From Nitrospinota bacterium (GTDB lineage Bacteria; Nitrospinota_A; UBA7883; JADGGD01): a DNA stretch of 47,186 nucleotides. This document shows positions 1-47,186 of the stretch, piece by piece. Positions within the stretch are counted from its first letter, which is position 1. Every line of letters starts with the position of its first letter. The position numbers and the translations under genes were made by a program. The DNA lies in NCBI GenBank assembly GCA_015229165.1, contig JADGCD010000002.1:1-47186 (forward strand). The letters run 5' to 3'. The notes below the pieces were generated by a model. The model worked only from the letters and a program-made list of their open reading frames with translations, was not told the DNA's origin and did not search any database.

Positions 1-251
1 ACCACGTTCCCTCCGGCGGAGAGGGACGAGCGCCCCAGCGGCGCTTCGGCGGTGACCCAGACCTGCGTTTGCGGAGGAACGGTGACAGTCCCCGCCGAGG
101 CGCGGCGGATATTGCCGAAGTCGTTGTTGCCGCCCAATACGCCGTCCCCTCCCGCGCTGTCGCAGGCGACGATCAACAGAGAGAAGAGAGCGAGCCCGGC
201 AAGGGAGGCGCCGCGAAATCGGGACTGAAGAAAGAGTTCTCGTAACATCAT
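1..251 (-). CDS. putative lipoprotein, N-terminal fragment (gene runs off the left edge)
   Basis: A minus-strand ATGATG at 246-251 opens a frame with no stop down to position 1. It reads MMLRELFLQSRFRGASLAGLALFSLLIVAC-DSAGG..., a signal peptide plus lipobox (LIVAC). It is absent from the ORF track because no stop lies inside the window. Confidence 0.5.
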   Translation of the reverse strand, partial: MMLRELFLQSRFRGASLAGLALFSLLIVACDSAGGDGVLGGNNDFGNIRRASAGTVTVPPQTQVWVTAEAPLGRSSLSAGGNV

Positions 252-342
252 GGGGAGGCTCTCGATTGGTTGTACGCTAGGACCCTCTGTGATTCTAATC
301 CATTTTACGGGCGCCCCGGCGCCGATCCGGGGATTTGCCCGC

Positions 343-371
343 AAAAAAACCGCCGACCCGAAGGTCGGCGG
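343..371 (-). terminator. Rho-independent terminator closing the nuo operon
   Basis: A perfect 9-bp GC-rich stem (350-358 CCGCCGACC / 363-371 GGTCGGCGG) with a 4-nt loop. On the minus strand it is followed by a 7-U tract (A343-A349). It lies 15 nt downstream of the nuoN stop. Confidence 0.85.
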
Positions 372-385
372 TCGATGAGAAGGGA

Positions 386-1843
386 TCAGAAGGAAAGGAA
401 CGCGGTCTTGGCGAAGGCCAGATACCCGGCCGGCATGACGCCGATGGCCAGAACGCCATAGACAGCGATGACCAGCGCCACCGCCATGGCCGGGCTGAAG
501 GGGGCCGTGGAGGCCTCCACGGCGGAGCCTTCTTCCTTGAGGTACATGTAGACGGTCAGCTTCAGGTAGTAGTAGACCGACACGACGGAGTTGAGGACAC
601 CGATGACGGCCAGCCAGACGAAGCCCCCCTCCAGCGCCGACATGAACAGATAGAACTTGCCGATGAACCCGGCCAGCGGGGGAATCCCGGCCAGCGAGAA
701 GATCATCATCGCCAGCGTCATCGCCAGCAGGGGACGCCGGAACCCGAGCCCGGCGAAGTCGGCGAAGGTGGTGTATTTCTCCCCTTTTCCCGCCACCACC
801 GAAACGACGGCGAAGGCGCCGATGTTCATGAAGGTGTAGATCAGCAGGTAGAAGAGGACGGCGCTGACCCCGGCCTCGCTGGCGACGGTGACGCCGACCA
901 GCAGGTAGCCGGCGTGGGCGATGGAGGAGTAGGCCAGCATCCGCTTGACGTTGTCCTGGGCGAGCGCGATGACGTTCCCCACGGTCATGGTGACCACGGC
1001 TAGCAGCCAGAGGATCTGCCACCAGTCGGCCTGCATGGCCGGGAAAGCTTCGGCGAAAACCCGGATGAAGAAGGCGAAGGCAGCCGCTTTCGGCCCGGCG
1101 GACATGAAGGCGGTGACGGGCAGCGGGGCGCCCTGATAGACGTCGGGGGTCCACATGTGGAAGGGGACAGCGGCGACCTTGAAGGCCAGCGCGATGAGCA
1201 TCAGCAGCATTCCGGCGGCCACCAGGGGGGCGCTGACCTGGCCGTGGGCGATGGCGGTCCCGATCTGGGCCAGCTTGGTGGCGCCGGTTCCGCCGTAGAC
1301 CAGCGCCATGCCGTAGAGCAGGAATCCGCTGGAAAGGGCGCCGAGGATGAAATACTTGAGCGACGCTTCGTTGGAGGCGAGCCGGGTTCGGGTGTACCCG
1401 GCCAGAACGTACAACGCCACCGAGAGGGTCTCGAGCCCGAGGAAAAGGGTCATCAGGTCGGCGCCGGACGCCATGAAGAACCCGCCGACGGTGACGAAAA
1501 GCAGCATGGCGTAATATTCGCCGCTGTCGACGCCGTTGTCTTCGTTGTAGCGCATCGACATGAGAACCGTCATCCCGACGGCCAGCAGCATGATGAGCTT
1601 GAAGAAGGTGCCGAAGTTGTCGACGACGTACGACCCGGCGAAGGTGGAGACCGGGTCGCCCACCAGCCGGGTGGTCAGCAGGGCGGCCAGCAGGATCCCC
1701 CCCAAGGCGAGGTAGCCCAGGTGGTCGCGCCCCTTGTTGGCGGCGAAGACCTCCAGCATCAGCAGGAGGATCGCGGTCAGGGTGAGGGTGATCTCCGGCG
1801 CGATGGCCGAAAGGCTGATGTCGGGAATCTGAATGTCCATCAT
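386..1843 (-). CDS. nuoN: NADH-quinone oxidoreductase subunit N
   Basis: A 485-aa polytopic antiporter-like protein of the ND2/NuoN type. It is the last gene of a collinear nuoA..N string. Confidence 0.93.
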   Translation of the reverse strand: MMDIQIPDISLSAIAPEITLTLTAILLLMLEVFAANKGRDHLGYLALGGILLAALLTTRLVGDPVSTFAGSYVVDNFGTFFKLIMLLAVGMTVLMSMRYNEDNGVDSGEYYAMLLFVTVGGFFMASGADLMTLFLGLETLSVALYVLAGYTRTRLASNEASLKYFILGALSSGFLLYGMALVYGGTGATKLAQIGTAIAHGQVSAPLVAAGMLLMLIALAFKVAAVPFHMWTPDVYQGAPLPVTAFMSAGPKAAAFAFFIRVFAEAFPAMQADWWQILWLLAVVTMTVGNVIALAQDNVKRMLAYSSIAHAGYLLVGVTVASEAGVSAVLFYLLIYTFMNIGAFAVVSVVAGKGEKYTTFADFAGLGFRRPLLAMTLAMMIFSLAGIPPLAGFIGKFYLFMSALEGGFVWLAVIGVLNSVVSVYYYLKLTVYMYLKEEGSAVEASTAPFSPAMAVALVIAVYGVLAIGVMPAGYLAFAKTAFLSF

Positions 1844-1858
1844 GGGAAACCTTGCGTT

Positions 1859-3439
1859 TTAAAGCCGGCTGTTGTGAATATCGTTGACGACCACCGTCCC
1901 GTCGGCCACGGCCTGGGGAACTTCCCGCTGCGCGGGCAGGTACTCGGCCACGGCCGCCTCCCCTTTGACCTGCTTGATCAGGTTGACCACCGTCGGCTCC
2001 ATCATCTTCAGGAAGGGGGTGGGAAAGACCCCCATGATGAAGATGAGCGCGATGAAGGGGGCGAAGTAGGCCATCTCCCGAAGGTTCATGTCCTTCAGGT
2101 TTTCGTTTTCCTTCTTGGTGATCTTCTGGAACATCACCCGCTGGAACATCCAGAGCATGTAAATGGCGCCCCAGATGACGCCGGAGGTGGCGATGACGGT
2201 GAAGATCGGGTATTCGCCGAACGACCCGGCGAGGATCAGGAACTCGCCGACGAACCCGTTGGTGCCGGGCAGGCCGATGGAGGAGAGGGTGACGATCATG
2301 AAGACCGTGGCGAAGATCGGCATGACCTTGGTGATCCCGCCGTACTCGGAGATCTCCCGGGTGTGGCGCCGCTCGTAAAGGACGCCGACGGCAAGGAACA
2401 GGGCGCCGGTGGAGACGCCGTGCCCGAGCATCTGCATGATGGCCCCCTCGACGGCCGGGACGGTGAGGGCGAACATCCCCATCATGACGAAGCCCAAGTG
2501 GCTGACGGAGGAGTAGGCCACCAGCTTTTTGATGTCGCTTTGGACGGTGGCGACCCACGCGCCGTAGAGGATGCCGACGACCGACAGGACCATGATCCAC
2601 TCCACCGAGGCCAGCGTGGCGTCGGGGAACATGGGCAGCGAGAACCGCAGGAAGCCGTAGGTCCCCATTTTGAGCAGGATGCCGGCCAGGATCACCGATC
2701 CGGCGGTGGGCGCCTGCACGTGGGCGTCGGGCAACCAGGTGTGGAAGGGGAAGACCGGCACCTTGATGGCGAAGGCCAGAAAGAAGGCGAGGAACAGGAT
2801 CATCTGGGCCGACGGGCTGATGGCCAACCCGTGGTAGGCCAGGATGTCGGTGGTCCAGACGCCGGTGACTTCGTGCTGGTGGTAGTACATCCAGATGATG
2901 GCCACCAGCATCAGCACCGAACCGAACATGGTGTAGATGAAGAACTTGACGGCGGCGTAAATCCGGGCGGCGCCCCCCCAGACCCCGATGATGAAGTACA
3001 TCGGGATGAGCATGACCTCCCACAGGACGTAGAAGAGGAAGAAGTCGAGCGCGCAGAAGACGCCGATCATCCCGGTCTCCAGCAGGAGCGAGAGGATCAT
3101 GAACTCCTTGACGTGCTTCTCGATGGCCTCCCAGGTGGAGGCCATGCAGATGACGCAGGTGAGGGTGGTCAGAACCACCAGCAACATGGAGATGCCGTCG
3201 ACCCCCATGTGGTAGCTGACGCCGAACTGGGGGATCCAGTCGATCTTCTCCACGAACTGCATCTCGTGGGTCGGTTCGAACTTGAAGATGAGGGGAAGGG
3301 AGACGAGGAAATCGACCAGGGCCGTCCCGAAGGCGACCCCCCGGATGAGCCCCCGGTTTTCCCGGTCGATGAGGAAGATGACGAACATCCCGACCAGCGG
3401 AATGAAGGTCACCAGCGAAAGAAGCGGAATGGAGTTCAT
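1859..3439 (-). CDS. nuoM: NADH-quinone oxidoreductase subunit M
   Basis: A 526-aa antiporter-like membrane subunit (ND4/NuoM family) positioned between nuoL and nuoN. Confidence 0.93.
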   Translation of the reverse strand: MNSIPLLSLVTFIPLVGMFVIFLIDRENRGLIRGVAFGTALVDFLVSLPLIFKFEPTHEMQFVEKIDWIPQFGVSYHMGVDGISMLLVVLTTLTCVICMASTWEAIEKHVKEFMILSLLLETGMIGVFCALDFFLFYVLWEVMLIPMYFIIGVWGGAARIYAAVKFFIYTMFGSVLMLVAIIWMYYHQHEVTGVWTTDILAYHGLAISPSAQMILFLAFFLAFAIKVPVFPFHTWLPDAHVQAPTAGSVILAGILLKMGTYGFLRFSLPMFPDATLASVEWIMVLSVVGILYGAWVATVQSDIKKLVAYSSVSHLGFVMMGMFALTVPAVEGAIMQMLGHGVSTGALFLAVGVLYERRHTREISEYGGITKVMPIFATVFMIVTLSSIGLPGTNGFVGEFLILAGSFGEYPIFTVIATSGVIWGAIYMLWMFQRVMFQKITKKENENLKDMNLREMAYFAPFIALIFIMGVFPTPFLKMMEPTVVNLIKQVKGEAAVAEYLPAQREVPQAVADGTVVVNDIHNSRL

Positions 3440-3476
3440 CGTGTCCTCTTACCCGTTGACAGCGTACCGGCGGCCG

Positions 3477-5441
3477 TCAGCCGCCGATGGAAAAGACCCA
3501 AATGACCGCAAGCAGGAGCCCCCCGGTCACCATGACCAGGGCGTAGTTGCGGGTGGAGCCGGTCTGCATGGTGCGGGCGCCCGCGCCCAGTCCGGCGAAG
3601 AAGGCGGCGACGGCGTTGACGAAGCCGTCGATGATCTTGACGTCGACGATCTTCCAGAGCACCGTCTTCCAGAGCCAGAGAAGGGGCATGACGAAGACCA
3701 CTTCGTAGATCTCGTCGACGAAATACTTGCGATTAAGCACGTAATGGACGAACGAGATAACGCCCCCCTTCTTCGACAGCGCCTCGGCCTTTTCCGGGTG
3801 GGCGCCGTAGAAATACCACGCGATCAGGATGCCGATGACGCCGGCCGCCACCGACAGGGTCATCAGCCCCACTTCGAGGGCGACCGAGGGGTGCGCGGCA
3901 TGTTCGCCATGACCGAGGGTCATGCCGGGGACTTCGGACAGGAAGTTGTGCAGGACGTGGGCGTGCTCGCCCAGCAGCCCCTGGGGCAACCCCAGAAGCC
4001 CGCCGACCAACGCCAGCCCGGCCAGCACCACCAGCGGGCCGGTCATGCTGGGGGGGGATTCGTGCACATGGTCGCGGACATGGTGGTCTTCCGCCCGCAG
4101 CTCGCCGGGGAAGGTCATGAAGTAGAGCCGGAACATGTAGAAGGCGGTGATGAGCGCCGCCACGGTGGCCATCCCCCAGAAGACCTTGTGGGCGGTCTCG
4201 GGCCCGAGGAAGGCCGACAGCAGGATCTCGTCTTTCGAGAAGAACCCGGCCAGCGGCGGGATGCCGGCGATGGCGATGGTGGCGATCAGGAAGGTGCCGT
4301 GGGTGAGCGGCATCAGCTTTTTGAGCCCCCCCATCTGGCGCATGTCCTGCTCGCCGCTCATGCCGTGGATGACCGAACCGGAGCCAAGGAACAGGCAGGC
4401 CTTGAAGAAGGCGTGGGTCATGACGTGGAAGGCGGCGGCGACGTAGGCGCCCACGCCAAGCGCCAGGAACATGTAGCCGAGCTGGCTGACGGTGGAGTAG
4501 GCCAGCACCCGCTTGATGTCGTACTGGTACATCCCCATGGTGGCGGCGAAGATCGCCGTCAGGGCGCCGATGGCGGCGACGGTCATCATGGTGGTGGGGG
4601 CCATGTTGAAGAGGGTGGCCGACCGGGCCACCATGTAGACGCCGGCGGTGACCATGGTGGCGGCGTGGATGAGGGCGGAGACCGGGGTGGGGCCTTCCAT
4701 GGCGTCGGGAAGCCAGGTGTAGAGCGGCAGCTGGGCCGACTTGCCGGTGGCGCCGATGAAGAGCAGCAGGGTGATCATGGTGATGGCCATGCCGCCGACC
4801 GCCCAGGTGTCGTGGGCCATGCCGAAGACGGTGGTGTAATCGATGGAGCCGGTGTCCTTGAAGATCCACATGATGGCCAGCAGGAAGGCGAAGTCGCCGA
4901 TCCGGTTCATCACGAAGGCTTTCTTCCCGGCGTCGGGGGCCGACTTGGTCTCGTAGTAGTACCCGATCAGGAGGTACGAGCAGAGCCCCACCCCTTCCCA
5001 CCCGATGAACATCACCAGGAAGTTGTTCCCCAGCACCAGCAGGAGCATGGAGAACATGAAGAGGTTCAGGTAGGTGAAGAACCGGGGATAGGCTTCTTCA
5101 TGGCTCATGTAACCGGTGGAGTAGACGTGGATCAGGAAGCCGATGCCGGTGACGATGAGGAGCCACGTGCCGGAGAGGGGATCGACCTGGATGCCGGCCT
5201 CGGCGGTGAAGGCGCCCGACTGGATCCAGGTGTAGAGGACGCTCTCGTACAGCCGCGAGCCTTCGGGCAGGGAGAGGAGGTTGAAGAAGGCGATGACGGC
5301 GATGAGGAACGAGAGCCCCGTCGACCCGATGGCGAACAGGTTCGTCACGCAGCGCGGCCAGAGGAAGCCGAAGAGGCCGTTGGCGATGGCGCCGATCATC
5401 GGGAGAATCGGCACCCACCAGATATGTTCAAGTCCCCACAT
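3477..5441 (-). CDS. nuoL: NADH-quinone oxidoreductase subunit L
   Basis: A 654-aa protein of the ND5/NuoL family with a long C-terminal extension. Its position in the operon fits. Confidence 0.93.
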   Translation of the reverse strand: MWGLEHIWWVPILPMIGAIANGLFGFLWPRCVTNLFAIGSTGLSFLIAVIAFFNLLSLPEGSRLYESVLYTWIQSGAFTAEAGIQVDPLSGTWLLIVTGIGFLIHVYSTGYMSHEEAYPRFFTYLNLFMFSMLLLVLGNNFLVMFIGWEGVGLCSYLLIGYYYETKSAPDAGKKAFVMNRIGDFAFLLAIMWIFKDTGSIDYTTVFGMAHDTWAVGGMAITMITLLLFIGATGKSAQLPLYTWLPDAMEGPTPVSALIHAATMVTAGVYMVARSATLFNMAPTTMMTVAAIGALTAIFAATMGMYQYDIKRVLAYSTVSQLGYMFLALGVGAYVAAAFHVMTHAFFKACLFLGSGSVIHGMSGEQDMRQMGGLKKLMPLTHGTFLIATIAIAGIPPLAGFFSKDEILLSAFLGPETAHKVFWGMATVAALITAFYMFRLYFMTFPGELRAEDHHVRDHVHESPPSMTGPLVVLAGLALVGGLLGLPQGLLGEHAHVLHNFLSEVPGMTLGHGEHAAHPSVALEVGLMTLSVAAGVIGILIAWYFYGAHPEKAEALSKKGGVISFVHYVLNRKYFVDEIYEVVFVMPLLWLWKTVLWKIVDVKIIDGFVNAVAAFFAGLGAGARTMQTGSTRNYALVMVTGGLLLAVIWVFSIGG

Positions 5442-5548
5442 AGGTTCTCAGCCTGTCTTTTGAATGTCGTAACGGTTCGTGTTGCAGTTGGCGACCGCCG
5501 CGCGGCCCCGGCTTCGTTCTCCGTCCGCCGTGGGCGAACGGTTCGCTC

Positions 5549-5854
5549 TCAGCCTTTCAGCGAGGCGATCTGGTCGATGTCGATGGTCTCCCGGTTCTTG
5601 AACATGGCCAGCACGATGGCCAGCCCCACGGCGGCTTCGGCGGCGGCGACGGCCATGACCATGAAGACAAAGACGTGGCCGGTCATGTCGTTCAGCTCGC
5701 GGGCGAAGGTGATGAAGGCCAGGTTCCCGGCGTTGAGCATCAGCTCGACGCTCATCATGATGACGATGACGTTGCGGCGCGTCAGCACCCCGACCACGCC
5801 GATCACGAACAGGATCGCCGACAGGGCCAGGTAGAAGGTGGCGGTGATGACCAT
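5549..5854 (-). CDS. nuoK: NADH-quinone oxidoreductase subunit K
   Basis: A 101-aa, three-TM, ND4L-like protein ([28 protein letters not shown]...). Confidence 0.92.
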
Positions 5855-5867
5855 GGTGTTCTCTCTC

Positions 5868-6368
5868 TTAGCGAAGCTTCGTTTTGGTCAGGATGACCGC
5901 CCCCACCAGGGCCGCCAGCAGCAGGACCGAGGCGACTTCGAAGGGGAGCAGGTAGCTGGTGTAGAGAATCTTCCCGACGCCGGCGGTGGTCCCGAAATCG
6001 GCGGGGGCCTCCGGGGCGTGGGCGACGTCGGCGACGCTGAAGAAGGCCATGACCGGGGTGATGACCGGGGTCAGCCCGAGGATGGCGACGATTTGCCACG
6101 TGGAGTTGCGGGTGGTGGCCCGCCCCTCCTTCTCGCGCACGTTGAGCAGCATGATGACGAAGAGGAACAGGACCATGATGGCCCCGGCGTAGACCAGCAC
6201 CTGCAACGCGGCGATCAGGTGGGCGTCCTGCATGGCGAAGAGCGCGGCCAGCGCGAACATCACCACGATCAGGTTGACGGCGGAGGTGACCGCCTGGCGG
6301 GAGATCACCATGCCGATGGCGCCCCCGATGGCCACGGCGGCGAACGTCATAAAGAGTATCGCTTCCAT
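5868..6368 (-). CDS. nuoJ: NADH-quinone oxidoreductase subunit J
   Basis: A 166-aa hydrophobic ND6-like protein located between nuoI and nuoK. Confidence 0.9.
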
Positions 6369-6401
6369 TTCTTCTCTGTCGTCTTCGCTTTGGGCGGGTC
6401 G

Positions 6402-6983
6402 TTATTGGTAGCGGGCCTTGGAGAAGGCGTTGTTTCTCAGGAATGCGAGGCGTCGGGCGAGCGAGGCTTCGGGCCGAAGGAGCCGCTCCTTGTCGTAGAG
6501 CATCTCGCCCCGGTCGTAGGTGCAAAGCTCGGCCCAGTCGTCGCTCATGACGATGGCTTCCTTGGGGCAGACCTCTTCGCAGCGGCCGCAGAAGATGCAC
6601 TTGGCGCCGTCGAGGGTGTAGGTGGTGGGATACCGGTCGCCGTTGTCCCGCTCGGCCCCGACGATGCTGATGCAGTGGGGGGGGCAGGCGGCTTCGCACA
6701 GTCCGCAGGCGACGCACTTCTCCAGCCCGTTGGCGCCCCGCACCAGCACCGGCCGCCCCCGATAGGCCACCGGCGTCACCGGCCGCTCTTCGGGATAGTA
6801 GAGGGTCATGATGGAGCGCTTGCTGCGTCCTCCGCCGAGGGCGAACTCCTGCGTCAGCGTCTTCATGTTGTGGAAGAAGTGACGGGAGGTGATCCACATC
6901 CCCCGGAGGATCTCCGGGACGAAGGAGCGCTCCCAGAGGGTCAGCTTCGGCCCCCGTTCGATCTTCTTTATGGTAATCGCCAT
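6402..6983 (-). CDS. nuoI: NADH-quinone oxidoreductase subunit I (2x[4Fe-4S])
   Basis: A 193-aa protein starting MAITIKKIERGPK (ATG at 6981-6983). It has two ferredoxin motifs, CVACGLCEAACP and CIFCGRCEEVCP. The ORF-track entry 6402..8195 is over-extended at its 5' end. Confidence 0.92.
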   Translation of the reverse strand: MAITIKKIERGPKLTLWERSFVPEILRGMWITSRHFFHNMKTLTQEFALGGGRSKRSIMTLYYPEERPVTPVAYRGRPVLVRGANGLEKCVACGLCEAACPPHCISIVGAERDNGDRYPTTYTLDGAKCIFCGRCEEVCPKEAIVMSDDWAELCTYDRGEMLYDKERLLRPEASLARRLAFLRNNAFSKARYQ

Positions 6984-7087
6984 ACCCAGTCCGTTCGTTT
7001 CGTTTCGTCCGTTCGTTTCGCCGAAAGAATCCTGGCCGGTTTCTTTCAACGTCGCCCCCCAGGCCCGTGGCCGGAGGGGCTCCCCCG

Positions 7088-8176
7088 TTACGCCGGGGTG
7101 GGCATCAGGCCGGTGAGGATGGCCACACCGACGAAAAGGATCCAGACCAGCGACAGGGGAAGGATCATCTTCCACCCGAGCATCATCACCTGGTCGTACC
7201 GGAACCGGGGAAGGGTCCACCGGATAATCATCTGGATGAAGATCAGGACGCAGACCTTGACGAGGAACACCGCCACGCCGAAGAGCATGGCCAGGATGTT
7301 GCCCAGGTCGCCGCCGCCGAAGAGGGCGACGAGCCCGGCGTCGCTGATGAAGGCGCAGTGGTGGCCGCCGAAGAAAAGGACCACGCACAGGGCGGAGATG
7401 GTCACCACCTCGATGAACTCCGCCGTCCAGAACATGATGAACTTCATGCCGGAGTATTCGGTGAAGTAGCCGGCGACGATCTCGGATTCGGCCTCGGGGA
7501 TGTCGAACGGCACCCGCTTGTTCTCGGCGATGGCGCAGGCCAGGAACAGAATGAAGGCGGGCCACTGGTAGATGATCCCCCAGTTCCAGAAGCTCTCCTG
7601 CTTGGCGACGATCTCCACCAGCGACAGCGACTGGTAGTACATCAGCAGGCCGATGATGGTCAGCCCCATGGTCACTTCGTAGGAGAACATCTGGGCGGCG
7701 GCGCGAAGCCCGCCGAGCATGGACCAGTTGTTGTTGGAGGCCCAGGCGCCGATGACCACGCCGTAGGTGGCGACGGAGGCGATGGCGAAAACGAACAGCA
7801 ACCCCATGTCGAGATCGGCCACCACCAGATTGACGGCGTGGCCGCCGATCTCGTAGGTTCCGCCGAAGGGAATGACCGCCATCCCCATGAGGGCGGGGAT
7901 CAGGGCGATCATCGGGGCGAGCCGGTGCATGGTGACGTCGGCCCCCCGGGGGACGAAGTCTTCCTTGAAGATCAGCTTGAGGGCGTCGGCCAGCGAATGG
8001 AAGAGGCCGATGACGGTGAACCCGAAGATGTCCGCCCGGTTGGCGCCGATCCGGTCCTGCATGACGGCCGACTGCTTCCGCTCGACCCACGCCAGCACCG
8101 GGGCGAAGAAGCCGAGGTTGATGCCGATGACGAACGCCAGCTTGGCCCCCGTTTCGAGAATGGCGGCGGTATCCAT
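7088..8176 (-). CDS. nuoH: NADH-quinone oxidoreductase subunit H
   Basis: A 362-aa protein starting MDTAAILETGAKLAF, ND1-like and polytopic. Its ATG (8174-8176) overlaps the nuoD stop as TAATG. The track ORF 7088..8530 is over-extended. Confidence 0.92.
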   Translation of the reverse strand: MDTAAILETGAKLAFVIGINLGFFAPVLAWVERKQSAVMQDRIGANRADIFGFTVIGLFHSLADALKLIFKEDFVPRGADVTMHRLAPMIALIPALMGMAVIPFGGTYEIGGHAVNLVVADLDMGLLFVFAIASVATYGVVIGAWASNNNWSMLGGLRAAAQMFSYEVTMGLTIIGLLMYYQSLSLVEIVAKQESFWNWGIIYQWPAFILFLACAIAENKRVPFDIPEAESEIVAGYFTEYSGMKFIMFWTAEFIEVVTISALCVVLFFGGHHCAFISDAGLVALFGGGDLGNILAMLFGVAVFLVKVCVLIFIQMIIRWTLPRFRYDQVMMLGWKMILPLSLVWILFVGVAILTGLMPTPA

Positions 8177-9384
8177 TAGCGGTCGCACTCCCCACCGATG
8201 AGGTTGATCATGTCGAAGGTCGGGATCAGGTCGGCGAGCATCGACCCTTCGATGAGGTATTTCACCGAGCTGGTGAGCTGGAAGCAGGGGGGGCGAACCC
8301 GGCATTTCACCGGATGGCCGCTCCCGTCGGAGACGAGGTAGAAGCCCAGCTCGCCGTTGGCGCCTTCGACGGGGAAGTAGACCTCCCCGGCGGGGACCGG
8401 GACGCCGTTGATCTCGTTCTTGAAGTGGAAGATCATCGACTCCATGTCGGTGAAGATGTCGTCTTTGGACGACTGGCGCCACTGGGGATCGTTGTGGTTG
8501 ATCGGCCCTTCGGGCATCTTCACGAGGCACTGCTCGATGATGCTCATCGACTGCTGCAGCTCGTACATGCGGACCATGAACCGGTCGTAGTTGTCGCCGG
8601 TGGTCCCGACGGGGATTTCAAAGTCGAGCCGGTCGTAGACCAGGTAGGGGTTGGTCTTGCGGATGTCGTAGGCGACGCCTGCGGCCCGCATGCAGGGGCC
8701 GCTGTAGCCCCACGCCTTGGCGTCGGTGGCGGAGATGCCGCCGACGTCCCGCATCCGGTCGACGAAGATGCGGTTCTTGAGAAGCAGCTTGGCGAACTCG
8801 TCCCACAGCTCCCGGTTCTTCGCGAAGACGGTGGCCACCCGGTCGCCGAACCCGGCGGGAAGGTCGGCGGTCAGCCCGCCGATGCGGACGTAGTTGTGGG
8901 TCAGCCGGGCGCCGCAGACCTCTTCGATGAGGTCCCACAGCAGTTCGCGGGCTTCGACGAAGTAGAGGAACGCCGTCATGGCGCCCAGCTCCAGCGCACC
9001 GGCGGCCAGACACGTGTAGTGCCCGCTCATCCGGGCCATTTCGCTCATGATGACGCGGATGTACTGGCACCGCTCGGGCGCCTCGATGCCGATGAGTTTC
9101 TCCACCGCCAGGGCGTAGCCGACGTTGTTAAGGACGCTTGCGGTGTAGTCGAGCCGGTCGGTGTAGGGGAAGACGCCGGTCCAGGTCTGGGCCTCGCATT
9201 CTTTCTCGAAGCCCCGGTGGAGGTAGCCGACCTCCACGTCGATGCGGCTGATGATCTCGCCGTCGAGGTCCACGAGGAACTTGACGGTTCCGTGGGTCGC
9301 CGGATGGGACGGGCCCATGTTGATCGTCAAAAGCTCGGTGTGGTGTTCCGAGTGGAAGTCGACGTTCGGTTTCTTGTCGGTCAT
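8176..9384 (-). CDS. nuoD: NADH-quinone oxidoreductase subunit D (49-kDa subunit)
   Basis: A 402-aa protein with ...LTINMGPSHPATHGTVKF... and C-terminal ...GGECDR, typical of NuoD and NiFe-hydrogenase large-subunit relatives. Confidence 0.95.
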   Translation of the reverse strand: MTDKKPNVDFHSEHHTELLTINMGPSHPATHGTVKFLVDLDGEIISRIDVEVGYLHRGFEKECEAQTWTGVFPYTDRLDYTASVLNNVGYALAVEKLIGIEAPERCQYIRVIMSEMARMSGHYTCLAAGALELGAMTAFLYFVEARELLWDLIEEVCGARLTHNYVRIGGLTADLPAGFGDRVATVFAKNRELWDEFAKLLLKNRIFVDRMRDVGGISATDAKAWGYSGPCMRAAGVAYDIRKTNPYLVYDRLDFEIPVGTTGDNYDRFMVRMYELQQSMSIIEQCLVKMPEGPINHNDPQWRQSSKDDIFTDMESMIFHFKNEINGVPVPAGEVYFPVEGANGELGFYLVSDGSGHPVKCRVRPPCFQLTSSVKYLIEGSMLADLIPTFDMINLIGGECDR

Positions 9385-9405
9385 CTTCGTCGCTTTTCGT
9401 TTCGT

Positions 9406-9963
9406 TTAGTTGCGCGGCCCGATCAGCGGCTGGCGGGCGGTCTTCTCGTAATCTTTGCGCAGGGGATGCCCCTGAAAGGCCTCGTACAAAAGGATGCGGC
9501 GCAGGTCGGGGTGGCCCCGGAAGACGACGCCGTACAGGTCCCACGCCTCCCGCTCGAGCCAGTCGGCGCCGACCCAGAGGGAGGTGACGGAGTTGATCTG
9601 GGGGGTGGCGGCCGCGAGAGGCGCCTTGACCCGGATCCGGTGGTTCTTGCCGACGGAGTAGAGGTGGTAGACCACCTCGTAGCGGGCGCCGCTCTCCTTC
9701 AGGTAGGGCTGCAGCGGGGCCGACGCGGGGCGGACCCCTTTCTTCGTCCAGTAGTCGACCACGGTGACGTCGAGGATGATGTCGAAATCGAGCGCCGGGT
9801 CGGACTTGAGGAAGTCCATGACGGTCAGGATTTCGTCGGCCCGGACGACGACGGTGTCGTCTCCCTTGAAGCTGTGGGTGAACAGGAGGGTGTCCCCTTT
9901 CTGGAAGCGGGCCTTGACCCGCGCCATCAGCGGCGACTCCTTGGCGGTCTCTTTTGCGCTCAT
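9406..9963 (-). CDS. nuoC: NADH-quinone oxidoreductase subunit C (30-kDa subunit)
   Basis: A 185-aa protein located between nuoB and nuoD, with ...WLEREAWDLYGVVFRGHPDLRRIL... typical of NuoC. Confidence 0.92.
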   Translation of the reverse strand: MSAKETAKESPLMARVKARFQKGDTLLFTHSFKGDDTVVVRADEILTVMDFLKSDPALDFDIILDVTVVDYWTKKGVRPASAPLQPYLKESGARYEVVYHLYSVGKNHRIRVKAPLAAATPQINSVTSLWVGADWLEREAWDLYGVVFRGHPDLRRILLYEAFQGHPLRKDYEKTARQPLIGPRN

Positions 9964-9972
9964 CTCGTTTCC

Positions 9973-10518
9973 TTACCCGGTGACGATCCGGTCGTCGGCC
10001 TCGCCCACGGGGGCGATCCCCCGGACGTAGCTGTTCTGGTTCGGGGTGGCTACCACCTTCTCCTGCAGCTTGATGAGTCCGTCGAGGACCATCTCGGGGC
10101 GAGGGGGGCAACCGGGGACGTAGACGTCGACCGGGATCAGGGTGTCGATCCCCTGCACGGTGGCGTAGTTGTCGTACATGCCGCCGGAGACCACGCAGGC
10201 CCCGAAGGCGAAGACCCACTTGGGCTCGGCCATCTGGTTGTAGACCTTCACCAGGATCGGCGCCTGCTTGTGGCTGATGGTGCCGACCACCAGCAGCAGG
10301 TCGGCCTGCCGGGGGGAGAACCGGGGAAGCGCGGCGCCGAACCGGTCGATGTCGTACCGGGGCCCGGCCACGCTCATGAACTCCATGCCGCAGCAGGCGG
10401 TGATGAAGGGATAGGTGAAAAAGCTGAATTTGCGCCCCCAGGCGATGACCGAGTCAAGCCGGGTGACGATGGCCGAACCCCCCAGGGCTTCGACGGCCTT
10501 GTCGTCGCTCATTCCCAT
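9973..10518 (-). CDS. nuoB: NADH-quinone oxidoreductase subunit B (PSST, cluster N2)
   Basis: A 181-aa protein starting MGMSDDK. An alternative ATG at 10512 would give an ATGA overlap with the nuoA stop. Motifs: CCGMEF, GACVVSGG, PGCPPRP. The track ORF 9973..10947 is over-extended. Confidence 0.92.
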   Translation of the reverse strand: MGMSDDKAVEALGGSAIVTRLDSVIAWGRKFSFFTYPFITACCGMEFMSVAGPRYDIDRFGAALPRFSPRQADLLLVVGTISHKQAPILVKVYNQMAEPKWVFAFGACVVSGGMYDNYATVQGIDTLIPVDVYVPGCPPRPEMVLDGLIKLQEKVVATPNQNSYVRGIAPVGEADDRIVTG

Positions 10519-10862
10519 TCCAACGCTCCTTTTTTCCAGACGTACACCAGGCCGGTCGCCAGGATGAAGATGAACACCACCATCTCGGCGAATCCGAAGA
10601 GGCCAAGGGGCTGGAAGATCACCGCCCAGGGGAAGAGGAACACCGCCTCGATGTCGAAGACGATGAAGAGAAGCGCCACCAGGTAGAACCGGATCGAGAA
10701 CCGCTGGTGCGGCGAGTTGATCTGGTTCTCGCCGCACTCGAAGGGCTCCTGCTTCTCGCGGAAGGAGAGCTTGGGCCCCAAGAGCTCGGCAAGGCCGGTC
10801 ATGGCCGCCGCGATGACCGCCGCGACGCCGAACATGATCAGTACCGGAATGTACTCGTTCAC
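10509..10862 (-). CDS. nuoA: NADH-quinone oxidoreductase subunit A
   Basis: A 117-aa ND3-like protein (…FECGE…FDIEAVFLFPW…). It is the first gene of the membrane/connecting-module string. Confidence 0.92.
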   Translation of the reverse strand: MNEYIPVLIMFGVAAVIAAAMTGLAELLGPKLSFREKQEPFECGENQINSPHQRFSIRFYLVALLFIVFDIEAVFLFPWAVIFQPLGLFGFAEMVVFIFILATGLVYVWKKGALEWE

Positions 10863-10919
10863 CGTGTCCCCTTTCCGACCGGACGATTGAAACCGCGAAC
10901 CGCGGCGGGAAGAAGGGCA

Positions 10920-10947
10920 AGTCTACCATCGAATGGTTCGATGTCAA
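10920..10947 (-). promoter_or_regulatory. candidate sigma70 promoter for nuoA-N with an embedded palindrome
   Basis: On the minus strand: TTGACA (10942-10947), a 16-nt spacer, then TAGACT (10920-10925). This lies about 55 nt upstream of the nuoA ATG. The spacer and -35 region contain the perfect inverted repeat CATCGAA-N3-TTCGATG (10927-10943). Confidence 0.4.
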
Positions 10948-11227
10948 CCGTTCCGCCCCCCTCGCCGGGGTCCGCTTTCCGTTACGTTTTCCGCCGACGA
11001 CGACGCCCGAAAAGGCGCCGACCGGCTCCGCACGGGGGGCTTCGTCTCCCCCCGTTCATCCCCGCCTCCCTCCCCGAAGGGAAGGGGGCTGTTCCAACCC
11101 CGGGGAAGTCGTCCTCCCCCGCTTTTCGCTCATCGTATCCCCCCCGCGTCGGGGGAGTCTTCAGCGCTGCGCCCCCGTGGCCCAGGCGCCGCCCACGCCC
11201 CCCCGCGAGGGGTAGGGCGTCTTCCCG

Positions 11228-13699
11228 CTACGCCGGGCTCTTGGCGATCCGGATCCGGGTGACGTCGTCGCTCCGGTAGACCAGCTTGAGGGCCGGTTCG
11301 TTCTCGAAGTTTTTCGGGATGAAGACCGTCCCCGCGGGCGACCGGTCGCTGACCCGGACCACCGCCCGGATCGACCCCTGTTTGCTCTCCAGCGTCACGT
11401 CCTCCCCCTCGTCAAGACCGTCTTTGGCGGCGTCGTCGGGGTTGATCTCGACCCAGGTCCGCCCGTCGATCTTGTTGAGGGTGGCGCTGGCCCGGGAGAG
11501 CGACCCGAGGTGGTAGAGGGAGTTGCCGAAGTGGGCCAGGTACCGGAACGACTCCACCGCCGGTATCTTCAACGGCTCGGTGGTAAAGGAGACGGTCTTG
11601 GCCTCCCCTTTCGGGTAGGCGACCAGGGCGTCCCCCTGGGCGATCCGCTCGCCGGTCAGCCCCTCGTAGCCGGGGACGGTGGCGGCGATCTCGGCGGTGA
11701 TCCGGGCGGCGTCGCCGTAGGCGCTCTTCATCCCCAGCCGGGCGCCGAGCGCCGCGAAGATCTCCCAGTCGGCCTTGGCTTCGCCGAAGGGGGCCAAGGC
11801 CTGCCGCACGGCCTGAACGCGCCCTTCGTTGTTGGTGTAGCTCCCTTCCCGCTCGGGGGGGGTGCAGGAGGGGAGGACCACGTCGGCCAGCAGGGCGGTC
11901 TCGCTCCGGTAGGAGGTGGTGACCAGGGTGAAGAGGTTCCCCTTGATCGCCTCGGCCACATAGGCGCCGTCGGCGTGCTGGACCACCGGGTCGGCCCCGG
12001 CGACCACGAGGGCCTTGACTTTCCCGTCGGCCATGAGCCGGAAGAGGTCGGCGCCGTCGGCGGCCCCTTCGGCTTTCGCATAGCCGGGGCGGTGGCTCGT
12101 GGAGAGCCCCATGTCGTTGGTCCCCTGGGTGTTGGCGTACTCCCGCAGCAGCAGGCTTTTGCCCCCGGCGGCCTTGGCCAGCGCCACCACGGCGGCGACG
12201 ATGTCGGCCCCCATGGGGTGGTCGGCCACTTCGGCGCCCATGACGATGACCGGGCTCTTCCCGGCGATCCCGGCGGCGATGGTTTCAACGGTGGCGACCG
12301 CGACACCGTGGGCGGCGGAGAGGGCGGCGTCGGCCTTGCCGCTCTTGACGGCGCCGGTCAGTGCGGCCACGAAGGCGGTCTCGGCGCCGTAGCGGTAGCG
12401 GGCGGCCGCTTTCTCCACGGGGGAGAAGAGGGTGTTCCGGGAGTGGGCGATGTAAAGCGGGGTCTTGTTGTCCCGCATGATCATCCGCACCATGTTCCCC
12501 ACCACCGGGTTCTCTTTCTCGGGATCGGCCCCGAGGAAAACGATGGCGCCGGCTTCTTCAAAGGCGGCGTAGGGGGTCAGCGGGGCGTCGGCGCCGAACT
12601 CGTCGAAGAGCCGCGCGTGGAGCCGGGGGGCCCGCAGGTTGGCCAGGGTCTCGATCCGGGGGGTCTTGATCCCCTCGCGGGCGAGCCGCTGGAGCAGGTA
12701 GGCGTCTTCGTTGGTCAACTGCTCGCCGCCGACCAGGGCCACGCTGTCGGCGCCGTGCTGGGCGACGATCTCCTTCAGGCGGGCGGCGGCGGTGTCCAGC
12801 GCCTTTTCCCACGTGGCGGGCAGCAGCCGGACGCCGTCGCGGATCAGCGGGGTCTCAATGCGGCCGTCGGCCTGATAGGCTTCATGCCCGAAGCGACCCC
12901 GGGCGCACAGGTTGCCGTTGTTGACGCCGATATGGTCGTCGCTGGTGACCTTGGCTATATCTCCCTTTTTTTCGTTAAGCACGAGTGAGCAGCCGACGCC
13001 GCAGAAGGGGCAGGTGGTGACGGTCTTGGCGTACTCCCAGTCGTGTCCCTTGTATTCTTCGGTGTGGTCCTGGAAGGAGCCGGTGGGGCAGACGGCCAAG
13101 CACTGGCCGCAGAAGTCGCAGTTGAGCGGGATGCGGTAGGGGGTGCCCACCTCGGCCCAGAAGCCGCGCCGCTGGAAGTCGATGGCGCCGTTCCCCTGCA
13201 GCTCGTTGCAGGCGAGCACGCATTTGCCGCAGAGGATGCACTTGTTGAAGTCCCGCTCCAGGACCGGGTTGTCAATGAGGAGCGGCTCGTTGCGCCGGGT
13301 CTGGGGGAGGCGCCCCTTTTTCTGCTTGACGAAGAAGGCGGCGTCCTGCAGGCCGCAGTCGCCGGAGGCGTTGCAGGTGGGGCAGTCGAGCGGGTGGTGC
13401 ATGAGGAGGAACTCCATCATGATCTGCCGCTTCTTGTCGATCTTGGCGTTGGTGGTGGTGACGGCGTACCCCTTGGTGGCCGGCTCGCAACAGGCCCACT
13501 TGGAGCTCTTGCGCCCCCGGCTGTTGACGATGTCGACGATGCACATCCGGCAGCCGCCGAAGTGGGAGAGCTTGGGGTCGTAGCAGAGTCCGGGGAGATA
13601 GACCCCGGCGGCGACGCACGCGTCGTAGACTTTGGCCCCCTTCTCGACGGTCACTTCGATTCCGTCGACGGTGAGCGTTACGGTTTCCTTCTCGGCCAT
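11228..13699 (-). CDS. nuoG: NuoG-like 75-kDa subunit (2Fe-2S, His-ligated and Cys 4Fe-4S clusters, molybdopterin-oxidoreductase fold)
   Basis: An 823-aa protein with an N-terminal 2Fe-2S ferredoxin domain, HHPLDCPTCNASGDC (N5-type motif), CILCGKCVLAC and CDFCGQCLAVCP, and CPFCGVGCSL at the start of the Mo-bisPGD-like domain. I saw no Cys/Sec-His catalytic pair of formate dehydrogenases. Confidence 0.88.
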   Translation of the reverse strand: MAEKETVTLTVDGIEVTVEKGAKVYDACVAAGVYLPGLCYDPKLSHFGGCRMCIVDIVNSRGRKSSKWACCEPATKGYAVTTTNAKIDKKRQIMMEFLLMHHPLDCPTCNASGDCGLQDAAFFVKQKKGRLPQTRRNEPLLIDNPVLERDFNKCILCGKCVLACNELQGNGAIDFQRRGFWAEVGTPYRIPLNCDFCGQCLAVCPTGSFQDHTEEYKGHDWEYAKTVTTCPFCGVGCSLVLNEKKGDIAKVTSDDHIGVNNGNLCARGRFGHEAYQADGRIETPLIRDGVRLLPATWEKALDTAAARLKEIVAQHGADSVALVGGEQLTNEDAYLLQRLAREGIKTPRIETLANLRAPRLHARLFDEFGADAPLTPYAAFEEAGAIVFLGADPEKENPVVGNMVRMIMRDNKTPLYIAHSRNTLFSPVEKAAARYRYGAETAFVAALTGAVKSGKADAALSAAHGVAVATVETIAAGIAGKSPVIVMGAEVADHPMGADIVAAVVALAKAAGGKSLLLREYANTQGTNDMGLSTSHRPGYAKAEGAADGADLFRLMADGKVKALVVAGADPVVQHADGAYVAEAIKGNLFTLVTTSYRSETALLADVVLPSCTPPEREGSYTNNEGRVQAVRQALAPFGEAKADWEIFAALGARLGMKSAYGDAARITAEIAATVPGYEGLTGERIAQGDALVAYPKGEAKTVSFTTEPLKIPAVESFRYLAHFGNSLYHLGSLSRASATLNKIDGRTWVEINPDDAAKDGLDEGEDVTLESKQGSIRAVVRVSDRSPAGTVFIPKNFENEPALKLVYRSDDVTRIRIAKSPA

Positions 13700-13744
13700 G
13701 GGCTATGCGACCTTCTCTTCGTGGGTTCCGTCAGACGCCGGTAC

Positions 13745-15574
13745 TTACAGGATGGCGTTGAAGTTGCACTTGTCGTAGCAGACCCCGCACAGGATGCAGA
13801 GGTCTTTGTTCAGGTAGACGATCTCCTTGCGCTGCCCCATGATGGCGCCGGTGGGGCAGGGCTGGATGCAGGCGCCGCAACCGGTGCAGGCCTCCATCTT
13901 GATGACGTACTTGCGCAGCTCCACGCACGAGGCGGTGGGGCAGATTTTGTCCACGATGTGGGAGACGAAATCTTCCCGGTAGAACCGGACCGCCGACAAC
14001 GCCGGGGCGGGGCTCGATTTCCCCAGTCCGCACAGCGACATGCTCATGATGTAGTCGCCGTATTCCTGCAACAGGTCGAGGTCTTCCATCCGTCCCTGCC
14101 CTTTGGTGATGCGGGTCAGGATGTCGAGCAGGACGGTGTTTCCGATCCGGCAGGGGGTGCATTTGCCGCACGATTCGTCGGCGCAGAACTCCATGAAGAA
14201 CCGGGACAGCTCCACCATGCAGGTGGTCTCGTCGCAGACGACCATGGAGCCGGAGCCCATCATGGCGCCGGCTTCGATGAGGGTCTCGAAGTCGATGGGG
14301 TAGTCGAGCATGGCGGCCGGCAGACACCCGCCGGACGGGCCGCCGATTGCCACCGACTTGAATTCTTTCTTCTTGGGGATGCCGCCGCCGATATCGTAGA
14401 TGACTTCGCGCAGGGTGGTGCCGATGGGAACCTCCACCAGCCCGGCGTTCTTGACGGCGCCGGAGAGGGCGAAGATCTTGGTGCCGCCCGACTTGGCGGT
14501 GCCGAAGGAGAGATATTTCTCCAGCCCGACCTGGAAGATCCGGGGGACGTTGGAGAAGGTCTCGACGTTGTTCAGAATGGTCGGCATGTCCCAAAGACCG
14601 GCCTCGACCGATTGCGGCGGGCGGGGGCGGGGCATCCCCCGTTTCCCTTCGATCGAGTATTGGAGGGCGGTCGATTCGCCGCAGACGAAGGCGCCGGCCC
14701 CTTCCTTGACCAAAAGGTCGAGGCTGTAGCCGGTGCCGAGGATGTTTTGTCCGAGGTAGCCGGCCTTGCGGCACTGCTCCATGGCGATGTTGAGCCGCTT
14801 GACGGCCAGCGGATACTCGGCGCGGCAGTAGATGTAGCCGAAGGTGCCGCCGATGGCGTAGCCGCAGATGATCATCCCCTCGATGACGGAGTGGGGATCA
14901 CCTTCAAGCAGGGCCCGGTCCATGAACGCGCCGGGATCCCCTTCGTCGGCGTTGCAGAGGACGAATTTCTCGACGTTGTTGTACTTGGCGCACTCGCTCC
15001 ATTTCCAACCGGTGTCGAACCCGCCGCCACCACGACCGCGCAGCTTGGAGTCTTCGACGAACTTGATCACCTCGGCGGGGGTCATCGGCTTGCCGTCGGG
15101 GCGGCCGGTTCCGAGCATGATCTGCTTGAGGGCGGTATAGCCGCCGCTGGCTTCGTATTCTTCGAGGCTCTCGGGGTCGATGACGCCGGAGTTGTGGAGA
15201 ATGAAGCGGTTCTGCTTTTTGTTGAGGTCGAGCTCTTTCCAGGCGGGGATGCCGTCCCAGGCGGGTTCGTCCCCTTCCCACTGGGCGATGGCTTTCTTGG
15301 CGTTGGGGGCGCCGGAGAGCTGTCCGTCGATGAGCTTGCCGACTTCGTCGGCCTTGACCTTCTGGTAGACGATCCGGGCTTTGCCGGGAACGTGGATGTC
15401 GATCATCGGCTCGGCGAAGCACATCCCGACGCAGGCGGTCTGGATGATGTCGGCGTCGATGTTTTTCTCTTTGAGGTGGGAGACCACCGCGTCGTGAACG
15501 TTCACGGCGCCGGCGGCCATGCCGCACGTGCCCATGCCGACGTAGATGCGCGGCTTGTCGAGCTTCTGAGTCAT
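13745..15574 (-). CDS. nuoF: NuoF-like flavoprotein subunit with a fused N-terminal thioredoxin-like domain and a C-terminal 2x[4Fe-4S] ferredoxin domain
   Basis: A 609-aa protein from MTQKLDKPRIYVGMGTC (ATG at 15572-15574, with GGAGG 11 nt upstream). Core motifs: RGRGGGGFDTGWKW (FMN/NADH), CGKCTPCRIG (N3). C-terminal motifs: CTGCGACIQPCP and CILCGVCYDKC. The architecture resembles HydB/HndC-type NuoF homologues. Confidence 0.88.
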   Translation of the reverse strand: MTQKLDKPRIYVGMGTCGMAAGAVNVHDAVVSHLKEKNIDADIIQTACVGMCFAEPMIDIHVPGKARIVYQKVKADEVGKLIDGQLSGAPNAKKAIAQWEGDEPAWDGIPAWKELDLNKKQNRFILHNSGVIDPESLEEYEASGGYTALKQIMLGTGRPDGKPMTPAEVIKFVEDSKLRGRGGGGFDTGWKWSECAKYNNVEKFVLCNADEGDPGAFMDRALLEGDPHSVIEGMIICGYAIGGTFGYIYCRAEYPLAVKRLNIAMEQCRKAGYLGQNILGTGYSLDLLVKEGAGAFVCGESTALQYSIEGKRGMPRPRPPQSVEAGLWDMPTILNNVETFSNVPRIFQVGLEKYLSFGTAKSGGTKIFALSGAVKNAGLVEVPIGTTLREVIYDIGGGIPKKKEFKSVAIGGPSGGCLPAAMLDYPIDFETLIEAGAMMGSGSMVVCDETTCMVELSRFFMEFCADESCGKCTPCRIGNTVLLDILTRITKGQGRMEDLDLLQEYGDYIMSMSLCGLGKSSPAPALSAVRFYREDFVSHIVDKICPTASCVELRKYVIKMEACTGCGACIQPCPTGAIMGQRKEIVYLNKDLCILCGVCYDKCNFNAIL

Positions 15575-15642
15575 GGCTTGGAAAACCTCCACTGGGACAG
15601 ACGCTTCCCCGTCACGAGTGTCACGGGAAGCATGGAGCACGT

Positions 15643-15672
15643 TTTATATCGTTAAACCTTGTCCAAAGTCAA
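15643..15672 (-). promoter_or_regulatory. candidate sigma70 promoter for nuoF-nuoG
   Basis: On the minus strand: TTGACT (15667-15672), an 18-nt spacer, then TATAAA (15643-15648). It sits between the obg stop and the nuoF start. Confidence 0.4.
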
Positions 15673-15699
15673 GCGTTCCATTCCCCGGTATTCCCCTGT

Positions 15700-16914
<1,215 letters not shown>

Positions 16915-16955
16915 TCAGACATCATACGACACCCCACAAAGGGACGCCTTCACAC

Positions 16956-16984
16956 AAAAAGCCCGTCCCCCGAAGGGAACGGGC
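16956..16984 (-). terminator. Rho-independent terminator after rpmA
   Basis: Stem GCCCGTCCC / GGGAACGGGC (16961-16984, one bulge), followed on the minus strand by UUUUU (A16956-A16960). It lies about 20 nt downstream of the rpmA stop. Confidence 0.7.
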
Positions 16985-17004
16985 TCGACGGGTCGCGCGG
17001 TGGT

Positions 17005-17268
17005 TTAATTCGACGCCGGGGCGATGTTGATGAACCGGCGGTTCTTGGGGCCCCCTTCGGTAAAGGAGACGGTCCCTTCGATTTTGGCGAAGAGGGTGTG
17101 GTCGTTCCCCATGCCGACGTTGACGCCGGGGAAGAACCGGGTGCCCCGCTGGCGGACGAGAATGCTCCCGGCCGAAACGATTTCACCGGCGAATTTCTTG
17201 ACCCCCAGACGGCGCCCGACGGAATCGCGGCCGTTGGTGGTGCTGCCCTGTCCTTTTTTATGAGCCAT
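17005..17268 (-). CDS. rpmA: 50S ribosomal protein L27
   Basis: An 87-aa protein, [26 protein letters not shown].... Confidence 0.97.
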
Positions 17269-17332
17269 TCTTGCCTCCCGGGTAGCTCCTTGCCGAAGGA
17301 GCGTTATTTCGTATTAAGTTCTTGATCGGCGA

Positions 17333-17641
17333 TCAGTTGATCGCGGTGATCTTCAGTTTGGTCAGCGACTGGCGGTGACCGATCTTCTTCCGGCTGTTTT
17401 TGCGGCGCCGGTGGTACATGATGACGATCTTGGGGCCTTTCCCCTGGGCAAGCACGGTGGCGCGGACGGTTTTCCCTTCCAGCGCGGGGGCGCCCACCTC
17501 GACCTTCTCGCCGTCGCCGGCCATAAGGACCGGGCCAAGCTCCACTTCGGCGCCGACTTCGGCGTCGAGTTTCTCGACGGTAATGATGTCCCCTTCGGAG
17601 ACCTTGTACTGCTTTCCGCCGGTTTTCACCACTGCGAACAT
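17333..17641 (-). CDS. rplU: 50S ribosomal protein L21
   Basis: A 102-aa protein, MFAVVKTGGKQYKVSEGDII... (ATG at 17639-17641). The track ORF 17333..18061 is over-extended. Confidence 0.96.
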   Translation of the reverse strand: MFAVVKTGGKQYKVSEGDIITVEKLDAEVGAEVELGPVLMAGDGEKVEVGAPALEGKTVRATVLAQGKGPKIVIMYHRRRKNSRKKIGHRQSLTKLKITAIN

Positions 17642-17709
17642 GTCCGTATCGCTCCTTGTCGCCCTTCTCCGGGACCAACGGAGAACGGGCCTGATTTCGA
17701 AAAAGAGAA

Positions 17710-17738
17710 ATTGTGCCAAATCGGCAGGCTTTACGCAA
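17710..17738 (-). promoter_or_regulatory. candidate sigma70 promoter for rplU-rpmA
   Basis: On the minus strand: TTGCGT (17733-17738), a 17-nt spacer, then TGg-CACAAT (extended -10, 17710-17718). Confidence 0.3.
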
Positions 17739-17800
17739 CCTCTTTTTATCGGCGCGGCGCCGGGGCCGGTTGGGGCATGATGGGAGGGAAGGGGGCGACC

Positions 17801-18130
17801 ATGCGAAAACTGTTGATGATGGGGCTGGCGCTGACGCTCAGGTTGGCGCCTTTGGCGATAGCAGGGGGGGTAGGGGCTTTTTACTACTGGTACGCCTCCG
17901 GGGGGACGACGGCGACCCTTAGGCTGGCGGAATATTGCGACGCCCAACGCCCCGGCACGCCGGTGGAGACAGCCCGAAAGCGGGCCGAAGACAAAGGCTT
18001 CGAGATCATGCTGGAGCGGGAGGATAGCTTCTCCGCAATGGCCAGTGTGCTGATGTACCACCGGACTTTCTGCGAAGTCTCGTACACCGACGGCGAAGTG
18101 ACGGCGACGAGAGTCTTTACGATGGATTGA
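17801..18130 (+). CDS. hypothetical small membrane-anchored/secreted protein
   Basis: A 109-aa protein starting MRKLLMMGLALTLRLAPLAIAGGVGAFYYWY (N-terminal hydrophobic segment). A G-rich SD, GGGAGGGAAGGGGG, lies just upstream. GC3 is high. I recognised no family. Confidence 0.5.
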   Translation: MRKLLMMGLALTLRLAPLAIAGGVGAFYYWYASGGTTATLRLAEYCDAQRPGTPVETARKRAEDKGFEIMLEREDSFSAMASVLMYHRTFCEVSYTDGEVTATRVFTMD

Positions 18131-18136
18131 GAGCGC

Positions 18137-18721
18137 CTACTCTCCTTCTATCCCCCGGATCGCGGCGTCGGCCCGTTTGCCGAGGAGGCCGGTGAGCAAC
18201 TCCCGGACGCCGGGGGAAACCTTTTTCCGGTCGCGCCGCTTTTTCGTCAGACAGACCGGATTGGAAGCGAGGTCGAACCCGACATGAATCTTTCCGTCGG
18301 GGTCTTTGTCGCCGATGGTCAAGGGCCAGATGCGGCAGGGGAGGGGCTTTTCCTTCATCGGGTCGAGCCCGATCTCCAGACAGGCGGCATGCAGCGCGCA
18401 CCGTTTCTCCCCGGCGGCGACGAAGGTGAAGACGCAGTCCCCCGCATCGTTCTTGTCGATGACGAACCGGCGGGGATCGTCGTCGAACTCGTCGAAGACG
18501 TTGACCGGCGTGCGCCCCTGCATAAGCGTCGGGGCGTACCGGGCCGAGGCGGGCATGAGGCCGGTCATCCGCTCCATCTCGGTCCGGGAGATGTCCACTT
18601 CGAACCGGGCGCAGCAATATTCGTCGCGCTCTTCACACTTCTCCGGCTCGCAGGCGTACTCCCACGCCACCATCTGGGCCGCGTCGATCCGGTACTGCCC
18701 GACGATCACTTCTCTTTTCAT
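18137..18721 (-). CDS. Cys-rich conserved hypothetical protein (possibly DUF3109-like)
   Basis: A 194-aa protein with high GC3 and scattered Cys residues (CEPEKCEERDEYCC, CVF, CALHAACL, CRIW, C). The family assignment is from memory only. Confidence 0.6.
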   Translation of the reverse strand: MKREVIVGQYRIDAAQMVAWEYACEPEKCEERDEYCCARFEVDISRTEMERMTGLMPASARYAPTLMQGRTPVNVFDEFDDDPRRFVIDKNDAGDCVFTFVAAGEKRCALHAACLEIGLDPMKEKPLPCRIWPLTIGDKDPDGKIHVGFDLASNPVCLTKKRRDRKKVSPGVRELLTGLLGKRADAAIRGIEGE

Positions 18722-18742
18722 GGCGACGATTGTCGCACGGCT

Positions 18743-19708
18743 TCAGTCGGTGGTGTAGGTCGAGGCGCCATCCAGCGACGTGGGGCGGCTGCTCCCATAC
18801 GCGAGCGTCATCGATCCGCTGACGATGTCGTATAGGCCCCGTGCGGTTCCACCGGAGCCGACGAAGTCGATGGACGATACCCCTCCCGGTCGCGGCGTGA
18901 GGCTGACGCTCCCCTCCTCCACGCTGGCGCCGGTGTCGTCCTGAAACCGGTAGGTGACGTTCCCCGATCCACTGTCGCAGGTGAAGAGAATCTTCGCAGC
19001 GCCGCCGCCACCGCTTTTCGTCCATGTGCGGGCGAGGACCGGATTGGCGACGTTCCCCCGGTCGTTGCCGGGGTAGGGTTCGCACAGCTCCTGCCGGTAG
19101 GCGGCGCCTTGCCATATGCTGTCGAACTGGCTCTTGGCGGTGGGGGTGAGCCGGTCGTAGGGAGAGACGGCGAAGGGGTTGGAGAGGCCGTCATTCACGG
19201 CGAAATCGTCGATCTGATAGTGGGTCATGGCGAAGGTGACCGGGGCGGAGCCGATCCAGATGGTCTGGGCGCCGGCGATTCCCAACGGCTGACCGGCTAC
19301 CACTGCGGCGCCGACGACGATCCCGTCGAACAACGTCCCGACGTTGGTATAGTCGGTCCTGAGACTTCCGCCGTTGTGGCTGATGGCGATGGTGTGGCGT
19401 CCCGGCGTTTCGGTATCGTCGAAGATCGACTGAATCGTCCCATCGGCCCCGGCCCGGACGGAGGCGCCGATGGCGAACTCGACGTCGATACCCGGATGAC
19501 CGTCGGCGGCGTGTCCCCCGCCATGAACGCCGAAGGGCCATATGCCGTAGGCGACCTGCGCGGAATCACCTTCGGCGATGGGGAGGACGAAGGTGAGCGA
19601 CGCCGTCGGTGTGACGCCCCCGCCGGTGTCAGTGGCGCCGCCCCCTCCTCCGCCTCCACAGGAGGCGAGAAGGAGCAGCGATGCAGTGAGAAGGAGGTTT
19701 CGTTTCAT
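18743..19708 (-). CDS. lipoprotein with an M23/LytM-like domain
   Basis: A 321-aa protein. Signal peptide plus lipobox MKRNLLLTASLLLLASC, followed by a poly-Gly linker. It has the HxxxD-type motif GHPGIDVEF. The second HxH motif is not evident (THYQIDD). Confidence 0.65.
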   Translation of the reverse strand: MKRNLLLTASLLLLASCGGGGGGGATDTGGGVTPTASLTFVLPIAEGDSAQVAYGIWPFGVHGGGHAADGHPGIDVEFAIGASVRAGADGTIQSIFDDTETPGRHTIAISHNGGSLRTDYTNVGTLFDGIVVGAAVVAGQPLGIAGAQTIWIGSAPVTFAMTHYQIDDFAVNDGLSNPFAVSPYDRLTPTAKSQFDSIWQGAAYRQELCEPYPGNDRGNVANPVLARTWTKSGGGGAAKILFTCDSGSGNVTYRFQDDTGASVEEGSVSLTPRPGGVSSIDFVGSGGTARGLYDIVSGSMTLAYGSSRPTSLDGASTYTTD

Positions 19709-19772
19709 CGGCGGCTCCCCGGGGTTTTCTCCATTATGCTACCGTGGGGATCATTCCACCGTATCGTGACGG

Positions 19773-21134
19773 CTACATACCTTCCCCCCGATACCGCTCG
19801 AACCGGGGGCGCAAATCGGCGGGCGCCACGAACACCCATGAGTTCCCCGGCTTCACCTTGTCCAGAAGCGCCAGTTCGTCGGAAAGCTCCAGCAGGTCGT
19901 TGCGCGCGGAGTTCCGGGAGATGTCGTACTCCCGTGCGTGCGCGGCGAAGCTGTACTCATACCCCGGATGCCGCAGCGCATGGCGGAGCAATTCCTTCTG
20001 CCGGAAATTGAGTCGTCGTCCCAGCTCCTGCCCCAAGATCGTTTCGGCGTCTCGGGTCTGCTCGGCCTTGTATTGCACCTCATCAATTAGCCGCTCAATT
20101 TCGAGGCGGATCACCTCCAGTTGGTCGATGATGAAGTAGGTCAGGTCGTTCCCGTCGGTCTCGCTGTGGAGATAGGAGGCGCTATATTCTTTCTTGCGCT
20201 TCTTGATGGCGCCCGAAATCGACAGAAACTCGATCAGGCTGTAGCCGCTCCTCAGCGCTTGCCAGTAGAAAAGGGCGCGGGCGGTACGACCGTTCCCGTC
20301 AACGAATGGGTGGTCATAGCCGATCATGAAGTGGAGGATAATCGCCTTGACCAGCGGATGGATAAAAACGATCCCGTCCTGTTCGTTGGCGAATCGGCAG
20401 AGCCGCTCCAACCGTACGGGGAGTTCTGCGGCGGGTGGAGGGGAGTGAACAGGGGTCAAGTCTCCCTCTCGCCAATAGACCGCCACTTGCTCCTCGGGGC
20501 GGCGAAACCGCCCCGCCTGATCCGGTATCGCCAAGGTTCCCTCGGTGAGCGTTTTGTGGAGGGTAAAGACGATCTCCGGGGTAAGGGGTTCGTCGCCACG
20601 GCTTCGAATGTACTCCATGGCGTCATAGTTGTTCAGGATCATCCGCTCGCTTTTGTCGACCGGTCTCCTTTTTTGGCGGATCATCTCCTTGGCGACGACG
20701 CGCGTCGTGGTGGCCCCTTCGATCTGGCTGGAGTAGATCGCTTCATCGATCAATGCTTGAAGACGAATGGAGCGGCCCTGTGCCGGGTTTCGCAGGTCGA
20801 CCAGATCGACGGCGACGCTTTCCCCCGCATGCCCGAGCCATTCCAGCTCCCTTTGCACCATGTCCGGAAGGGTGAAGACAAATCCTGTCCCCCTTTTGTC
20901 GACAAAGGGGAGCTTCTTTTGCGTCATGGAGCGGGAGAGCTTGGTGGCGAACCACCACTCCTCGACCGACAACCCCTCTGGCGGGGTGCGTCTTTTCAGT
21001 TCCGCCCAATGGAGATAGCGCCCCTTGTAGTCCACGGGAGAGAAATGAGGGACCAGTTTTGCAAAGGCCCCAGATTCTTTGCCGATACGATCGGAAAGCA
21101 ACGCAAAGTCAGGGGGAGATTCGGGAATTCTCAT
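19773..21134 (-). CDS. Fic/DOC family protein (class II, internal inhibitory helix) with a C-terminal winged-helix-like region
   Basis: A 453-aa protein with the Fic motif HPFVDGNGRTARA. The upstream SSQIEG matches the [ST]xxxE[GN] auto-inhibitory motif. GC content looks lower than in the flanking core genes. Confidence 0.9.
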   Translation of the reverse strand: MRIPESPPDFALLSDRIGKESGAFAKLVPHFSPVDYKGRYLHWAELKRRTPPEGLSVEEWWFATKLSRSMTQKKLPFVDKRGTGFVFTLPDMVQRELEWLGHAGESVAVDLVDLRNPAQGRSIRLQALIDEAIYSSQIEGATTTRVVAKEMIRQKRRPVDKSERMILNNYDAMEYIRSRGDEPLTPEIVFTLHKTLTEGTLAIPDQAGRFRRPEEQVAVYWREGDLTPVHSPPPAAELPVRLERLCRFANEQDGIVFIHPLVKAIILHFMIGYDHPFVDGNGRTARALFYWQALRSGYSLIEFLSISGAIKKRKKEYSASYLHSETDGNDLTYFIIDQLEVIRLEIERLIDEVQYKAEQTRDAETILGQELGRRLNFRQKELLRHALRHPGYEYSFAAHAREYDISRNSARNDLLELSDELALLDKVKPGNSWVFVAPADLRPRFERYRGEGM

Positions 21135-21154
21135 AGAATCGACCTATATTTTAT

Positions 21155-21272
21155 ATGAAATATCAACGAAGTGTCAGCAACTGTCAACTTTGACACTTAG
21201 CCCCCCTCAGCCCAGCGAAAAATGGCATATCATGAAATATAAACAAAGTGTTAGCAACTGTCAACTTTGACA
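21155..21272. repeat. two copies of a 41-bp direct repeat (38/41 identical), 77-bp period
   Basis: Copy 1 (21155-21195): ATGAAATATCAACGAAGTGTCAGCAACTGTCAACTTTGACA. Copy 2 (21232-21272): ATGAAATATAAACAAAGTGTTAGCAACTGTCAACTTTGACA. Both lie in the AT-rich spacer between the fic start and the comM stop. Confidence 0.9.
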
Positions 21273-21328
21273 GCTGCCTCATTCTCCACCACCTGTCACT
21301 TATTGTCAACAACTGTCAATTATGACAG
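21181..21328. promoter_or_regulatory. array of three 16-bp palindromes, CTGTCA-N4-TGACAG (= CTGT-N8-ACAG); putative operators upstream of fic
   Basis: O1 at 21181-21196 is CTGTCAACTTTGACAC. O2 at 21258-21273 is CTGTCAACTTTGACAG. O3 at 21313-21328 is CTGTCAATTATGACAG. Extra TGTCA half-sites occur at about 21172, 21293 and 21303. O1 overlaps a minus-strand TTGACA that could serve as the fic -35. Confidence 0.5.
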
Positions 21329-21353
21329 TTACTGACTAGCAACATACATTAAA

Positions 21354-22889
21354 TCAAAGGTTATCCCTGTCAAGGCTCCGGTACTGCACCGCTTCGGAGA
21401 GGTGCATCGCCTCGATCTTCTCTTTCCCGGCCAAGTCGGCGATCGTCCGGGCGACTTTCAGAATCTTCTCGTGCGCCCGGGCGGAGAGCCCCAGCCGGTC
21501 AACGGCGGTCTTGAGCAACTGCCGCGACGGTTCGTCGAGGACGCAATGTTTCCTGGTCTCCTTGTTCCCCATCCGGGCGTTGGCGTAGATGCCGCTTCCG
21601 GCGAACCGGGCAAGCTGGATGTCCCGCGCCCTGTTCACACGGGCCCGAATGGCGGCGGACGACTCGCCGGGAGGACTCTCCATCATCTGCTGGTACTTCA
21701 CCGCCGGGGCCTCCACATGCAGGTCGATCCGGTCGAGGAGCGGACCGGATATGCGGCTCCGGTATTTGCGGATCATGTGGCCGGTGCAGCCGCATTCCTT
21801 GTCGGGGTCGGTGTAGTAGCCGCAGGGGCAGGGGTTCATGGCGGCCAGCAACATGAACCGACAGGGATAGGTGACGCTCATGGCGGCCCGGCTGATGGTG
21901 ACGGTCCCCTCCTCCAGCGGCTGGCGCATCACTTCCAACACGTTCCGACGAAACTCCGGCAGCTCGTCGAGAAACAGCACCCCGTTATGCGCCAACGATA
22001 CTTCGCCGGGGATGGGGGTGGTCCCCCCGCCGATGAGCCCGGCGTCGGAGATGGTGTGATGCGGCGACCGGAACGGGCGGCGGACCACCAGCGCCCGGCG
22101 CCCTTCGAGCTTTCCGGAGACGCTGTGTATCCGCGTCGTCTCCACCGCTTCGTCGTAGGTGATGTCGGGGAGTATGGTGGGGAGCCGCTTGGCCATCATC
22201 GACTTGCCGGAGCCGGGAGGGCCGATGAGGAGCGCGTTATGCCCGCCGGCGGCGGCTACCTCCAAGGCCCGTTTGACGTGCCCCTGTCCTTTCACGTCGG
22301 CGAAATCGTCGTCGTACCCGGCGCCGATCCCCTGCGCGAAAAGGGAGGGGGCGTGGATGGTGGTGGGGGTGAGGGCCAGTTTTCCCGACAAGTACTCCAC
22401 CACCTGCGGCAGCGAATCGACGCCGATGACGGTGACCCCCTCGGCCACCGCCGCCTCTTCGGCGTTCTCCGCCGGGACGACGATCCGGGCCACCCCCCGG
22501 TCCCGCGCCAGCAGGGCCAGTGAAATGATCCCCCGCACCGGCTTGACCCGGCCGTCGAGAGCCAGCTCGCCGAAGAACATGCTGTCGGCGAGGTCGGCGT
22601 CGAGTATCCCGTCGGCCTGCAGGATCCCCAGGGCGATGGGGAGGTCGAATGCGGCGCCCTCCTTTCGCACGTCGGCGGGGGCGAGGTTGACGGTGATCCG
22701 TTTGACCGGACATTCGAACCCGGCGTTGGCGATGGCGGCCAGAATCCGCTCCTGCGACTCCCGGATGGCGGTGTCGGGGAGGCCGACGGTGGCGTAGGCG
22801 AAGACTCCCGGCGCCAGATTGACCTCCACCTCCACCGGAAAGGCGGAGACGCCGAAGACGGAGGCGCTCTGGGCGCGGGCGACGGGCAT
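21354..22889 (-). CDS. comM: YifB/ComM family Mg-chelatase-like AAA+ ATPase
   Basis: A 511-aa protein from [14 protein letters not shown] (ATG at 22887-22889). It has an N-terminal Lon-protease-like domain, Walker [10 protein letters not shown], and a C-terminal Mg-chelatase subunit ChlI-like region. Confidence 0.92.
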
Positions 22890-22958
22890 CGGGAGGTCCT
22901 TAAAGTATAAAATGGCTTCGCCATCGTAGAGCGGCCCCGGGGAGGGTGTCAACCATCC

Positions 22959-22986
22959 TTGCTCTTCGTAAGCGGTATAGTATAAT
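22959..22986 (+). promoter_or_regulatory. candidate sigma70 promoter of the DUF262-HEPN operon
   Basis: TTGCTC (22959-22964), a 16-nt spacer, then a perfect TATAAT (22981-22986). GAGGAAG lies 8 nt upstream of the ATG at 23039. Confidence 0.5.
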
Positions 22987-23038
22987 AATTACCGAGCGGC
23001 ACGTCTGACATTTTCACTATTTAGAGGAAGTGAACATC

Positions 23039-24154
23039 ATGCTTTCCGACGAGATTACAATAACACAGCGTCAAGTTCGAACAGATGCATATCAAATGTC
23101 GATTGGCGAAATCGTCAGCATGTACGAAAAGTCTGAAATTATTGTTGACCCGGAGTTTCAGCGCCTATTTCGATGGAAGATTAGCCAGAAAACAAAGCTA
23201 ATTGAATCCATACTTCTTGGGATACCGTTGCCATCCATTTTTGTCTTTGAAAAAGACGATGGCACTTGGGAATTGATTGATGGCCTTCAAAGAATCTCCA
23301 CAATTCTAGAATTCATGGGCATTTTGAAATCACCTGAAGGGAGTTTGCTACCTCCATCCATTCTTGAATCCACTAAATACTTACCCTCACTTCATAATGC
23401 CGTTTGGGAAAGGTCAAAGGAGATTGTCGATACATTATTGAAGGAGCAGATGCCATTCGACAAGTCGCAGCAACTTGCTATCAAACGTAGCCGAATTGGA
23501 GTTGAGATTCTTAAACGGCCTAGCGATGATCAAGCAAAATACGATCTGTTTCAAAGACTAAATGCTGGTGGAACTTTGGCAAATGCGCAAGAACTGCGCA
23601 ACTGCATTATTCTAATGATAAATAGGAAGTATTTCCATGCAATAAAGAAAGTCGCTGATAGCCCTCATTTCCGGAGAGTAATTTCCGTGACAGAGGAGCA
23701 GGTTGAAAAGCAAAGGCATTTGGAAATGGCGGTGCGATTCCTAGTTCATGTCAACATTGATTATGATGGGAAGCTGGATGTCGAAGAGTATATTGATGAG
23801 GGTATCATTGAGTTATCTAGACTTGGGAAAGGCAAATCTGCCGCCGACTTAATCGATAAAACATTTAGGATACTCGATGATATTGCAGGGGAAAATGCTC
23901 TGAAGCGCTTCCAAAGAGGCAGCTACACTGGAAAGGTAGGCCTTGTTGGCTTAGAGGGTATTGCTGTTGGCATTGGAAAGAATATTGATGCAATTTCCGA
24001 TCTTGCCCCTATTAAAGCTAAAAAGTTTATTGAAGATAGAATCAAAAAATTCTGGTCTGCTCCTGAGTGCGAAAGCTTCACCTCACCTGGGCTACGTGGC
24101 ACAACTCGTATCCAAAGAACAGTGCCATTTGGCCATAAATGGTTTCGACCATGA
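23039..24154 (+). CDS. DUF262 (ParB/Srx-fold, GmrS-like) domain protein, stand-alone with no DUF1524/HNH half
   Basis: A 371-aa protein (ATG at 23039; the track starts 9 nt earlier at a GTG). Signatures: PEFQRLFRW, DGLQR (23279-23293), FQRLNAGGTLANAQELRN. GC is about 40%. Confidence 0.85.
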   Translation: MLSDEITITQRQVRTDAYQMSIGEIVSMYEKSEIIVDPEFQRLFRWKISQKTKLIESILLGIPLPSIFVFEKDDGTWELIDGLQRISTILEFMGILKSPEGSLLPPSILESTKYLPSLHNAVWERSKEIVDTLLKEQMPFDKSQQLAIKRSRIGVEILKRPSDDQAKYDLFQRLNAGGTLANAQELRNCIILMINRKYFHAIKKVADSPHFRRVISVTEEQVEKQRHLEMAVRFLVHVNIDYDGKLDVEEYIDEGIIELSRLGKGKSAADLIDKTFRILDDIAGENALKRFQRGSYTGKVGLVGLEGIAVGIGKNIDAISDLAPIKAKKFIEDRIKKFWSAPECESFTSPGLRGTTRIQRTVPFGHKWFRP

Positions 24155-24798
24155 GCAAACCATATACTGGAGAAGATTTTTCTGCTCAAATCATTGATGA
24201 CAGAAATTGGCGAATAAAGGAGATTTCAGACTTAAAATCGGCGATCAAGAGTGGAGACTCGAGATTGCAGAAGGTCCTGTTACGCTCTTTAGTCACTATC
24301 TGCTATGCGCACTGGGAGGGATATATTAGATTTGCAGCCAGAAAGTATATGGAGCATGTATCACTTCGAAGAATGCCTTACAGTGCGCTGGAACCACAAT
24401 TTCTTAAGAATTATTTCCTGCCCCGATTAGCTGCGCTTTCCACTTCCAGGACAAGCATCAAAGAGCGGTGTGAACTTATTACCGAAATTCTTCAAGCATC
24501 AGAGCGGCGCTTCAGTTATGTCAACAATGATCTCATTAACACAAAGGCTAACTTAAACTTTGAGGTTTTTGCTGATATTTGTCTTGTCTGTGGACTTCCA
24601 ATATCCGATTTTGGTGGCCAGTCCACCTTTATTGACGTCCTCCTATTGAAGCGTCGGAACTCCATTGCCCATGGAGAGGAAACTTTCGTTCATATTGACG
24701 ACTTGGACGAATTGGCAGATAGTACCATTTCGCTGATGCGCGCCTTCGGTGACTCTCTTGAAAACAGGGTGGTTTTGCAGACATTCAAGGTAAATTAG
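24151..24798 (+). CDS. HEPN-like putative RNase (Rx4H motif RNSIAH)
   Basis: A 215-aa protein starting MSKPYTGEDF. Its ATG overlaps the DUF262 stop as ATGA (24151-24154). The R-N-S-I-A-H motif is at 24655-24672. The sequence looks helical and low in GC. From memory it resembles the MAE_28990/MAE_18760-type HEPN family. Confidence 0.7.
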   Translation: MSKPYTGEDFSAQIIDDRNWRIKEISDLKSAIKSGDSRLQKVLLRSLVTICYAHWEGYIRFAARKYMEHVSLRRMPYSALEPQFLKNYFLPRLAALSTSRTSIKERCELITEILQASERRFSYVNNDLINTKANLNFEVFADICLVCGLPISDFGGQSTFIDVLLLKRRNSIAHGEETFVHIDDLDELADSTISLMRAFGDSLENRVVLQTFKVN

Positions 24799-24869
24799 AT
24801 TAGTATTCTTTCTTTGCTCTGCCTGCCTTTCCCTTGCCCCCCGTCGTCCGCCGGGGGTATCCTCGAACC

Positions 24870-25292
24870 ATGGAGATCGATCCCCCCCCCTCGCTGATGG
24901 CCAAGGTCCGGCGGCTGGCCCGCCTGCGGACGTTGCTCGCCCAGGCGCGCCGTCTCGACCGGCGGGAGAAATACCGCCTCTACATGAGCATGATGGGCGC
25001 CGACCCGGCGTGGATCGAAGGAGAGGACTGGGCCTTCATCCTCCACAAGCTGGTGGCAGGCTCGCACAACGTGGCCGCGTTCGAGAAAGAGGCGACCCGG
25101 TTGGAGCAGGAGCTTCGGGGGGAGGCGGCGCTGGCCGGTGACGATCCGGCCCGGTGGCACAAGCGGGCGCTGGAAACGGAGCCGACGTTTCTCGACCCGG
25201 TCCTCGACCTGGTCCACCGGAAGATCGCCGCCTTCTACGCCTACGCTGGCGATCCGGCCCGGGGGATGTCGGCGCAGCGGCCCGAGCCGTGA
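24870..25292 (+). CDS. hypothetical protein, translationally coupled to thiD
   Basis: A 140-aa protein from MEIDPPPSLMAKV. GC3 is very high. Its stop overlaps the thiD GTG start as GTGA at 25289-25292. I recognised no domain. Confidence 0.55.
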   Translation: MEIDPPPSLMAKVRRLARLRTLLAQARRLDRREKYRLYMSMMGADPAWIEGEDWAFILHKLVAGSHNVAAFEKEATRLEQELRGEAALAGDDPARWHKRALETEPTFLDPVLDLVHRKIAAFYAYAGDPARGMSAQRPEP

Positions 25293-26086
25293 CCGCCCCG
25301 GCGCGCCCGGTGGCGCTCACCATCGCCGGGTCGGACCCTTCCGGCGGGGCGGGGATACAAGGCGACCTGAAAACCTTCGCCGCCTGCGGGGTCTACGGGG
25401 CCGCCGCCATCGCCGCGCTGACGGTCCAGAACACGCAAGGGGTCACCGACGCCGTCGGGGTCGAACCGTCGTTCGTCGCGGCGCAGGTGACGGCGGTCCT
25501 CGACGACCTGCCCGTCGGCGCCATCAAGACCGGCATGCTCTTCGACGCCGGGATTATCGAGGCGGTGGCGACGGTATTGGCGGGACGCGGGGAGATCCCG
25601 CTGGTCGTGGACCCGGTGATGGTTTCGACCAGCGGTCATCGTCTGTTGAAGCCCGATGCGGTGGAGGCGATCAGGACAAGGCTCCTGCCACTGGCGACCA
25701 TCGTCACCCCCAACGGGCCGGAAGCCTTCGACCTGACCGGCGTCGTCGTGACCGACGAGGAGTCGATGCGAAAGGCGGCGGAGAAGATCGCGGCGATGGG
25801 GCCGCAAGGGGTGGTGATCAAGGGGGGGCACCACCGTCAAGGGTCGAGCGCGATCGATCTGCTGTTGTTCGATGGGGTCTTCAGCCGGTTCGAACGTCCC
25901 TGGATCGAGACGCCGTACACCCACGGCTCCGGCTGCGCCTTCGCTTCCGCCATCACGGCGGGACTGGCCAAGGGGCTCACCGTTCCCGACGCCGTAGCGG
26001 AAGCCGAAGCGTTCATCGGCAAGGCCATCGCTTCGGCCTACCGCATCGGCCTCGGGATCAACAGTCCGGTGAATCACTTTTCCTAA
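25289..26086 (+). CDS. thiD: hydroxymethylpyrimidine/phosphomethylpyrimidine kinase
   Basis: A 265-aa protein from a GTG start, reading VTAPARPVALTIAGSDPSGGAGIQGDLKTF...; it also has GSGCAFASAI. The track ORF is over-extended at its 5' end. Confidence 0.92.
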   Translation: MTAPARPVALTIAGSDPSGGAGIQGDLKTFAACGVYGAAAIAALTVQNTQGVTDAVGVEPSFVAAQVTAVLDDLPVGAIKTGMLFDAGIIEAVATVLAGRGEIPLVVDPVMVSTSGHRLLKPDAVEAIRTRLLPLATIVTPNGPEAFDLTGVVVTDEESMRKAAEKIAAMGPQGVVIKGGHHRQGSSAIDLLLFDGVFSRFERPWIETPYTHGSGCAFASAITAGLAKGLTVPDAVAEAEAFIGKAIASAYRIGLGINSPVNHFS

Positions 26087-26218
26087 GAGTGTTGTTGGGG
26101 AAAGGGTGAGACGGCGGTTGTCGCTGCGACTGTATTGTGGGGAGGCTGCATTCCCCCTTCATGTGTCCAGCGGTCGCCCACGAGAGGGGCGGCGCCACTC
26201 GGCCACCAAGCGTTCAAT

Positions 26219-26251
26219 AAAAAACCCGGCAGGAGGGAGAGTCCTGCCGGG
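26219..26251 (-). terminator. Rho-independent terminator downstream of flgE
   Basis: A perfect 10-bp stem (26225-26234 CCCGGCAGGA / 26242-26251 TCCTGCCGGG) with a 7-nt loop. On the minus strand it is followed by UUUUUU (A26219-A26224). It lies about 140 nt after the flgE stop. Confidence 0.8.
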
Positions 26252-26389
26252 TCGGGAGTGGGTCCGGTGGGAGCCGGAACCCAAAGCGGAAAACAAAGGC
26301 GGAGAAGGTAATCGTATCAATGAGGCCGTTTTCATAAAGAGAGGGGAGGTCGTCATCCATGACGGTTTCCCGCTCTCACCATGGCGTTC

Positions 26390-27655
26390 TTACCGGACCA
26401 GGTTCACCACCTCTTGCAGCATCTGGTCCACCGTCGTCACGATCCGGCTGTTGGCCTGGTAGGCCCGCTGGTTCTGGATCATCGTGACGAACTGCTCCGA
26501 CAGGTCGACGTTGCTCATTTCCAGCGCCGAGCCGTAGATCGATCCGAATCCCCCCGCCTTGGCCACCCCGAAGATCGGCTGCCCCGACTGGGCCGTTTCG
26601 CCGAAGAGGGTGTCGCCCGACCGGGTCAGCCCCCAGGGGGAGAGGAAGTCCGCCAGCTGCACCTGATAGAGCTGCTGCGTCTGCCCGTTGCTGAAGAGCC
26701 CCGAGATGATCCCCTCGCCGTCCACCGAGAGCCCCCGGAGGACGCCGGTGGAGTAGCCGTCCTGCACCACCGAGTTGGTCACCGAGTCGGAGGCGTAGCT
26801 GGTCAATTCGCCAAGCGATGCCCCCGTGACCCCGTTGACGAGGGTCCAGGTGGTGTTCAGCGGCTGCGCCCCCGAGGGGAACCCGCTGATGGTCAGCGTC
26901 TGGTTGGCCACGGCGCCCCCGTCGATCTGGGTCAGCTGGCCGGTGGCCGAGAAGGTGGCCGTGCCGTTGACCCCGGTGCCGGCGAGCACGGTCCCGGCGG
27001 GACCGGTGGCGGCGAAGGTCCACTCCAGCGGCGTCACCGATTTCGTGAAGGTGTAGGTGATGGTCACCGGTTCGCCCACGGCGTTGTAGACGTTCATCGA
27101 GGTGGCGAAGGTGGCGCCCGCCGAGGCGGCGGCGTCGAGGTTGATGCCGAACTTGAAGGTCGAAGTCGCCTTCGGCACCGACTGGACGCCGGAGATGTCG
27201 ATGTCGCCGGCCGACGAGGCCCGGGTGATGGCGCCGGAGGTGTTGGTGGAGAGCTGATACCCCTGCACGTAGTAGCCGTTGGCGTTGGAGAGCTTCCCGT
27301 TCTGGTCCAGGATGAACTGCCCGGCGCGGGTGTAATAGGTGCCGTTGGTGAAGCCGGGGTTCCTGACCACGAAGAACCCGGCGCCCTGGATGGCCATGTC
27401 GGTGGCGTTGCCGGTGGTCTCGAAGGACCCCTGCGAGAAGGAGGCCGACACGTCGCTGATGGCGGCGCCCCGTCCGAACTGCAGGTTGGTGGCGCCGTTG
27501 GCCACCTGGTTGGCCAGGATGTCGGCGAAGACGGCCCGGTTGCCCCGGAAACCGACGGTGTTGACGTTGGCGATGTTGTCGCCGGTGACGTTCATGGCGT
27601 TGCCGTAGGTCTGAAGACCCGACACGCCGGTGTACATCGCACTCTGCAGGCTCAT
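26390..27655 (-). CDS. flgE: flagellar hook protein FlgE
   Basis: A 421-aa protein with N-terminal MSLQSAMYTGVSGLQTYGNAMNVTGDNIANVNTVGF and C-terminal ...QNQRAYQANSRIVTTVDQMLQEVVNL. Confidence 0.95.
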   Translation of the reverse strand: MSLQSAMYTGVSGLQTYGNAMNVTGDNIANVNTVGFRGNRAVFADILANQVANGATNLQFGRGAAISDVSASFSQGSFETTGNATDMAIQGAGFFVVRNPGFTNGTYYTRAGQFILDQNGKLSNANGYYVQGYQLSTNTSGAITRASSAGDIDISGVQSVPKATSTFKFGINLDAAASAGATFATSMNVYNAVGEPVTITYTFTKSVTPLEWTFAATGPAGTVLAGTGVNGTATFSATGQLTQIDGGAVANQTLTISGFPSGAQPLNTTWTLVNGVTGASLGELTSYASDSVTNSVVQDGYSTGVLRGLSVDGEGIISGLFSNGQTQQLYQVQLADFLSPWGLTRSGDTLFGETAQSGQPIFGVAKAGGFGSIYGSALEMSNVDLSEQFVTMIQNQRAYQANSRIVTTVDQMLQEVVNLVR

Positions 27656-27725
27656 GATCGATTCTCCTTGTTCCGCTTTTTTACGGCCGCTCCGATGAGC
27701 GCCCGGTATCCCCTTTGTTCCGCTT

Positions 27726-28439
27726 TCAGGCCGCCGCTTTCGGCTCGTGGACTTCCACGATCTCCGAGAGCATGTATTTCTGGTTCCCCACGGTGACGTA
27801 GGCCACGCCGCCGTCGTAACTGACCCCGGTGGCGATCCCCCGGGTGTAGGTGGAGACGTCCATCAGGTTCCCGGCGCTGTCGTTGGCCAGCACGGTGTAG
27901 GTGTACAGACCGTCGGGCAGCGTCGAACCGTCGTCGGCGGTCCCGTCCCAGGCGACGGTGTTCTTCCCTGCGGGAAGCGATCCCTTGTCGATGGTGCGGA
28001 CCACGTTCCCGGCGGCGTCTTCGACGATGATCTTGGCGCCGCTGGCGGTGTCGGGGATTTCGAAGGTCACGTCGGCCCCCTGTCCCCCCTTGACGTAGAC
28101 GTTGTGCCCCTGGGCGGTCACTTCCTTGCCGATCAGGTTGATGGCCTGGGAGGTGTTGGCCGAGTTGACGGCGGAGGTCATCAGCCCCATGGCGTCGTTG
28201 ATCCCCATGAGCTGTTCGAGGCTGGAGAACTGGGCCATCTGCGAAGTGAACTGGCTGTTGTCCACCGGGTTGGTGGGGTCCTGGTTCTTGAGCTGGGCCA
28301 CCAGCAGGGTCAGGAACTGGTCCTTGCCCATGGCGCCCACTTTGGCGGCGACCGACTGGCTGCTGGCGGCGGCCGTGGAGGTGGCCCCGGCGCCGGTGGC
28401 GGCGCTGTCGGTGGCGGACATGGTGTTTTGCGCGATCAT
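27726..28439 (-). CDS. flgD: flagellar hook capping/assembly protein FlgD
   Basis: A 237-aa protein from MIAQNTMSATD (ATG at 28437-28439, with a GGGAGAGAG SD). It contains KDQFLTLLVAQLKNQDPTNPVDNSQFTSQMAQFSSLEQ. Confidence 0.93.
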   Translation of the reverse strand: MIAQNTMSATDSAATGAGATSTAAASSQSVAAKVGAMGKDQFLTLLVAQLKNQDPTNPVDNSQFTSQMAQFSSLEQLMGINDAMGLMTSAVNSANTSQAINLIGKEVTAQGHNVYVKGGQGADVTFEIPDTASGAKIIVEDAAGNVVRTIDKGSLPAGKNTVAWDGTADDGSTLPDGLYTYTVLANDSAGNLMDVSTYTRGIATGVSYDGGVAYVTVGNQKYMLSEIVEVHEPKAAA

Positions 28440-28452
28440 GATGCTCTCTCCC

Positions 28453-30042
28453 TTACGCCACGATCGACAGAAGCCCTTCGTGCCGCGGATCGCGGCCCGA
28501 GGGGGCGTTGGCTTCATCGGTTTCAATGGTCGACGCGGCGTCGGCGCCCCGGTTCCGCCCGGCGCCGTGGGCGCCGTTGCGTCCGTCGGCCTGGGCCTGT
28601 CCGAAGGCCATTCCCTGCCGCTCGTCGGCGGTGACGACGGTCAGTTCGTCGACCTTCATCCCGGCGTTGGAAAGCTGCTGGCGCAGCTGGTCGAGGTTGC
28701 GTTCGATGGCCGCTTTCACTTCGGGGCTCTCGGCCACCATGATGGCTTTCACGGAGTCGTCTTTCACCATCACCCGCATGTCGATCTTCCCGAGATGGGG
28801 GGGGTCGAGCCGCATGGTCATCTGGGAGGCGCCGTTGGGGCGGAAGCCGATCCGGGCTTTCTCGACCACCTGCGCCATCACCAGCCGCTCGAAATCGCGC
28901 CGGGGGGCGGCGGCCCGCTCGCTCTTCTCCAGCGCTTCGGCGGAGGCGGCCTCCCCTTTGGCGGCGGTGTTGGCGACACCGGTGGTGTCGGTCGATCCGG
29001 CGCGGGGAGCGGCGGCGCTCCCCTTGTCGGCGGAGGCGGCGGCGGCGGCCGGAGCGGTCACAAGCTTCCCGGCGGCCTCCTGCTCGGCGCCCTTGGCGGC
29101 CTGTTCGGCGGCGGGCGTCTGGGGAGCGGCGGCCTGCGTCTTGGCGGCGGCTTTCTCTTTCGACCCGTCAAGGGCGGCTTCCTTCATGGCGGCCCGCGAC
29201 TCGGTGTCGGCCAGCGAGGAGACCATCCCTTCCGGGCGGGCCTCTTTTTTCGATTCGGGGTTCCCCTGACCCTGCTGATCCTTGGGCGTGTCGGTCGACT
29301 GCTCCTGCCGGGCTTCCTGCGGGCGAACCTCGGCGGTCGGCTGTTTGGCGGAGGCGTTCTCCTGCCGGACTTCCTGCGGGCGGGCTTCGGCGACGGGGGC
29401 CTTGACCGTTTCGGTCTCGACCTCGTCCTGCGCCAGCTCGGCGTTCCCGCCGACGTTGTCGATGGCGACCGCATCATCCTTACCGGTGAGAACCAAAAGG
29501 CTCTGGGCGGTCTGGGCCAGATCCCCCTGGGCCAGTCCGTTTTTCAGCTCTTCGGAGACGGCCACATCCAGATTCATCGACTGGGCGAACTGGCCGATCT
29601 CCTCGCCGGTGAATCCGAGCTGGGTCAGGAAGTCGTTCATGCTCATCTGCCCGGCCTGCTCCATGAGAGCGGCGTAGGCGTCGGGGTTCTCGGCCTTGAG
29701 CTGGTCGAGACGGGCCATGATCTTGGCGGCCATGGCGTCGGCGGAAAGGGCCGGTTTCTCTTCGGCGTCCCGATCGTCCTGGGAGGCGCTTTCGGCTTTC
29801 TGCGACTTGTCGCTCTTGACGGCCCGCTGGTCGTCGCCCCGGTCGTCGTCGGTCTCTTTGGCTTCAGGGCGGGGGGAGGAGGTTTCCCGGGGCGTAACGT
29901 TCTGGTCGTTCTTCTGGACGGAGGCGAAGATTGCGGCGAAAGACTGATCGGCGACGGCGCCTTGGGCGGCCCCACCGGCGAAAGAGCCGACAACGCCACG
30001 GGCGGCGCCAGCCAGCAGGTCGGTCATCAGCGATTCGATCAT
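28453..30042 (-). CDS. fliK: flagellar hook-length control protein FliK
   Basis: A 529-aa protein from MIESLMTDLL (ATG at 30040-30042, with a GGAGAA SD). It has a low-complexity Ala/Glu/Gln/Pro-rich centre and a C-terminal Flg_hook domain (MRLDPPHLGKIDMRVMV...LRQQLSNAGMKV). Confidence 0.85.
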   Translation of the reverse strand: MIESLMTDLLAGAARGVVGSFAGGAAQGAVADQSFAAIFASVQKNDQNVTPRETSSPRPEAKETDDDRGDDQRAVKSDKSQKAESASQDDRDAEEKPALSADAMAAKIMARLDQLKAENPDAYAALMEQAGQMSMNDFLTQLGFTGEEIGQFAQSMNLDVAVSEELKNGLAQGDLAQTAQSLLVLTGKDDAVAIDNVGGNAELAQDEVETETVKAPVAEARPQEVRQENASAKQPTAEVRPQEARQEQSTDTPKDQQGQGNPESKKEARPEGMVSSLADTESRAAMKEAALDGSKEKAAAKTQAAAPQTPAAEQAAKGAEQEAAGKLVTAPAAAAASADKGSAAAPRAGSTDTTGVANTAAKGEAASAEALEKSERAAAPRRDFERLVMAQVVEKARIGFRPNGASQMTMRLDPPHLGKIDMRVMVKDDSVKAIMVAESPEVKAAIERNLDQLRQQLSNAGMKVDELTVVTADERQGMAFGQAQADGRNGAHGAGRNRGADAASTIETDEANAPSGRDPRHEGLLSIVA

Positions 30043-30082
30043 GGTATTCTCCGCTTCCGTGGTATCTGTTCGTTTGGACAAC

Positions 30083-30097
30083 CGTATCCATAACAAG
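30083..30097 (-). promoter_or_regulatory. candidate sigma54 (-24/-12) promoter for fliK-flgD-flgE
   Basis: On the minus strand: TGGCAC-AGCCC-TTGT. The spacing is canonical, but the -12 element reads GT rather than GC. It lies about 40 nt upstream of the fliK ATG. Confidence 0.4.
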
Positions 30098-30317
30098 GGC
30101 TGTGCCAAAATAGATGAGCGCATGCAATGTAAATAAAATCAACTATATACATTTGCCATGTCGCCTAAAGTTTTCCCGCCAACCTGCCGACGGGGCAAGA
30201 ATGAACCGCTTCTTTCCATTCCGCTTTGGGAGACAAGGCATTTTTTTCCCACACGGCGCTTTCTCGCAATCCGCTATGGGGAAATGGGGGCGCCCCCCTT
30301 CCTAACCGGAAGAATAC

Positions 30318-30347
30318 TTGACAATATCGCTAAGGTTTCCTTACTAT
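30318..30347 (+). promoter_or_regulatory. candidate sigma70 promoter of the sulfur-carrier operon
   Basis: TTGACA (30318-30323), an 18-nt spacer, then TACTAT (30342-30347). This leaves a leader of about 165 nt before the thrC-like GTG. Confidence 0.35.
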
Positions 30348-30521
30348 CGATTCAAACAACGGTGGTTTTCGGGACAATACGAAAAGCGCCGGGGTTTGTC
30401 CGGCTGGCGCTTTCATAAATACGACCGGATTAGTCTGAATTGGCGACGATGTTCTTTATAGAGAGGGCTCTTTGAACATGACCGACGTATCGACCATCGG
30501 GCCGACGCCCCGGAGGAAGCC

Positions 30522-31763
30522 GTGAGCTTCGTTCTCGGCCTCAAATGCCGCGAGTGCGGCCGCGAATATCAGCAGGAGCCGATCCACGTCTGCGAATTCT
30601 GCTTCGGCCCCCTGGAGGTGCGCTACGACTACGCCGCCATCGGCCGCTCCATCAGCCGGGAGGCGATCACCAAACGGCCCGCGTCGATGTGGCGCTACCG
30701 GGAGCTGATCCCCATCGACCGCGACCCGGTGGTGGGGCTGGACAACGGCTTCACGCCGCTGGTCCACGCGAAGAACCTGGGGCGCCTTCTCGGCATGCCG
30801 AACCTCTACATAAAGAACGACGCGGTCTGCCATCCGACCCTCTCTTTTAAAGACCGGGTGGTGGCGGCGGCGGTGAACAAGGCGATGGAGTTCGGCTACG
30901 ACACGGTGGCCTGCGCCTCGACGGGGAACCTGGCCAACTCGGTGGCGGCCCACGCGGCGGCGGCGGGGATGAAGGCTTACATCTTCATCCCGTCGGATCT
31001 CGAAGCGGGGAAGGTGTTGGGCTCGTCGATCTACGAACCGAACATCCTCGGCATTGACGGTAGCTACGACGACGTGAACCGCTTCTGCTCGGAGGTGGCG
31101 GCGGTCTACAAGTGGGCGTTCGTGAACATCAACATCCGCCCCTTCTACGGCGACGGGTCGAAGACCTACGGCTACGAGATCGCCGAGCAACTCGGCTGGA
31201 GGGCGCCCGACGCCTACATCTCGCCGGTGGCCGGGTCGAGCCTGATTACGAAGATCTACAAGGCGTTCAAGGAATTCGAACAGCTCGGGCTTCTCGAAGA
31301 CGAGGTAAAGACCAAAGTCTACGCGGCGCAGGCCACCGGATGCTCGCCGGTGACGACGGCCATCAAGGCGGGGAAGACGGAGTTCACCCCGGTGAAACCG
31401 AACACCATCGCCAAGTCGATCGCCATCGGGAACCCGGCGGACGGCTACTACGGCATCAAGGTGGTCAACAGCACCGGCGGCTGGGGCGAAGACGTGACCG
31501 ACAACGAGGTGATCGAAGGAATGCGGCTCCTGGCCCGGACAGAGGGGATCTTCACCGAAACGGCAGGGGGCGTGACGGTGGCGGTCACCAAGAAGCTGCT
31601 CGAACAGGGGAAGCTCGACCCGGAAGGGGTCACGGTGATCGCCATCACCGGGCAGGGGCTGAAAACCCGCGAGGCGGTGGCGGATCTGCTGACGCCGCCG
31701 ACGATCATCGAACCGAAACTGGGCGCTTTCGAGGCGACCATGAAAAAAAACCGGTGGCAGTAA
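30522..31763 (+). CDS. threonine synthase-family PLP enzyme with an N-terminal Zn-ribbon
   Basis: A 413-aa protein with a GTG start preceded by GGAGGAAG. It has CRECG...CEFCFG and the PLP-lysine motif HPTLSFKDR. Whether it is a true ThrC or a sulfur-carrier-dependent homocysteine-forming homologue cannot be decided from the sequence alone. Confidence 0.88.
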   Translation: MSFVLGLKCRECGREYQQEPIHVCEFCFGPLEVRYDYAAIGRSISREAITKRPASMWRYRELIPIDRDPVVGLDNGFTPLVHAKNLGRLLGMPNLYIKNDAVCHPTLSFKDRVVAAAVNKAMEFGYDTVACASTGNLANSVAAHAAAAGMKAYIFIPSDLEAGKVLGSSIYEPNILGIDGSYDDVNRFCSEVAAVYKWAFVNINIRPFYGDGSKTYGYEIAEQLGWRAPDAYISPVAGSSLITKIYKAFKEFEQLGLLEDEVKTKVYAAQATGCSPVTTAIKAGKTEFTPVKPNTIAKSIAIGNPADGYYGIKVVNSTGGWGEDVTDNEVIEGMRLLARTEGIFTETAGGVTVAVTKKLLEQGKLDPEGVTVIAITGQGLKTREAVADLLTPPTIIEPKLGAFEATMKKNRWQ

Positions 31764-31791
31764 AGCCGACCACGAAGGAGATGTACAAGAC

Positions 31792-32097
31792 ATGGCGACC
31801 GTGAAGGTGCGGATTCCCACCCCGTTGCAGAAGTTGACCAAAGGGGTCGGTGAGGTGCAGGGGAACGGCGGGACGATCAAGGAGGTGTTCGGCGATCTGG
31901 AGGCCCAGTTTCCCGGCATCCGCTCGCGGCTGTACGACGAGGAGGGGAACCTTCGACGCTTCATCAACGTGTATGTGAACGAAGAGGATATCCGCTTCCT
32001 TGAAGGGGAAGCGACCGGCCTGAAGGACGGGGACGACATATCGGTGATCCCGGCCATCGCCGGCGGCGCCCCTACGCGGGGCGGCGAGCTCCGCTGA
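31792..32097 (+). CDS. MoaD/ThiS-family sulfur-carrier protein, CysO-like, with a 9-residue tail after the Gly-Gly
   Basis: A 101-aa protein. ...RFINVYVNEEDIRFLEGEATGLKDGDDISVIPAIAGG-APTRGGELR. The core closely recalls M. tuberculosis CysO (RFVNIYVNDEDVRF...ILPAVAGG). Confidence 0.85.
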   Translation: MATVKVRIPTPLQKLTKGVGEVQGNGGTIKEVFGDLEAQFPGIRSRLYDEEGNLRRFINVYVNEEDIRFLEGEATGLKDGDDISVIPAIAGGAPTRGGELR

Positions 32098-32283
32098 CGC
32101 GCCCGGCAAGGCGCCGGGTGCGCCGGTTCCCCTGACGGGAACTATGCGGCCCCCTTGTTAGTCGCGGCAGGTCTATCTTCGCCACACCTGCCCGGCATTG
32201 ATAAAGCGACAGGAAAAAATCCTTTCGCGACAGTGAGATCGAATCGCCATCAAGGCGGTTGACGTTAAACGTGAGGCTTTGAC

Positions 32284-33114
32284 ATGGACTTCACCGAAGA
32301 CCAGATTCATCGGTATGCGCGGCATATCATCCTCCCCGAAGTGGGGGGGGTCGGGCAGCAGAAGCTGCTCGACGCGAAAGTCCTCTGCCTCGGGGCGGGG
32401 GGGCTCGGGTCGCCGATCCTGCAATACCTCGCGGCGGCGGGGGTGGGAACCATCGGCGTGGCCGATTTCGACACCGTCGACATGAGCAACCTGCAGCGGC
32501 AGATCATCCACAACTCCGACCGGGTGGGGATGCTCAAGGTCGATTCCGCCAAGGAGTTCATCGCCAAGCTGAACCCCGACGTCAACGTCATCACCTTCAA
32601 CACCCACCTGAACGCCAGCAACGCCGAAGAGATCATCGGCCAGTTCGACATCGTGGTGGACGGGTGCGACAACTTCCCCACCCGCTATCTGGTCAACGAC
32701 GTCTGCGTCTTCCAGAACAAGCCCAACGTCCACGGCTCCATCTTCCGCTTCGACGGACAGGTGACGGTGTTCAAGCCGAAAGTCGGCCCCTGCTACCGCT
32801 GCCTCTACCCCGAGCCGCCCCCTCCCGGCATGGTTCCGTCGTGCCAGGAGGGGGGGGTGCTGGGCGTCCTTCCCGGCGTCATCGGCTGCCTGCAAGCGGT
32901 GGAGACGATCAAGCTGATCCTCGGCAAAGGGGATGCGCTGGTCGGGAAGCTTCTGCTGTACAACGCCATGGGGGCCGAAGTGCGAAAGCTGAACATCCGG
33001 CGCGACGTCACCTGCCCGGTCTGCGGCGACCACCCGACCATCACCGAGCTGATTGACTACGAGCAGTTCTGCGGCGTCCCGGCGGTGGAAGCCCCCCACG
33101 GCGAGAGTTGCTGA
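32284..33114 (+). CDS. MoeB/ThiF/HesA-family E1-like adenylyltransferase (no rhodanese domain)
   Basis: A 276-aa protein with RYARHIILPEVGGVGQQKL, the nucleotide loop GAGGLGSP, and the Zn site CYRC...CPVCG. It ends about 25 aa after the Zn site. Confidence 0.9.
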   Translation: MDFTEDQIHRYARHIILPEVGGVGQQKLLDAKVLCLGAGGLGSPILQYLAAAGVGTIGVADFDTVDMSNLQRQIIHNSDRVGMLKVDSAKEFIAKLNPDVNVITFNTHLNASNAEEIIGQFDIVVDGCDNFPTRYLVNDVCVFQNKPNVHGSIFRFDGQVTVFKPKVGPCYRCLYPEPPPPGMVPSCQEGGVLGVLPGVIGCLQAVETIKLILGKGDALVGKLLLYNAMGAEVRKLNIRRDVTCPVCGDHPTITELIDYEQFCGVPAVEAPHGESC

Positions 33115-33419
33115 TGCGCCTCACCATCACCCTACAGTCCGGGCGGGCGAGCCTGCACGTCAACAGCGTGGTCAGGCTGGCCAAAGCCGCCCGGACCAAG
33201 GGGCACGCGGTCACGATCTTCCTCATGGCCGACGGCGTCACCTGTCTGGCCGAACCGTCGCTGTTGGCGCTGGCGGGGGAGGGGGTCGTCCTCTCGGTCT
33301 GCGAACATAACCGAAGCCAGTACGAAGCCCCGGCCGGGATCGAAACCGTCCGTTACGAGAGCCAGTACGAATTCGCCGGCTTCGTGGCGGACGCCGACCG
33401 GACCGTCGGGTTCTTTTAG
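33114..33419 (+). CDS. DsrE/TusD-family small sulfur-relay protein
   Basis: A 101-aa protein from MRLTITLQSG. Its ATG overlaps the moeB-like stop as TGATG. It has a conserved-looking Cys in VLSVCEHN and ends ...VGFF. Confidence 0.65.
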   Translation: MRLTITLQSGRASLHVNSVVRLAKAARTKGHAVTIFLMADGVTCLAEPSLLALAGEGVVLSVCEHNRSQYEAPAGIETVRYESQYEFAGFVADADRTVGFF

Positions 33420-33464
33420 GAACCGTCTCTACCGGAGGCGAACGGTGGGAACGAGTAGACGGTC

Positions 33465-33594
33465 TTGGCCGACTGACACCTGCGCGGGCGAAGAACGCGC
33501 CTGGTCGACAACGTCAGGAAAAGGACACCCGCAGGGTGTTGGCCGACTGATACCTGCGCGGGCGAAGAACGCGCTTGGCAGATAACGTTAGGAA
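33465..33594 (+). repeat. two copies of a 56-nt element (50/56 identical) inside the operon, separated by a small hairpin
   Basis: Copy 1 at 33465-33520 and copy 2 at 33539-33594. Both read TTGGCCGACTGA(C/T)ACCTGCGCGGGCGAAGAACGCGC(C/T)TGG...AACGT(C/T)AGGAA. Each contains a GCGCG-N9-CGCGC stem. The spacer carries CACCC-GCA-GGGTG. Confidence 0.85.
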
Positions 33595-33603
33595 GCTAAA
33601 AAC

Positions 33604-33945
33604 GTGGGCGAGCGAAAAATCACCGTCGTCATCAGCGAATGCCCCTCGCCGCTGGTGGCCGAGCGGTTGCGGATGGGGGTGGGGCTGACGCTTGAAGACG
33701 GCAACAAGGTGCGCATTCTCTTCACTGACGGAGGGATTTACGCCGTCTCCGGCATCGACCGGGAGCGGGGCCGGTTCGACCTCGACCGGCATCTGGAGAT
33801 GTTCAACCTCATGGAGCTGCCGGTCTACTTTCACGCCCCCTCGGCCGCGGCCCGGGGGATCGCCATCGACCGGAAAGGGTTCGCCCCCGTCGACGACGAC
33901 GGCGCCGCCGCCCTGCTGCGGGAGAGCGACGTGGTTCTCGGTTGA
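33604..33945 (+). CDS. DsrF/TusC-like (DsrE/F family) protein
   Basis: A 113-aa protein with a GTG start, reading KITVVISECPSPLVAERLRMGVGLTLEDGNKVRILFTDGGIY... The size and pattern fit the DsrE/F family. Confidence 0.6.
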   Translation: MGERKITVVISECPSPLVAERLRMGVGLTLEDGNKVRILFTDGGIYAVSGIDRERGRFDLDRHLEMFNLMELPVYFHAPSAAARGIAIDRKGFAPVDDDGAAALLRESDVVLG

Positions 33946-33983
33946 GAGCCGCTCCCCCCAAACGAGCTGACAGGAGAAACTGA

Positions 33984-34958
33984 GTGGAAAAGATCATCCA
34001 GGGCCCCCGGTTGGCGGAGAGCGCCCGGGTCCGGTCGGAAGACCTGAACGAGAGCATCCTGCAAAAGATCGGGAGCACGCCGCTGCTCGATTTCAGCAAG
34101 ATCGCCCGGAGCGAATGCCCCAACGTGGAGATCTACGCCAAGGCGGAGTGGTTCAACGCGGGGGGATCGGTAAAGGCCCGCCCCGCGCTGAACATGATCG
34201 AAGAAGGGGAGCGCGCCGGGAAACTCAAGCCGGGGATGACCATTCTCGACTCCACCTCCGGCAACACCGGCGTCGCCTACGCCCTCATCGGCATGGTGAA
34301 GGGGTACCACGTCAAGCTGGTGATGCCGCAAAACGTCTGCGGCGAGCGAAAGCAGCTCATGAGCGCCGCCTATCACGCGGAGATCGTCTATTCGTCGCCG
34401 CTGGAAGGGTCCGACGGGGCGATCCTGCTCTGCCGCGAGATCTACCGCCAGAACCCCGATCTCTACTTCTGGCCCGACCAGTACAACAACCCGGCCAACT
34501 GGCAGGCCCACTACAAGACCACCGCCGAAGAGATCTGGAGACAGACCGGCGGGAAGGTGACCCATTTTCTGGCGGGGCTTGGCACCTCCGGCACCGCCAT
34601 GGGAACCAGCCGGGGGCTGAAGGAGCGGTTCGACAAGGGGATCAAGTGCTACGGCATCGAACCGGCGGAGACCCTGCACGGTATCGAAGGGCTCAAGCAT
34701 ATGGACAGCTCCATCGTGCCGGGGATATACAATAAGGAAGAGCTGGACGGCATCGTCTCGGTGGCCACCGAGGAGGCCTACGAGATGACCGCCCGGATCC
34801 AGCGGGAATACGGCCTCAACGTCGGCACCTCCTCCGGCGCCGCCATCGCCGGGGCGGTGAAGCTGGGCAAGACCCTCACCGGAGGGGTGCTGGTGACGGT
34901 CCTCCCCGACTCGTGCGACTGCGAAGCCACCACCGGCGGCCATTGCGCCAAGGATTAG
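33984..34958 (+). CDS. cysM: cysteine synthase-family PLP enzyme (CysM/CysK-like)
   Basis: A 324-aa protein with a GTG start and AGGAG 7 nt upstream. Motifs: NAGGSVKARPA (PLP Lys), TSGNTG, GLGTSGT. Confidence 0.9.
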   Translation: MEKIIQGPRLAESARVRSEDLNESILQKIGSTPLLDFSKIARSECPNVEIYAKAEWFNAGGSVKARPALNMIEEGERAGKLKPGMTILDSTSGNTGVAYALIGMVKGYHVKLVMPQNVCGERKQLMSAAYHAEIVYSSPLEGSDGAILLCREIYRQNPDLYFWPDQYNNPANWQAHYKTTAEEIWRQTGGKVTHFLAGLGTSGTAMGTSRGLKERFDKGIKCYGIEPAETLHGIEGLKHMDSSIVPGIYNKEELDGIVSVATEEAYEMTARIQREYGLNVGTSSGAAIAGAVKLGKTLTGGVLVTVLPDSCDCEATTGGHCAKD

Positions 34959-34959
34959 C

Positions 34960-35235
34960 ATGAACGACACCCTCGTTTTGATCACCCGCCCGCTGGCGGA
35001 GGTTCCCGCCGCCAAACGGGCCGCTGCGCTGTCCGTGGCCGCCGAGGCGATCCTGCTCGAAAACGGGGTCTACACCACCGCCGCCGAGGCCCACGCGGCG
35101 GGGCTCGACGCCGCGACCCTCTGGGTCGTCACCGACGACGCCGACGCCCGCCGGGTCACCTCCCCCTTTCCCGGCGTCGGCTGGGACGGGGTGGTCGACG
35201 CCATCGAACGAAACCGCGCCGTCATCACGCTGTAA
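34960..35235 (+). CDS. DsrH/TusB-like protein
   Basis: A 91-aa protein with ...AILLENGVY... and a C-terminal ...AVITL. The size and motif fit TusB/DsrH. Confidence 0.55.
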   Translation: MNDTLVLITRPLAEVPAAKRAAALSVAAEAILLENGVYTTAAEAHAAGLDAATLWVVTDDADARRVTSPFPGVGWDGVVDAIERNRAVITL

Positions 35236-35246
35236 CGGAGGAGCCC

Positions 35247-35489
35247 ATGAGCATCGTCCCCGACCACGAAATCGACATCCGGGGGGAGCACTGCCCCTAC
35301 ACCTTCGTGAAATCGAAGCTGAAAATGGAGACGCTGGCGCCGGGGGAGGTGCTGCGCATCGTCACCGACCACGAACCGGCCACGAAAAACGTCCCCCGCT
35401 CCATGGAGAGCGAAGGGCACGAGATATTGCTCCACCCCCACAAGGTGAACGACACCGACTGGGAGTTCTTCGTCAAGAAAAACGGCTGA
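35247..35489 (+). CDS. TusA/SirA-like sulfurtransferase
   Basis: An 80-aa protein with DIRGEHCPYTFVKSKL (the Cys-Pro motif at the start of helix 1). Confidence 0.75.
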   Translation: MSIVPDHEIDIRGEHCPYTFVKSKLKMETLAPGEVLRIVTDHEPATKNVPRSMESEGHEILLHPHKVNDTDWEFFVKKNG

Positions 35490-35511
35490 GCCACCCGAGG
35501 AACACCGACCG

Positions 35512-36006
35512 ATGAGCCTTCGCTACTTCTCCGTCACCGGCAGCCCCGAGCTGATCAAGGAACCGGTCCTCTTCACCCTGGTCAAACGCCACGGCCTGAC
35601 GGTCAACGTCTACCGGGCCCACATCGACCAGGACAAGAGCTGGATCATCGTCTCCCTCGACGGGAGCGACGCCGCCGTCGACGCCGCCATCCTGGACATC
35701 ACCTGCCGGGGCGCCATCGCCGCCGAAGGGGGGATCGAGATGCTCGAAACCGGCGAGCCGACCCGGGTCATCACCCTGCGCGTCCGGCTCACCTTCCCCC
35801 CGTCGGAAGTGAAAAAGCCGGTCTTCACCGAGATCGTCCGCCGGTTCAACGTGGTCATCAACGTCCGCCGGGCCGCCATCAACAACGACCGGGGGTGGGC
35901 CGACTGGGAGATCGCCGGGCCGGTGGACGAGGTCGACGCCGCGCTGGCGGCGGTCCGTCAGACGGGGGTCGGGGTGGCGCCGGTCGAAGGGAACGTCATC
36001 GAGTAA
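35512..36006 (+). CDS. tandem NIL-domain protein
   Basis: A 164-aa protein with two similar halves: ...GLTVNVYRAHIDQDKSWIIVSLDGSDAAVDAAILDI... and ...RFNVVINVRRAAINNDRGWADWEIAGPVDEVDAALAAV.... These resemble the MetN C-terminal NIL fold. Confidence 0.6.
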   Translation: MSLRYFSVTGSPELIKEPVLFTLVKRHGLTVNVYRAHIDQDKSWIIVSLDGSDAAVDAAILDITCRGAIAAEGGIEMLETGEPTRVITLRVRLTFPPSEVKKPVFTEIVRRFNVVINVRRAAINNDRGWADWEIAGPVDEVDAALAAVRQTGVGVAPVEGNVIE

Positions 36007-36010
36007 CGCA

Positions 36011-36475
36011 ATGCGGATCTCCACCAAGGGACACTACGCCGTCCAGGCGCTGGTCGACATCGCCGCCCGGCCCGAGAAAAAGCCGGTGTCGCTGGCGGTC
36101 GTCGCCGACGGGCAGGGGCTGTCGCAGAACTATCTGGAGCAGCTCTTCGTGAAGCTGCGCAAGGCCGGGCTGGTCAAATCGGTCCGGGGCCCCGGCGGGG
36201 GATACCTCATCGCCCGCTCCCCCTCCTCCATCACCATCGGCGAGGTCTTCGCCGCCGTGGACGAATCGCTGATCCTGACCGACTGCGGTGACGAGGGGCC
36301 CACCGGTTGCGGCGGGGGAGAGAACGACCAGACCCGCAAGTTGTGGCAGAAGCTGTGCCACCACTTCAACGAGTTGCTCTACTCCATCACCATCGACCAT
36401 GTGGTGAAAGGGGACGTGAAACTCCCCCGGATCGGGGGACCGCTTCCCGGCGCCGCCGTCATCCGCATCGCCTGA
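36011..36475 (+). CDS. Rrf2-family transcriptional regulator (IscR/CymR-like, three clustered Cys)
   Basis: A 154-aa protein with MRISTKGHYAVQALVDIA...LSQNYLEQLFVKLRKAGLVKSVRGPGGGY and Cys residues in LTDCGDEGPTGCGG...KLCHHF. Confidence 0.9.
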   Translation: MRISTKGHYAVQALVDIAARPEKKPVSLAVVADGQGLSQNYLEQLFVKLRKAGLVKSVRGPGGGYLIARSPSSITIGEVFAAVDESLILTDCGDEGPTGCGGGENDQTRKLWQKLCHHFNELLYSITIDHVVKGDVKLPRIGGPLPGAAVIRIA

Positions 36476-36587
36476 CCGCCCCCCCTGGGATTCGTCCGGT
36501 TCCGGACAAAGAGGGGGTCGGCGCTCCAATTAACCGTTCCTTAACCATCTTTTCCCCCGTTCGGGCCTACTATCACGGTAGGTCAAC

Positions 36588-38078
36588 ATGAAAAGCGGTG
36601 CGGTCATGGAGGAGTATCGGCAGGCGGCCCCTCTCGGCTTTCTGACCTATGGCGTCCCCCCCCTCTTCCTTTCCGGCGCGGCGGCCAACCTCGTCGTCGG
36701 CGCCCCTCTCTCCGCGGTCCTGCTGGGGGGGGCTTCGGTGGCCCTCTACCTGATCGGGGCCGCCAGCCTGCGGGAGGTGGTGGGCCGGGAACGGATGACC
36801 CGCAACCTGGTGCAGGCCCAGCAGATCGGACGGCTCGGCTGCTGGGAATGGAACATCACCGGCGGCGAGCTCTTCTGGACCGACGAGGCCGACCGGATCT
36901 TCGGCTTTCGCTCCTTCGACATGCGGGGGGACATCGACCTTCTCCTGCAGGCGATCCACCCCGACGACCGGGAGCGGTTCAACGAATCGCTCCGACGGAC
37001 CGCCGCCACCGGCGAAAGCCTCGACCTGCTCCACCGGACCATCGGCCGTCAGGGGGTGGTCCGCTACGTCCACACCCGGGCCGAGGCGATTATCGACCGA
37101 CGGACGCTCGCGCCGGTGGCGGTCACCGGCGCCGTCCACGACATCTCCAGCCGGGTTCACGAGGTGGAAAAGCTGCGGCTCCACGCGGCGGTCTTCGAGA
37201 ACACCTCGGAAGGGATCCTGATCATGGACCGGTACGGCGTCATCGAGGCGGTCAACCCGGCCTTCCTGAAGATGACCGGCCACACGAAGCGGGAGCTGCT
37301 GGGGGGAAAGCCGGGGGCCTTGCTGGAGAAGGGGAGGGGGAACGAGTCGTTCTACCACCCCCTGTGGGAGCGGGTCCTGCGGGAAGGCTGTTTCCGGGGA
37401 GAGGTGGCGACCCTGCGCAAGGACGGGACCATCGTTCCCACCGATCTCTACGTCAACACGGTCCTCGACTGGGACGGCTCCCCCCTGCGGTTCGTGGCGA
37501 TCTACACCGACATCACCGCCCGCAAGGAATACGAGGAGAACCTGAAACGGCTCCTGGTCACCGACCCGCTGACCGGCGTGGCCAACCGGCGGGCCTACGA
37601 CGAGCAGATGGACGAGGAGTGGCGCCGGGGAATCCGCCACCGGACGGAACTGTGCCTTCTGATGATCGACATCGACCATTTCAAGACTTTCAACGACACC
37701 TTCGGCCATCAGGAGGGGGATCGGTGTCTCCGGCTGGTGGCCCAGTCGATCAGGAGCGTGGTCAACCGGGCGGGCGATCTGGTGGCCCGCTACGGGGGGG
37801 AGGAGTTCGGCGTCATCCTGCCGGAGACCTCGCTGGCAGAAGGCGCCGCCATCGCCGAAAAGATGCGGGAGGCGGTGGCCCACGATCCCCAAGGGGTCGC
37901 CTTCGAGCGGTGGAACCGGCAGGTGACCGTCTCCATCGGAGTGGCGGCAGTCGTCCCGACCATGGACTACTCCCCCTCCTTCCTCATCGGGCGGGCCGAC
38001 ATCGCCCTCTACCGGGCCAAAAGCGACGGGCGCAACCGGGTTGTCACGACCGAAATGACGGAACACAGGCAAGAATAG
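36588..38078 (+). CDS. membrane-anchored PAS-PAS-GGDEF diguanylate cyclase
   Basis: A 496-aa protein with N-terminal TM segments, two PAS-like regions, and GGDEF domain elements DHFKTFNDTFGHQEGD and GGEEFGVIL. Confidence 0.9.
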   Translation: MKSGAVMEEYRQAAPLGFLTYGVPPLFLSGAAANLVVGAPLSAVLLGGASVALYLIGAASLREVVGRERMTRNLVQAQQIGRLGCWEWNITGGELFWTDEADRIFGFRSFDMRGDIDLLLQAIHPDDRERFNESLRRTAATGESLDLLHRTIGRQGVVRYVHTRAEAIIDRRTLAPVAVTGAVHDISSRVHEVEKLRLHAAVFENTSEGILIMDRYGVIEAVNPAFLKMTGHTKRELLGGKPGALLEKGRGNESFYHPLWERVLREGCFRGEVATLRKDGTIVPTDLYVNTVLDWDGSPLRFVAIYTDITARKEYEENLKRLLVTDPLTGVANRRAYDEQMDEEWRRGIRHRTELCLLMIDIDHFKTFNDTFGHQEGDRCLRLVAQSIRSVVNRAGDLVARYGGEEFGVILPETSLAEGAAIAEKMREAVAHDPQGVAFERWNRQVTVSIGVAAVVPTMDYSPSFLIGRADIALYRAKSDGRNRVVTTEMTEHRQE

Positions 38079-38093
38079 CGCCTCCGTTCACTG

Positions 38094-39413
38094 TCACTCT
38101 TCCCCATAATCCTCCAGCCGCCGGGCGGCGTAGTCGGCCAGGCGGCTCGACCGGTCAAGGGAGAGATACCGGCGCCAGACGGCCGCTGCGGCCTCCTTGT
38201 CCCCCATCCGCTCGTGGCAGATCCCCTGCATGAAGAGGGACGAACCCTCGCCCGACAAGGCCTCCGTGTGCCGGGCGAAATCGGCCAGCGCTTCGTCGTA
38301 CTCCCGCAAGGCGTACCGGGCCCGCCCACGTACTTGCCACGCCTGCGGCTCCCCCGGTTTTATGGCCATGGCCCCTTCGGCCAGAGGGATCGCCTCCGCC
38401 GGGCGCTTTTGCGCCAGCGTCAGCCGGGCGGACAACAGATGGAGGGCATAGTCGTCCGGCGCCCGCCTGATGCCAAGGGCAAAATGGATCGCGGCGTCGT
38501 CGAACCGCCCCTCCCGCAGCGCCCGCTCCCCCTTCTGCCCCTCCACGATGGCGCCACGACGGCGGCGCAGAAGAGCGGTGGCTTCCATGTACCGTTCACG
38601 GAGGTGGAGGGGGGGTTCCTTCGACGGGTACCGTTTCGCCTCCCGCCGGGCGCGGGCGTACCGCTCGTCGCTCATCGGGTGGGTGGCGAAGAGGGTCGTC
38701 ACCAGATCGGGACGGGCGCCGCTGGTGTCCCGGAGCCGCCCCAGCAAATCGACCATGCCGGTGGCCGGATAGCCCGCCGCCGTCATGTAGGCGATGCCGA
38801 GGGCGTCGGCCTGCCGCTCGTCCTCCCGGGAGTAGCGGGCCAGCAGGAGCCCCGCTCCCAGCCCCCCGAGGCCGTAGGCCATGTCGGTCAGATCGTCGGC
38901 GCCGGGGACGATCACCTCCAGCAGCCCCGCCGCCCCCTCCACCACCATCCGTGCCACCCGCCCCGCCGACATCCGGGCCGCCGCGTGGCGGGCGTTCACG
39001 TGGCCGGTCTCGTGCCCCAACAGGGCGGCCAGCTCGGCCTCGGACGACAGCTCCAGCAGCATCCCCCGGGTGACCCCCACCGATCCGGCGGGGAAGGCGT
39101 AGGCGTTGACGTAAAGGGCGTCGACCGGGGTGAACGACCAGGGGAGGTCGCGGCGTTGGCTCGTGGAGGCCACGGCGGCGCCGACGGCCCCCACATAGGC
39201 GACCAGCGCCGGGTCGTCGATCGCCCCGTAGTCGGCGGAAAGCTGGATCGGCGCGCGAAGCCGGTCGAGCTCCCGTTCTTCGTCGGGGGTGACCAGCATC
39301 AGCTCCCCCCGTCCCGACACCGGGTTGCTGGCGCATCCGGCGATCCCGACGGCCCAGAGGGCCACGGTTCCCCGCAGGAACCGGCGACGGTCGAGGGGAG
39401 GGTCGGCAGGCAT
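38094..39413 (-). CDS. M48-family Zn metallopeptidase with C-terminal TPR repeats (BepA-like), Tat/lipoprotein signal
   Basis: A 439-aa protein with RRRFLRG...IAGC at the N-terminus, the HETGHV (HExxH) motif, and a TPR-like C-terminal half. Confidence 0.88.
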   Translation of the reverse strand: MPADPPLDRRRFLRGTVALWAVGIAGCASNPVSGRGELMLVTPDEERELDRLRAPIQLSADYGAIDDPALVAYVGAVGAAVASTSQRRDLPWSFTPVDALYVNAYAFPAGSVGVTRGMLLELSSEAELAALLGHETGHVNARHAAARMSAGRVARMVVEGAAGLLEVIVPGADDLTDMAYGLGGLGAGLLLARYSREDERQADALGIAYMTAAGYPATGMVDLLGRLRDTSGARPDLVTTLFATHPMSDERYARARREAKRYPSKEPPLHLRERYMEATALLRRRRGAIVEGQKGERALREGRFDDAAIHFALGIRRAPDDYALHLLSARLTLAQKRPAEAIPLAEGAMAIKPGEPQAWQVRGRARYALREYDEALADFARHTEALSGEGSSLFMQGICHERMGDKEAAAAVWRRYLSLDRSSRLADYAARRLEDYGEE

Positions 39414-39562
39414 CGGCGCTCCTGGGGGAATGGGATTGCCTTTATTCTATCCGAAGGGGGGGAAGCGAATCTTTTCGACGCCCTGCGGGTCGCAACCGGT
39501 TCAGAATCACCGCGATCCCTTCCTGTCGGCCATTTGACCGCATTTTGCCCGCCCCCTTTCCC

Positions 39563-39590
39563 TTGACCGGCTGTGGATAACTGCTACAAT
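39563..39590 (+). promoter_or_regulatory. candidate dnaA promoter with a consensus DnaA box in the spacer
   Basis: TTGACC (39563-39568), a 16-nt spacer, then TACAAT (39585-39590). TGTGGATAA, the complement of TTATCCACA, occupies 39572-39580. Confidence 0.6.
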
Positions 39591-39625
39591 CCCTCTTTTC
39601 GTTCTACCCGAAATCTCTGGTGGTC

Positions 39626-40984
39626 ATGCCCGATCGACGTCTCTGGGACGAGTGTCAACGTGCGCTCAAGGAGCGGCTCAACCCGCACAACTACGAATCG
39701 TGGATCGACCCGATCGAGTGTCTGGCCTTCACCGGCAAAGAGGTGACCCTCGCCGTCCCCTCCTCCTTCTTCATCGAGTGGATCAACGAGCATTACCGGG
39801 ACCAGATCGAGTCGATCCTGACCGACATGACCGGCGGCCCGGTGTCGATCGCTTTCCTCGTTTCGAAAGGGGAGGTGAAGAGCCCCCCCGAGCCGAAGGC
39901 GAAAGGGAAAGCCCCCGCCCCGACAAAGGAGGAGCGGACGCTGACCCTGGCCGCCGCCCGGGAGCGGGCCCACCTGAACGAGAAGTACACCTTCGACAGT
40001 TTCGTGGTCGGCAAGTCCAACGAGTTCTGCCACGCCTCGGCCAAGGCGGTCGCCTCGAAACTGGGGCAGACCTACAACCCCCTCTTTCTCTACGGTGGGG
40101 TCGGGCTCGGGAAGACCCACCTGATGCAGGCCATCGGCAACGCCGCCATCGAGAAAAATCCCGAGGCCAACGTCCTCTATATCAGCAGCGAAAAATTCGT
40201 CAATGACCTGATCACCGCCATCCAGCGGGGGTCGATGACCGCTTTCCGGAAGCGGTACCGGAGCCTCGACGTGCTGCTGGTGGACGATATCCAGTTCATC
40301 GGCGGCAAGGAGCGGACGCAGGAGGAGTTCTTCCACACTTTCAACGCCCTTTTCGACGCGAAAAAGCAGATCGTCATCAGCTCCGACAAGTTCCCCAAGG
40401 AGATCACCAAGCTGGAGGAGCGGCTCCGCAGCCGGTTCGCCTGGGGGTTGATCTCCGACATCCAGCCGCCGGAGCTGGAGATCAAGATCGCCATCGTCAA
40501 AAAGATCGCCCGCAACAATTCCTTCGTCGTCGACGACGAGGTGGCCACGTTCCTGGCCGGAAAGATCAAGAGCAACATCCGGGAGCTGGAAGGGGTCCTG
40601 GCCCGGGTCATGGCCTACGCCTCGCTGACGGGGCGCTCCATCGACGTCGACATGGCCCACGAGACCCTGAAGGGGATCTACGACGACGCCCACCGGTCGC
40701 TCGACATCAAGCAGATTCAAAAGGTGGTGTGCGACGTCTTCAAGGTGAAACTGGCCGACATGAAAAGCAAGTCGCGCAAGAAGACGATCACCATTCCCCG
40801 CCATGTGGCGGCCTACCTCTGCCGGGAATACACCACCGCATCCCTACCGGAAATCGGCCGGGCCTTCGGCGGACGGGATCATACGACGGTTCTCCACTCC
40901 TGCGAGAAGATCAAGGGGGATATGGAGACCAATACCAGCCTTTACAACCAGATCACCGAAATAAAACGGGAGCTGGATCTGTAG
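39626..40984 (+). CDS. dnaA: chromosomal replication initiator DnaA
   Basis: A 452-aa protein from ATG 39626 (GTG at 39620 is an alternative). It has Walker A GGVGLGKTHL and the C-terminal DNA-binding signature ...FGGRDHTTVLHSCEKI. Confidence 0.96.
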   Translation: MPDRRLWDECQRALKERLNPHNYESWIDPIECLAFTGKEVTLAVPSSFFIEWINEHYRDQIESILTDMTGGPVSIAFLVSKGEVKSPPEPKAKGKAPAPTKEERTLTLAAARERAHLNEKYTFDSFVVGKSNEFCHASAKAVASKLGQTYNPLFLYGGVGLGKTHLMQAIGNAAIEKNPEANVLYISSEKFVNDLITAIQRGSMTAFRKRYRSLDVLLVDDIQFIGGKERTQEEFFHTFNALFDAKKQIVISSDKFPKEITKLEERLRSRFAWGLISDIQPPELEIKIAIVKKIARNNSFVVDDEVATFLAGKIKSNIRELEGVLARVMAYASLTGRSIDVDMAHETLKGIYDDAHRSLDIKQIQKVVCDVFKVKLADMKSKSRKKTITIPRHVAAYLCREYTTASLPEIGRAFGGRDHTTVLHSCEKIKGDMETNTSLYNQITEIKRELDL

Positions 40985-41110
40985 GAAACCCTGTGGAAGG
41001 GGCGGGGGGGAACGGTGGGAAACCCCCCGGTCATGGCGCCCCTGGGGAAAACGGGGGAAAGCGGGGACAAAGGATGGAAAAGATAACTTCCTTTTGATAC
41101 AATGGTTTAG

Positions 41111-43567
<2,457 letters not shown>

Positions 43568-43579
43568 ACGGAACCGCGC

Positions 43580-44365
43580 GTGAGCCGAAACGACGTCCCC
43601 TTTCTCTCGGTTCCGGCCGCCCTGCTCGACCTCCATCTGAAAGACGCCGTCGACCGGGGCCTGAACCTGGAGGTCCACGCCTTCTGGCGGGAGTTGGAGG
43701 ACTTCCCGGCGGAGACGCTGGCCGCCATCGACGCCGCCCGGGGGGAGGGGATGCGCGTGTCGCTGCACGCCCCCTTCATCGACATGGCCCCCGGCGCCGA
43801 CGATCCGCTGATGCGGGAGGCGACGCTGGCCCGCTTCGCCCAGGCGGCGCTGCTGGCCCGGCGGCTTGGCGCGGTCTCCGTGGTGGTCCACCCCGGCTGG
43901 GACCGGCGCCGCTACTGGGGGGACGACGACGGCTACGTCACACGGGCCGCGGCGACCTTCTCCACCCTCATGGAGCTGACCGAGCCGGTGGGCTGCACGG
44001 TGGCGCTGGAGAACATCTACGAGTGCGAACCGACCCTCCTGCGACGGGTCATCGACGCCGTGGGGCATCCCCGGTTCGGCCACTGTTTCGACGCGCAGCA
44101 TTTCAACCTCTTCGGGCGCGGCTACGGGGTTGAACGGTGGCTCGACGTCCTGGGTGACTCCATCGTCCATCTCCATCTCCACAACAACGACGGGACCGAC
44201 GACCAGCATCAGGGGATGCGGTCGGGGACGTTCGACTACGAACTCTTCTTCCCTCTCCTGGCCCGCCACCGGATCGACCCGATGATGACCATCGAACCCC
44301 ACCATATTCCCGGCGTCGACGAGTCGCTCTCGTACCTGCGCCAACTGAGGGGCGCCGTCGCATGA
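43580..44365 (+). CDS. sugar phosphate isomerase/epimerase (xylose isomerase-like TIM barrel) family protein
   Basis: A 261-aa protein with a GTG start. It shows the pattern of metal-binding His/Asp/Glu residues (LHAPF, VVVHPG, ALEN, CFDAQH, LHLHNNDG). Confidence 0.7.
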   Translation: MSRNDVPFLSVPAALLDLHLKDAVDRGLNLEVHAFWRELEDFPAETLAAIDAARGEGMRVSLHAPFIDMAPGADDPLMREATLARFAQAALLARRLGAVSVVVHPGWDRRRYWGDDDGYVTRAAATFSTLMELTEPVGCTVALENIYECEPTLLRRVIDAVGHPRFGHCFDAQHFNLFGRGYGVERWLDVLGDSIVHLHLHNNDGTDDQHQGMRSGTFDYELFFPLLARHRIDPMMTIEPHHIPGVDESLSYLRQLRGAVA

Positions 44366-45090
44366 AGGGGCTTCTCTTCGCCGTCGCCCTCCTCCTTGCG
44401 GTCCCTCCGGGCGACGTCCGCCCGGAGGTCGATACCGGGCCGGGAGGATTCCTCGACCGGCTCTTCAACCCTGCGGGAAAGGGGGATTACCCTCTGCCCG
44501 ACCGCCCGTCGCTTTTGGTCATCCTCGATCCTGGCCACGGCGGGGATGATGTCGGCGCCCGCAACCCCGGACAACCGGCGGAAAAAGAGCTCGCCCTTCG
44601 GCTTGCCCGACTGATAAAACAGCGGCTGGAAAAGGACGGGGAAATCCGCGCGCTTCTGACCCGTGAGGAGGACACGTTCCTTACCCCGGTAGAGCGGCTT
44701 GAAATCGCCAACGGCCAAGGCGCCCTGCTTTATCTTTCCCTCCATGCGACCGGCGATGGTGGGGCGTCGCTCCTGTTCGTCAACGCCCCCCAAAAACCGG
44801 CAGATCCCTCTGCGGCGGGAGAGTGGCGCTACCAGAACAACCGCCATGACGCCGCCAACCGCCGGTTCGCCGCCGATCTGACCGCAGCCCTAAAGAAGCG
44901 TGACGGCGGCGCGCCGGAGATCCGCACCGTCGCCACTCCCCGGCTCTTTCTGGGGGGCGCCAACCTCCCGGCGGTGATGGGGGAGGTGATCGACCTGGCC
45001 GCCGCCGACGAGGAGCAAAACCGTCTGGCCGACGCGGTGGCCGACGCGATTCGAAAAAGCGCCCGCCGGGAGTCCAGCGGTGTCCGGTAA
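44362..45090 (+). CDS. N-acetylmuramoyl-L-alanine amidase (Amidase_3)
   Basis: A 242-aa protein with a signal peptide (MKGLLFAVALLLAV), ILDPGHGGDDVGA, EKELALRLA, and LYLSLHA. Its ATG overlaps the upstream stop as ATGA. Confidence 0.85.
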   Translation: MKGLLFAVALLLAVPPGDVRPEVDTGPGGFLDRLFNPAGKGDYPLPDRPSLLVILDPGHGGDDVGARNPGQPAEKELALRLARLIKQRLEKDGEIRALLTREEDTFLTPVERLEIANGQGALLYLSLHATGDGGASLLFVNAPQKPADPSAAGEWRYQNNRHDAANRRFAADLTAALKKRDGGAPEIRTVATPRLFLGGANLPAVMGEVIDLAAADEEQNRLADAVADAIRKSARRESSGVR

Positions 45091-45643
45091 AGGGAAATGG
45101 ATCGGACTGGCGACGGTCGGCCTGCTGGCCGGCGTGGTCATCGCCCTGTCGCTCGTCAACCAGCGGGAAGAGACGTCGGCCGCCCCCCCCGCAACGGCGA
45201 CCGAGGCGGCTTCTTTCGAGGCGACCCTCTACCTCCCCGACGCGACGTTGACCCTCCTGATCCCGGTCAGGGAGACCGTGCAAGGGGGGGTGGGGATCGA
45301 CCAACAGCTCCGGCAGGTAGTGACGGCGGTGGTCGATCCGATCCGTTCGAAGGGCCTTTTCCCCGAAGGAATGCCCCCGCCGCAGATCGTCCTCTACGAA
45401 TCGACGCTGGTCCTCGGCTACGACCCGTCGTTTCGCCCCCGGTTCGGCGGCGGCGCCCTGCGGGAGCTTCTGGCCGTCGACGCCCTGGTCAATAGTCTTG
45501 TGGCGACCTTTGAGACGGTGAAGCAGGTGCGGATCGTCATGCCGGGAGAGGACGAGCGCTTCGTCAGCCATGTGGACGTATCCCACCCCTTCGTCTACAA
45601 CCCGCAGTTCGTGGCCGAACCGGCCACCGGAGGCGTGCAGTGA
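45080..45643 (+). CDS. GerMN-domain membrane-anchored protein
   Basis: A 187-aa protein with a GTG start and an N-terminal TM anchor. It shows a GerM-like pattern (ATLYLPD...LIPVRETV...ALVNSLVATFETVKQVRIV). It overlaps the amidase 3' end by 11 nt. Confidence 0.6.
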   Translation: MSGKGKWIGLATVGLLAGVVIALSLVNQREETSAAPPATATEAASFEATLYLPDATLTLLIPVRETVQGGVGIDQQLRQVVTAVVDPIRSKGLFPEGMPPPQIVLYESTLVLGYDPSFRPRFGGGALRELLAVDALVNSLVATFETVKQVRIVMPGEDERFVSHVDVSHPFVYNPQFVAEPATGGVQ

Positions 45644-46458
45644 CCGACCGGCGTCCCATCGGCGTTTTCGATTCCGGCATCGGCGGGCTGACGGTGGTGA
45701 AAGCCATCCGCGACCGGCTCCCGAACGAGTCGATCCTTTATCTGGGCGATACCGCCCGGGTCCCCTACGGGACGAAATCGAAAGAGACGGTGGTCCGCTA
45801 CTCGGTCAACGCCGCCGAGGCTCTTCTGTCGCGGGGGGTGAAGATGCTGGTCATCGCCTGTAACACCGCCTCCGCCTCCGCGTTGCCGGAGGTGATCGAC
45901 CACGCGGGTGGAGTCCCGGTCATCGGCGTGGTGGAAGGGGGTGTCGCCGCCGCGTTGAAAGCCACCGACGGACGAGTCGGCGTCATCGGCACCGAATCGA
46001 CGGTCCGCTCCGGCGCCTATGAAAAAGGGATCGACGCAGGGAGAAAAGGGATCACCGTCGTCTCACGCCCCTGCCCGTTGTTCGTCGGGCTGGCGGAAGA
46101 GGGGTGGAGCGACAACGAGGTGGCGCTGGCCACGGCCCACCGCTATCTGGACGGGCTGACGGGGCAGATCGATACGCTGGTGTTGGGCTGTACCCACTAC
46201 CCGGTGTTGAAACCGGTCATCGCAAAGGTGATGGGGCCGGGCGTGAAGCTCATCGACTCCGGCGAGGAGACGGCCCAAGTGGTGGAGAGGCGTCTGGCCG
46301 AATACGGCCTTGCCACCACCGCCGACCGGGCGGGACGGGTGGAATGTCTCGTCACCGATTCCCCCGAACGGTCGCTGGCCCTGGCCCGGCGGTTGTTGGG
46401 AGCGGAGGTCGCCATCGACTCCTGCTCTCTTATCGACATCTCCCCCTTCGCCGGGTAG
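45640..46458 (+). CDS. murI: glutamate racemase
   Basis: A 272-aa protein with GVFDSGIGGLTV, ACNTAS and LGCTHYP. Its GTG start overlaps the upstream stop as GTGA. Confidence 0.95.
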   Translation: MTDRRPIGVFDSGIGGLTVVKAIRDRLPNESILYLGDTARVPYGTKSKETVVRYSVNAAEALLSRGVKMLVIACNTASASALPEVIDHAGGVPVIGVVEGGVAAALKATDGRVGVIGTESTVRSGAYEKGIDAGRKGITVVSRPCPLFVGLAEEGWSDNEVALATAHRYLDGLTGQIDTLVLGCTHYPVLKPVIAKVMGPGVKLIDSGEETAQVVERRLAEYGLATTADRAGRVECLVTDSPERSLALARRLLGAEVAIDSCSLIDISPFAG

Positions 46459-46470
46459 ACGAAACTGCGC

Positions 46471-46500
46471 AAAAAACCCGGCCCGCCGAAGCGGACCGGG
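46471..46500. terminator. hairpin terminator between the convergent murI and the right-edge gene (U-tract on the minus strand)
   Basis: Stem CCCGGCCCGC (46477-46486) / GCGGACCGGG (46491-46500) with one mismatch and a CGAA loop. The A6 tract at 46471-46476 gives U6 on the minus strand. On the plus strand only a weak T-rich tail follows. Confidence 0.65.
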
Positions 46501-46524
46501 TGTTCCTGTTCGTCCGGGTCGCGG

Positions 46525-47186
46525 TCAGAATATGATCGGCTGACAACTGTTGAAGATCAGGCCGTTCTCACCGGTGAAGGTGATGATGACATCCGGACAC
46601 TCGGGATAGCCTTGCATTTTGCTGCCGGTGGAATAGAGACCGCTGGTCGTCCCGTCGGCGCCGACCGCCATGATGGTGTAATAGTAGGTCGTCCGGTTGG
46701 TCAGGCCGCTGTGGAGCCAACGGATCGGATCGCCGGGGTTGATGGTGAAGTCTTCGCAGGTGACGCCGCTCTCCCCGGTGGAGGCGAAGGGGCTGGTGGA
46801 CCAGCAGACCCTGAAGGTCGTCTCCGGGCGTTTGTCGGCGCAGACGATGGCGTTGCTGTGACTCCCCGACCGGACGGCGCAACCCGAGAGGGCCGACGGG
46901 GTGGTCCGGGTGAGAAGGAGATTCCACCCCTCCCCGGTGAGGGCCGACGGGGTGACCGCCGGGCGCTGGTAGAGGGAGAAGGTGTGCTCCGTGAACACTT
47001 CGAGATTCATGGCCAACGGCGCCGCGCCGCAGGCGCCGCTGGCGACGATGGCGCCGCTGCCGTCGGTGGCTTCCACGAAATACTCCCACCCCGCCGTGTC
47101 GGCGCAGCCGATCCGCATGCTTCCCTGCGTGTCGCTGGCGCCGGTGTCGTCGCCGGGAGTGAGGGTGAACGAGGGATCGCCAGGGG
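46525..47186 (-). CDS. secreted/cell-surface protein fragment, C-terminal part with an FN3-like beta-rich segment (gene starts beyond the right edge)
   Basis: The frame stays open from 47186 down to the stop at 46525. The track M at 47118 is internal (upstream in frame: ...PGDPSFTLTPGDDTGASDTQGS-MRIG...). It has many Cys residues and the motif LTNRTTYYYTIMAVGADG, which is reminiscent of FN3 domains. Confidence 0.5.
   Translation of the reverse strand, partial: PGDPSFTLTPGDDTGASDTQGSMRIGCADTAGWEYFVEATDGSGAIVASGACGAAPLAMNLEVFTEHTFSLYQRPAVTPSALTGEGWNLLLTRTTPSALSGCAVRSGSHSNAIVCADKRPETTFRVCWSTSPFASTGESGVTCEDFTINPGDPIRWLHSGLTNRTTYYYTIMAVGADGTTSGLYSTGSKMQGYPECPDVIITFTGENGLIFNSCQPIIF

Follow-up and report, generated by a model that had tools for sequence, protein, structure and literature searches.

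A low-GC islet in the window (the whole stretch of DNA that was analysed, 47,186 nucleotides from a bacterium of a poorly studied Nitrospinota-like lineage) is probably a horizontally acquired anti-phage cassette of PD-T4-2 type, complete in itself with two genes. The gene architecture of the pair is already known as PD-T4-2, and no new kind of system is present here. The initial annotation of this DNA had described the pair as uncharacterised and known of no experiments on it, a statement that is superseded by the validation of PD-T4-2, a system of the same architecture, against phage T4 (PMC9519451). A defence or abortive-infection role, as predicted in that annotation, still appears to be the best reading of the locus. 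The positions of both genes and of their overlap were found as originally given, and the islet has the following parts.

22954–24832, no strand assigned: horizontally acquired islet of 1,879 bp with 42.3% GC, between comM and a hypothetical-thiD gene pair
23039–24154, plus strand: gene 1 (371 aa), DUF262/ParB-like NTPase domain and helical C-terminal half
24151–24154, plus strand: ATGA shared by the stop of gene 1 and the start of gene 2 (translational coupling)
24151–24798, plus strand: gene 2 (215 aa), stand-alone full-length HEPN protein of the RiboL-PSP/MAE_28990 families, predicted RNase effector
22959–22965 (left) and 24814–24820 (right), plus strand: 7-nt direct repeat TTGCTCT, read from the sequence

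Foreign origin of the islet, proposed earlier from base composition, was shown directly by a relative, GCA_942491805.1, in which the site is empty. This genome was identified by a protein search with ComM (89% identity), a GTDB genome scan with ComM having given a best identity of 56%. Its contig CALOCG010000024.1 is collinear with positions 15559–32722 of the window, with synteny on both sides of the islet, and at the comM-thiD junction, where a comparison of related genomes had been recommended, the pair is absent and just 4 nt (TGCT) separate ..GTGTCAAC from CTTGCC... The hypothetical gene and thiD downstream of the islet are host genes that are also found at this empty site. With the site empty in a close relative, the islet amounts to an insertion of precisely 1,879 bp, and the bounds first proposed, 22953–24830, fall within 1–2 nt of those mapped. 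The GC content of the islet is 42% versus 63.9% for its flanks; along the composition profile, values of 0.40–0.44 from 22950 to 24750 are bordered on both sides by values of 0.65–0.74, and the counts on which the earlier proposal relied (24/60 for 23221–23280, 41/60 for 25321–25380) were exact. Two genes make up the entire gene content of the islet, which includes no methylase. The locus provides a clean, minimal natural DUF262-HEPN cassette for which the insertion boundaries are exact and the corresponding empty site is available.

Concerning the route of insertion, the TTGCTCT repeat may represent a short target duplication or microhomology, a 7-mer being able to recur by chance, and TGCTCT is present once in the empty site of the relative. 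No long repeats flanking the islet were found, its non-coding ends matched nothing in 86 related loci, and no tRNA gene that might have served as an integration target was found within the 47-kb window. Since the insertion of 1.88 kb is clean and carries neither a recombinase nor conserved ends, the cassette might conceivably move by some unrecognised mechanism in which no recombinase stays behind with the insert.

The pair is strictly co-conserved as an overlapping two-gene operon, in agreement with the coupling first proposed for it. The DUF262 gene was located upstream, in the same gene order, in every one of the 82 related loci that extended 150 nt or more upstream and was full-length in 48 of the 49 that extended 1,113 nt or more. 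The 4-nt overlap was likewise kept, the junction being ATGA in 70 of 84 loci, GTGA in 11 and TTGA in 1, while in the remaining 2 an ATGA occurs just downstream of the computed start, with the register off. Transfer of the cassette between distant bacteria takes place on elements that bear integrases. Related cassettes adjoin integrases in Cupriavidus and Mesorhizobium, Phage_integrase is the commonest family among cassette neighbours, and cassette GC is below that of the flanks in 28 of 36 other loci; more distant pairs are plasmid-borne or, in E. coli, part of a P2-like prophage, and a pair is nearly the sole cargo of a 3.9-kb E. coli plasmid and of a 5.7-kb Enterobacter Col-type plasmid. Most close homologues are in proteobacteria, far from the Nitrospinota-like host lineage. 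A survey of neighbourhoods, suggested earlier as a way of detecting defence islands, was positive in part: RdrB, TIR-TM, AbiEii, PDC-S28, methylases, AAA_15/21 ATPase and Abi_alpha were noted beside some cassettes, but enrichment for defence islands was weak because most neighbours are housekeeping genes.

Pfam searches with both proteins, also recommended at the outset, gave DUF262 and HEPN matches far beyond chance, and the sequence motifs originally reported (PEFQRLFRW from aa 38, DGLQR from aa 81 and FQRLNAGGT from aa 171 of gene 1; RNSIAH from aa 169 of gene 2) were all in place. These motifs, together with an additional one in gene 2, are conserved as follows.

23150–23164, plus strand: PEFQR motif of gene 1, aa 38–42; P38, F40, Q41 and R42 invariant in 30 homologues
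23279–23293, plus strand: DGLQR of gene 1, aa 81–85; all five residues invariant in 30 homologues
23549–23572, plus strand: FQRLNAGG motif of gene 1, aa 171–178; invariant in 30 homologues
24304–24321, plus strand: YAHWEG motif of gene 2, aa 52–57, a family hallmark; H54, E56 and G57 invariant and Y52, A53 and W55 at least 90% conserved in 112 representatives
24655–24672, plus strand: R-N-S-I-A-H of gene 2, aa 169–174, the Rx4H HEPN catalytic motif; invariant in 30 close homologues

The only Pfam family matched by gene 1 at E ≤ 1 was PF03235 (4.6e-25). The DUF262 domain extends from aa 24 to 191 (nt 23108–23611), and the C-terminal half of the protein, from about aa 192 to 371, is predicted to be helical. 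No Pfam match to DUF1524/HNH, or to any other family, was noted past aa 191 at E ≤ 1, and the protein ends at 371 aa, which bears out the earlier description of a DUF262 protein without this nuclease half. The ATG at 23039 was backed by alignment to 29 homologues. DGxQR is known from literature on BrxU, HEC-06 and NsnA as the nucleotide-phosphate-binding motif of ParB/DUF262 proteins. The predicted structure of gene 1 was poor (mean pLDDT 55.9) because the alignment was shallow, at approximately 70% identity, and its structural matches are meaningless.

Assignment of gene 2 to the HEPN superfamily, as a putative RNase, was based on Pfam families, the Rx4H motif and an all-helical model. PF18735 was matched at 1.2e-40 (140 bits), with aa 16–205 aligned to positions 1–191 of the 191-position profile, and PF18737 was matched at 1.5e-31, in keeping with the MAE_28990/RiboL-PSP type named in the initial annotation. 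The AlphaFold2 model is all-alpha with a mean pLDDT of 83.5; a Foldseek search with this model returned nothing significant from PDB or BFVD, and sequence and profile searches of PDB gave no match. Among the 112 diverse representatives, which are 26–65% identical to the query, R169 never varies, and conservation is at least 90% for N170, A173, H174 and G175. A comparison drawn earlier with the HEPN domains of Cas13 holds insofar as the motif is present and tells nothing beyond that. In RefSeq, close homologues are named 'MAE_28990/MAE_18760 family HEPN-like nuclease' and adjoin a 'DUF262 domain-containing protein'. Conservation extends to both putative active sites of the pair, the DGxQR of gene 1 and the Rx4H of gene 2.

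Candidate signals for expression of the pair precede gene 1.

22959–22964, plus strand: best -35 hexamer, TTGCTC, 3/6 match, with a 16-nt spacer to TATAAT
22981–22986, plus strand: candidate -10 box, TATAAT, lying 52 nt before gene 1 starts
23023–23030, plus strand: Shine-Dalgarno-like AGAGGAAG, ending 8 nt before the gene 1 ATG, read directly

The candidate -10 box is the sole TATAAT in the whole 47-kb window on either strand. With only three of six positions matched in the -35 hexamer, the site was absent from the list produced by a consensus promoter scan. Thus, the perfect TATAAT of the sigma70-like promoter that had been proposed is real, while the promoter as a whole is plausible only. 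DNA upstream of gene 1 is not conserved among other copies of the cassette, and no terminator was found after gene 2.

PD-T4-2 was described as a two-gene 'DUF262, HEPN' system of E. coli ECOR65 (Vassallo et al. 2022, Nat Microbiol; PMC9519451). The cloned system protected E. coli K-12 against T4, and its deletion from the native strain, ECOR65, restored T4 plaquing (PMC9519451). By HHpred, PD-T4-2 A was matched to PF03235 (99.7%) and PD-T4-2 B to PF18735 (97.8%) and PF18737 (96.9%) (PMC9519451), and a review table lists the system under both DUF262 and PF18735 (PMC10952713). The islet pair resembles PD-T4-2 in that the genes are adjacent and co-oriented, DUF262 first and HEPN second, in that the first protein contains PF03235 without DUF1524 and the second is a small HEPN protein matching PF18735 (HEPN_RiboL-PSP) and PF18737 (MAE_28990), and in being carried on mobile DNA. 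A PADLOC scan, as had been advised, agreed with this assignment for one component: the PD-T4-2_A model matched gene 1 at 7.3e-32 (aa 21–331 on profile positions 39–326 of 363), but the 168-position PD-T4-2_B model failed to match gene 2, for which no PADLOC family was matched at E ≤ 1.

Differences between gene 2 and PD-T4-2B were evident in other respects as well. Gene 2, with 215 aa, is longer than PD-T4-2B, estimated at approximately 165 aa from a cloned pair of only 1,540 bp, and it is a much more canonical member of PF18735; gene 1, for its part, scores higher on the NsnA model of Menshen than on PD-T4-2_A. Distant DNA searches gave three E. coli DUF262-HEPN pairs (L014, L015 and L016), PD-T4-2 itself not being among them, and L016, which matches both PADLOC PD-T4-2 models, was used as its proxy in comparisons. 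The PD-T4-2_B model is narrow, as HEPN partners of the E. coli pairs reached 1.3e-8, 4.4e-4 or nothing. An hhalign comparison of gene 1 with the DUF262 partner of the E. coli P2-like-prophage pair that matches both PD-T4-2 models gave a probability of 99.3%. Comparison of gene 2 with the HEPN partners of the E. coli pairs gave BLASTP E values of 0.17 and 0.004 and hhalign probabilities of 16–48%, with similarity confined to the catalytic helix (RN..AHG), so that homology of the effector to PD-T4-2B is carried solely by the shared Pfam families. On these sequence comparisons, the islet copy is assigned to a diverged subfamily of PD-T4-2-type pairs. A scan that needs both PD-T4-2 components probably skips the locus, since the PD-T4-2_B model misses gene 2. 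Among 1.84 billion cluster representatives searched, 1,630 were matched at E ≤ 1e-3; a large and widespread PD-T4-2-type subfamily is apparently missed by at least the models of PADLOC. PD-T4-2 is described in the literature as 'largely uncharacterized', and no mechanistic paper on it was found in a literature search. This highly conserved and very canonical subfamily should be a good model for the control of a HEPN RNase by a ParB-like NTPase.

Several other known systems contain one or both of the modules. A computational note linking HEPN and DUF262 genes, which the initial annotation had mentioned, does exist: in the work of Anantharaman et al. (2013, Biol Direct), which is purely comparative, an operon link is described between RiboL-PSP-HEPN or MAE_28990 HEPN genes and ParB, and the islet pair is exactly of this gene-neighbourhood class. 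MAE_28990 is also placed there with DNA methylase genes, none of which is present in the islet. The best PADLOC match of gene 1 was NsnA (2.4e-52, aa 10–290 on profile positions 41–299 of 385) of Menshen (NsnABC; Millman et al. 2022; Bell et al. 2025, NAR), and both proteins have a ParB-DUF262 domain followed by a helical C-terminal part ('ParBDB'), a layout proposed in NsnA to be a DNA sensor that feeds an RNase effector (PMC12065111). Menshen was rejected, as neither NsnB (ABC ATPase and DUF3696) nor NsnC (inactive PIN and BECR nuclease) is present and the effector is a HEPN protein. Type IV restriction of the GmrSD, BrxU or SspE kind, with which gene 1 shares an N-terminal DUF262 domain with the DGxQR NTPase motif, was rejected on the grounds that gene 1 lacks DUF1524/HNH and a HEPN protein encoded separately is the effector, for which RNA and not DNA is the predicted target. 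Dazbog (DzbAB) was rejected because no Dzb model was among the PADLOC matches of either protein, and a HEPN-MNT reading was rejected on defining features. PD-lambda-5 (Vassallo et al. 2022; 'ParB/HEPN, methyltransferase') is a validated defence system with the same ParB-fold and HEPN modules, fused there in one protein and accompanied by a methyltransferase as opposed to the separate genes and absence of a methylase in the islet.

As a PD-T4-2-type cassette, the pair would act through a sensor and an effector. Gene 1, judged from its family and from literature on a sensor role of DUF262 quoted in PMC12065111, would be the sensor or regulator, binding a feature of invading DNA through the ParB-like domain and the helical, DNA-binding half in the manner of SspE, GmrSD and BrxU, and NTP binding or hydrolysis would bring about a conformational switch. 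Gene 2 would be the effector, a HEPN dimer with RNase activity that is restrained or triggered by gene 1. Upon infection, gene 2 would cut RNA (tRNA, rRNA or mRNA), translation and phage growth would stop, and the infected cell would probably be sacrificed. That the 371-aa/215-aa subfamily is instead a sensor-effector pair mechanistically distinct from PD-T4-2 is doubtful, if suggested by a HEPN protein whose similarity to the E. coli versions is confined to the catalytic helix, by the presence of a second and even more invariant motif, YAHWEG (H54/E56/G57), and by a DUF262 partner that is closer to the Menshen sensor NsnA. YAHWEG could be a composite active site or a docking surface for the DUF262 NTPase. 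A distinct mechanism, if true, would amount to a two-component short-cut of Menshen in which a ParB-like DNA sensor drives an RNase without an ABC-ATPase transducer.

Explanations other than a PD-T4-2-type defence cassette were also weighed. The pair is unlikely to be mainly a toxin-antitoxin-like addiction module, in which a HEPN toxin neutralised by the DUF262 protein would stabilise elements or plasmids with defence as a side effect. An overlapping two-gene operon is typical of type II toxin-antitoxin systems, such a module would fit pairs that are nearly the only cargo of the 3.9-kb and 5.7-kb plasmids, and HEPN toxins with protein antitoxins, such as HEPN-MNT, are well known; however, the upstream partner is no small antitoxin but resembles an enzyme, having 371 aa and invariant NTPase motifs, the PD-T4-2 architecture protects against phage in its native chromosomal context, and the islet pair is alone in the chromosome with no element remaining to stabilise. 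A restriction-like system, in which the DUF262 protein would cut or nick foreign, possibly modified DNA and the HEPN protein would serve in an accessory, RNA-binding or back-up suicide capacity, is quite improbable, as cleavage in GmrSD, BrxU and SspE is done by the DUF1524/HNH half that gene 1 lacks, the inserted DNA contains no methylase, and a strictly conserved HEPN catalytic motif argues for a putatively active RNase. This reading draws on the 2013 HEPN survey, in which ParB-fold proteins are treated as DNases and frequent links of HEPN domains with restriction-modification components are described, on weak PADLOC matches of gene 1 to REase_II, SspE and HEC-05/06, on the selection of PD-T4-2 with T4, a phage with hypermodified DNA, and on the joining of ParB/HEPN with a methyltransferase in PD-lambda-5. 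Very improbable is an inert or decaying passenger, that is, a recent foreign insertion that is unexpressed or non-functional in this host. GC of 42% versus 64% for the host, the weak -35 box, the absence of a terminator after gene 2 and the distance of the Nitrospinota-like host from the proteobacteria that hold most close homologues are in its favour, but both frames are intact and of family-typical length (371 and 215 aa), none of the invariant motif residues has been lost, and gene 1 is preceded by a perfect -10 box, unique in the window, and by a good ribosome-binding site.

Matches to phage protein families were noted for both components of the PD-T4-2-type pair. Gene 1 matched phrog_2598 at 6.7e-68 and gene 2 matched phrog_22325 at 1.3e-39 in PHROGs. 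A tblastn search of INPHARED phage records gave no match to gene 2, the phage-side relatives of which were from PHROG families and three IMG/VR contigs.

A search with the ComM protein identified an 89% identical ComM on the 168-kb contig CALOCG010000024.1 of a relative (GCA_942491805.1), second-ranked matches being proteins of Nitrospinota MAGs with 67–70% identity, which makes the host a probable member of this lineage. Window positions 15559-32722 are collinear with this contig, in which comM has the hypothetical gene-thiD pair of the window as its neighbour at a distance of 132 bp, with neither a DUF262 nor a HEPN gene between them. Homology between the two sequences ends on the left at 22953 (..GTGTCAAC) and restarts at 24833 (CTTGCC..), with just TGCT between these points in the relative. 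Thus, the islet corresponds to window 22954-24832 and is an insertion with exact boundaries. It consists of 1,879 bp with 42.3% GC, compared with 63.9% in the flanks, and contains two genes together with 85 bp of 5' and 34 bp of 3' sequence; no recombinase gene was found within it. The features are as follows.

23039-24154, plus strand, gene 1 (DUF262/ParB-like protein, 371 aa)
24151-24154, plus strand, ATGA common to the end of gene 1 and the start of gene 2
24151-24798, plus strand, gene 2 (HEPN protein, 215 aa)

In agreement with the initial annotation, re-reading of the sequence gave the same gene coordinates and ATGA overlap, the same residues for each motif and exactly the same GC counts for two 60-nt segments (24/60 and 41/60); across 22950-24750, GC was 0.40–0.44 as opposed to 0.65–0.74 on either side. 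Most of the insert lies between two direct copies of a 7-nt repeat, TTGCTCT (left, 22959-22965; right, 24814-24820), and TGCTCT occurs once in the empty site of the relative. This repeat may represent target duplication, microhomology or chance. The non-coding ends of the islet did not match those of other cassette copies, DNA similarity among copies being limited to the two coding sequences.

The sigma70-like promoter proposed for the pair was upheld only with respect to its TATAAT (22981-22986), which is the sole copy on both strands of the 47,186-nt window and lies within the inserted DNA, 52 nt 5' of gene 1. The consensus scan listed no promoter there because the best -35 hexamer, TTGCTC, has three of six consensus matches. 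Gene 1 is preceded by a Shine-Dalgarno-like AGAGGAAG and gene 2 by no such sequence, which is consistent with translational coupling. On the opposite strand, the longest comM ORF (21354-22952, minus strand) begins with TTG at 22952, while homologue alignment favours an ATG at 22889 (511 aa); the latter start would leave a comM-gene 1 spacer of about 150 bp that would hold divergent promoters. A minus-strand promoter-like site (TTGACA, 18 nt, TACGAT; 10/12 matches) was noted at 22952-22923.

Profile searches supported both family assignments. Gene 1 matched PF03235 (GmrSD_N/DUF262; 4.6e-25, aa 24-191) and no other Pfam family, as expected from the earlier observation that it lacks a DUF1524/HNH half, while gene 2 matched PF18735 (HEPN_RiboL-PSP; 1.2e-40) over the entire profile and PF18737 (MAE_28990; 1.5e-31). 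Matches to phrog_2598 (6.7e-68) and phrog_22325 (1.3e-39) were noted for genes 1 and 2, respectively. The PADLOC scan was positive for one partner: over most of its length gene 1 matched the Menshen sensor NsnA (2.4e-52) and PD-T4-2_A (7.3e-32), whereas gene 2 matched no PADLOC model. The PEFQR, DGLQR and FQRLNAGG motifs of gene 1 were invariant in 30 homologues. Among 112 representatives 26–65% identical to gene 2, R169 was invariant and N170, A173, H174 and G175 were at least 90% conserved. Invariance was not confined to R169 of the Rx4H motif, as YAHWEG (aa 52-57, window 24304-24321) was more conserved still, with H54, E56 and G57 invariant, as was N134. The AlphaFold2 model of gene 2 was an all-alpha bundle (pLDDT 83.5) with no significant Foldseek match in PDB or BFVD, the model of gene 1 was poor and uninformative (pLDDT 55.9), and no solved structure was related to either protein by sequence or profile. 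The predicted domain assignments therefore stand on profile HMMs, which are strong.

Hundreds of homologues of both proteins, about 60–74% identical and of the same lengths (371 and 215 aa), were found in alpha-, beta- and gamma-proteobacteria and many metagenomes, the two often on one contig. Among 1.84 billion cluster representatives, gene 2 had 1,630 relatives at E<=1e-3, of which 902 reached E<=1e-10; the best 150 of the 1,630 were mostly 212–220 aa long. The operon pairing noted initially was borne out by 86 loci gathered with the HEPN protein alone from genomes, IMG/VR contigs and 80 metagenome contigs. Wherever 150 nt or more preceded the HEPN gene (82 loci), a DUF262 gene lay directly upstream without exception; where 1,113 nt or more did so, it was full-length in 48 of 49 loci. 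The junction was ATGA in 70 of 84 loci, GTGA in 11 and TTGA in one; in the remaining two, ATGA was slightly downstream of the computed start with the register off.

Passages of a computational study that precedes the PD-T4-2 work describe an operon association of RiboL-PSP-HEPN / MAE_28990 HEPN with ParB (Anantharaman et al., 2013). PD-T4-2, described as "DUF262, HEPN", is a system of E. coli ECOR65 that was recovered through functional selection (Vassallo et al., 2022, PMC9519451). HHpred related its A protein to PF03235 (99.7%) and its B protein to PF18735 (97.8%) and PF18737 (96.9%), the cloned pair was protective with its native promoter, and its deletion in ECOR65 restored T4 plaquing (PMC9519451). 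Reviews place it under both DUF262 and PF18735 (PMC10952713). Its mechanism is still termed largely uncharacterised, and no mechanistic paper on it was found in the literature searched. Since this validated system shares its architecture and both its domain families with gene 1 and gene 2, the initial statement that such a pair lacks experimental characterisation does not hold.

For protein comparison, an E. coli pair matching both PD-T4-2 models stood in for PD-T4-2. Gene 1 was 33% identical to its A protein (E 1e-22, hhalign 99.3%), whereas gene 2 had the RN..AHG helix alone in common with the HEPN partners of E. coli pairs and was missed by the PD-T4-2_B model. The window copy is thus a diverged branch of PD-T4-2-type pairs, and that the two are the same kind of system is very probable. 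The subfamily is widespread and PADLOC's models appear to miss it. Menshen, GmrSD-type enzymes and Dazbog were each ruled out by a defining feature.

Evidence of mobility came from other loci. In Cupriavidus a phage-type integrase precedes the pair, and in Mesorhizobium the pair is part of an element with AlpA, VapE, integrase and resolvase genes and has an AAA_15/21 ATPase and an Abi_alpha gene nearby. Among 134 ORFs flanking the cassette at 27 loci, Phage_integrase was the top family (7 ORFs), and IS66, VapE, DUF3987 and a terminase also occurred. A few of these ORFs were defence genes (RdrB, TIR-TM, AbiEii, PDC-S28, methylases), and the majority were housekeeping genes. In 36 related loci the GC content of the cassette ranged from 40% to 57%, and in 28 of them it was below that of the surrounding DNA (median -8 points), which suggests repeated recent transfer from a lower-GC donor pool.

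Diverged pairs (about 30–38% identity) were found on plasmids, some very small, of Bacillus, Corynebacterium, Psychrobacter, Leptospira, Enterobacter and E. coli, and in one E. coli P2-like prophage; all of their HEPN partners were above the PF18735 threshold. The prophage pair (locus L016, E. coli TW11681 chromosome NZ_CP035855.1, 4916-6686; 384-aa DUF262 and 211-aa HEPN proteins) occupies the interval between a CI-type repressor and the integrase and matched PD-T4-2_A (1.8e-55) and PD-T4-2_B (1.3e-8). Of 5,426 complete E. coli genomes, 10 carry it at >99% identity.

The pair is a mobile, strictly paired, translationally coupled operon in which both putative active sites are conserved. Family membership suggests that the DUF262/ParB-like protein, whose helical half would bind DNA, senses a feature of invading DNA, switches through NTP binding or hydrolysis and controls its HEPN partner, a putative dimeric RNase that would cut tRNA, rRNA or mRNA and so abort infection. 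NTP-switched DNA sensing is known from reports on SspE, GmrSD and BrxU and is the proposed role of NsnA (PMC10952713, PMC12065111), and RNA cutting with abortion of infection is the mode of other HEPN defence proteins. An anti-phage function is likely, while the sensor-to-RNase scheme in its details has about an even chance of being correct.

Bearing on the alternative of an addiction module, the pair is near-sole cargo, beyond replication, mobilisation or toxin-antitoxin genes, of two tiny plasmids, E. coli pLR-27_3 (3.9 kb) and Enterobacter cloacae pRHBSTW-00675_3 (5.7 kb; DUF262 gene unannotated at the record end, 4674-5645); we nevertheless consider this role unlikely. A DNA-targeting, restriction-like system is somewhat less likely again, and an inert passenger highly improbable. 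The locus is a PD-T4-2-type DUF262-HEPN cassette with a probable defence role, a kind of system already known; the initial observation stands, with the insertion well delimited by the empty site, and its defence interpretation was right as to kind but overstated novelty.

The other flank of comM (window 18712-21353; 9537-14225 in L097, the locus of the relative) is also variable. GC falls to 0.45–0.62 in this part of the window, which contains the following.

18743-19708, minus strand, 321-aa ORF
19773-21134, minus strand, Fic gene (PADLOC SoFic, 6.7e-41)

The relative instead carries a Patatin gene (442 aa), a 323-aa ORF, a Fic gene and a 247-aa ORF, and the Fic genes alone match (68% DNA identity). 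Together with the islet, this differing content points to turnover of defence-like genes on both sides of comM.

Follow-up and report, generated by a model that had tools for sequence, protein, structure and literature searches.

A conserved ten-gene operon in nitrite-oxidising Nitrospinota with a probable role in carrier-dependent homocysteine and cysteine synthesis

We find that ten adjacent genes form a conserved operon of nitrite-oxidising Nitrospinota, most likely one for making homocysteine and cysteine with sulfur taken from a loaded carrier protein. The genes lie in the 47-kb stretch of Nitrospinota DNA analysed here (47,186 nt; hereafter the window), in the plus-strand order ThrC-like, carrier, E1, DsrE', DsrF', CysM-like, DsrH', TusA, tandem NIL and Rrf2 (Table 1). 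The reading to which we incline, with some reserve, is that they are transcribed as a single unit and that both sulfur amino acids are made by a protein-thiocarboxylate-dependent route.

Table 1. Features of the operon and its upstream region, in window coordinates
Feature	Position	Strand	Remarks
Sigma-70-type promoter, conserved	30314..30347	+	TTGACA, 18 nt, TACTAT; probable operator overlaps -35 box
5' leader, about 170 nt	30348..30521	+	no recognisable riboswitch; fold z-score -1.07
ThrC-homologous PLP enzyme	30522..31763	+	PALP 218 bits; TIGR00260 274 bits, above cut-off
CysO/MetO-like ubiquitin-fold sulfur carrier	31792..32097	+	ThiS 54 bits
Carrier-E1 gap, 186 nt	32098..32283	+	no plus-strand terminator predicted
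MoeB/ThiF-type E1 adenylyltransferase, 276 aa	32284..33114	+	ThiF 284 bits; no Rhodanese match
DsrE'/TusD-like subunit	33114..33419	+	ATG overlaps E1 stop; hhalign 98.9% vs canonical DsrE of L040
Tandem 74-bp direct repeat	33461..33594	+	DsrE'-DsrF' gap; 2 copies, 88% identical, repeat family D16
DsrF'/TusC-like subunit	33604..33945	+	hhalign 98.2% vs canonical DsrF of L040
CysM-like PLP enzyme	33984..34958	+	PALP 213 bits; TIGR01138 314 bits, below 394 cut-off
DsrH'/TusB-like subunit	34960..35235	+	hhalign 96.7% vs canonical DsrH of L040
TusA-family sulfurtransferase	35247..35489	+	TusA 72.8 bits vs 28.6 cut-off; Cys-Pro motif GEHCPY
Tandem NIL (ACT-like) protein	35512..36006	+	NIL 71.5 bits in 2 stretches
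Rrf2-family (IscR-like) transcription factor	36011..36475	+	Rrf2 130 bits; TIGR02010 IscR 142 bits, below cut-off

All ten open reading frames were confirmed at 30522-36475, co-oriented and exactly where the initial annotation had placed them, with coding-type GC3 values of 0.79-0.90. Its family assignments were upheld by Pfam and TIGR matches and, for the DsrE/F/H-like proteins, by hhalign and AF2 modelling. Its description of short gaps or overlaps fits seven junctions of at most 38 nt: among them, the E1 stop codon overlaps the DsrE' ATG (TGATG), CysM is separated from DsrH' by 1 nt, and NIL from Rrf2 by 4 nt. It does not fit two gaps of about 185 nt (32098-32283 and 33420-33603). The synteny survey that it had proposed found the same ten-gene order, with one conserved promoter before it, in more than a dozen Nitrospinota contigs; because this order recurs in L001 and ten other loci (L005, L086, L088, L090, L093, L094, L096, L097, L104 and L105), at 43-93% protein identity, the gene set is far beyond chance. 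The carrier and E1 genes almost abut in L001, and in L104 the gap between them is of similar size and holds one copy of a 23-nt repeat core. The 74-bp repeat insertion of the window (fold z-score -3.07) is absent from L104, where the 23-nt core instead lies between two other genes of this operon; by this comparison, the repeat is a lineage-specific intergenic element.

A promoter scan identified TTGACA/TACTAT at 30318-30347. The motif AATACTTGACAAGAACAGTAGG...TAnnAT stands upstream of the ThrC-like gene both in the window, where it matches once against 0.04 matches expected by chance, and in eight relay-type Nitrospinota loci (L001, L005, L088, L090, L093, L094, L095 and L096); the rest of the intergenic region around it is not conserved among these loci. 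An imperfect palindrome at the promoter, TACTTGACA/AGAACAGTA, would probably serve as the operator. Leader sequences differ between orthologous loci, and no Rfam model matched the plus strand at E<=1; there is no SAM riboswitch. Because the junctions are coupled or nearly abutting, terminator prediction gave no convincing plus-strand terminator within the operon, and the promoter motif is shared with eight diverged loci, the ten genes most likely form one transcription unit. The Rrf2 protein is probably its autoregulator. Rrf2 orthologues carry C-x8-10-C-x5-C, with Asp at the third position in the window protein, and an Rrf2 gene also lies beside MetM-like operons in L020, L023, L024, L028, L040, L050, L098 and L106.

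The carrier had been called CysO-like, and its best PDB match is indeed M. tuberculosis CysO (3dwg_C, E=1e-21). It ends in VIPAIAGG followed by a nine-residue tail, APTRGGELR. The S(I/V)(I/V)PA(I/V)AGG end is kept in about 75 loci: 32 carriers stop at the Gly-Gly, about 35 have tails of 1-12 residues after it, and 7 are fused to NIL. The E1 matches NF006444 at 414 bits, over the E1 part only. Besides two CxxC pairs, it has a cysteine in a PSCQEGG loop and another, conserved, at the C-terminal end (YEQFCG). This FCG motif is common to the rhodanese-less E1s of Nitrospinota, L040, L050 and L098; a rhodanese domain occurs in one of the nine neighbouring E1s scanned. Unlike MoeZ, the window E1 is without one. 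In both paradigm pathways cited by the initial annotation, a JAMM/Mec hydrolase matures the carrier and frees the amino acid. Profile searches (E<=10) found no JAB/Mec (JAMM) hydrolase in the 47-kb window, nor is there one in any relay-type Nitrospinota locus, so that the Mec-type gene of the M. tuberculosis CysO-CysM-Mec system is missing from the window even though the carrier is tailed. The pathway logic first proposed agrees with every test of sequence and synteny that we ran, but departs from its models in these two respects, the hydrolase and the rhodanese domain.

Across 48 well-flanked species-representative loci, the carrier gene adjoins a ThrC-like gene in 43 and a CysM gene in 27. 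Having two PLP enzyme genes around one carrier gene is therefore usual in this family, and the arrangement first singled out, while present, is not special to this operon. The ThrC-like enzyme, CysO-like carrier, rhodanese-less E1 and CysM-like enzyme together are a known, widespread core. This module is kept in autotrophs of many phyla and adjoins sulfate-assimilation genes; the 47-kb window itself has no sulfate-reduction, sulfite-reductase or cysteine-desulfurase genes.

The three DsrE/F/H-like ORFs scored 21.4, 19.3 and 17.7 bits in Pfam, all under the gathering scores. When compared with the Pfam-validated DsrE, DsrF and DsrH of L040 as a profile-profile reference set, they paired one to one (Table 1), with every cross pair at 61% or less. 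A profile search of the PDB with DsrE' gave A. vinosum DsrE as the best match, and its AF2 model (pLDDT 87.3) matches YchN and the DsrE of DsrEFH at TM 0.80-0.81. We kept the assignments despite the low Pfam scores because of this pairing, the model and its structural matches. The sole conserved cysteine of DsrE', Cys65 (103-aa numbering from TTG 33108, with the gene call of the database beginning at 33114), does not vary across 19 orthologues and aligns with Cys79 of L040 DsrE. DsrF' conserves an LRMxVGLTLED motif but not its position-13 cysteine, nor any other; DsrH' has no cysteine, and none is conserved in 8 orthologues.

With 105 cluster representatives among 1.84 billion, DsrE' belongs to a rare family. 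It led to 19 metagenome loci, and 16 of them have E1, CysM or ThrC-like genes alongside. Two other lineages, L040 and L098/L050/L101, have DsrE'F'(H') beside E1 in a different gene order, with the addition of a sulfate symporter and ATP sulfurylase in L098 and of a small sulfite reductase, then TusA, in L040. In Mariprofundaceae, a sulfite reductase-TusA fusion adjoining the module comes directly after E1. Release of zero-valent sulfur has been reported for assimilatory sulfite reductases (PMC13188885). We saw no acceptor of the DsrC/TusE kind. Because DsrE'/F' beside E1, the sulfite reductase-TusA fusion and carrier-NIL fusions accompanied by JAB all occur in independent lineages, we infer that the relay probably supplies sulfur to the carrier pathway, as originally suggested for TusA and DsrE/F/H.

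It is possible, though unlikely, that TusA and DsrE'F'H' instead deliver sulfur directly to the CysM-like enzyme, as persulfide or thiosulfonate, with the carrier and E1 serving the MetM-like enzyme only. Since cysM is embedded between dsrF' and dsrH', the relay could serve CysM directly. The CysM-like protein (39% identical to M. tuberculosis CysM, with Lys in place of Arg220) ends in an unusual LPDSCDC, whose C-x-C is conserved across relay-type Nitrospinota and distinctive for CysM of these operons, and a preference of cysteine synthases for persulfide or thiosulfate as the donor has been reported (PMC13188885). Direct transfer would also suit L100, where no carrier lies close to a set of DsrE'F', SerA, a SerC-like gene, YeeE and two TusA genes, and L106, where CysM and the relay are both missing from a locus with a MetM-like gene, carrier, NIL and JAB. 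However, DsrE'F' come after E1, not CysM, in L040, L098, L050 and L101, as does the Mariprofundaceae fusion; in the window it is the E1 stop that overlaps the DsrE' start, and the carrier is nearest to CysO, the partner of M. tuberculosis CysM. We regard the CysM-like enzyme as a putative carrier-dependent cysteine synthase.

The ThrC-like protein, which has an N-terminal Zn-ribbon (CxxC...CxxC), is a putative MetM-like homocysteine synthase. The initial annotation had likened its pairing with the carrier to MetM/MetO, and the survey bears this out: relatives at 55-80% identity have an adjacent carrier gene in those 43 loci, across more than 10 phyla, and the family includes cyanobacterial members 57-58% identical to the window protein. 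S. albulus has an established MetM/MetO pathway, with homologues in cyanobacteria; its characterised MetM reportedly shares 51.6% identity with a homologue from Microcystis aeruginosa (PMC12172450). The window protein is thus linked to S. albulus MetM by way of cyanobacterial family members. We consider it improbable that the gene is the organism's threonine synthase, or bifunctional, with the carrier, E1 and CysM forming a CysO-type cysteine pathway only. That would agree with the TIGR00260 thrC match, with the threonine synthase label in source databases and with an in vitro study of a cyanobacterial homologue, in which threonine-synthase and deaminase activities were weak and a MetM function was not clear (PMC12172450). 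Yet S. albulus MetM is itself a ThrC homologue, of a kind often misannotated, and the carrier is adjacent across phyla, often without CysM. A canonical-type second ThrC paralogue adjoins the module in L013, L017 and L019, and the nearest solved relatives, canonical threonine synthases at 159-192 bits, are without the ribbon. Likewise, an Aquifex aeolicus MAG (L048) has the Zn-ribbon type, whereas 2zsj, which we take to be the A. aeolicus threonine synthase, is of the 352-aa ribbon-less type.

Least probable of all is that the module makes another thio-metabolite or conjugates proteins in ubiquitin-like fashion, rather than serving primary cysteine and methionine synthesis: CysO-like carriers have been co-opted for secondary metabolites, the second-best PDB match of the carrier is 4n6e_B (presumably the BexX/CysO thiosugar complex), and triads of carrier, E1 and JAB are capable of protein conjugation, but both PLP enzymes are of families that form amino acids, the surroundings of the operon have no tailoring or NRPS/PKS genes, the module's autotrophic hosts and sulfate-assimilation neighbours speak against it, and the NIL domain is methionine-associated.

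The AF2 model of the NIL protein, of moderate confidence (pLDDT 68.7), has two beta-alpha-beta-beta-alpha-beta modules, for which Foldseek matched regulatory ACT domains in tandem and 2qsw, a C-terminal domain of MetN type. Residues 86-164 take all 43 NIL matches from other loci; by these alignments, it is the C-terminal half that is orthologous to single NIL proteins and to the NIL domains of carrier fusions elsewhere. A NIL gene comes after the carrier gene in about half of loci, and in the seven loci where NIL is fused to the carrier past its Gly-Gly, a JAB protease is present in every case. This association suggests that NIL is a partner of the carrier.

In the model that we favour, synthesis of both amino acids through the carrier, one conserved promoter would drive the operon and the terminal Rrf2 protein would probably repress it, presumably at the palindrome. 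The nine-residue tail would have to come off the carrier to expose Gly-Gly, by a peptidase whose gene is not in the window, and the rhodanese-less E1, judging from its family, would adenylate the carrier C-terminus. Persulfide sulfane sulfur on the TusA cysteine would move to the single DsrE' cysteine in a DsrE'F'H' complex and on to the carrier acyl-adenylate, forming the thiocarboxylate; synteny in three lineages points to both transfers. As the relay would hand sulfur to the acyl-adenylate, we propose that it replaces the rhodanese domain of MoeZ. By homology to characterised systems, the thiocarboxylate would be used by the ThrC-like MetM-type enzyme with O-phosphohomoserine to give homocysteine, and by the CysM-like enzyme with O-phosphoserine or O-acetylserine to give cysteine. 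A hydrolase whose gene lies outside the window would then free the product from the carrier. Several results weigh against this model: the missing JAB/Mec hydrolase beside a tailed carrier, the lack of sulfate-reduction, sulfite-reductase and cysteine-desulfurase genes in the window as a source of sulfur for TusA, the sub-threshold Pfam scores of the DsrE/F/H-like proteins, the cysteine-free DsrH', the lack of a DsrC/TusE-like acceptor, the place of cysM inside the relay genes, the activities of the cyanobacterial homologue, the absence of a SAM riboswitch and the moderate confidence of the NIL model. The weakest step concerns the tandem NIL protein, an ACT-like small-ligand binder that would be stoichiometric with the carrier and is most likely a methionine/homocysteine-sensing regulatory subunit.

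The combination of core, relay, NIL and Rrf2 had been thought undescribed, and we likewise found no such system in the open-access papers searched. What sets this operon apart is that it incorporates a divergent, rare DsrE/F/H and TusA relay together with a double NIL protein and an Rrf2 regulator.

The initial annotation described a run of co-oriented genes encoding a ThrC-like PLP enzyme, a CysO-like carrier, an E1, DsrE', DsrF', a CysM-like enzyme, DsrH', TusA, a tandem NIL protein and an Rrf2 regulator (primes denote divergent short DsrE/F/H-like proteins), and all ten open reading frames (ORFs) were found as listed, with a high, gene-like third-position GC in a sequence of 64% GC. Its picture of closely packed genes held in part: the junctions are tight at E1/DsrE' (TGATG), CysM/DsrH' (1 nt) and NIL/Rrf2 (4 nt), whereas two gaps of ~185 nt lie 3' of the carrier gene and 3' of the DsrE' gene. 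The ThrC-like and carrier genes are 28 nt apart. In a synteny survey, the ten genes recurred in identical order in two other genomes, L001 (GCA_016208975.1) and the closest relative, L104 (GCA_942491805.1), whose ThrC-like protein is 93% identical to that of the window; flagellar hook genes lie upstream of the operon in both of these and in the window. The same order is found in Nitrospinaceae OFTM379 (L005) and in metagenome contigs L086, L088, L090, L093, L094, L096 and L097, while a further locus, L105, has the ten genes plus an additional PALP gene. All nearest relatives of the window ThrC-like protein come from Nitrospinota metagenome-assembled genomes.

A motif, AATACTTGACAAGAACAGTAGG...TAnnAT, lies 5' of the first gene in the window and in eight relay-type loci (Nitrospinota loci with DsrE'F'H'/TusA in the operon), and the remaining intergenic DNA around it is not alignable among these sequences. 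The motif is unique in the window and coincides with the sole sigma-70-like site returned by the promoter scan. It is probably one conserved promoter, whose -35 element and spacer may also serve as an operator for Rrf2. The window Rrf2 protein (PF02082, 130 bits) is IscR-like; its orthologues carry C-x8-10-C-x5-C, and in the window protein Asp takes the place of the third cysteine, so that cluster ligation may differ. No riboswitch was detected, as no Rfam family matched at E ≤ 1 on the + strand between 29900 and 36800. A structured leader was rejected because the leader fold was not significant and nothing relevant appeared in Rfam at that threshold. Between the DsrE' and DsrF' genes, we observed a tandem 74-bp direct repeat (two copies, 88% identical), each copy followed by an SD-like AGGAA. 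The 23-nt core of this repeat, ACCTGCGCGGGCGAAGAACGCGC, occurs once in L104, in the carrier-E1 gap of the corresponding operon, and L104 lacks the ~135-nt insertion; the repeat may be a processing site or a small intergenic element of the REP/MITE kind that is confined to this lineage.

The remaining genes of the window encode complex I, Obg, L21, a small defence island, ThiD, flagellar hook proteins, a PAS-GGDEF protein, an M48 peptidase, DnaA and GyrB, and none of the genes of the 47-kb window is a sulfate-reduction gene. One stretch of lower GC (55-58%) holds a Fic-domain gene, a GmrSD-N restriction-type gene and a RiboL-PSP HEPN gene. In L104, a 130-aa ORF and ThiD come immediately after the ComM-like gene, so the GmrSD/HEPN pair has the look of a defence islet that was inserted. 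The gap between the Fic and ComM-like genes of the window contains three direct repeats with the palindrome TGTCAACTTTGACA, which could be a binding-site array.

Coordinates of features in the window and in the loci compared with it
Feature	Locus	Positions	Remark
Ten-gene operon	window	30522-36475	+ strand
E1 C-terminal tail	window	33060-33114	ELIDYE(Q/E)FCG
Tandem 74-bp repeat	window	33461-33594	
CysM-like C-terminal end	window	34890-34958	LPD(S/T)C(E/D)C
Lower-GC stretch	window	19773-24798	
Fic-domain gene	window	19773-21134	
Direct repeats	window	21155-21327	three of ~41 nt
GmrSD-N restriction-type gene	window	23030-24154	
RiboL-PSP HEPN gene	window	24139-24798	
23-nt repeat core	L104	9681-9703	
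Small [2Fe-2S] ferredoxin gene	L003	12434-12769	
Small [2Fe-2S] ferredoxin gene	L107	10440-10766	
Carrier-E1 fusion	L024	14099-15166	356 aa
ThiS-NIL fusion	L040	3020-3535	
Two DsrEFH sets in tandem	L040	5663-7813	
ThiS-NIL fusion	L098	7639-8166	
Sulfite reductase-TusA	L041	13817-16156	780 aa
DsrE'/DsrF' relatives and flanking genes	L100	963-6939	

To place the first genes of the operon, we scanned one genome per species with an alignment of the ThrC-like protein; at least 600 stretches matched, and the best 80 loci were kept and their six-frame ORFs searched with the ten window proteins. These best 80 of at least 600 come from Nitrospinota, Nitrospirota, Mariprofundaceae, Planctomycetota, Acidobacteriota, Cyanobacteria, Aquificae, Rokubacteria, Binatia and others. 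Neighbours were counted in the 48 of these 80 loci with at least 4 kb on both flanks of the ThrC-like gene, whose neighbours include a CysO-like carrier in 43/48, an E1 in 29/48, a CysM-like gene in 27/48, a NIL gene in 23/48, a JAB protease in 14/48, Rrf2 in 5/48, TusA in 4/48 and a DsrE/F/H set in 1/48. The placing of a single carrier between a ThrC-like and a CysM-like enzyme, to which the initial annotation had drawn attention, is therefore real but not special to the window: from the neighbour counts and the homologies in related loci, ThrC-carrier-CysM is the usual architecture of the family.

The ThrC-type enzyme of the window has an N-terminal CxxC...CxxC ribbon (Pfam, NCBIfam); solved canonical threonine synthases are distant from it (159-192 bits) and ribbon-less, and a canonical-type ThrC paralogue lies directly beside the module in three loci. 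Cyanobacterial members of the family are 57-58% identical to the window protein, and a Microcystis homologue with an adjoining MetO-like gene is reported to be 51.6% identical to MetM (PMC12172450). According to the GapMind 2026 preprint, the MetM/MetO route is established in Streptomyces albulus, where a ThrC homologue makes homocysteine from O-phosphohomoserine and a carrier thiocarboxylate. MetM homologues are misannotated as threonine synthases (GapMind 2026 preprint), and the only experimental work on a homologue from a cyanobacterium found no clear activity of the MetM type (PMC12172450). Given the carrier adjacency, the distance from canonical ThrC and the MetM-related cyanobacterial homologues, we file the first two window genes as MetM/MetO-like, with a tie to S. 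albulus MetM that is indirect, via the cyanobacterial homologues. Cysteate synthase was rejected for either PLP enzyme (TIGR03844, 51 bits against a cut-off of 325; NF053679, 155 against 600).

The second PLP enzyme is 39% identical to M. tuberculosis CysM and scores 314 bits with TIGR01138 (cut-off 394). It has a basic residue, Lys, at the position of Arg220, the phosphate-recognising residue of the O-phosphoserine-specific M. tuberculosis enzyme. CysM proteins of relay-type Nitrospinota loci share with the window a C-terminal end with a conserved cysteine pair; those of relay-less Nitrospinota end in FPDSC(D/E)RC, and the usual CysK/CysM motif is PDxGxRY.

The carrier has a ThiS/MoaD fold (Pfam ThiS, 54 bits), and its best PDB match is M. 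tuberculosis CysO (3dwg_C, E = 1e-21, aligned through ...AGG). Its end, S(I/V)(I/V)PA(I/V)AGG, is nearly invariant across ~75 loci. In the window, nine residues follow the Gly-Gly, and processing is therefore required; the carrier of the closest relative has Gly-Gly-Cys. Both the CysO/CysM and the MetM/MetO paradigms need a JAMM/Mec hydrolase for carrier trimming and release of the amino acid. Neither phmmer nor a JAB profile built from 21 sequences (E ≤ 10) gave a JAB/Mec match among window ORFs of at least 40 aa, and no JAB homologue was detected in any relay-type Nitrospinota locus; the related locus L106 has MetM-like, carrier, NIL, JAB and Rrf2 genes together. The hydrolase may be encoded beyond the 47-kb window.

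The E1 is a 276-aa protein of the MoeB/ThiF type, with a ThiF domain and no Rhodanese match in the Pfam scan; the MoeZ model NF005902 aligns with it over positions 15-280 of 392 only. Rhodanese domains on neighbouring E1s were rejected as a general sulfur source, since nine long or second E1s were scanned and a single one carries such a domain. The rhodanese-less E1s, that of the window and its orthologues, have a common C-terminal tail whose conserved cysteine could be a persulfide acceptor. In the Syntrophobacterales MetM-like locus L024, ThiS and ThiF are fused in one ORF, and a separate rhodanese-ThiF protein is also encoded.

We then considered the sulfur supply. As the three DsrE/F/H-like ORFs score below the Pfam gathering thresholds (21.4, 19.3 and 17.7 bits), they were given separate tests. 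Family alignments of DsrE', DsrF' and DsrH' built from orthologues were compared by hhalign with the Pfam-validated DsrE, DsrF and DsrH set of L040, a Thermodesulfobacteriota locus, and matched one to one (probabilities of 98.9%, 98.2% and 96.7%, respectively), with every cross pair at ≤61%. The sole conserved cysteine of DsrE', Cys65 (the Cys78 equivalent), aligns with Cys79, the active-site cysteine of canonical DsrE in L040, and does not vary among 19 orthologues. The AlphaFold model of DsrE' (pLDDT 87.3) gave TM scores of 0.80-0.81 against YchN and the DsrE chain of the A. vinosum DsrEFH crystal structure (2hy5_A, 0.80). DsrH' has no cysteine in the window protein and none conserved in eight orthologues, and with regard to the conserved cysteine (Cys20 in A. 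vinosum) it is TusB-like rather than DsrH-like. TusA matches its family model (PF01206, 72.8 bits against a cut-off of 28.6) and has the Cys-Pro motif GEHCPY. No DsrC/TusE acceptor was seen among the window ORFs scanned with Pfam.

Searches with DsrE' and NIL2 as queries, which gave three to four close matches, were extended by a metagenome pattern scan, an exhaustive profile search of cluster representatives, and phmmer and hhalign comparisons of individual loci. Short DsrE' proteins form a rare family: among 1.84 billion cluster representatives, E ≤ 0.001 is reached by 105 relatives and E ≤ 1e-10 by 10. The DsrE'-seeded metagenome scan yielded 19 loci, and E1, CysM or ThrC-like genes adjoin DsrE' in 16 of them. 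In the loci L098, L050 and L101, the order is Rrf2, MetM-like, CysM, JAB, carrier-NIL fusion, E1, DsrE', DsrF' and an 88-aa ORF, and L098 continues beyond the module with a sulfate symporter, DsrE2, TusA and ATP sulfurylase. The order in L040 is Rrf2, MetM-like, a small NIR_SIR/ferredoxin sulfite reductase, TusA, carrier-NIL fusion, E1, CysM, JAB, DsrE', DsrF' and DsrH'. Here the divergent DsrEFH set is tied to the thiocarboxylate module, and a canonical set comes next, followed by TusA, a DsrK/HdrD-like CCG protein, a GcvH-like (lipoate) protein and a radical SAM enzyme; one genome can thus hold both a divergent "assimilatory" and a classical set. The relay association therefore spans more than one clade and more than one gene order. 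In four Mariprofundaceae loci (L025, L039, L041 and L064), a 780-aa assimilatory-type sulfite reductase with two NIR_SIR modules bears a C-terminal TusA domain, and its gene lies directly 3' of MetM-like, carrier, NIL, CysM and E1 genes. In the locus L100, DsrE'/DsrF' relatives sit between SerA/SerC-like genes and YeeE-TusA-TusA thiosulfate-uptake genes, and carrier and E1 are absent nearby. Two relay-less Nitrospinota operons (L003 and L107) open with an extra CysK-like PALP gene and end with a gene for a small thioredoxin-like [2Fe-2S] ferredoxin, which replaces the relay, NIL and Rrf2 genes.

Assimilatory sulfite reductases have been reported to release zero-valent sulfur, not sulfide (PMC13188885). 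Together with the synteny of the relay and the scarcity of rhodanese E1s, this report supports the earlier suggestion that TusA and DsrE'F'H' supply sulfur to the E1 and carrier, and gene order points to a relay of sulfane sulfur that may stand in place of the MoeZ rhodanese domain.

The NIL domain, also called C2, is otherwise found in the methionine importer MetN. The window NIL protein (164 aa; PF09383, 71.5 bits in two stretches) is a tandem: single NIL proteins and fused NIL domains of other loci all align to its C-terminal half, and its N-terminal half is a more divergent second copy. In seven loci (L014, L020, L023, L028, L040, L050 and L098), NIL is fused to the carrier directly after the Gly-Gly, as confirmed with Pfam for two of these ThiS-NIL fusions, and all seven also have a Prok-JAB protease gene, which implies a polyprotein cut to equimolar carrier and NIL. 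The model of the window protein (pLDDT 68.7) contains two ACT-like beta-alpha-beta-beta-alpha-beta modules that match tandem ACT regulatory domains (those of SerB2, of the small subunit of acetohydroxyacid synthase and of the regulatory part of threonine deaminase) and the C-terminal domain of a MetN-type ABC ATPase (2qsw, TMt 0.66). These matches are at the domain level, with no global fold match and whole-chain TM scores of 0.3-0.4, so the orientation between the halves is not reliable. A NIL-ferredoxin protein is needed for the DUF39 homocysteine pathway, which is unrelated to the thiocarboxylate route (PMC5764234). Our best guess, and the least secure step of the reading, is that NIL would bind methionine or homocysteine and act as a regulatory partner to the carrier system.

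We tentatively propose a sulfide-free route, which we regard as possible though doubtful. Inorganic sulfur would never appear as free sulfide: TusA would capture zero-valent sulfur derived from sulfite reductase or from thiosulfate, and an assimilatory DsrE'F'H' complex would transfer it to the carrier adenylate bound to the E1. A single thiocarboxylate on the carrier would serve the MetM-type and the CysM-type enzyme alike, as the initial annotation had imagined for cysteine and homocysteine/methionine, and NIL, an obligatory stoichiometric carrier partner made as a carrier-NIL polyprotein in other phyla, would couple flux to methionine status. That the relay instead hands sulfur directly to the CysM-like enzyme seems to us improbable; this alternative stands because cysM sits within the dsrE'F'-H' gene set.

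By analogy, the operon would work as though the MetM/MetO pathway had been combined with the CysO/CysM one, both of them thiocarboxylate routes. Three textbook features are absent (a MoeZ with a rhodanese domain, a Mec/JAB gene close by and a SAM riboswitch), and four components are added (DsrE'F'H', TusA, the tandem NIL protein and Rrf2). The window and the MetM/MetO system of S. albulus (Hasebe et al. 2024 via the GapMind 2026 preprint; PMC12172450) both have a ThrC homologue encoded directly upstream of the carrier, a ubiquitin-fold carrier with a Gly-Gly end and sometimes extra residues, and a need for an E1, but the window lacks the SAM riboswitch reported for S. albulus metM. The window also differs in that its E1 has no rhodanese domain, Mec/JAB is not nearby, and the operon includes cysM, DsrE'F'H', TusA, tandem NIL and Rrf2. 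With the M. tuberculosis CysO-CysM-Mec-MoeZ pathway, it shares a CysO-like carrier, a CysM-like enzyme and an E1 of the MoeB/MoeZ family; in contrast, the window E1 lacks rhodanese, Mec is missing, the carrier has a nine-residue tail, and the window CysM has a C-x-C motif in place of the C-terminal tail of the M. tuberculosis enzyme. The HcyS/HcyD/HcyF/MetY pathway of Wolinella succinogenes, reportedly the work of Krishnamoorthy and Begley in 2011, likewise has a tailed thiocarboxylate carrier needing cleavage, an E1 and clustering with sulfate assimilation (here in related loci), but the presumed homocysteine-forming enzyme of the window is ThrC-like, not MetY, and the operon lacks a JAMM protease.

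The relay resembles A. vinosum DsrEFH and E. coli TusBCD-TusA-TusE in its three paralogous small subunits, their E-F-H order, an active-site cysteine only at the DsrE/TusD position and a TusA partner with Cys-Pro. Unlike those systems, its subunits are short (~100 aa) and divergent, DsrH' is cysteine-free, DsrC/TusE is not seen and the context is assimilatory, the presumed acceptor being the carrier with E1 and not DsrC or a tRNA-thiolation enzyme. As in MetN and NIL-ferredoxin (PMC5764234), an ACT-like NIL domain is tied to methionine or homocysteine metabolism; that of the window, however, is free-standing and tandem, has no ATPase or ferredoxin domain, and is genetically linked to the carrier, with carrier-NIL fusion in other lineages. 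In agreement with the annotation's view of the combination as undescribed, we found no open-access paper or preprint joining TusA or DsrE with thiocarboxylate, CysO, MoeB or methionine biosynthesis. The overall pathway logic is already established, and what stands out is the relay and the two kinds of fusion, one joining sulfite reductase to TusA and the other joining the carrier to NIL.

Few organisms are known to make cysteine and homocysteine by thiocarboxylate routes, and the operon, the sulfite reductase-TusA fusion and the DsrE'F' variants offer concrete candidate donors to carriers with rhodanese-less E1s. If the sulfide-free relay reading is true, a DsrEFH-type complex, of a family whose roles otherwise lie in sulfur oxidation and tRNA thiolation, would have an assimilatory task for the first time, and free-standing NIL proteins would gain their first function. 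The carrier-NIL gene fusions link the NIL domain, which is poorly understood, to another homocysteine pathway, unrelated to the DUF39 one. The assimilatory DsrEFH-like relay and both kinds of fusion are directly testable and noteworthy for sulfur trafficking. Genes of this family annotated "threonine synthase" are probably misnamed, and for Nitrospinota, the main marine nitrite oxidisers, the operon predicts how methionine and cysteine may be made.
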